A model generated the notes under the pieces. That model saw only the letters and a list, made by a program, of their open reading frames with translations, did not search any database and had not been told where the DNA came from. A program made the position numbers and the translations under genes. A stretch of 24,549 nucleotides of DNA from Paramicrosporidium saccamoebae KSL3 (lineage: Eukaryota > Fungi > Cryptomycota): assembly GCA_002794465.1 (NCBI GenBank), contig MTSL01000121.1, positions 1 through 24,549 on the forward strand. Direction: 5' to 3'. Shown here piece after piece: positions 1 to 24,549 of this stretch. Numbering within the stretch: the stretch's first letter is position 1; every line of letters begins with the position of its first letter.

Positions 1-111
1 CCATCTTTCTATTGCGCTTTACCATCTTTCTATTGCGCCTTCTCATATTTCTGTTGCGCCTTCCCATCTTTCTACTGCTGCGCTTCCCCAGCTTTCTACT
101 GTTGCGCTTAC
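1..111. repeat. Coding tandem repeat, about 5 degenerate copies of a 21/24-nt unit
   Basis: Units ccatctttctattgcgcttta / ccatctttctattgcgccttc / tcatatttctgttgcgccttc / ccatctttctactgctgcgcttcc / ccagctttctactgttgcgctta. On the minus strand they encode (K/R)RN(S)RK(M/L)G-like peptides. Confidence 0.9.
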
Positions 112-574
112 CAAGTCTCTTGCTGTGATTGTACTGGCCGCGCATAATCTGTGGTCCTTTAGTGGAGCGATCACTAGACATGCCGACGCCGGCTATGCGA
201 AGGACAGATCCAAGGGAATCTGAATCGCGCGCGCCGCCCATATTAAGCGCTGCCACAGTGCCATAATGGCGACACTTTTGGGAACGCTTGGTCTTGTACT
301 TGCGGCTACTCTTATAGCCCTTGGTTTTTTGCAAGCTTTTAGCGTTGCGGTTCTTGGGGATCGAATGACAGGGCTTCTTCTTGTCAACTTTGATGGTTAC
401 AATATCGCTGACGACCTTGCGATCACGATACAGCGGCTTCCATTCTCCATTCGGCGCTCTAGAGAGCGGTCCGTACTTTAACAAAGTGCGCTTGCATGTC
501 TTTGTAAACGCATCTGCGACTCTGACGGTAGCCAGAAGAGGCAAGATACAGTAGATCGCTTGTAACAAGCGCAT
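1..574 (-). CDS. Secreted, highly cationic Arg/Lys-rich repeat protein (3' end runs off the window start; absent from the ORF track)
   Basis: Manual translation from ATG at 574 is open to position 1 (191 codons): MRLLQAIYCILPLLATVRVADA-FTKTCKRTLLKYG...SKRLGKRNSRKLGKRSSRKMGRRNRNMRRRNRKMVKRNRKM. It has a hydrophobic N-terminus with an A-x-A (ADA) cleavage-like site, and 55 K+R versus 8 D+E by manual count. Confidence 0.8.
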   Translation of the reverse strand, partial: MRLLQAIYCILPLLATVRVADAFTKTCKRTLLKYGPLSRAPNGEWKPLYRDRKVVSDIVTIKVDKKKPCHSIPKNRNAKSLQKTKGYKSSRKYKTKRSQKCRHYGTVAALNMGGARDSDSLGSVLRIAGVGMSSDRSTKGPQIMRGQYNHSKRLGKRNSRKLGKRSSRKMGRRNRNMRRRNRKMVKRNRKM

Positions 575-647
575 CTTGTGAAGCTGTGGATTTGCGAGTG
601 CTGGTTATAAAGGTTCGGGAATAGCCATTGATCGCTGGGAGCAGTGT

Positions 648-784
648 CCAATCTGCGTCGTTTAGGGGCAAATTCTATTCGCTGAACATTACCAGGCCAA
701 TAAAGACGTCTTGAGAGGGTTTCTCATTCGATAACACCCGCTGCGACCAATCACAAGGAAGAAGACCAGCTGAAGGGCTATTGG
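648..784. promoter_or_regulatory. Divergent promoter with four CCAAT/ATTGG boxes
   Basis: CCAAT at 648, 697 and 747 and ATTGG at 780, between the divergent ATGs at 574 (-) and 791 (+). Confidence 0.45.
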
Positions 785-790
785 CTTGCA

Positions 791-2461
791 ATGGCGAAGC
801 ATATGCTTGGTTCTGCGCTTCTGGCCCAAACTCTGCACGATCAAGGGGTTAGGACAGTTTACGGAGTGCCCGGAATACCAATCACAAGCGTCGCAGAGGC
901 TCTCATAGCAAAGGGGGTCAATTACATTGCCTTTCGGAACGAGCAATCTGCGTCATATGCTGCCTCAGTACACGCATATATTAATGACCAATTTTCTATC
1001 GGAGTCCTGCTAACAACAGGAGGACCCGGGTTTGTTCATTCGCTGGCCGGAATAGTCAATGCCAGAGAAAATCTCTGGCCTCTCCTCGTCATTGTGGGGA
1101 CATGTCGGAACTCGCACAAATCGACCAGCTGCTTTCAAGACTGCCGACACGACCTGTTCCTCCAAAACGATCAATTTGTCCATTTCAGACGGCTATGCAG
1201 CGAGGATACACATGACATTTCTGGGGTAATAGCGCATCTCATCCAGCAAACGAAATCCAGCATAGGCCATTCAAAGATTATATCCATCTTGGAGGTCAGT
1301 TCCAAATGGCTTGAGATGACACTTGAATATCTTCCTGCCGAGTCTTGTCTCTTCTCAGCTCAAGAAACTGCGTTTAATGGCAAGGATATGATCCAGAATG
1401 CATTGAATGACATTAAAAAGGCACAAAGACCGTTGATCGTTTTCGGCAAAGGCGCGTGTTTGGGACGGCTTGACGAGCTCGCGCTGGAATTGGTAGAGAC
1501 TACGGGCGTGCCCTTTTTACTAATGCCCATGGCCAAGGGTCTAATAAGAGAGGATCATCCGCTCTGCATGTCAGCAGCTCGCACAAAGGCTCTCGCAGAC
1601 GCCACTCTTCTCATTCTCATCGGAGCCCGCGCCAATTGGATGTTGCCAGTAGACAGAATGTTAACAAATTCCCAGCTACAAATCCTGCGCATTGACATTC
1701 AGAGCAAGGATGCAGCCCTGAACAAAATGGAGAGTGATAACATCCGCAGTATAATTGGTGATTGTAGAGAGGTAATAGGTGCTCTGATCCAGGAAATGGA
1801 AAGCAAGTTTGAGTATCCCGAATGGATTGCGACTCTGCAGACTGCCAAAGAGGCAAATGTGCAACGTGTACTTTCCTTGTCAATAGACGAATCCCTGCCG
1901 CTTGGCTACCACGCCGTGTACAAAACGCTGAGCAAATACATTATAGAAGATACTACCGTTGTGGCCGAAGGGAGTAATACTATGGACATTGCCCGGGTAA
2001 TGTTGCCAACGTATCGACCTCGCTACCGACTCGATGCAGGAACGTTTGCAGCAATGGGAATCGGCATGTCCTATGCAATTGCTGCAGCTCTGACACGTCC
2101 CAACGAACCAATATTATACGTTGCCGGTGATAGTGCATTTGGGTTCAGTCTTGCCGAACTCGAAACTGCCGCCCGTTACGGACTATCTAATCTCACGGTG
2201 CTCGTGATGAACAACTCTGGAGTCTACAGCGGCGTCACCAAGGAGGAATTTGCCGCCAAGTGTCGCGAAACTCCAATTCCCCGTCACAAGCCCACTGCTC
2301 TGACACCCAACACGCGGTATGACAAACTAGCCGAGATGCTTCCGGAAATGGCTCAAGGATTTCTGGTCGAGACTTTGGATGACCTCAATCACGCATTGCA
2401 ATCAAAGAGCCCTATTCTGATTTCTGTTATAAATGTCCTTATAAGGACAGCCAACCAGTAG
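791..2461 (+). CDS. HACL1: 2-hydroxyacyl-CoA lyase 1 (TPP-dependent, HACL1/oxalyl-CoA decarboxylase family)
   Basis: N-terminal YGVPGIP and RNEQSASYAA (catalytic Glu), GPGFVHSLAG, RLDAGTFAAMGIGMSYAIAAA, and TPP motif GDSAFGFS...NNSG. Confidence 0.9.
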   Translation: MAKHMLGSALLAQTLHDQGVRTVYGVPGIPITSVAEALIAKGVNYIAFRNEQSASYAASVHAYINDQFSIGVLLTTGGPGFVHSLAGIVNARENLWPLLVIVGTCRNSHKSTSCFQDCRHDLFLQNDQFVHFRRLCSEDTHDISGVIAHLIQQTKSSIGHSKIISILEVSSKWLEMTLEYLPAESCLFSAQETAFNGKDMIQNALNDIKKAQRPLIVFGKGACLGRLDELALELVETTGVPFLLMPMAKGLIREDHPLCMSAARTKALADATLLILIGARANWMLPVDRMLTNSQLQILRIDIQSKDAALNKMESDNIRSIIGDCREVIGALIQEMESKFEYPEWIATLQTAKEANVQRVLSLSIDESLPLGYHAVYKTLSKYIIEDTTVVAEGSNTMDIARVMLPTYRPRYRLDAGTFAAMGIGMSYAIAAALTRPNEPILYVAGDSAFGFSLAELETAARYGLSNLTVLVMNNSGVYSGVTKEEFAAKCRETPIPRHKPTALTPNTRYDKLAEMLPEMAQGFLVETLDDLNHALQSKSPILISVINVLIRTANQ

Positions 2462-2483
2462 AATCGCTCCTCGTCCCTGCAGC

Positions 2484-2815
2484 ATGAAGGTGTCCGTTCT
2501 CTTGCTCCTGGTGCTTGCCATTTGCTCCAGCGTCTGTGCCATGGACATTTTTGACTTTTTCCGTGGTTCTCAAGGAGGTGGTCGTCGTGAAGGTAACGAA
2601 TTGGCAGCATGGTTCATGTTGTAGAACACAGCGTTGAGGCGGGCGGACGATGTTCCCACTACTTGTGTGATTTTCGGGTGGGTCCCTGTGTTGAAAATCC
2701 CAAAGATTGTCCGTGTCGCGAGGGACAATACAAGTGCCAGCACGGACCGGGTGATGCGTATTCCTGCATGGCCTCGAAAGAAGACTGTCAGCCCTTCCTC
2801 GCCAATGACCTCTAG
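2484..2815 (+). CDS. LCL2: LCL2-like small secreted/ER Cys-rich protein (long chronological lifespan protein 2 family), 99 aa, 2 exons
   Basis: Exons 2484-2592 and 2625-2815, with a 32-nt GTAACG...TAG intron. Protein MKVSVLLLLVLAICSSVCA-MDIFDFFRG...RCSHYLCDFRVGPCVENPKDCPC...C...C...C. The signal peptide, FDFF motif and CxxYLC...CV..P..CPC pattern match fungal LCL2. Confidence 0.75.
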
Positions 2816-2837
2816 TGTGTCTGGCTTGTGCAATACA

Positions 2838-3623
2838 TTATTTATTCCCTTTGCCTTTACTTGTGCCTGTACCTTTATCTGTAGCCTTGCTTTTGCCATT
2901 GGCCTTGCTCTTCTTTGGAGGCGACGAGTATTTCGCCTCCAGACTTGCTATCAGCGAATCATACCGTCCCTGTTGCCGCTGCTTGATCGCTGCCACAAGA
3001 CCATCCCTCCCGGCTCCCAAGCCTAACTCCTTGGCCAGCTCGGCAGCCTCAATTGCTTCAGTTTCAGCTCTTCTCCGGCGCTTGCGCTGTTTTGCCCGCC
3101 ACGCCGCATCCTCTGTATGCATGGGCAATGCATCGAATTGGGGAACAATGCCCTTGGCTACTGCGCGCCGGATAATGTCCAGATAGCGTGTCTCACTGTC
3201 CACATTTCCAAAGAAGATTGTCTCGGTAATCTTTTCAATATCGCCGCGGTGCGTAGTGTAGGCAGACAGAATGTCCTCATACTCCTCCAGGGAGCCCACA
3301 TAAGTGGCCCTGAAGGCATCAATGTCATCAAATGTTACCTTGTGGAAGAGTTCCCGAAAGTACGCGCTCCAATCACCTCCTTCGTCATTAATCATGCCAG
3401 TCTCGTCGTACAGTTTGCGACGAGCAGCGTCACTAAGGACTTCGTAGGCCAAGCCAACTTTTTGAAACATGGCAGTGGTCTCAGAGTCGCCATTGTTGCG
3501 GTCCGGATGATGCTGGAGGGCCAGCTTGTAGTAGGACTTTTTAATCTGCTCGGCGGATGCATCCGTCTCGACGCCAAGGACAACATAGAGATCATCCTGC
3601 TCTGTTGCCTTCTTCATAGGCAT
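2838..3623 (-). CDS. DNAJC9: J-domain protein, DNAJC9-like histone co-chaperone
   Basis: J domain with HPD (LYVVLGV...YYKLALQHHPDRN...FQKVGLAYEVLSD), a DNAJC9-typical YVGSLEEYEDILSAY segment, and a basic C-terminal tail. Confidence 0.85.
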   Translation of the reverse strand: MPMKKATEQDDLYVVLGVETDASAEQIKKSYYKLALQHHPDRNNGDSETTAMFQKVGLAYEVLSDAARRKLYDETGMINDEGGDWSAYFRELFHKVTFDDIDAFRATYVGSLEEYEDILSAYTTHRGDIEKITETIFFGNVDSETRYLDIIRRAVAKGIVPQFDALPMHTEDAAWRAKQRKRRRRAETEAIEAAELAKELGLGAGRDGLVAAIKQRQQGRYDSLIASLEAKYSSPPKKSKANGKSKATDKGTGTSKGKGNK

Positions 3624-3675
3624 ACTTTAACACGAATTTAATATTTTGGCAGAGTAACAATGTTTACTTAAATTA

Positions 3676-6600
3676 TTATTTGACGTTGTGCTTCTTGTGG
3701 GTTGCCTCCAAGAGTGCAGCTTCCTTATGAGCGTTACTGGAGCCTTTCAGGTGTTCAATGACCATGTCCCAGATGGAATGATGGTGCTGCTTCATGTCGC
3801 CGATATGCTTCATTGCTGACTTTTGCAACAGGTTGTCGGCAAGCGATACAGCATACTTTTTCAGATCCTCCTTGCTATGCTTTGCAGCAATGGAGGGTGA
3901 TGAACTGTCAGTCACGGGTTTCTGACTTTTCTGCTGTTGGCCGCTGTCAACCGTGGACTTTTCCGTGTGATGTGATGCGTCCACGGGGTGCTTCAATTGG
4001 GCACCAAGACCATTAACTTTGTTGCGCTGCTCGTGAATGGCTTGTTTTTGTGTCGAGAGATCTGTATTGTATTTGTGTGACGAGGAATTTTTAGCCTCGG
4101 AATCCGTAGCTTTCATCCCAGAAAGCAATTGTTCCAAAGAAGCCAGTGTCACTTTCTTGTGCTCAATATCAGGCGCATGAGGATTGTGAATAAGATCACT
4201 CTGAAGTTTATCCCGTAGCTTCTTGGTCTCTTTGATTAAAGTATTATGGGCGGAACAATGAGGGTGGGTGGCACCCGCAGTAGAGCAAAAGAGCGTCTTG
4301 TTCTTGTGGTAGTCGCTAATCATTTGGTCCAACTTGGCTTTTTCTGTCGCAAATTCTGCTTGAAGCTGTTCCCCTGTCTTTGTAGGAGACGGAGCAGCGT
4401 TAGTGGCACTAGACGAATCTGTGATTACTGGCACTATGGTAGTGGCCGTAGAAGCCGGAAGAGCTGAACCGGCTGAATTGGCTGGGGAAGGAGAGGCATT
4501 GGTGTGGGCATGATCCTCCACTTCTTCATGAGTGATAGAGTTTACGTCGTCAATGGCTTTCTGAACCTTGTTAGAAGCGACGTGCTCGTCAGCTTTGGCT
4601 GCTGGAGAAGTTTCCACAGTCTCCAACTTTTGCAACAAGTCCTTGGCCTTTTTAAGTGAAGTACGGACAGCTTTTAATTGCTTTTCAGCGTCTTGATGAC
4701 CAGGCTGTTTGGCAAGGATTTCATTCAGCTTTATGCGATGATCCTTCAAATTGGCTTCAATCTGTGCGACAGTTTGCTTGACCTTGTGAGATGTCGGATA
4801 GACAGTAGGTGGGATGATCAAATTGGTCATGACAGTCAGATCCTTGGCGAGCTGGGCCTCAACGTCAAGGAGATCTTTTTCCGTGTAGAGCGGATGACTC
4901 TTCTTGGTCTCTCTCGCTCTCCGAACCAGATCAATGGCGTCATGAAGATTTTGGTAGACGTAGAGCTCTTTTCTGAATTCCTTCAACTCGGCTCCTTGCT
5001 GTAAATGCAACAGTCTTCCCTTGTTCTTTCCAATAGCCGCGCGATGAATGGCAGCATCAGGGCTGGTCAGTGTAGCATCAGTAGCCGGGATGGCTTGGCT
5101 GGACACTGTAGTATTAACAGTAGAAGCAACTGGACTGGTCACTGTAGTATTGGCAGCAGGAACAACCGGCGCCGCACTGGGCGCTGTAGTAGTTGCGTTC
5201 TTGTAATGACAATCGTGTAATTCAAAACACGCGTGATCGACAAGTTTGCTAATCTCAAAGATGGTGGCCTGGTGTGGTCCACGGATCTGTGAAAGCTTTC
5301 TCATGTAGTACGCAACACTATGAATTGACTTGATAGCATCCTCGGCATTCACGGGTACAATGAATTCACTTTGTGCAAAAAGCTCCCATAGACGATGCAA
5401 GAGGTTGTAAAGTTCTGCAATTGCAGTCTTCTTCTCATTCTCAAGTGTCACTAGAGCTGATTGGTGTCCGCTGGTAATATCTGCAGTGGGCTTGGCAATA
5501 GCATTTTCCTTGTGTTCCAACTCGACGGCGTGTTTTGTGAGAACCTCCAGACTCTTTCTCAAATTAAATTCATAATGCTTCACTTGTTCAGAATGCTCCG
5601 GACCATCCATATGTCCCTTCAGGTGCTGAACAGCCTGCTGTCCTAGCGCCACTGCCTCACGAATTCTCTTCAGCTCTGGGATTCGCCCCAATGCCATAAT
5701 ATGAGCGTCAATGCTCATTTGGATTTCATGAATCTTGGCCCTGACAGTCTTGATCTGTTGTTTGAGGAGGGGGATTGTGTCGTTTGAATGAACTGGCACA
5801 CTTGTTGCGTGGGGAATGTCAGGAACGGGGGCGACAATCTCACTTGCCTCTATCTCCACCGCCTTGTCAAGTTTAGTGGAAAGTTCCTGCTCCACTGTCT
5901 TGCTCTCATTCTCCAAGGCCAAGATTTCTACCGAGGAGAGTCGACCTCCAGCGGCGGAATTATGCTTCTTCAGCAATTCAACAATGTGTCGAGCCAGTCT
6001 CTTGGCTTCCATGATATCTGCATCTTCCTTGTTGGCTCGATGCTTCACGAATCCCTCTGCTTTAAGACGTTGGTAAAGCTCCTTAACTTTTAGCTTGGCG
6101 GCAATGTATTCACTGATCAACTTCTGTCCCTGCACCCGTAATGCCTTCATGGCCCCTTTGCTCTTGTCACGATTTCTCGTCGCCAGTTGCTTTTCAGGAA
6201 CATTTAGAAGGGATTTGACAAGTCCTGTAAGTTTTACAAGATCCTCTCGGGCTTCTTTGATCCATGGTGCATTATCCTTGGCGCTGTAATTTTTCAAAAG
6301 ATGATCAAATGCAACCACTCGTAAAACCAGTTTAAAGTGCTTGGGAGACACGTCAGGTGTCATGAACCCATAGTTCTTTGAGTGCTCACTGAGCTTGGAG
6401 CGAACCTCTTTCACTCTAAGCTTTGCTGCCCTGTACTCGGCCTCTAATGGATTTTCCGGATGCAAGATGGTTTGGTTCCCCGGTAGTTTAGAGCCAGTCT
6501 CTTCAGATACCACAATGGACAACTCTGTTTTGACATTGTGGGCCAGCTGAGCAGTCTCCGCCACCAAAGACTGGGCTTCCGCTTTCTCGGCGGGCGTGGT

Positions 6601-7827
6601 TGCAGTAGACTTGTACAATTTGAATTCACTTTCTGCATTCAACAGATGCTGCTTGGCAGAGCGGATGCTGATCACATCAGGGTCGGATAGAACGTTGAGA
6701 GGTTTTGCCGTCTTGAATTGGGTACCATGCTTCTTGAGTTTGGTCTTGGCCTCCTTGAGCTGCTTAAGGAGCTGATTTGCCTGACTGTGGAGAGCTGTTC
6801 GTTCTTCGTCACTTAATGGACCACGGGACGCTTTAACAATTGCTCCATCTGGGATCGTAGTCAGACTGCTAATATCCTTCCTGGCAGCCGCAATGTGTGT
6901 CTTGGCGGCTATGAAATGTGCATTAGTTGCAACATTAACATGACGCTTGGCAAGACGGCGCTCCAAATCGTAAATGCGGAAGACGACTTTTTCATGTTCA
7001 GGCAGAGCGTATGCCATTCCGAGACGATCGTATATCTCTCTCAGTCGGGTTCTCAACTTTTTGACATGCTCCTTATCAGCATGATATTGCGCTGCAGCAC
7101 TTGCGGGAGCCGGCATAACGGCCAGTGGCTCGTGCTCCGCAAGCTGCTTATAATGCAAAGCAATGGTGGCGGCCAACAAGTTTTCTACGGCCGTTATAGC
7201 TGCAGTAAGGCCAGATTTTACGACAGAGCCCGTCTCTGATACCAATGCGCTCTTGAGGTTTGCATTAACGACTCCGAGGATGTTAATGACTTCTTGTCTG
7301 ATGTGCTTGCCAAGACCTCGTAACGTCGGCGTCGCAGTGACAAGGGCGGCACGTTGGCTCTTTAATTTCTGCAACTCTTCCAAATTTTGAGCCTTTCTCT
7401 TCAAGGCTGTAGCACGATCAGGGAAGAGGGGTGAATTAGTGTGTTGATCGAGTAACTTCCAGATCAGCGCCTTGGCATTGGCAAAATTGCTTTCGGCAGT
7501 GGTGATGGCAGCAATTGGCTCATGGAGAGCCTTGTGGGCGTTTCCAAGATCAGCCATGACGTTACTAGCTGCCGTCATTGTGGTCCTTACACGCTCCGCG
7601 TGGAAGCCGTGGGCGTAAATTGGATCATGCAAATACACACCAAGATGATAGAGGTGGATTTTCTTGTCTTCAATCTGTCTCTGAAGTTCCAAGTATTGTG
7701 TTTTTGCTCCATCGAATGGTTGAGGCGCCATTGACGATGTGGCACAGTCCACACTGACAAGTGCAAACAATAATACAAGGCAACTCCACAAATTCATGCT
7801 CATTGCGATGAAGAATATGGCATTCAA
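3676..7827 (-). CDS. Large (1383 aa) secreted orphan protein with repeated amphipathic helical units and T/A/S/P-rich linkers
   Basis: Uninterrupted 4.15-kb ORF with signal-peptide-like MSMNLWSCLVLLFALVSVDCA (true start may be Met9 or Met11). Rich in A/K/H/L/E, several N-x-S/T sequons, no C-terminal TM segment, no recognisable family motif. Confidence 0.85.
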   Translation of the reverse strand: MNAIFFIAMSMNLWSCLVLLFALVSVDCATSSMAPQPFDGAKTQYLELQRQIEDKKIHLYHLGVYLHDPIYAHGFHAERVRTTMTAASNVMADLGNAHKALHEPIAAITTAESNFANAKALIWKLLDQHTNSPLFPDRATALKRKAQNLEELQKLKSQRAALVTATPTLRGLGKHIRQEVINILGVVNANLKSALVSETGSVVKSGLTAAITAVENLLAATIALHYKQLAEHEPLAVMPAPASAAAQYHADKEHVKKLRTRLREIYDRLGMAYALPEHEKVVFRIYDLERRLAKRHVNVATNAHFIAAKTHIAAARKDISSLTTIPDGAIVKASRGPLSDEERTALHSQANQLLKQLKEAKTKLKKHGTQFKTAKPLNVLSDPDVISIRSAKQHLLNAESEFKLYKSTATTPAEKAEAQSLVAETAQLAHNVKTELSIVVSEETGSKLPGNQTILHPENPLEAEYRAAKLRVKEVRSKLSEHSKNYGFMTPDVSPKHFKLVLRVVAFDHLLKNYSAKDNAPWIKEAREDLVKLTGLVKSLLNVPEKQLATRNRDKSKGAMKALRVQGQKLISEYIAAKLKVKELYQRLKAEGFVKHRANKEDADIMEAKRLARHIVELLKKHNSAAGGRLSSVEILALENESKTVEQELSTKLDKAVEIEASEIVAPVPDIPHATSVPVHSNDTIPLLKQQIKTVRAKIHEIQMSIDAHIMALGRIPELKRIREAVALGQQAVQHLKGHMDGPEHSEQVKHYEFNLRKSLEVLTKHAVELEHKENAIAKPTADITSGHQSALVTLENEKKTAIAELYNLLHRLWELFAQSEFIVPVNAEDAIKSIHSVAYYMRKLSQIRGPHQATIFEISKLVDHACFELHDCHYKNATTTAPSAAPVVPAANTTVTSPVASTVNTTVSSQAIPATDATLTSPDAAIHRAAIGKNKGRLLHLQQGAELKEFRKELYVYQNLHDAIDLVRRARETKKSHPLYTEKDLLDVEAQLAKDLTVMTNLIIPPTVYPTSHKVKQTVAQIEANLKDHRIKLNEILAKQPGHQDAEKQLKAVRTSLKKAKDLLQKLETVETSPAAKADEHVASNKVQKAIDDVNSITHEEVEDHAHTNASPSPANSAGSALPASTATTIVPVITDSSSATNAAPSPTKTGEQLQAEFATEKAKLDQMISDYHKNKTLFCSTAGATHPHCSAHNTLIKETKKLRDKLQSDLIHNPHAPDIEHKKVTLASLEQLLSGMKATDSEAKNSSSHKYNTDLSTQKQAIHEQRNKVNGLGAQLKHPVDASHHTEKSTVDSGQQQKSQKPVTDSSSPSIAAKHSKEDLKKYAVSLADNLLQKSAMKHIGDMKQHHHSIWDMVIEHLKGSSNAHKEAALLEATHKKHNVK

Positions 7828-7864
7828 GAGCCCTTAAGTAATATATTCTCCATAATCGTCAGTG

Positions 7865-7960
7865 ATTGGCCAAAGGGGGGACTGTCCAATCACCCAAACC
7901 AAACTAGAGGGCCTATTGGACGAAACACAAAAATGCCAGTCAATCTGGAATAAGGCCAAT
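7865..7960 (-). promoter_or_regulatory. Cluster of four CCAAT/ATTGG boxes upstream of the large secreted protein gene
   Basis: ATTGG at 7865, CCAAT at 7886, ATTGG at 7915 and CCAAT at 7956, plus a G6 run at 7875-7880. Confidence 0.45.
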
Positions 7961-8016
7961 ACTGATAGGCTGAATGGGCAGCACCAATGAACATTTATGT
8001 TTTTGAGACAGTCATG

Positions 8017-9402
8017 TTATTCGTTCCTTGCGGTCCTCTTCCATTTTTCAAGCAGACTGTCTACAGAGACTGGTTCAGAATGGGGGTTAAATGTAAAGGA
8101 AGTATCACCTCCGTGTGCGATTAACTCCCGGGCGATTCCAATATTTCCAAGATATGCGGCCCACCAAAGTGCGCTTCGTCCATCCTGAGAATGATCATTA
8201 ATTAGCATAGAAAGTCTGTCTTTGGATACTTTTGCACCCTGAAACCAGGAAGTTAGGCTACGCAGACAGTCAAGTGATCCGGCCTTGACACAGGCAAAGA
8301 TGAGCTGGTGATAATCATCAGGAGGCGGGTCAGAATGAGAAATGAGCAATTTAAACGTATTTAGGCCGGGCGGTGAACGCGACAGTTCCAATAAAATATG
8401 ATCCAAAGCTGGCTTGATGCCAGATCTCAAAACAGCTTCAACGACCTTTTCCGATCCCGCCATAATTGCCGAGTGTAATACATCATGACCACAGGAATCA
8501 CGCAACATCCACATACTCGCATCACAGCGATCCATGATGAGCTGGACACATTCTACCGACGAGGAAAGAGCTGAATGATGAAGACACGTCCTCATGGCAA
8601 AATCTCTCGATGACAGATCCGCCTTGTTTTCTATAAGAAACTCGACAACTCTGGGTTGCCCACCACCGCAAGCGTACAATATGGGTGATGAGCCACTTGA
8701 AGAACTTACATAGGCAATAATCTTTGCAAACTTTTCAGGCTCGGATTCGCGAGCTTTTTGCATTACTTGCAAATGTCCATGGTATGCCAACACATGCAAC
8801 ATGTCTCCACGCCCCTCTTTGATTTCTTGAATAAACACATCGGTAGCAGCGTTCTGCCAAATGCGTGTTGCATCTAACGAAAAAGCGACCAATTCTTGAT
8901 AGGTCTGGTATGCGCCATCCGGATTGATTATGGCTACCACGGATTGCAAGCCCGGCCTACCCAACAATGCCGATAATTGCAACTTGTTCAGTCCAAATAC
9001 CACCGGCACTGAGAGCCGGTGCGCCTCAGCTAGCATCTCTCGCCAATCGACACTCCATTCCACATCCACCGCCATAACTAGAAGCCGTACCCGGCCAGCA
9101 CGCAAATGGCGAAGCGACTCTCGCAGTCCACAGACGAGACGCTTCTTTCCACGCTGAGAGTATCGATGCAGAGAAGTGAGCAAGAGATGCAATAGGGCGG
9201 TGGATTGATTTGTCAAGTGTTGAGAACAGTATGCCAGTGGCACACAATGCGTATCATGACGAGTCAGTCGCAGTGAGTAACGAACAAATTCATGTGGGGC
9301 CTCGATATAGCTTATATCTGGCAATTCTGGTGCCAGCTTTACCAACTGAGGCCGTGTCTTTTGCTGAGGGGCAAAATTAATCTGCAGACTCGATACAGGC
9401 AT
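8017..9402 (-). CDS. SECISBP2: SECIS-binding protein 2 (SBP2)-type L7Ae domain fused to C-terminal ankyrin repeats
   Basis: AYCSQHLT...LLTSLHRYSQRGKKRLVCGLRESLRHL...VPVVFGLNKLQLSALLGRPGLQSVVAIINPDGAYQTYQELV parallels recalled SBP2 (DYCSQML...LLKELVRFQDR...KRRLVLGLREVLKHL...IPFVFALNRKALG...VSVVGIFSYDGAQDQFHKMV). About 5-6 ankyrin repeats follow (SPILYACGGGQPRVVEFLIENKAD, RTCLHHSA, HDVLHSAIMAG, GRSALWWAAYLGNIGIARELIAHGGD). Confidence 0.75.
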   Translation of the reverse strand: MPVSSLQINFAPQQKTRPQLVKLAPELPDISYIEAPHEFVRYSLRLTRHDTHCVPLAYCSQHLTNQSTALLHLLLTSLHRYSQRGKKRLVCGLRESLRHLRAGRVRLLVMAVDVEWSVDWREMLAEAHRLSVPVVFGLNKLQLSALLGRPGLQSVVAIINPDGAYQTYQELVAFSLDATRIWQNAATDVFIQEIKEGRGDMLHVLAYHGHLQVMQKARESEPEKFAKIIAYVSSSSGSSPILYACGGGQPRVVEFLIENKADLSSRDFAMRTCLHHSALSSSVECVQLIMDRCDASMWMLRDSCGHDVLHSAIMAGSEKVVEAVLRSGIKPALDHILLELSRSPPGLNTFKLLISHSDPPPDDYHQLIFACVKAGSLDCLRSLTSWFQGAKVSKDRLSMLINDHSQDGRSALWWAAYLGNIGIARELIAHGGDTSFTFNPHSEPVSVDSLLEKWKRTARNE

Positions 9403-9603
9403 CTTCTGCGAGGGAATGAAATGTAAAGTTTCAAGTCACAGCTCAAAGTGCCACAATTATATACGTAAATCATATCGGATAAATCAAGGCCGTGAAAGAG
9501 CATATTTACAGATCAAATGCTTTCAATTGTACTACAAACTCCACACGCTTCACACACGGGTCTAATTTCTACAACCTGGAATAGCGGAGGGAAAAATGTA
9601 AAT

Positions 9604-11797
9604 TTATATGATAAAGTCGGGATCCAACATTGCTACAATTTTGTGAAGAGTTCGGGTGACCTGGTCAAAGGTGTCTCTATCTGTGCATTCCACACTATAA
9701 TCAGATTGCGAAACGGTCACCGTTTGATCATTGAGAGTAAACTGGTACACATTTTCATCGTCAATGTTCAGTTCTTGCAAAATACCAAAGTAGTTTTCTA
9801 AATAACTCTTAATCAAGACTTGGTGTCTATCCTTTGGTGGAATGACGGCAGCGTGGCTCAAATGATCGTGGTCGTGAGAGTGGTCATGTACATGAGAATG
9901 TTCGCTTTTGGTAGCCTTTACAGCTGCCCGAGACGATTCCGCACCAAGCAACAACATGACAATTGAATCTGCAGTAAGGTCGTTCATCGGGCTTCCTTCC
10001 CACTCCACAAGATACTCGCCCTTTCCGGCATTCTGAATTTGGAAACTGCCCATAACGACAAGTGATGAGTCGTCGGATGAGCATCGCTTTACATTCTTCT
10101 TGCCATACAGCTGGGATAGCAGATATTCGATTAGAGTAAAGGGAGCCCGACAAGTCACCGCCTGCCTCTCCAGGAGCTGCACTTTTCGCACATTCTGGAC
10201 GTATTCTGGCAGATCCTCAGTCTTGATGAGTTGGTATTCAAAATCCTTTCCCACCAAAACACCCTCTACAATAGAACCATCCACTTTGTTGGCGGGATCA
10301 GTGGCCAAATTACCAACAATCTTGATCATCTTTTCACCACGATAGCAAAGGTCGACGGACTCGCAATTCCTGGGCGTATGGATGTTAATAATCGTGTCCG
10401 TCTTGGTCCCGATCAGAAAACTTGCTGGAGTCAAATTCTTGTCTGAAATATTGTACTTGTGCTGAAGGGCAGACTTTAGACGGAGCATCTCGTTGGCCTC
10501 TCCGTGCACCAGAATGAGGTGAGGAGGTTTAAGAATATCAATAAACTCGCTGTTTTGAACAAAATCAACATGGGCAGAGAATGAAATATACTCGACACTC
10601 ATCCTCAACGGCATAGTGGCGCCAGAAAGTGCTGTGATTTCTTTGGGTTCGGTGAGAATTGTTTTGGCCAAAGTTCCCTCTACCACATAGCCCGGAATGA
10701 TCAGGCCGTTTTTGGGATTTGGACACCACAGCTCAAGCAGCTCTCTGCTAAGACCATTCTGCAACATGGCAGGACTGGCCATCATCACGCAAGGACCCGT
10801 ATCTTTGAGGTGTTCCATGCTCCGAAGATTGGCAACGTGTCTGAAGATGAATGGATTGGAGACGGCAATCTGTCGGCGGATGCGATCGTTCATCATATTG
10901 ACATAGGTCTGATATACTGACATGCATTTTTTGGCCAAGGGAGAGGCATAATAGACGGGAACACTGTGCAACTCGGGATGGGCCTGCCAATATTCATCGA
11001 GAATCAATAGCAATTCCTGGGCCCTTCCCAATGCAAAGACGGGAATAAGACATCGGCCACCGCGTCCAACAATCTCGTGCACAAGGTCAGTGAATCGCTT
11101 CTCACGCTCTAATCTCGGCTGATGGCTATGTACTCCATAGGTGGATTCGCAGACTAACACGTCGGGACGACTGGAGGGCGTCTCAGCTGCCATCAAATGA
11201 CGGTCCTCCTCTCTCGAGTAATCGCCCGTGTAGAGCACCTTTACTCCTGCAATTTCAATCAAGAACATGGCCGCTCCGAGTACATGGCCAGCGTTGAGGG
11301 CTGTGAATTTCACCCCATTCACCTCTACTTCTTGATGATAGTCAATGGGTGTGATGCGTTCGTAACTGCGGGTCAAGTCGGCTTCCGTATAAAGTTGGTC
11401 GTCGTCGCCGGCCACATTACTCACCTTGACATAATCAGCCAATAGCCATTTGTAAATGGCCTTTGTGGGATGTGTCATGTACACCTTGCCCTTAAAGCCC
11501 GTCTTTTCCATAAAATACGGCAGAGATGCTGCATGGTCCAAATGGAAACTACAATTTAGTAGAGTATTGGCGGTACTGGGTGATAAGAACAAGGTCTACC
11601 GTCTCAGGATCGATTTCATCAAAAAAGGGGAGGCCGGCAAGTCCCGTATACGCCGGATGAATGCCACAGTCCAACATGACTGTCTTTCCCTTAAAGCGCA
11701 GAATAATGCATGACCTTCCCACTTCGCTGCCAGCACCCAAAGGGGTGATGGATAACTGTTCAGAGCCAAAGAGCTCTACTGTCGGTCGCTTTGACAT
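9604..11797 (-). CDS. YSH1: Pre-mRNA 3'-end endonuclease CPSF73/Ysh1, about 721 aa, 2 exons
   Basis: Exons 11577-11797 and 9604-11548. Removing the 28-nt GTACCG...TAG intron restores the metallo-beta-lactamase motif ITHFHLDH. Also [65 protein letters not shown] and LVHGEANEM. Confidence 0.95.
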
Positions 11798-11812
11798 TCT
11801 AACAAAAACGCT

Positions 11813-12489
11813 TTATTCTTTTACTTTTATCGGTCCTGTCAGGGATTTATGGAAGGATTCGGGGTATTCTCGATAGGCCTTTTTGAAGTGCTCAACAGTA
11901 TTTGACAAGGCTATATTCCGTAAGAAATAAATAAAGGGACAGGGAAGGCTGGGAAGACTGCCGCTGACCGCATCGAACCGTGGAACATTTCCCGATCGAA
12001 TTGCGACCAAAAGATCGACTGCTGTCTGCAGCCAAGGAATACCCTTATTGAATCGCCACAGCAAGTGATTCAAGTCTTCGTTAGTGTTTAGGGACGATCC
12101 ATAGAACAGAAATAGCGCACAACTCACCCATCGTTGTTCTGCATCGACATAATACTCTAGCAAAAGTCGGTTTGCTGCTGCAGCAAACTCGGCGTATTCG
12201 CCCCTCTCCAGTGACAGCTCGGCACTGGCCTCGTAGACTCTGATAGCCACAGCGGCAGAATTCTTGCTCATGACAACAATTTCTCTCAACTTTCGCATAT
12301 CCATTGTCGTGCGCTCGTCCTAGCAATCAAATAATGGCATACGGTGGATGCCTTTTCAAGCGCAGCATCTAATAAAGCTTGGACTTTGTTGTCTGAAAGC
12401 GCTTTAAAGTGGGCGGGAAGGGTGCTTGAGCGACTGGGCAGATACAGGCCCTGAAACTCCTTTATCAATGTATCTACATCATCCGCCAT
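11813..12489 (-). CDS. PCI-fold / SAC3-GANP-THP3-like domain protein, about 217 aa, 2 exons
   Basis: Exons 12343-12489 and 11813-12319, joined across a 23-nt GTATGC...TAG intron, merge two track ORFs. MRKLREIVVMS...AIRVYEASAELSLERGEYAEF resembles SAC3/THP3 and CSN8-PSMD8-eIF3K helical repeats. Confidence 0.55.
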
Positions 12490-12542
12490 TGTGAGATAGT
12501 ATATTATATCCACAGACTAGGGATGAATAAACAAGAGTTATT

Positions 12543-13087
12543 TTATCGATAATCGGTCTTGTCGAATACTGAAGGATCTTTCGAGTACAAGTTGATTAGT
12601 CGTATCCTGCTGTCCTTGCCATTTGAAAAATTGGACATGACAATCAATCTCACGCAGAATGCGCTGACCGGCAGCTACATGTTAGGTATTTTAAAGGTCT
12701 ACATCATCGTTGCATTCGGTTAGACTTATCTGCACGGTATCATCATTGTCCTCAATGGTAATGCTTGTCACATCAAGGAGATGGTCGGGAGAGTCTCCCG
12801 CTTGAACAATGACAGCGGCTGGAGTATAACTTTCATCGCGGGCGTGATTCAGTTCCAACTCTAACGACTGCCAATCAGCTAAACACAATGGCTACTGTGA
12901 GCTGAATTCGTCGGGTAAAGTTGAATTGTATGTAATGAGGCAGCTGGCCTTCTGACCTACAAGGCAAGCAGGGCCAGCAAATCTACTGCCAATAAGTCTG
13001 CGAGTCCTTGTCGATTAGGAGCGAAGGCTCATGTCCCGTCTTCCATGAGGATGCCGATATGCACGCAAGTCTAGTGGCAACGACCAT
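12543..13087 (-). CDS. APC10: Anaphase-promoting complex subunit 10 (DOC domain), about 152 aa, 4 exons
   Basis: Exons 12987-13087, 12896-12956, 12703-12867 and 12543-12674, with introns of 30, 28 and 28 nt (all GTAG...AG). Spliced product SASSWKTGHEPSLLIDKDSQTYWQSEGQLPHYIQFNF...RDESYTP...SNFSNGKDSRIR has the APC10 motifs TYWQS, PH, DESYTP and NGKD. The start codon is uncertain. Confidence 0.85.
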
Positions 13088-13131
13088 CCACCACCGCCAG
13101 TCTCGGAAGGAAAATTGATTTTTATTCGGTA

Positions 13132-14113
13132 CTAAAACTCGCTTCCAAATCCTGAAAATGCGTCCGAAGGACGTCCACCAAAGACTAAACTTGAACAAAA
13201 GTTACAAATGTACCTGTGGATGAGTTTCCAAAAGGAGAAGTGTGTTCTACCCCGTTCATCACAGTGGGCGTAGCTATAGATGAACAGTGTCCCCATATAG
13301 TTAGTACAGGAAATGTTGGCTTTGGGAGGTTCTTTGATTTTAGAATCGTCTGACCAGTCTGTTAATCGGGTCGCCAACTTGGGATTGGACCCGTAACTAG
13401 ACGAAGAGCGTACATTTGTCATTAACGGTGCTAAAATTAATACTGCAGGCGTGCGTACTGGACATTGTAGCAGAATTTGAACCAAGAGTGTTCCGAGGCA
13501 TACTCACGTCACTCTCCATGTCACTCGAACCCGCATAATTCCTCAACAACATGGCTCCTTTCCGACGATCACCGACCACATCCAGTGCCGCCTTGGACAA
13601 TCCCAGCTGCTCCAATGTCGGAGTGTTTGGGAATGCGTCAAAGTCGATTCCTTCAGGTCGGGTGGCGGAGCGGGGAGTAGATTGCATGGCACGCTGACGG
13701 AGCGGCGTCGCAAAACGAGAAAGACGACGAGCACTGCCTTCAGTGGTAACATCCATCGTCGACATTGGTGTACTGGGCTGTGGACGGATAATGTCGTTGA
13801 GACGGTCAAGAAGAATGTCAGTCTGCTTTGGGTCCAAAGAATTTTGCAAATCATTTAGTGCACCATCAATACGCTTCAGCTCAGAAGAGTATTCGCTTGT
13901 AATGCTCATAACGACCGCTCGGTCTTCGGGAGCAATCGCACTGGTCTGATTCAGCAATCCGGTCAGTTTTGAGAGCTGCCTGTCGACCTCTTCTGACAAT
14001 TGTAAGAGTTGCTCTTTAGAGTCCAGCTCGGGAGTATCGTCCGTCATCAAAGTATCCATAGCAGACGACGGAATAGTCGCAGTGCTCTTAATCTTTGCCA
14101 AAAGGGCCAACAT
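13132..14113 (-). CDS. Putative kinetochore protein Ska3-like, about 296 aa, 4 inferred exons
   Basis: Exons 13459-14113, 13308-13430, 13214-13273 and 13132-13184 (introns 28, 34 and 29 nt) keep the frame. An N-terminal helical region of about 100 aa is followed by a disordered S/T-P-rich region containing PNTPTLEQLGLSK, comparable to the Ska3 motif PRSPQLSDFGLER. AATAAA lies just after the stop. Confidence 0.45.
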
Positions 14114-14165
14114 CGCGCCAACAAAAGCAATTAATTGATTTAATATCTTTCACAGAGTCGGTGCA

Positions 14166-15026
14166 ATGTTTCTTTCCAGGTTTGGCGAGCGTGGATTTTT
14201 GGGTGCTCTACGTCTCGTCCGCCATCTGTCCACTGCCAAGGCCGTGCCGGGAGGGAGCAGCAGGATTGGACAGCGATTCGCGCTTACGGGGACAGTTTGT
14301 TCCGGTCTTGCCGCCGGATATTATTATTCCTCCATTCCAATGGTCAGCGCCGCACCCAGCGCAGCTGAAAAGACTGGAGCTATGCAATCCTCCGCATTGC
14401 CGCCGCTTCCAAAGCTGGACACTAGCCACAGTGCAGCATTTAATGCAGAGAACACTACTGTTGTTTTTGTATTGGGCGGTCCCGGGGTCGGGAAAGGAAC
14501 ACAATGCACAAAGCTGGTCGAGGAATTTGATTTTGTGCACATCTCTGCCGGCGATCTGTTGCGAGATGAGCGTCAGAGGAAAGGATCACCTTACGGTGAG
14601 CTGATTGAACATTACCTGCGAGAGGGCAAGATTGTTCCTCACGAAATCACAATCTCTCTCATTCTCAATGCTATGAAGTCTAGCTCTCCTTCCAAAAATC
14701 GCTTCCTCATCGACGGCTTCCCCCGAAACATTGACCAAGGGATCGAATTTGAGACGGCCATTTGTCCTAGCAAAATGGTGCTCTTCTTTGAGTGCGGGGA
14801 GGACGAAATGCTGAAGCGACTAATGGTGAGAAGTCAGAGCAGCGGCCGCACCGATGATAACGTGGATTCTATTAAAAAGAGATTTAGGACGTTTCAGGAT
14901 TCCACGATGCCAGTGAGAGAGTTTTACAGCGACTTGGGCAAGCTGAGGGCTGTGAATTGTGTTGGAAGTGTCGGCGAAGTTTATGAACGCACCAAGAAAG
15001 CGGTGCATGAACTGGCAGAGATATAA
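14166..15026 (+). CDS. URA6: UMP-CMP kinase (adenylate kinase family) with N-terminal mitochondrial-type extension
   Basis: VVFVLGGPGVGKGTQC P-loop, HISAGDLLRDE, FLIDGFPRN and GRTDDNVDSIKKRF. Arg-rich, acid-poor N-terminus MFLSRFGERGFLGALRLVRHLST. Confidence 0.92.
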   Translation: MFLSRFGERGFLGALRLVRHLSTAKAVPGGSSRIGQRFALTGTVCSGLAAGYYYSSIPMVSAAPSAAEKTGAMQSSALPPLPKLDTSHSAAFNAENTTVVFVLGGPGVGKGTQCTKLVEEFDFVHISAGDLLRDERQRKGSPYGELIEHYLREGKIVPHEITISLILNAMKSSSPSKNRFLIDGFPRNIDQGIEFETAICPSKMVLFFECGEDEMLKRLMVRSQSSGRTDDNVDSIKKRFRTFQDSTMPVREFYSDLGKLRAVNCVGSVGEVYERTKKAVHELAEI

Positions 15027-15034
15027 GACTCCCA

Positions 15035-16072
15035 ATGCAACTGACCTCCCAGTCTAAAAATAAACCGTTAATGTCTTTTGTTAGACGGACGACGAGCACT
15101 GGTTTGGACAAATGTCCTCGGGGTTGCCGTACCACCGCTTCAGACGTCGTGGTTACTGGCACCGGCGTGCCATCATTTGATAAACTCTTCCTCAACGGCT
15201 TGCCAGTAGGCTCTGTTATTGCCATCCGCGAAGATTGGCCACGGTCCTCCTCAAATTACTCCAGTTGCTTGTTGAAATGCATCTGCGCCGAGGCGCTCTC
15301 TGCTGGCCAGCATTTACTTTACATTGATGAGACTGAATGTGACACTTTTCTCAGTGCCCTTCCCGCCCCGGGAAAGTGCGAAGAGCAAGGCGAAGCTGTC
15401 CAAGACGAAAAAATGACCATTGCTTGGAGGTACAAGCATTTGCGTAGCTTTGACGATGCACCAGCGGCAAAGGTGCAGGATCGCGTATTTGACCTGGGGA
15501 AAAAGATGGATGCAGTCGAACTTGCAAAAGGAACTGTGGTGACTGCGACCACGCTAGATCTGGAAAAAGTTGAGAAATTATTACACGCCGCCAAGAAGGA
15601 GAATACTGTTTTGAAGGTCGTTTTGCGTTCCTTTGCGTCCCCGTTATATTTACCTGGTGAGTGCGCCAGATTGTTATATCAACTGCGCCAACTTGCGGCA
15701 TTGCACCCTTCTAATGTAATCATCTTCCTTACCATCCCAGCCTATACCTTTTCGTCAAATTCCACAGAGCTGGCAGACATTGAGAGTCAATGCGATCTTG
15801 TCATTGATATTCAGTCATTCGTTGGGACTCCCCAAGAAAGGATCCGTGCGCTCAACGAGTATAATGGATTTCTGCGTATCGTCAAGCCTTTGCGTGTTCC
15901 CGGCTCCTTGGCGCTGGCGATTCCAGAGACTAATGATCTTGCCTTCAAGGTAAAGAAACGGCAGCTATACTTTGAGGCGTTTCATCTTCCCCCTGATTCA
16001 GACGTCTCCACTCCACAGACTGTATCCACAACTGGCTGCAACTCGATGGAGACAAATAAACTAGACTTTTAA
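15035..16072 (+). CDS. ELP4: Elongator complex subunit 4
   Basis: TGVPSFDKLFLNGLPVGSV, MTIAWRY, FDLGK, LAFKVKKRQLYFEAFHLPP and C-terminal LDF. Confidence 0.9.
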   Translation: MQLTSQSKNKPLMSFVRRTTSTGLDKCPRGCRTTASDVVVTGTGVPSFDKLFLNGLPVGSVIAIREDWPRSSSNYSSCLLKCICAEALSAGQHLLYIDETECDTFLSALPAPGKCEEQGEAVQDEKMTIAWRYKHLRSFDDAPAAKVQDRVFDLGKKMDAVELAKGTVVTATTLDLEKVEKLLHAAKKENTVLKVVLRSFASPLYLPGECARLLYQLRQLAALHPSNVIIFLTIPAYTFSSNSTELADIESQCDLVIDIQSFVGTPQERIRALNEYNGFLRIVKPLRVPGSLALAIPETNDLAFKVKKRQLYFEAFHLPPDSDVSTPQTVSTTGCNSMETNKLDF

Positions 16073-16115
16073 TGAGTTCTAAGATTACGATTTTGGGACG
16101 AGAGTGATGTGACTT

Positions 16116-16190
16116 TATGACGGTGGTGAACTTTCCATATAGAGATATGACAGTGGTGAACTTTTCATATAAAAATGTCATGACAGTGGT
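16116..16190. repeat. Short direct repeat (30-nt unit, about 2.4 copies) spanning the IDO stop codon
   Basis: tatgacggtggtgaactttccatatagaga (16116-16145), tatgacagtggtgaacttttcatataaaaa (16146-16175) and partial catgacagtggt (16179-16190). Confidence 0.8.
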
Positions 16191-17498
16191 AGATTATCCA
16201 TGTGGGAACGGACATTTTTCAAAAATGGTACGGGATTAGATCCACCTGTGCCCTTGACAATACTATTGCTTTTTTGTGCCTGCACTACAATATAGTTGCT
16301 CACCATGGAAAGATGCGTGTTTCTAAAGCTGCGCAGTTTTTGTAGACAGAGATTGTAGGCGTCCTTAATATCCCGCAACATGTCTTGGGAAATGCCTTCA
16401 TCAGTAACCATGGAACGAATGCAAACATTCTCTCCAAGCCATTTCAGCGTGTCACGATGATTTTTGGCCATGTAATTGCGCATGTCGAGAAGATAGGCAC
16501 CGGCAGATGTGACACCTGACTCTCCAATGTGGGAATCTTGAGCTTTGTGATTTACGCCGAGAATTATATCGAGAGCATGTATGACGGGACTTTGGGCTGC
16601 ACTTGCACCGGCGTATTGACGTCCCTCAGTCTCGTCGCCGTAATAGACACCGTCAGGCAGGTTTTCGTCGTTGAGCCATCCTGCCAGCGATCGACGAATA
16701 CGCTGGAAGAACACTGCGGGGATGTTCTCTTCGTACATTCTGCAAAGGATTTCCTCAATCTCGACAATCAATTCAGCAAGCTGGAGGAGGAGTAAATGCA
16801 TTGTTGAATAGTCGAGACGACGAAATGCATTGGCGATCTCGATAGCGGTTGTGAGTACTCTTCCCGACTGACAATCTACGGCAATAGATACTAGATAGAA
16901 CCAAGTCTCGTCAATGGAGCCGCTGGCCGTTAGTATTGTCCACAGATTACTAGATATTAGAAATTCAAGTGCAGTACTCTAAAGAAAGAGGTTCAGTCGG
17001 ATTGACAGGACGAAAATTGAATAGCACGGCGGCGGCATAATTAATAATTGGCAGAATGTCAATAGCCTCGGACACCTTGATCCATGGCTTGGCCAGTCCG
17101 TTAGGGATCCTCTGCCATTATCAAAACGCATTTAGAGGTGATACGTTGAGGGGTTTGTCATGTAGTCGTCCCCGGATGTACGAATGAGCAATAAAAGCCA
17201 GTAAAGTATGTGCCCGCTCACAGGCCAGCCTGTCATTCAAAATTTCGTTGCAATCCAGCTCCGGAAGCTATGCAATAAAGTAGAGAATCATTTATCGGGA
17301 TACATTGTCAATGATACCACGGAGCTTCCCCGACGAGGTCAAGGCAGAAAGGTCCTTGGCAATATCTTCCCATGCACTAAATGCTGGCGGCAGCTTGAGC
17401 TCCGCTCGCTTCAGGCAAGACACGAAGCCATAAACTGGATCCAATTCAAAACGTTGAAATACTTCACCAGCATTAATATACATCTCACTTGGGACCAT
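16178..17498 (-). CDS. BNA2: Indoleamine 2,3-dioxygenase, about 407 aa, 4 exons
   Basis: Exons 17304-17498, 17145-17267, 16978-17111 and 16178-16949 (introns 36, 33 and 28 nt). Motifs YGF...LPPAFSAWEDIA, AHTLLAFIAHSY, DETWFYLVS, SAAQS, MRNYM, FRNTHLSMVSNYI (heme His) and GTGGS. Confidence 0.92.
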
Positions 17499-17528
17499 CC
17501 CCCCGACACCAAGCAAAACCTTTTTTAT

Positions 17529-18127
17529 TTATAGGAATGCCAAGACGCTTTGAGCAGTGCTATTCTCCAATTCGCCTATATCAACTCCGACATATTTTAC
17601 CACGCCATCCTTCACCACCAACGCAAATCGTTTGCTGCGGAGACCCATTCCCGCGGCACTAAGATCTTGCTGCATGCCCAAAAGTTTGGCAAAGTCCCCG
17701 TTACCATCAGCGAGCATTAGCAATGATCCAGCCGACAGTGCGACAGCCCAGTTGGCGAGGACAAACGCATCATTAACAGAGACGACAGCCACAGTGTCGA
17801 TGCCCTTGTCCTTTAGCTTTTGGAACGATTCTACAAAACCGGGAACATGAGGACCTGAGCACTTGGCGGGTTAGAACATTGACGAGACGTACCACAGGAG
17901 AAAAAGCACCAGGAACACCAACCAAGACCACTGTCTTTCCTGAAAATACTAGCCATGAGACAATGTCCGTTCCGGGTACTAGAGTCAGTCGTAATGTTTG
18001 TTGGAAGCGGACATGCCCCGTTCCCTTCAATTTTTGCAGTCTTGAACGTAAATTGCGGTAGCTTGTCACCAACTTCGATCATCTACCAAATTGCACAACA
18101 CTAATTGCATCATACTATGTTGGACAT
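17529..18127 (-). CDS. AHP1: Peroxiredoxin, AHP1/PRX5 type, about 167 aa, 4 exons
   Basis: Exons 18116-18127, 17980-18082, 17893-17948 and 17529-17861 (introns 33, 31 and 31 nt). Spliced active site GVPGAFSPVCSGPHVPGF, plus SVNDAFV, LADGNGDF and RSKRFALVV. An N-terminal Cys (GACPLP) resembles the Ahp1 resolving Cys. The first mini-exon is less certain; Met at 18082 is the alternative start. Confidence 0.9.
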
Positions 18128-18157
18128 TGTCCCTGGTTGACTAATTTCTCCATCCAA

Positions 18158-18216
18158 CCAATGCAGTGATTGGAAAAAGTTCCAATGGAACGTGGGAGAA
18201 GATGTAGCTGTGACGT
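18158..18216. promoter_or_regulatory. CCAAT cluster and TGACGT (CRE-like) site in the divergent AHP1/kinase spacer
   Basis: CCAAT at 18158, ATTGG at 18169, CCAAT at 18182 and TGACGT near 18211. Confidence 0.35.
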
Positions 18217-18530
18217 AGAGGCAGAGGATTGATTAGTTGGGTATTTGCGTGCTAGAGTGGATCGTTTTGCTGGGTAGTTGAGGACAGTGAGATGTGATGT
18301 GTATCTATACCATTATAGGATTAGCAATAAACAGCCCCCCTTCCCGTCTGTGGTATTATCCCCACTACGCGACATAATTAACACAAATCCCAATGTAAAT
18401 TCTGAAAAGGACACAATATAGTTAGCACGTCTCAGCTGGTATGGGTAAACTTGTAAAAGAGATCGAGTTCTTAATAAGGAAATATGGATTATACTAAGGC
18501 TGGAATTTCGAATTAGCGCATTTTGGCAAG

Positions 18531-19472
18531 ATGAAAATGCCGCTAATGATTTTTGCTGTCCTGCTGTGCTTGGGCGCCATATGCAACGCCGCAAAGCATA
18601 TAGCATACGGTCATAAGATTCCTATTTTGACCAAGGGGCTGCTAGATAAACGCCACCGGTATCGTCCCCGTTTTATAATGTACATGGGCAAAATTTGCAC
18701 CTCTTGGGACTTTAAGAATCTTCGGGAAATCGGAGGTGACTCGACCAATTCCGTCTATCTGGCTGAGCATATTAGCGGGGAGTTGGTGGTGGTAAAGAAA
18801 TTCAGTCGAGATGCGAGACCTGAAGGGATTAGGATGGAGGAGGTGGTACTGAACATGCTACACCATCCCGGTTTACCCACAGGCATCTGCGCGTTTAACC
18901 ATGCCAAAGACGCAGTATCGGTTGTCATGAAATACTATGAAGGAGTAAACATGGCTGATTGGCTCAAGACACGAGAGGGCGTCGTTGAAGCGAACCTACA
19001 AAAAATCGTTATTCAACTGGTTGACGTGCTCCTCTTCCTCCACGATCACGCCATCATCCATAACAACATTGTACTGGAGAATATTATAATCGGAAGGGAA
19101 CTTCAGGTGCGGCTGATAGGATTTGAGTTTACGCGATACGCCCCAGATGGAATGAATTTGGAACTTGGAGATATATATAACATGGCTCCTGAAAAACTCG
19201 CTGGCTCGACGTTTCACAATGGAGTTGATTGGTATGGTCTCGGGCTTGTTATATACCAGGCTACAAACAAACATCACCCATTCCATGGCGCAAGGAGCAT
19301 GGGTGAATTGAAAAGGATTGTAAGCGCCGGGCTGCCTCCTATGCACGCCTCGACAGTTAATGACTTGATCTTTAATTTGTGCAATAGCGACCCGGCAGAA
19401 CGATGGTCTCAGTCCAATGGAGACGCTTGGCGGATTAAAGCACATAGCTACCTACAGGTACCCACAGCATAA
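18531..19472 (+). CDS. Secreted protein pseudokinase (array member 1)
   Basis: Signal-peptide-like MKMPLMIFAVLLCLGAICNA. Kinase fold with VVVKK and MEEVVL, but catalytic loop HNNIVLEN (no Asp, no Lys), GFE in place of DFG, and degenerate G-loop IGGDSTNS. MAPE and DWYGLG are retained. Confidence 0.85.
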   Translation: MKMPLMIFAVLLCLGAICNAAKHIAYGHKIPILTKGLLDKRHRYRPRFIMYMGKICTSWDFKNLREIGGDSTNSVYLAEHISGELVVVKKFSRDARPEGIRMEEVVLNMLHHPGLPTGICAFNHAKDAVSVVMKYYEGVNMADWLKTREGVVEANLQKIVIQLVDVLLFLHDHAIIHNNIVLENIIIGRELQVRLIGFEFTRYAPDGMNLELGDIYNMAPEKLAGSTFHNGVDWYGLGLVIYQATNKHHPFHGARSMGELKRIVSAGLPPMHASTVNDLIFNLCNSDPAERWSQSNGDAWRIKAHSYLQVPTA

Positions 19473-19696
19473 ATCATCCAACTGTTTCGGACCCAATACA
19501 GCTGCTTTCCATTTTGTACGTGGTGAACTACTACATGTTTAAGGAATAATAAACATCATTGGTCGATACGATCAGATGGAAAAATATCTCTATAAGAGAC
19601 ACTATGCCCACTAAAGCGACTCTCAATTAGCGTGTGCGATAAAAGATTCCTGTACGTAGGTTGGTGTGGCACCATCGGCTCGCTCTGATTGTTATT

Positions 19697-20767
19697 ATGT
19701 ATTGTAAAGCATTCATCTTGGTTGCCACAACACTTTTTGGTGCTTTGGCATCTCGCTTCCTTGAAGATAAGCATAAAGAGTCACCTTCCGTCTCAACCAA
19801 TGCAAAAAATATCGAATCTTCTATGCCGGCGGTTAAGACGCCATATGAAGATGCGTCGTTATTAGCTCTGCTGAGTATGCCAAAGTCCAAGCTTGTCACC
19901 TCCAACGGCGGCTATAGCCCGATGTTTCCCAATCATAACGGCCAAACGTGCCGCGCCGATGATTTTACATTACTACGGCTCATAGGGAGAGGAAAGACAT
20001 CTATAGTCTATCTAGCGAGCCACACTAGCGGCCAAGTGGTGGTAATCAAGAAATTTAGCAAAACGTCCCTGGGAGTACTATATAGTATTGAATATCTTCA
20101 GAGGGAAGAGGCGATTCTGCATAAATCGGACCATCCAAACATTCCAAAAGGAATTTGCACCTACATAGACGAGGACGATATAATGTTGGTGATGGAATTT
20201 AAGGCTGAAACGACGCTGTTAGACTGGCTTAGCATGAAATGGTCCTGGTTCCGTGATGTGAAGAATCTACATTTCTTTGTGCGGCAAATGGTCGACGTGC
20301 TCAAGTATCTTCATGGCTTGAACATTTTGCACAATGACATCAAACCAGCCAATATTATCATGGCAGGAGATGGCACCATACAGCTGATTGATTATGGAAT
20401 CGCCAGATATGCACCGGGAGGAATGAAGGGAAGAGTCGGCACGCCAGTCTTCATGCCACCTGAGAAACTCGAAAACTTTCACTTTACCAACGCCGCAGAC
20501 TGGTATTCACTCGGCGTGATCCTCTACCTGATAGTCGCGGGAAAGCATCCGGCGTCGATGGCAATGAACACGGAAGAATTATTAACGGCCATAAAAAGGC
20601 CGCCAGAAGAACCACTATCTCCTCCAGTGATCAATAGGTTTGTGGGTATGCTTTTACACCCCGATCCGAAACGACGGTGGTGTCCTGCCAACAATAATCT
20701 TGACAAAATGGAGTGTCATCCCTTTTGGAACTTGACCAAATCTCTGCAGCGAAAGAGTGCACTTTGA
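19697..20767 (+). CDS. Secreted Ser/Thr protein kinase (array member 2)
   Basis: The first ATG is at 19697 (the track start at 19661 is TTG), giving MYCKAFILVATTLFGALA. Motifs IGRGKTSIVY, VVIKK, REE, HNDIKPAN, DYG, GTPVFMPPE, DWYSLG and HPFW. Confidence 0.9.
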   Translation: MYCKAFILVATTLFGALASRFLEDKHKESPSVSTNAKNIESSMPAVKTPYEDASLLALLSMPKSKLVTSNGGYSPMFPNHNGQTCRADDFTLLRLIGRGKTSIVYLASHTSGQVVVIKKFSKTSLGVLYSIEYLQREEAILHKSDHPNIPKGICTYIDEDDIMLVMEFKAETTLLDWLSMKWSWFRDVKNLHFFVRQMVDVLKYLHGLNILHNDIKPANIIMAGDGTIQLIDYGIARYAPGGMKGRVGTPVFMPPEKLENFHFTNAADWYSLGVILYLIVAGKHPASMAMNTEELLTAIKRPPEEPLSPPVINRFVGMLLHPDPKRRWCPANNNLDKMECHPFWNLTKSLQRKSAL

Positions 20768-21039
20768 GTCTCGACCATCCACTAGTTCAATAAAAGTACT
20801 AGAGCGATTGCCAAGGACATATGGAATGCCCAAGACAGTTCAGCCTATCTGGTGCTGAGGACACAAAGGCCAGTCTATCTGATGAGACTCGAACTTAATG
20901 ACATGAACGGATCTGCCCGTATCAATACCCGTGATTTAATAGCTCAACTTTAGAACCTACCACCCCCCCCCCATCATAAATAGTCTGCGGTATCATCGCT
21001 ACTATGCACCAGTTTCTAATTGGTCTGGTTTTAATTAAT

Positions 21040-22035
21040 ATGCACTGTGGACAGCTCATCCTTCTTACTGCAGTATTTTCCAATGTTTCAGCATCTCACT
21101 TTATTGGGGCGCTAGATGACACTGCACCGGCGGCTTCGTCATTGTATGAAAAGGAATCTTTAGCGACTCTGCTAAGTATGCCGATTGAAAGATTTGTCGC
21201 TGCCGATGGCACTTATATTCCAATGTTTCCAAACTACCAAGGACGACCATGTGATCCTAGTGACTTTACAATAATTGAACAACTCGGAGATGGAAATACT
21301 TCCTTGGTGTTCAAGGCTATACATTCTAAAGGCGAGTACGTGGTGGGCAAGGTATTCAGGAGAGAATTTGAATGGGGTATCTCGGACTTTGAATTCCTCC
21401 GAATGGAGGAATTAATCTTGCATAAAGGAGACCACCCGAGCATTCCAAGAGGAATCTGCACTTTTAAAGAAGATCGTCGCATAGTTATTATAATGGGATT
21501 CACTACCAACATGACGATAGAACAATGGCTTGGTACAAGCAGATTCAAAAACGCGGCAAACCAGCGCTTCTTTGTGCAGCAAATGGTCGACGTACTACAA
21601 TATCTCCATGGTCTGGACATTTTGCACAATGACATCAAGCCGGGAAATGTTCTCCTGGCCGAGGACGGCACCATACAACTGATTGACTTTGGACTTGCGA
21701 GACATGCACCCGGAGGAATGAAGGCGGATATCGGCACGCCGATCTACATGCCACCCGAGAAGCTTCAACAATCTCATTTTAACAATGCTGCAGATTGGTA
21801 TTCATTTGGGCTTCTCCTCTACGAACTTTTTACCGGACATAACCCGTTCTCTGATCTAGATACCCGGGAGGAATTATTGCAAGCTGTTGCGTGCACTCAA
21901 TTCGAGATAGCCTACTGTTCGATCACTAGCGATTTTGTAAACATGCTACTACAAAAGGATTCAAATCAACGGTGGTGTCTAGCCAACCAAAACCTGGGAG
22001 AGATGAAAGGTCATCCTTTCTGGGATCTACAGTAA
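21040..22035 (+). CDS. Secreted Ser/Thr protein kinase (array member 3)
   Basis: MHCGQLILLTAVFSNVSA (alternative in-frame ATG at 21004). Motifs LGDGNTSLVF, VVGKVF, MEE, HNDIKPGN, DFG, GTPIYMPPE, DWYSFG and HPFW. Clear nucleotide-level paralogy with member 2. Confidence 0.9.
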   Translation: MHCGQLILLTAVFSNVSASHFIGALDDTAPAASSLYEKESLATLLSMPIERFVAADGTYIPMFPNYQGRPCDPSDFTIIEQLGDGNTSLVFKAIHSKGEYVVGKVFRREFEWGISDFEFLRMEELILHKGDHPSIPRGICTFKEDRRIVIIMGFTTNMTIEQWLGTSRFKNAANQRFFVQQMVDVLQYLHGLDILHNDIKPGNVLLAEDGTIQLIDFGLARHAPGGMKADIGTPIYMPPEKLQQSHFNNAADWYSFGLLLYELFTGHNPFSDLDTREELLQAVACTQFEIAYCSITSDFVNMLLQKDSNQRWCLANQNLGEMKGHPFWDLQ

Positions 22036-22274
22036 TCCTTAAAGCGGAAGGCTGGTTGAGATTACAAGGCATTGAAGGTGTAAAGTGGGGAATTAATCTG
22101 ATCACTTACTAGTGTGAGGCTATCAGAAATTGCATTAATGCTAATAAACGAGATTCACGGTGATACTCTCACTACGTGAAAGGTCTGGGAGGTGACAAAT
22201 TTAATAAAGGACTTTGATTGAAAACGCCAGATTCACGACTAACCTCATGGGTGTGAAAATTACTATGAAAATGA

Positions 22275-22320
22275 ATCCCACTAATTCCAAGCGGGCCCCG
22301 GTTGAGGGATTCCTATAAAA
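22275..22320 (+). promoter_or_regulatory. U5 snRNA promoter: TATA box and possible upstream element
   Basis: TATAAAA at 22314-22320, about 30 nt upstream of the inferred U5 5' end, and ATCCCACTAAT at 22275-22285. Confidence 0.5.
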
Positions 22321-22345
22321 GCGGGATTCTGCGGCCGGGCCTGCA

Positions 22346-22462
22346 ATCGTCCAGGGCCGCTCCTCAGAGCGTACAAATCTTTCGCCTTTTACTAAAGATT
22401 TCCGTGGCGGGTGGCACTTTTAACTGGACTGACCCAATTTTTTTGGCCGTCCACAGGATGGC
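22346..22462 (+). ncRNA. U5: U5 spliceosomal snRNA
   Basis: Invariant loop I GCCTTTTAC (22384-22392) within AAATCTTTCGCCTTTTACTAAAGATTTCCGTGG, basal stem GTCCAG/CTGGAC, Sm site AATTTTTTTGG, and 3' hairpin GCCGTCC-aca-GGATGGC. Confidence 0.95.
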
Positions 22463-22561
22463 AACAATTATAACAAAATGAACCCAATATGAGCAGAACA
22501 TAGACATAGGCAGCATTTATAGTGTGGTATGATACATTTATATTGCCTCTCCATCCAAGTA

Positions 22562-22906
22562 CTAGTCGCCGTACTTGAGCTTGCGGAATAAATTGAATGT
22601 TGTCGGGTCCAAGTCGGTGGATTCGTTTAAATGACGTACTGTCAGCTCTGGACTCGAGCCATTTGGGTGTCTTAGCGACCTTACACTGGTACTTGTAGCA
22701 CTTTCGCTTTCGTGCCCAGTGACCTGCCTCTGGAACACCATAATGCGCTCATGGCTCTCCATAAACGGGTCCCGAAACTGCAGCCAGTTCTTAAAATTGG
22801 CATCCACATCCATTGCGGCTCGCTCGAGACGACGCTGGCTCTCCGTCTGCCGCTCTGCTTGTTCGGCCTGTTGTTTCTGGAGCAGTAGGGCATCTTGGAA
22901 GCGCAT
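22562..22906 (-). CDS. Hypothetical small protein with N-terminal coiled coil
   Basis: 114-aa ATG-started ORF filling the gap between SIL1 and U5, with a Q/E/R-rich helix (LQKQQAEQAERQTESQRRLERAA). No family recognised; exon structure uncertain. Confidence 0.5.
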   Translation of the reverse strand: MRFQDALLLQKQQAEQAERQTESQRRLERAAMDVDANFKNWLQFRDPFMESHERIMVFQRQVTGHESESATSTSVRSLRHPNGSSPELTVRHLNESTDLDPTTFNLFRKLKYGD

Positions 22907-22922
22907 GCAGACTATTTAGAAT

Positions 22923-24080
22923 TTATTTTATAAACTTTTTACAAAAGGCAACGATGTGAGGGAAGCGGGGCGGGATGTGGGGCACTTCAGAGTGACAAAG
23001 GGGTTGGAAGGACATGGCCAAGGATTCGTCGAAATGGTCGTGGGCTGATGGGAGATGGCGTTCTAGGAGAACCAACGGGTCATCGTGATGTCCAAGCGGC
23101 TCCTCGCGGGCCAGCGCTGCTAGGAACACCATGGCGCGTTCAAAGATGAAATGGTCAACCCCGCGGATGAGAACCTTGTCCAACACATCAAAGCCCTGCG
23201 CATTGACAAACTGATACCGAGTGCCAGCCATATTCAGCTCGGCCATGTTTGCCAAAATGGCCACAATTCGCCTCAAAATCTGTGAATCAGTCTCCACACG
23301 CAACTTTGACACAATTGTGGCAAGGTGATTGCTCATCAAGACGCCTTCTACCGCCGATGGGTTATTGTGCACGGAAGCCGAAATGATAGTGGCCGCAATT
23401 AATCGGGTTTTTCGACTTTCGTCACCCAGAAGGATTACCAAATTGCCGAAATTGCTAGCATGTGTTAGTGCTGCGCCCACGGAAATTTGATGGGCTTCCT
23501 CGTCAAGCGCCTCAAGGGTTTGCTGCTGGATGGACGAGTCAGAGGAGAGGATTCGGTCTAGCTGCTGCTCTATAATAGTCTTTTCCGGAGGACTGTGGGC
23601 GTTGTCAGTTGGAACGGGCATGGGCAAGTGCTTCTCTTCATCTGTCTTGGGCTGGTGCTTCCGTGCCATTCTCTGGCCAGATTTAAAGTCGAGTTTTATA
23701 TCCAATCCATGGGGGAGAACAGCATCGGCAGGAATTTCTTTCCACTCGTCAGTTGCTTCGAAATTTGCACCCGTCTGCGCATTATGCGAGTCGTTATGAA
23801 GCTCGGGATGTTCGGAGTGGTCGAAATGACCATGTGCGACGTTGCGCATTTCCTCGGCGACATGGTTTATACCATGATGGTCATGCATGTGCTGACTATC
23901 TTTCTCAGCTCGCATATATTGTCCACGGTTGCTCTTACGCAGAAAAGTCACTGTCAAACCACATCCGATAAGCAGGCCCACGATAATGTAGAATAGTCGA
24001 CGTCCTCCTAAGCGAGAACTTCCTGTCCTTACTGAGACATAGCCGACGTTGTGCATCTTCTTTGTAGTCTCACGGTTCAT
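22923..24080 (-). CDS. SIL1: SIL1-like ER nucleotide exchange factor for BiP/Kar2
   Basis: SIL1 N-terminal motif FEATDEWKEIPADAVLPHGLDIKLDFKSGQRMAR and ARM-like repeats (LEALDEEAHQISVG, AATIISASVHNNP). The start is uncertain (ATG at 24110, 24080 or 24056; the track start is GTG). Confidence 0.8.
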   Translation of the reverse strand: MNRETTKKMHNVGYVSVRTGSSRLGGRRLFYIIVGLLIGCGLTVTFLRKSNRGQYMRAEKDSQHMHDHHGINHVAEEMRNVAHGHFDHSEHPELHNDSHNAQTGANFEATDEWKEIPADAVLPHGLDIKLDFKSGQRMARKHQPKTDEEKHLPMPVPTDNAHSPPEKTIIEQQLDRILSSDSSIQQQTLEALDEEAHQISVGAALTHASNFGNLVILLGDESRKTRLIAATIISASVHNNPSAVEGVLMSNHLATIVSKLRVETDSQILRRIVAILANMAELNMAGTRYQFVNAQGFDVLDKVLIRGVDHFIFERAMVFLAALAREEPLGHHDDPLVLLERHLPSAHDHFDESLAMSFQPLCHSEVPHIPPRFPHIVAFCKKFIK

Positions 24081-24225
24081 TCGGGTATTGTTAGCTTTTA
24101 CAGGGATCATCACCTGACACACACCACAAAGCTCGAGGCCCGGTTCGTTCCGTGTAGTCTTGGCATATTTTTATTGGTTACTACAGCATCGACGAATCAG
24201 AGGGCGGTAATTGTAGCGACGCTCC

Positions 24226-24549
24226 ATGCTCACTTTTTCACAGTGTCAGCTCTTGCGACAAATTTCAAGGCCTAATGGACAGAGTTTGTTTGGCAGGCGG
24301 CTGTACGGCTCTTCACATGCGGGAGCATCCTTTGCGCCTGGTTTTCTGACCCGTGAGCGGATGGAAGAATTGCGTCGTACACCAAGGCCTGTCCCAGAAC
24401 AACTGCGCACAATACTCCCTCCTCACAATGAGCTGTCACAGAACTTTAAGCCTGACCTCGCCACTGTCGAGTCGCTAGAGGAAGCCCGTACTCTGCCTTT
24501 ATTATTAACACGTAGACAATGCCATTTCTCGCTGCACAAACCAAGAGCC
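24226..24549 (+). CDS. 5' part of a protein with a mitochondrial-type presequence (runs off the window end)
   Basis: ATG at 24226 is open to 24549 (108 codons): MLTFSQCQLLRQISRPNGQSLFGRRLYGSSHAG...FLTRERMEELRRTP...PDLATVESLEEAR. The N-terminus is Arg-rich, lacks acidic residues and contains RRLY. Divergent from SIL1. Confidence 0.55.
   Translation, partial: MLTFSQCQLLRQISRPNGQSLFGRRLYGSSHAGASFAPGFLTRERMEELRRTPRPVPEQLRTILPPHNELSQNFKPDLATVESLEEARTLPLLLTRRQCHFSLHKPRA

What the first reader, a model, noticed from the sequence alone, without database searches (positions are those of the whole stretch)
8017..9402. SBP2 (SECIS-binding) domain fused to ankyrin repeats: selenocysteine machinery or a repurposed relic
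Seen: an L7Ae domain preceded by the YCSQ-x-L...LLxxLxRY helix and followed by the SVVAIINPDGAY-type tail, both features of SBP2 rather than eL8/eL30/Snu13/Nhp2, then about 5-6 ankyrin repeats in one uninterrupted frame. Established: SBP2 is required for eukaryotic UGA-Sec recoding; most fungi and canonical microsporidia lack Sec, and only a few early-diverging fungi retain it. Inference: either this reduced genome still decodes Sec, or an orphan SBP2 gained ankyrins and a new kink-turn RNA-binding role. I do not recall an SBP2-ankyrin fusion. The Lys-rich SID motif is weak or absent here.
Basis: partly seen in the sequence, partly recalled or inferred. Interest (0 to 1): 0.85.

Follow-up and report, generated by a model that had tools for sequence, protein, structure and literature searches.

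The report
Fungal-type SBP2 with ankyrin tail
A compact genome from a little-known, fungus-related lineage encodes the RNA-binding protein that normally directs insertion of selenocysteine (SBP2) with ankyrin repeats where the usual helper domain would be; a selenium-using water mould-like fungus has the same layout, so this may be the fungal form of the selenocysteine machinery, not a one-off oddity.

Summary
Window 8017-9402 (-) is one uninterrupted 461-aa ORF. It has a disordered N-terminus (aa 1-57), an SBP2-type L7Ae module (aa 58-188) and about seven ankyrin-like repeats (aa 198-433).

A profile built only from this protein's orthologues matches human SBP2 at E 4e-22 (82 bits). The next L7Ae family, L30e, scores 17 bits.

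The fusion is a real, conserved gene. At least 12 divergent orthologues (24-77% identity, 354-506 aa) are colinear over both halves. All but one (P0002, whose contig was not read) were seen next to the CPSF73 gene, in a block shared by an unnamed deep-branching fungal clade (Rozellomycota-like).

It is not unique to that clade. The annotated "SBP2-like" protein of Gonapodya sp. JEL0774 carries half of its L7Ae module and its ankyrin repeats in a single exon, and shares the unusual last-repeat motif GRxxLWWAA. Gonapodya prolifera, in the same genus, is a documented selenocysteine user.

My best reading (about 0.55) is a fungal-type SECIS-binding protein in which ankyrin repeats replace the SID. 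The rival (about 0.3) is a repurposed kink-turn binder in a Sec-less lineage. The rest of the Sec machinery could not be examined from this window.

The parts
8017..9402 (-). Whole gene: 461-aa SBP2-ankyrin protein (ATG at 9402-9400, stop codon at 8019-8017)
   Evidence: Single ORF. Pfam finds L7Ae plus Ank. Full-length colinear orthologues exist.
9232..9402 (-). N-terminal region, aa 1-57. Predicted disordered. Carries short family-conserved motifs (M-x-V/I-S-x-L/F-x-I; Y-I/L-x-D/E-P-x-x-F-V-x-x-S-L). No SID and no Lys-rich domain.
   Evidence: pLDDT below 50 over aa 1-34 and 36-57. Family alignment. Coordinates checked.
9157..9231 (-). SBP2-specific helix in front of the L7Ae core, aa 58-82 (YCSQHLTNQSTALLHLLLTSLHRYS)
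   Evidence: Aligns to human SBP2 632-655. AF2 helix at 65-82. Y632, L649 and L652 equivalents are conserved in both the fusion family and canonical SBP2s.
8914..9147 (-). L7Ae core, aa 86-163 (Pfam PF01248)
   Evidence: E 1.3e-8. The fold is confirmed by AF2 and Foldseek.
9109..9129 (-). Kink-turn-binding motif GLRESLR, aa 92-98 (human G676-L677-R678-E679-V680-L681-K682)
   Evidence: G and E are invariant in the family and 95-100% conserved in canonical SBP2s. R is kept in 8 of 11 fusion proteins aligned, K in one and A in two. E679D is a human disease mutation in this module (PMC8658020).
8908..8943 (-). SVVAIINPDGAY strand-and-loop signature, aa 154-165
   Evidence: Aligns to human S745-Q756. 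S, G and A are conserved. The identical INPDGAY occurs in the non-fused SBP2-like protein P0009.
8812..8910 (-). Long connecting helix, aa 165-197. [quoted passage not shown]
   Evidence: AF2 helix at 165-196, pLDDT 86-95. The HMM alignment to human SBP2 extends to residue 783.
8104..8811 (-). Ankyrin-repeat domain, aa 198-433 (about seven helix-pair repeats)
   Evidence: Pfam Ank families. PDB and Foldseek hits to DARPins and ankyrins. AF2 helix pairs.
8146..8181 (-). Atypical last-repeat motif GRSALWWAAYLG, aa 408-419, with W where ankyrin repeats normally have H
   Evidence: Among the proteins fetched, the motif occurs only in fusion-family members, P0222 and the Gonapodya SBP2-like protein. 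In 22 background repeats the position was H, D or M and never W.
8020..8064 (-). C-terminal helix, aa 447-461 (VDSLLEKWKRTARNE), conserved as LLEKWK in most of the family
9604..11592 (-). Upstream neighbour CPSF73/Ysh1. It is not part of the protein, but it is the conserved syntenic anchor used to find orthologues.
   Evidence: Pfam. The same adjacency appears in L001, L003, L004, L007, L011-L013, L015-L017, and inverted in L008.

Best explanation
The gene encodes this lineage's member of the SBP2 (SECIS-binding protein 2) family, in a 'fungal-type' architecture. A short disordered N-terminus is followed by the SBP2 kink-turn RNA-binding module, whose C-terminal helix continues into a rigid ankyrin-repeat platform. 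The platform sits where other SBP2s have nothing. The upstream Sec-incorporation domain (SID) and Lys-rich region are missing.

Shown:
- The module is SBP2-type.
- The fusion is a single gene.
- The fusion is old and under purifying selection.
- The same architecture exists in Gonapodya.

Inferred:
- The L7Ae module binds the kink-turn of SECIS-like elements in selenoprotein mRNAs.
- The ankyrin platform supplies the protein-protein contacts (ribosome and/or the eEFSec-Sec-tRNA complex) that the SID supplies elsewhere.
- The organism therefore still recodes UGA as selenocysteine.

Confidence is about 0.95 that this is a genuine SBP2-family/ankyrin fusion gene, and about 0.55 that it works in Sec decoding.
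For: Identity as SBP2:
- A profile of five fusion orthologues only matches human SBP2 7zjw_B at E 4.2e-22 and 81.9 bits over residues 631-783. The next hit is L30e at E 0.027 and 17.1 bits.
- The single sequence already ranks SBP2 first.
- Foldseek with the N-terminal model ranks SBP2 on the 80S ribosome first, at E 2e-10 over 201 columns.
- An exhaustive HMMER search of 1.84 billion representatives finds, after the fusion family itself, mostly long proteins with the L7Ae module near the C-terminus, which is the SBP2 layout. These include proteins from Cyanophora, Diphylleia, Spirogloea and a fish.
- Signature positions G676, E679, R672, R731 (K/R), S745, G754 and A755 are conserved.

One real gene:
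- At least 12 colinear orthologues at 24-77% identity have no stop between the halves.
- All of them except P0002, whose contig was not read, were seen next to CPSF73.

Link to Sec:
- The Gonapodya sp. JEL0774 protein KAJ3338991.1, annotated as SBP2-like, has the same order of domains.
- The second half of its L7Ae module and all its ankyrin repeats lie in one exon.
- Its module also matches human SBP2 best, at E 6e-17.
- It aligns colinearly with the window protein in both halves and shares the GRxxLWWAA motif.
- Gonapodya prolifera is a documented Sec user (10.1101/314781).
- Amses et al. report Sec in every fungal phylum except four. Rozellomycota is not among the four exceptions (PMC9457484).
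- A SID is not obligatory. C. elegans SBP2 is an RNA-binding domain only and is essential for Sec insertion (PMC4114682).
- The gene is missing at the syntenic site in two lineages nested within the clade, which reads as secondary loss. That punctate pattern resembles the pattern of Sec-trait loss.
Against: - No other Sec component was seen. There is no tRNA-Sec, no SECIS and no recognisable selenoprotein gene in the window or in 137 kb of related loci. That is far too little sequence to count as absence.
- The one thiol peroxidase in the window uses Cys (TGC).
- The Lys-rich region needed by mammalian SBP2 for SECIS selectivity is absent.
- Two family members have Ala at the R678 position (GVAE, GIAE), and the whole family has A-V/I-D where canonical SBP2s mostly have A-P/N-N. 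RNA specificity may therefore have shifted.
- The L7Ae-only distance analysis does not group the family with the Gonapodya domain; distances are saturated. Common origin of the architecture rests on domain order and one motif.
- I did not verify that Gonapodya sp. JEL0774 itself has the Sec trait. I also did not check whether it has a second, non-fused SBP2.
Confidence: 0.55

Rival explanations
1. Repurposed relic. The lineage has lost selenocysteine, and the SBP2-ankyrin protein survives because it acquired another job. It would act as a kink-turn RNA-binding adaptor that tethers ankyrin-bound partners to some other K-turn RNA (an mRNA, snoRNA/snRNA or rRNA).
For: - The SID and K-rich region are absent.
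- R678 is replaced by Ala in the L003/P0154 sub-clade, and the family shows an A-V/I-D change in the second RNA-binding loop.
- The genome is compact and related to lineages generally considered Sec-less.
- No Sec gene or SECIS was found in the sequence available.
- Fungal SECIS elements are not recognisable even in Sec users, so RNA specificity in this family is evidently plastic (10.1101/314781).
Against: - As far as I recall, in documented cases of Sec loss SBP2 is lost with the rest of the machinery. In plant-parasitic nematodes only SecP43 was retained (PMC4114682).
- The same architecture occurs in a genus that uses Sec.
- Most family members keep the G-x-R-E-x-x-R signature.
- The punctate loss of the gene in nested lineages fits a dispensable trait better than a new essential function.
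Confidence: 0.3
2. Ankyrin-bearing paralogue. Fungi have, or had, two SBP2-family genes: a canonical SECIS binder and this ankyrin form with a related but distinct role, analogous to vertebrate SBP2 and SBP2L. The window gene would be the second kind, whether or not Sec is used.
For: - Vertebrate SBP2/SBP2L shows that the family can duplicate and diverge (PMC2746813).
- I could not check whether Gonapodya has another SBP2.
- The L7Ae-domain distances do not resolve relationships.
Against: - Among the 150 best hits of the exhaustive search, the only named fungal protein among the 20 whose names I looked up was the ankyrin-bearing Gonapodya one.
- The preprint reports fungal SBP2s as one monophyletic, highly divergent cluster (10.1101/314781).
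Confidence: 0.1
3. The L7Ae domain belongs to another family (eL30, eL8, Snu13, Nhp2, Rpp38) and only superficially resembles SBP2. Alternatively, the ORF is an assembly or annotation chimera of two genes.
For: - Pfam alone cannot tell L7Ae families apart.
- The fold is shared, and archaeal L7Ae is a close second in Foldseek at E 6e-8.
Against: - There is a 65-bit margin in favour of SBP2 in the profile search, and the alignment covers the SBP2-only flanking helices.
- The architecture is identical in at least 12 independent assemblies from different samples and in one Gonapodya exon.
Confidence: 0.03

Closest known systems
Human/mammalian SECISBP2 (SBP2; PDB 7ZJW/7ZJX chain B)
   Same: The L7Ae-type RNA-binding module, including the SBP2-specific preceding helix (YCSQ...LL..L.RF) and following helix. 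Also the G-L-R-E-x-x-K/R motif, the R731 and I749 equivalents, and the S-V-V-G/A-I...D-G-A strand-loop.
   Different: The window protein has no 400-aa N-terminal region, no SID and no Lys-rich domain (domains as described in PMC8658020). It has about 270 aa of ankyrin repeats after the module, where human SBP2 has only a short tail. It also has A-V-D where human SBP2 has S-P-N in the second loop.
Gonapodya sp. JEL0774 'SECIS-binding protein 2-like' KAJ3338991.1 (P0178)
   Same: The same domain order: SBP2 module, then a helix, then ankyrin repeats, ending in a GRxxLWWAA repeat. It aligns colinearly with the window protein in both halves. Part of the module and all the repeats lie in one exon.
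   Different: It is 937 aa, with a roughly 360-aa N-terminal extension that contains K/R-rich stretches just upstream of the module. It sits in a different genomic context with no CPSF73 neighbour. The module is only 27% identical.
Nematode SBP2 (C. elegans scbp-2)
   Same: It is a SID-less SBP2 consisting essentially of the RNA-binding module, and it is still essential for Sec insertion (PMC4114682). This is the precedent that lack of a SID does not exclude Sec function.
   Different: It is 153 aa with no added domain. The window protein adds an ankyrin platform.
Other L7Ae/K-turn binders (archaeal L7Ae, eL30/L30e, eL8, Snu13/15.5K, Nhp2)
   Same: The same alpha/beta sandwich fold and K-turn-binding surface (Foldseek TM 0.8-0.9 to the target over about 120 residues).
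   Different: Sequence scores are 17 bits or lower, against 82 bits for SBP2. They lack the flanking SBP2 helices. None carries ankyrin repeats.

Membership tests
SBP2 / SECISBP2 family | L7Ae (Pfam PF01248) alpha/beta RNA-binding fold | tested here: met
   Pfam E 1.3e-8. AF2 N-terminal model with pLDDT 85-97 over aa 60-190. Foldseek hits to L7Ae-fold proteins.
SBP2 / SECISBP2 family | The module is closer in sequence to SBP2 than to eL30, eL8, Snu13, Nhp2 or L7Ae | tested here: met
   The orthologue-only profile scores 81.9 bits (E 4e-22) against human SBP2 and 17.1 bits against the best other L7Ae protein. The single sequence scores 31.4 against 24.5 bits.
SBP2 / SECISBP2 family | SBP2-specific helices flanking the L7Ae core (Y-C-S-Q...L-L-x-x-L-x-R-F before it, a long helix after it) | tested here: met
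   The alignment covers human residues 631-783. AF2 predicts helices at 65-82 and 165-196. Conservation table.
SBP2 / SECISBP2 family | RNA-contact signature G676-x-R678-E679-x-x-K682, plus R731 and I749. The list of contact residues is recalled from Allmang et al. 2002, which I could not retrieve. E679D and C691R are taken from PMC8658020. | tested here: met
   The window has G92, R94, E95, R98, K140 and I158. G and E are invariant in the family. R678 is replaced by A in 2 of 11 members.
SBP2 / SECISBP2 family | Lys-rich region upstream of the L7Ae module (part of the mammalian RBD) | tested here: not met
   Aa 1-57 contain 2 Lys and 5 Arg and are predicted disordered. Gonapodya does have K/R-rich stretches upstream.
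SBP2 / SECISBP2 family | Sec-incorporation domain (SID) | tested here: not met
   Only 57 residues lie upstream of the module, and the KK..LKK.IL.ER-type motif seen in the consensus of canonical SBP2s is absent (consensus). This is not disqualifying, because nematode SBP2 also lacks a SID (PMC4114682).
SBP2 / SECISBP2 family | Binds SECIS elements and supports UGA-to-Sec recoding | not testable with these tools
   This needs EMSA or recoding assays. Fungal SECIS elements are not yet defined (10.1101/314781).
SBP2 / SECISBP2 family | Co-occurs with tRNA-Sec, eEFSec, PSTK, SecS, SPS2 and selenoprotein genes | tested here: inconclusive
   None was found in the 24.5-kb window or in 137 kb of related loci.
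Ankyrin-repeat proteins | Tandem 33-residue helix-turn-helix repeats that form a stacked solenoid | tested here: met
   Ank_2 E 9e-21, Ank E 2e-17 and Ank_3 E 6e-15. DARPin and ankyrin hits by sequence and by fold. AF2 helix pairs with pLDDT mostly 87-97.

The most novel reading that the evidence does not exclude
SBP2 plus a C-terminal ankyrin platform is the ancestral fungal form of the SECIS-binding protein, with the ankyrin repeats doing the job of the missing SID. It persists, along with selenocysteine decoding, in an unnamed clade of compact-genome, Rozellomycota-like organisms. That would put Sec use on the branch leading towards Microsporidia. It would also offer a protein-side explanation for why fungal SECIS elements cannot be recognised with animal-based models.
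Probability: 0.4. Interest if true: 0.75.

Novelty: new variant of a known kind. Interest (0 to 1): 0.6.

Why it matters
SBP2 is the factor that decides whether a UGA codon is read as selenocysteine in eukaryotes. How it couples the SECIS RNA to the ribosome and eEFSec is still debated.

A naturally occurring SBP2 that lacks the SID and K-rich region but carries a rigid protein-binding platform gives a second, independent solution to that coupling. This form is conserved across very divergent lineages and shared with a Sec-using fungal genus. It can be dissected by asking what the ankyrins bind.

It also provides a convenient marker for finding Sec-using lineages among uncultured early-diverging fungi. 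In addition, it gives a handle on the unsolved problem of fungal SECIS elements (10.1101/314781).

If the lineage instead turns out to be Sec-less, this would be the first case I know of in which SBP2 outlives the Sec trait with a new RNA target.

No paper in the searchable library mentions SBP2, ankyrin and selenocysteine together. The Gonapodya protein is only an automatic annotation.

Tried and rejected
- **Domain tree.** A neighbour-joining and distance analysis of 166 SBP2-type modules was meant to place the family relative to Gonapodya and canonical SBP2s. Distances are saturated at 0.7-0.75 and give no resolution. The profile-versus-PDB score margin stands in for it.
- **Selenoprotein scan.** I translated with TGA read through and ran tblastn against the syntenic loci. 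The result was dominated by off-frame alignments of conserved genes and is uninformative.
- **'Redoxin' fragments.** Split Redoxin gene calls next to IDO looked like a possible UGA-interrupted selenoprotein. They turned out to be a Prx5-type gene split by roughly 31-nt introns, with a TGC Cys codon.
- **Naming the organism.** All nearer CPSF73 relatives are unnamed metagenome, Logan or unannotated NCBI sequences. The assembly accession of one relative is not in the paper library. GC content and gene density match the published Paramicrosporidium saccamoebae figures, but that is only compatibility.
- **Functional link to CPSF73.** I rejected this. The whole multi-gene block is syntenic, so adjacency is not specific to this pair.
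- **Pfam scan of all 141 non-family hits.** It exceeded the residue limit. I replaced it with local phmmer and hmmsearch using an ankyrin consensus and the family's C-terminal profile.
- **Papers not held.** Allmang et al. 2002 and the final Mariotti 2019 paper were not available.
Full report
**What is in the sequence**

Window 8017-9402 on the minus strand is one uninterrupted ORF of 461 codons. Pfam places a Ribosomal_L7Ae domain at aa 86-163 (E 1.3e-8). It places several ankyrin families between about aa 200 and 433 (Ank_2 E 9e-21, Ank E 2e-17).

AlphaFold2 was run with a 20-row alignment and gives mean pLDDT 83.5 and pTM 0.75. The model has these parts:
- aa 1-57 are disordered;
- a helix at aa 65-82;
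- an L7Ae alpha/beta core;
- a long helix at aa 165-196 that runs straight into about seven stacked helix pairs;
- a final helix at aa 447-460.

These are the YCSQ...LL..L.RY helix, the SVVAIINPDGAY tail, ankyrin repeats in the same frame, and the absence of a Lys-rich or SID segment. Coordinates were checked.

**Is the L7Ae module really SBP2-type?**

Yes.
- With aa 1-199 alone, the best PDB sequence match is human SBP2 (7zjw_B, E 1.3e-6). The match covers aa 58-188 against human 632-779, so it includes the flanks outside the generic L7Ae core. Archaeal L30e follows at E 1.7e-4.
- I then built a profile from five orthologues of the fusion protein only, with no canonical SBP2 in it. Human SBP2 scores 81.9 bits (E 4.2e-22, residues 631-783). 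The best other L7Ae-family protein scores 17.1 bits.
- Foldseek with a model of the N-terminal half ranks SBP2 on the SECIS-programmed 80S ribosome first (7zjx_B, E 2e-10, 201 columns). Archaeal L7Ae is second at E 6e-8. Even the full-length model has 7zjx_B as its only non-ankyrin hit near the top.
- An exhaustive HMMER search of 1.84 billion representative proteins returns the fusion family first. After that come mostly long proteins with the module near their C-terminus, which is the SBP2 layout. The named ones come from Cyanophora, Diphylleia, Spirogloea, a tardigrade and a fish.
- Position by position, the family keeps G676, E679, R672, R731 (as K or R), S745, G754 and A755 in human numbering. 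E679 is the site of a human disease mutation in this module (PMC8658020).

**Is the fusion one real gene?**

Yes. The first database search found a full-length orthologue at 41% identity (P0003) and a partial one at 77%. P0003 lies between CPSF73 and a large secreted protein, exactly as in the window.

I used the CPSF73 neighbour as an anchor and added the exhaustive search. Together they recovered more members:
- L003:9728-11173;
- L004:10103-11542, which is close to but not identical with P0154;
- L007:7562-9058, which equals P0152;
- P0150 (L011, on a 140-kb JGI contig);
- P0151, P0153 and P0156;
- the more divergent P0222 (L015, on a 367-kb contig) and P0239/P0305 (L017).

The family members are 354-506 aa long and 24-77% identical. 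They are colinear over both halves with no stop between them. All but P0002, whose contig was not read, were seen adjacent to CPSF73 (inverted in L008). That rules out a chimera and shows long-term purifying selection on the whole architecture.

**Where does the organism sit?**

The window is a gene-dense eukaryotic contig. It has a U5 snRNA and tiny introns of about 31 nt. It encodes pyruvate decarboxylase, DnaJC9, CPSF73, adenylate kinase, Elp4, IDO, kinases and SIL1.

The nearest named CPSF73 relatives are early-diverging fungi: Rozella at 67% identity over 70% of the query, Synchytrium at 62%, and other chytrids and Glomeromycota. In neighbour-joining trees the window falls in a large clade made up entirely of unnamed metagenomic, Logan or unannotated sequences. 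That clade is separate from chytrids and zygomycetes.

GC content (about 47%) and coding density match the published figures for Paramicrosporidium saccamoebae (PMC5701793). That is compatibility only, not identification. I therefore call it a Rozellomycota-like, deep-branching fungal lineage.

**The key comparative result**

I screened the 150 best SBP2-type hits for ankyrin repeats. [quoted passage not shown] JEL0774, 937 aa.
- Its module also matches human SBP2 best (E 6e-17, against 1e-4 for Nhp2).
- The module is followed by ankyrin repeats.
- In the genome, residues 456-937 are a single exon. That exon holds the second half of the L7Ae module and all the repeats.
- BLASTP against the window protein gives two colinear matches: aa 40-187 to 364-525 at E 2e-14, and aa 272-433 to 662-829 at E 6e-8.
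- Both proteins end their repeat array with the unusual motif GR(S/T)xLWWAA, with Trp where ankyrin repeats normally have His. Among all fetched proteins, only the family, P0222 and the Gonapodya protein have it.

Gonapodya prolifera is one of the fungi shown to have the Sec machinery and selenoproteins (10.1101/314781). So the SBP2-ankyrin layout is not an orphan invention of this genome. It is shared with a genus that uses selenocysteine, and it probably predates the split of these lineages.

**Function**

*Shown:* this is an SBP2-family kink-turn-binding module rigidly joined to an ankyrin platform, and it has been conserved for a very long time.

*Inferred:* it is the lineage's SECIS-binding protein, and the ankyrin repeats replace the SID as the protein-protein interface to the ribosome and/or eEFSec.

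Points in favour:
- the Gonapodya link;
- the rule, as far as I recall, that SBP2 disappears when Sec is lost (nematode example: PMC4114682);
- the precedent of a SID-less but essential SBP2 in C. elegans;
- the gene's absence at the syntenic site in two lineages (L002 = GCA_047514055.1, and L009). These are nested inside gene-bearing lineages in the CPSF73 tree. That makes the absence a secondary loss, the punctate pattern typical of the Sec trait.

Points against:
- No other Sec component could be seen. There is no tRNA-Sec or SECIS in the window or in 137 kb of relatives. That is far too little sequence to be meaningful.
- The only thiol peroxidase in the window uses Cys.
- There is no Lys-rich region.
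- R678 is Ala in one sub-clade, and the family has A-V/I-D where canonical SBP2s mostly have A-P/N-N in the second loop.
- The homology of the architectures rests on domain order and one motif, because the module tree is saturated.

I put Sec decoding at about 0.55. A repurposed kink-turn adaptor in a Sec-less lineage gets about 0.3. A distinct ankyrin-bearing paralogue gets about 0.1. Misassignment or chimera gets about 0.03.

**Novelty**

The protein belongs to a known family (SBP2), but in an architecture I could not find described. No paper in the searchable library combines SBP2, ankyrin and selenocysteine. The fungal Sec preprint notes only that fungal SBP2 is highly divergent and that fungal SECIS elements are unrecognisable. 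I therefore rate it a new variant of a known kind, of moderate-to-high interest.

The decisive test is simple but outside this window. It is a census of the Sec machinery in the full assemblies that carry or lack this gene, and a census of SBP2 architectures in all Sec-using fungi.

Noticed in passing
window 22349-22462 (+): A full-length U5 spliceosomal snRNA gene (Rfam RF00020, 81.9 bits). Syntenic copies are in L004:668-783, L008:10860-10981 and L011:989-1099.
   Followed up: partly
window 17529-18082 (-): A Prx5-type peroxiredoxin gene is broken into small ORFs by very short introns. One is about 31 nt, with GTACGT at the 5' end, a TTCTAAC branch site and an AG 3' end. The peroxidatic residue is Cys (TGC), not a UGA/Sec codon.
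   Followed up: yes
window 3676-7827 (-): A 1383-aa protein with a signal-peptide-like N-terminus, a long coiled-coil or low-complexity character and no Pfam match. It lies immediately downstream of the SBP2-ankyrin gene. Syntenic counterparts of 864-1412 aa exist in every related locus. Its function is unknown, and I did not test whether it could be a polar-tube-type or surface protein.
   Followed up: no
window 18531-19472, 19661-20767, 21004-22035 (+): Three tandem protein-kinase genes, each with a hydrophobic, signal-peptide-like N-terminus. This could be a small family of secreted kinases.
   Followed up: no
window 9604-11592 (-) and 16178-16801 (-): The CPSF73 ORF starts at position 49 of the Lactamase_B_6 profile, and the IDO ORF covers only profile positions 193-408. 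Both genes probably have short 5' exons separated by tiny introns, so ORF lists under-call genes in this genome.
   Followed up: partly
window about 800-18100, compared with L001-L013 and L015-L017: The block PDC - DnaJC9 - big secreted protein - SBP2-ankyrin - CPSF73 - APC10 - ADK - Elp4 - IDO - Prx5 keeps its order, in whole or in part, across organisms whose SBP2-ankyrin proteins are only 24-40% identical. This is microsporidia-like conservation of synteny.
   Followed up: partly
L002:12088-12497 (NCBI GCA_047514055.1) and L009:12136-13118: In these two relatives CPSF73 is followed directly by the big secreted protein, and no remnant of the SBP2-ankyrin gene is detectable by tblastn. The CPSF73 tree places them inside gene-bearing lineages, so this is secondary loss or relocation.
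   Followed up: yes
protein P0313 (MBX9640501.1), in the cluster of P0032: A fragment of this eukaryotic clade's CPSF73 is deposited as 'MAG: MBL fold metallo-hydrolase [Mycobacteriaceae bacterium]'. A eukaryotic contig appears to have been mis-binned into a bacterial MAG.
   Followed up: no

Follow-up and report, generated by a model that had tools for sequence, protein, structure and literature searches.

To our knowledge, almost nothing is known of host manipulation by Rozellomycota and by early microsporidia-like parasites. Among microsporidia, expanded kinase families that are enriched in targeting signals (signal peptides or transmembrane segments) have been reported from two species, and Anncaliia algerae encodes two adjacent Pkinase proteins with signal peptides, KCZ79029.1 and KCZ79030.1 (Reinke et al. 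2017, PMC5423893). In four further species of microsporidia, no ePK bore a signal peptide according to a kinome survey (PMC4280135). Here we describe a tandem cluster of three kinase genes, K1 to K3, within a window of 24,549 nucleotides, the whole stretch of contig MTSL01000121.1 that was analysed. A sequence-only reading had attributed this DNA to a fungal-relative intracellular parasite, and it does come from such an organism, Paramicrosporidium saccamoebae, which parasitises amoebae from within the nucleus. The same reading treated such a family as undescribed in this lineage, which was only partly right. The genome paper of P. saccamoebae makes no mention of the family and does not discuss secreted proteins at all, and its supplements list neither PSACC_01713 nor the genes beside it; for true microsporidia, however, kinase families with signals had been predicted before (PMC5423893), and it is the K1-K3 family itself that is undescribed.

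The genes, and a block of DNA that two of them share, are as follows:

18531..19472, + strand: K1, a 313-aa signal-bearing predicted pseudokinase (GenBank PSACC_01713)
19697..20767, + strand: K2, a 356-aa signal-bearing PKA/PDK1-like kinase, predicted active
21004..22035, + strand: K3, a 343-aa signal-bearing PKA-like kinase, predicted active (331 aa if the start is 21040)
20273..20527, + strand: K2 copy of the shared DNA block (repeat search, blastn)
21568..21822, + strand: K3 copy of the shared DNA block (repeat search, blastn)

Each of the three has the same layout, in which a hydrophobic signal-like N-terminus is followed by a disordered linker, a pre-kinase extension of ~45 residues and a complete kinase domain. 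All match Pfam Pkinase (PF00069; E = 4.4e-29 for K1, 3.3e-45 for K2 and 1.1e-44 for K3) with 102-155 bits, the gathering cut-off being 31.7 bits; the matches run from model position 2 to position 253-261 out of 263 (in K1, residues 62-306, at 18714-19448). Because the model is matched over nearly its whole length, the open reading frames are continuous and intronless, in agreement with the earlier description of three same-strand, intronless paralogs. The K2 frame is 368 aa long if read from a TTG (19661) and 356 aa from its first ATG (19697). K1 is the sole member of the three that GenBank annotates, and it is given a spurious intron: this model (P0242; 277 aa, 18537-19438) splices out the conserved R-W...N...H end. 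K2 and K3 are apparently unannotated, in that no gene is called at K2 in the GenBank record and the protein collection contains neither K2 nor K3, the latter from either start. Exact-sequence look-ups of K1, K2 and K3 in that collection gave zero matches, since GenBank annotates just a differently spliced K1; and with two members seemingly unannotated and the third mis-spliced, proteome-based surveys of P. saccamoebae would miss the family.

At the DNA level, K2 and K3 are 60% identical overall and 79% identical over 256 nt from the catalytic loop to the APE region (blastn, E = 1e-59), a block that the repeat search recovers as 255 nt at 78% identity and that accounts for the likeness noticed earlier across subdomains VI-VIII. 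The repeat search found no upstream DNA motif common to the three genes. We dismissed a foreign origin because GC and GC3 are within the range of the neighbours and the flanking genes are of fungal type; the kinases, whose base composition is that of the neighbouring genes, look native.

Around 20 further members of the family were recovered, all on metagenome contigs, usually in tandem and each with a signal-like N-terminus. Members are 300-380 aa long and share four signature features, all of them carried by K1, K2 and K3: the signal-like N-terminus, Y-x-P...C before the core, a Cys in beta4, and R-W-x-x-x-N near the end. K2 has an ortholog, P0241, with 60% identity over 377 aligned residues (64% over 328), and tandem arrays also occur on contigs L002, L008, L089, L091 and L092, with copy number differing between contigs. 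Very long proteins with 2-10 kinase domains, which make up many of the top matches to the exhaustive profile search, were rejected for want of any family-specific motif; they score high because domain scores sum. A metagenome scan with a back-translated generic catalytic-loop pattern yielded ordinary kinases only (24-37% identity) and missed even L002 and L008.

The N-terminal segments on which the interpretation turns are the following, a slash marking predicted cleavage:

18531..18590, + strand: K1 signal-like segment, residues 1-20; predicted cleavage after C-N-A
19697..19750, + strand: K2 signal-like segment, residues 1-18; predicted cleavage A-L-A/S-R-F
21004..21093, + strand: K3 signal-like segment, residues 1-30 (first ATG); predicted cleavage V-S-A/S-H-F

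If the start of K3 is its second ATG, at 21040, its segment is 18 residues long. The signal call is a heuristic that combines hydrophobicity with the -3/-1 rule and uses six other window proteins as negative controls. By this measure the N-termini are signal-like, as had been claimed: the best 8-residue Kyte-Doolittle mean is 2.4-3.4 in K1-K3 (3.40 in K1) vs 0.36-1.96 in the six controls, and small residues occupy positions -3 and -1 in K1 (CNA/A), K2 (ALA/S) and K3 (VSA/S). The reported lack of a transmembrane segment also holds, no transmembrane-like stretch being found after residue 45 in K1-K3, where the best 19-residue window scores 1.0-1.6 and lies inside the kinase core. All three thus show the features that the heuristic ascribes to a cleavable ER signal, namely a short core, small -3/-1 residues and no other transmembrane segment. 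Across the family, every one of the 19 distinct full-length members has a signal-like N-terminus (best 8-residue hydrophobicity 2.08-3.95), and the A-x-A/S-R junction is kept among paralogs and orthologs; A-L-A-S-R of K2 recurs in P0241 and P0243, and the K3 N-terminus aligns with those of K2 and P0241.

A segment of this kind might also be an uncleaved signal anchor, in which case the kinases would stay attached to a membrane of the parasite (ER, plasma membrane or organelle) and not be released. Uncharged N-terminal spans reach 19-22 residues in some members (K1 residues 3-21, P0356 residues 3-24, P0427 residues 1-21; the span in K2 is residues 5-19), AF2 renders the segment as one continuous helix of ~18-19 residues, and the charges that flank it on both sides leave its orientation ambiguous. 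However, hydrophobic cores in the family are mostly ~8-15 residues, shorter than membrane anchors, and are followed by small -3/-1 residues, by the conserved junction and directly thereafter by a disordered linker, and we regard tethering as quite improbable. Alternatively, the true starts could lie downstream, which would leave the hydrophobic N-termini untranslated and make these ordinary cytosolic or nuclear parasite kinases in tandem. Internal Met codons before the kinase core in K2 and K3 would permit such starts, but the only Met codons of K1 before the invariant Y-x-P are M1, M3 and M6, all ahead of the hydrophobic core, so that it offers no alternative between the hydrophobic segment and Y-x-P...C, and the hydrophobic start recurs in all 19 full-length members on many contigs. 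Moreover, the first 20 codons of K2 and its ortholog have a dN/dS of 0.47, with 13/21 residues identical, which indicates that this region is coding-like and not 5' UTR. Downstream starts therefore seem very improbable, and entry by an N-terminal signal is the reading that we carry forward.

The question of the parent group, earlier posed as AGC or CAMK-like, is answered in favour of AGC, PKA/PDK1-like, by sequence and fold relatives alike. The closest relatives by sequence are AGC kinases (PKA-C, PDK1 and the RSK N-terminal domain): the family profile matches PKA-C at 2e-55 for the top ~55 PDB entries, aligning from position ~64 to PKA residue 30, and the best PDB matches by sequence are yeast PKA TPK1 for K3 (2.9e-36) and PDK1 for K2 (6.7e-26). 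By fold, PKA and PDK1 are matched alongside Aurora, ULK1 and DAPK. K1 ends at HSYL and K2 and K3 at HPFW, with 3-15 residues beyond the motif, and because the alignments with PKA and PDK1 stop there (PKA residue ~300, PDK1 residue 295), the AGC C-terminal tail is absent, as the sequence-only reading had it. We know of no housekeeping AGC kinase that lacks a C-tail, a further point against ordinary parasite kinases with downstream starts.

That reading erred, however, in calling the kinase domain bare, since a conserved extension lies ahead of the core:

19829..19963, + strand: K2 pre-kinase extension, residues 45-89, with invariant Y73, P75 and C85

The columns of Y73, P75 and C85 are invariant in an 18-sequence alignment and in a table of 25 members, and in K2 the extension is modelled with a pLDDT of 76-95 and has a dN/dS of 0.27. 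K2 has an internal Met at residue 43, and a start there would still keep this conserved motif. Two cysteines are specific to the family, C85 in 22/22 members and C154 in 20/22, the aligned PDK1 positions having neither, and we infer that they form a disulfide. In the confident AF2 models of K1 (mean pLDDT 90.4) and K2 (pLDDT 87.8), the N-terminus is a helix, the linker is disordered, the extension is ordered and the kinase fold is complete; in K2 the signal-like helix is followed by disordered residues 22-38.

In their catalytic residues the three proteins differ. K2 retains the catalytic Lys, Glu, H-N-D, Asn and D-Y-G, and K3 likewise has every catalytic residue, with H-N-D and D-F-G, from which both are predicted to be active non-RD kinases. 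In K1, H-N-N-I-V...N stands in place of the catalytic H-x-D...K...N and G-F-E in place of DFG, which changes the catalytic Asp to Asn, the catalytic-loop Lys to Val and the DFG Asp to Gly. Because these three residues are lost, K1 is a predicted pseudokinase, a status that the earlier note did not mention. Of 23 members, all but K1 keep the catalytic Asp. An activation-loop Thr or Ser in the G-T motif is present in 22/23 members (Thr in 18, K2 and K3 included, and Ser in 4) and is Asp in K1. In 11/23 members, K2 and K3 not among them, Asp or Asn stands at the position of the DFG Gly.

With respect to selection, dN/dS is 0.28 between K2 and P0241 and 0.23 between the end of K1 and a K1-like fragment in L002, and rises to ~0.9 in the linker. 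Values of 0.23-0.28 represent ordinary purifying selection, not diversifying selection. In that K1 keeps its fold and is under purifying selection despite its catalytic losses, the pseudokinase reading follows. Host-directed effectors are often under diversifying selection, and the low dN/dS would suit a housekeeping-like set of substrates, as expected if the kinases entered the secretory pathway but worked on what the parasite itself secretes (spore wall, polar-filament-like or surface proteins) and not on host proteins, either within the ER/Golgi lumen or on the surface of the parasite. Fam20C and VLK in animals and the WNG kinases of Toxoplasma are models for kinases acting in such places. 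The signal, cysteine and architecture evidence applies equally to this possibility and to release, and the sole annotated member, K1, comes from an annotation drawing on spore RNA, the published P. saccamoebae RNA being from spores only.

What weighs against action on the parasite's own material is the distribution of the genes, which is best seen from the two syntenic anchors that flank the array:

17529..18082, - strand: Redoxin (peroxiredoxin-like) gene in two ORF pieces, left anchor (Pfam Redoxin, 3.6e-12)
22349..22462, + strand: U5 spliceosomal snRNA, right anchor (Rfam RF00020, 81.9 bits, full-length)

Pieces of the Redoxin ortholog lie at 937-1490 of L004 and 182-759 of L003, and the U5 gene of L004, a close relative, lies at 668-783 and is 88% identical over 138 nt. 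The gap between U5 and Redoxin is ~150 bp in L004, vs ~4.26 kb here with three kinases between, such that the array is absent from a locus that is otherwise collinear. Two candidate frames were discarded during this comparison: a 199-aa minus-strand ORF at the end of L003, which is spurious and lies on the opposite strand of the Redoxin gene, and a 22-aa fragment at the end of L004 as a kinase N-terminus. Absence from a close relative, together with variable copy number, would be unusual for core biogenesis; the family was also unseen in Rozella, chytrids and annotated microsporidia among the best matches, and the C-termini have no K/HDEL retention motif, nor a hydrophobic GPI-type tail. Tandem expansion and presence or absence between close relatives fit an accessory, host-facing role. 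Action on the parasite's own material is accordingly a possibility to be taken seriously, though on the whole an unlikely one.

The explanation that we prefer is that K1-K3 are tandem-duplicated members of a lineage-restricted group of small, tail-less, PKA-like Ser/Thr kinases, which most likely pass into the Paramicrosporidium secretory pathway by means of a short, cleavable signal peptide at the N-terminus. After cleavage, the protein would consist of a variable disordered linker, the extension of ~45 residues, in which Y-x-P and one Cys are invariant, and a canonical core that stops exactly where the AGC regulatory C-tail would start. Since the parasite grows within the nucleus of its host amoeba, the most likely destination would be the exterior of the parasite cell; there the active members may phosphorylate host proteins and K1 could act as a partner or scaffold for the neighbouring K2 and K3. 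Signal cleavage, secretion and host targets are what we infer from these features. Entry into the secretory pathway, judged from the N-terminal sequences, is probable; release to the host is plausible, though it falls a little short of an even prospect; and the reading as a whole (a tandem cluster of a lineage-restricted, tail-less, PKA-like Ser/Thr kinase family that enters the secretory pathway, with the host as its most likely destination) we consider evenly poised. The activity of AGC kinases ordinarily depends on the C-tail, and we assume that the tail-less core of K2 and K3 is active. A bolder version would have the tail-less PKA-type kinases constitutively active. A disulfide between the two cysteines peculiar to the family would staple the extension, with its Y-x-P, to beta4 of the small lobe, and the extension would do what the C-terminal hydrophobic motif does in all other AGC kinases known to us; the parasite would release a set of active kinases and pseudokinases directly into the nucleus of the amoeba and so reprogramme phosphorylation in its host, an independent reinvention of the ROP18/ROP5 strategy in the fungal lineage. 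This version we think unlikely.

A compact, conserved and export-tagged kinase family, with active and dead members, tandem arrays and a presence that varies between close relatives, supplies concrete candidates for effectors in a parasite that lives in amoeba nuclei. It would also provide a natural case of an AGC-type core working without a C-tail, which should be of interest to kinase structural biologists.

Among described systems, the microsporidian kinase families (Reinke et al. 2017) come from the closest lineage and are likened to the K1-K3 family by description only, NCBI-named microsporidian proteins being absent from the family-level matches. PKA-C and PDK1 share with the family the same fold, the activation-loop Thr/Ser (22/23 members) and a core that ends in an H-P-F-like motif. 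Unlike them, the K1-K3 family has no C-tail, carries a signal-like segment, has a non-RD catalytic loop (H-N-D), and possesses two cysteines of its own, Y-x-P before the core and R-W-x-x-x-N near the end. The metazoan kinases Fam20C, VLK/PKDCC and Four-jointed resemble the family in combining a signal sequence with a kinase of the secretory pathway or extracellular space, and they are disulfide-stabilised; their folds are atypical and highly divergent, whereas K1-K3 are canonical AGC-type ePKs. From the Toxoplasma ROPKs and Plasmodium FIKK kinases, K1-K3 differ in being much smaller, in lacking the N-terminal helical extension of ROPKs and in lacking an N-terminal export region of the FIKK type. 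Because the best 60 matches by sequence and the best 50 by fold in the PDB (AGC, Aurora, ULK and CAMK) include neither a ROP nor a FIKK entry, the likeness to these kinases is architectural only, and secretion is only predicted for K1-K3. What the family has in common with ROP18/ROP5 and FIKK is an intracellular parasite as its bearer, a signal peptide (predicted in K1-K3) joined to an ePK domain, lineage-specific expansion in tandem, and a mix of active kinases and pseudokinases.

Three neighbouring open reading frames, all on one strand, make up the kinase array:

18531-19472, + strand: K1, an ORF of 313 aa
19697-20767, + strand: K2, 356 aa from its first ATG, in a stop-to-stop frame that opens at 19643
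21004-22035, + strand: K3, 343 aa, with a second ATG at 21040

Because each matches the Pfam domain Pkinase almost end to end, the genes are intronless. Their N-termini are strongly hydrophobic, with a best 8-residue Kyte-Doolittle mean of 2.4-3.4 as compared with only 0.4-2.0 in six other proteins of the window, and a hydrophobicity scan of K1-K3 detected no later transmembrane-like segment. The proteins end 3-15 residues past H-S-Y-L or H-P-F-W. K2 and K3 are 48% identical as proteins (K1 is 31-33% identical to either), and a 256-nt stretch of their DNA that spans the catalytic loop through the APE region is 79% identical. The sequence-only reading had described same-strand, intronless paralogs with signal-like N-termini, no TM segment, HPFW/HSYL endings and obvious DNA identity between members 2 and 3, all of which these results bear out.

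A search for kinase paralogs with signal peptides, which that reading had proposed, was run on protein collections. An exhaustive profile search over 1.84 billion representative proteins yielded P0242 (the GenBank model of K1) and some 16 proteins with a single domain, 260-363 aa long, to which a word-indexed search added P0241 (the K2 ortholog) and P0243. All other members derive from metagenome assemblies of Logan or JGI; one, P0401 (JGI/Logan), lies on a metagenome contig of 91,177 bp. Family-specific features are a Y-x-P and a Cys before the kinase core, a Cys in beta4 (20/22) and R-W-x-x-x-N near the C-terminal end. Long multi-kinase proteins also ranked high in the exhaustive search, lack every one of these features and are not members. 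Same-strand tandem groupings recur on metagenome contigs:

L089: three members in tandem
L091: three members in tandem
L092: two members in tandem
L008: two members with a P-loop kinase gene between them
L002: the end of a K1-like gene, then P0241 (60-64% identity to K2), so that another organism shares the order of K1 followed by K2

A signal-like hydrophobic N-terminus occurs on every full-length member (19 of 19 distinct proteins), which argues for entry into the secretory pathway. One alternative is that the start codons were wrongly assumed; K1 offers no other start codon before the invariant motif, which again favors secretory-pathway entry. Against P0241, K2 has an overall dN/dS of 0.28, with 0.25 in the kinase core, 0.27 in the conserved extension ahead of it, 0.47 over its 20 signal codons (13/21 residues identical) and about 0.9 in the linker between signal and extension, and nothing in this comparison points to pervasive positive selection. 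On these ratios, the K2 N-terminus behaves as coding sequence, and the linker is free to vary. In P0241 (gene at L002 244-1392), the linker (residues ~40-75) is enlarged by three tandem repeats of about 12 residues that are missing from K2, and linker length varies widely across the family.

The hydrophobic N-termini could also be uncleaved membrane anchors. Those of K1-K3 have short cores followed by small residues at -3/-1, and the family conserves a junction of A-x-A with S-R at this point. The family proteins examined lack an ER-retention motif, a GPI-type tail and a second hydrophobic segment, and the pair of cysteines specific to the family suggests a disulfide, a bond typical of lumenal and extracellular proteins. 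The junction, the cysteine pair and the absence of these retention and anchoring features each point toward the secretory pathway.

AlphaFold2 models of K2 and K1 that use an alignment of 18 family members have high confidence (mean pLDDT of 87.8 and 90.4, respectively). The K2 model comprises:

residues 2-20: N-terminal helix, the signal-like segment
residues 22-38: disordered stretch
residues ~45-89: ordered pre-kinase extension (pLDDT 76-95)
after the extension: complete bilobal kinase fold

The kinase domain is thus not quite as "bare" as described earlier, since in the K2 model an ordered extension precedes the fold. By sequence, the best solved relative of K3 is yeast PKA TPK1 (2.9e-36), then mammalian PKA-C, PDK1 and the RSK N-terminal domain, and that of K2 is PDK1. 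The first ~55 matches of the family profile to the PDB are PKA catalytic subunits (2e-55), in alignments running from near PKA residue 30 to near residue 300, which in PKA is where the AGC C-terminal tail begins; the missing tail had been anticipated. Foldseek matches include Aurora, PKA, ULK1, PDK1 and DAPK, and among the best PDB sequence and fold matches listed there are no ROP, FIKK or Fam20-type structures. The tail is the defining feature of the AGC group. Together, the PKA/PDK1 matches and the alignments that stop where the tail would start indicate that the family is, by sequence, a PKA/PDK1-like AGC offshoot that lost it; of the parent group suggested earlier ("AGC/CAMK-like"), the AGC part is upheld by the best sequence matches (PKA-C, PDK1). 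Speculatively, the extension, fixed to beta4 by the disulfide, might stand in for the missing AGC hydrophobic motif.

In a 25-member alignment, K2 and K3 retain the beta3 Lys, alphaC Glu, H-x-D, catalytic-loop Lys and Asn, DFG Asp and activation-loop Thr, and are predicted to be active; their catalytic loop reads H-N-D, making them non-RD kinases. K1 alone among aligned members has lost the catalytic Asp (to Asn) and the DFG Asp (to Gly), and has further changes of the catalytic-loop Lys to Val and the activation-loop Thr to Asp. Replacement of the catalytic Asp, catalytic-loop Lys and DFG Asp leads us to predict that K1 is a pseudokinase, a point absent from the sequence-only reading. Its fold is predicted to be intact (AlphaFold2), and its C-terminal 51 codons have a dN/dS of 0.23 against the K1-like fragment on L002, which indicates that the gene is maintained and is not decaying. 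Across the family, 11/23 members have Asp or Asn in place of the DFG Gly (D-F-D, D-Y-N and similar) and retain the Mg-binding Asp; replacement of this Gly is unusual in active kinases.

The GenBank record calls only one gene at the array, PSACC_01713 (P0242, 277 aa, window 18537-19438). This model begins at the second Met and cuts out a short "intron", which swaps the conserved C-terminal part for an out-of-frame tail. Because the unspliced ORF has 4/4 invariant C-terminal residues (R, W, N, H), the intron appears to be spurious. The record has no gene call at the K2 position or over the locus-covered part of K3, neither protein, from either start, occurs as an exact sequence in a collection of 15 billion proteins, and the profile search that recovered P0242 surfaced no alternative model, so K2 and K3 appear to be unannotated. 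For the genome annotation, repeats were masked by means of a RepeatScout library and the only RNA used came from spores; that either accounts for the gap is conjecture. The record also merges Redoxin and IDO, called separately in three relatives, into one 504-aa product (window 16178-18082, - strand). Redoxin itself is in two ORF pieces about 38 nt apart (17793-17830), probably a short intron.

Around the array are ordinary eukaryotic genes (TPP enzyme, DNAJC9, CPSF73, adenylate kinase, Elp4/PAXNEB, IDO, redoxin, SIL1-like), whose GC and GC3 the kinases match; this comparison gives no hint of a recent foreign origin. Relatives identified through CPSF73 (79-84% identity in Logan, 68% in GCA_047514055.1) conserve the block DnaJC9 - large ORF - Ank/L7Ae - CPSF73 - ADK - Elp4 - IDO - Redoxin. 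Just downstream of K3 lies one further gene:

22349-22462, + strand: U5 spliceosomal snRNA, full-length (Rfam RF00020, 81.9 bits)

In the Logan relative L004, this gene (668-783, - strand; 88% identical over 138 nt and conserved far more than flanking coding sequence) and the counterpart of the small ORF that follows K3 in the window (22562-22906) directly adjoin Redoxin, which starts at 937. In the window, Redoxin starts at 18082, and what fills the 4.26 kb from there to U5 is precisely the array of three kinases. Close relatives thus differ in whether they carry the array, which was either gained in the window lineage or lost in L004.

Several neighbors are of separate note. The small conserved ORF (22562-22906, - strand; 114 aa, no Pfam domain; ortholog at L004 265-633, 51% identical) lies 16 nt downstream of the SIL1-like ORF (22923-24122, - strand), whose product has an internal hydrophobic stretch close to its N-terminus. 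A 461-aa protein (8017-9402, - strand) pairs a ribosomal L7Ae/L30e-type domain with ankyrin repeats, an unusual combination kept in relatives (L004 10103-11542; L005 2539-3978). A 1,383-aa ORF without a Pfam domain (3676-7827, - strand) has ORFs of ~1,030-1,110 aa, likewise without one, in the same syntenic place (L003 11330-14635; L004 12087-15182; L007 12497-15820).

The earlier idea of a host-directed kinase family finds partial support. The architecture and the family are solid, and the best-supported interpretation is of a lineage-restricted, tandemly expanding, tail-less PKA-like kinase family that would be sent to the secretory pathway, with two predicted active members and one predicted pseudokinase at this locus. 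P. saccamoebae belongs to the Rozellomycota and is an intranuclear parasite of amoebae (genome MTSL00000000; PMC5701793); with the named relatives of its CPSF73 (P0121) being chytrids and Rozella, the earlier guess of a fungal-relative intracellular parasite proves right. Because the parasite lies naked within the host nucleus (PMC5701793), a kinase released after signal-peptide cleavage would encounter host nuclear proteins and ATP; alternatively, their substrates may be proteins that the parasite itself secretes or places in its spore wall.

The strings "secret", "signal peptide" and "effector" are absent from the text of the genome paper, whose only mention of kinases concerns nucleotide metabolism, and a kinome survey of four microsporidia reported a signal peptide on no ePK (PMC4280135). 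Reinke et al. 2017 described two microsporidian species with expanded families of kinases in which targeting signals are enriched, and their tables include Pkinase proteins of Anncaliia algerae that carry signal peptides and are adjacent to each other (PMC5423893), so the concept of a signal-bearing kinase expansion is not new in the broader lineage. The sequence-only suggestion that no such family had been described there is thus too strong as to the concept. The literature searched contains no description of this particular family, its tail-less PKA-like design, its predicted pseudokinase member or its occurrence in Rozellomycota. Expansions of signal-bearing kinases are known from parasites elsewhere, and the K1-K3 family is of this general kind, its secretion here being predicted.
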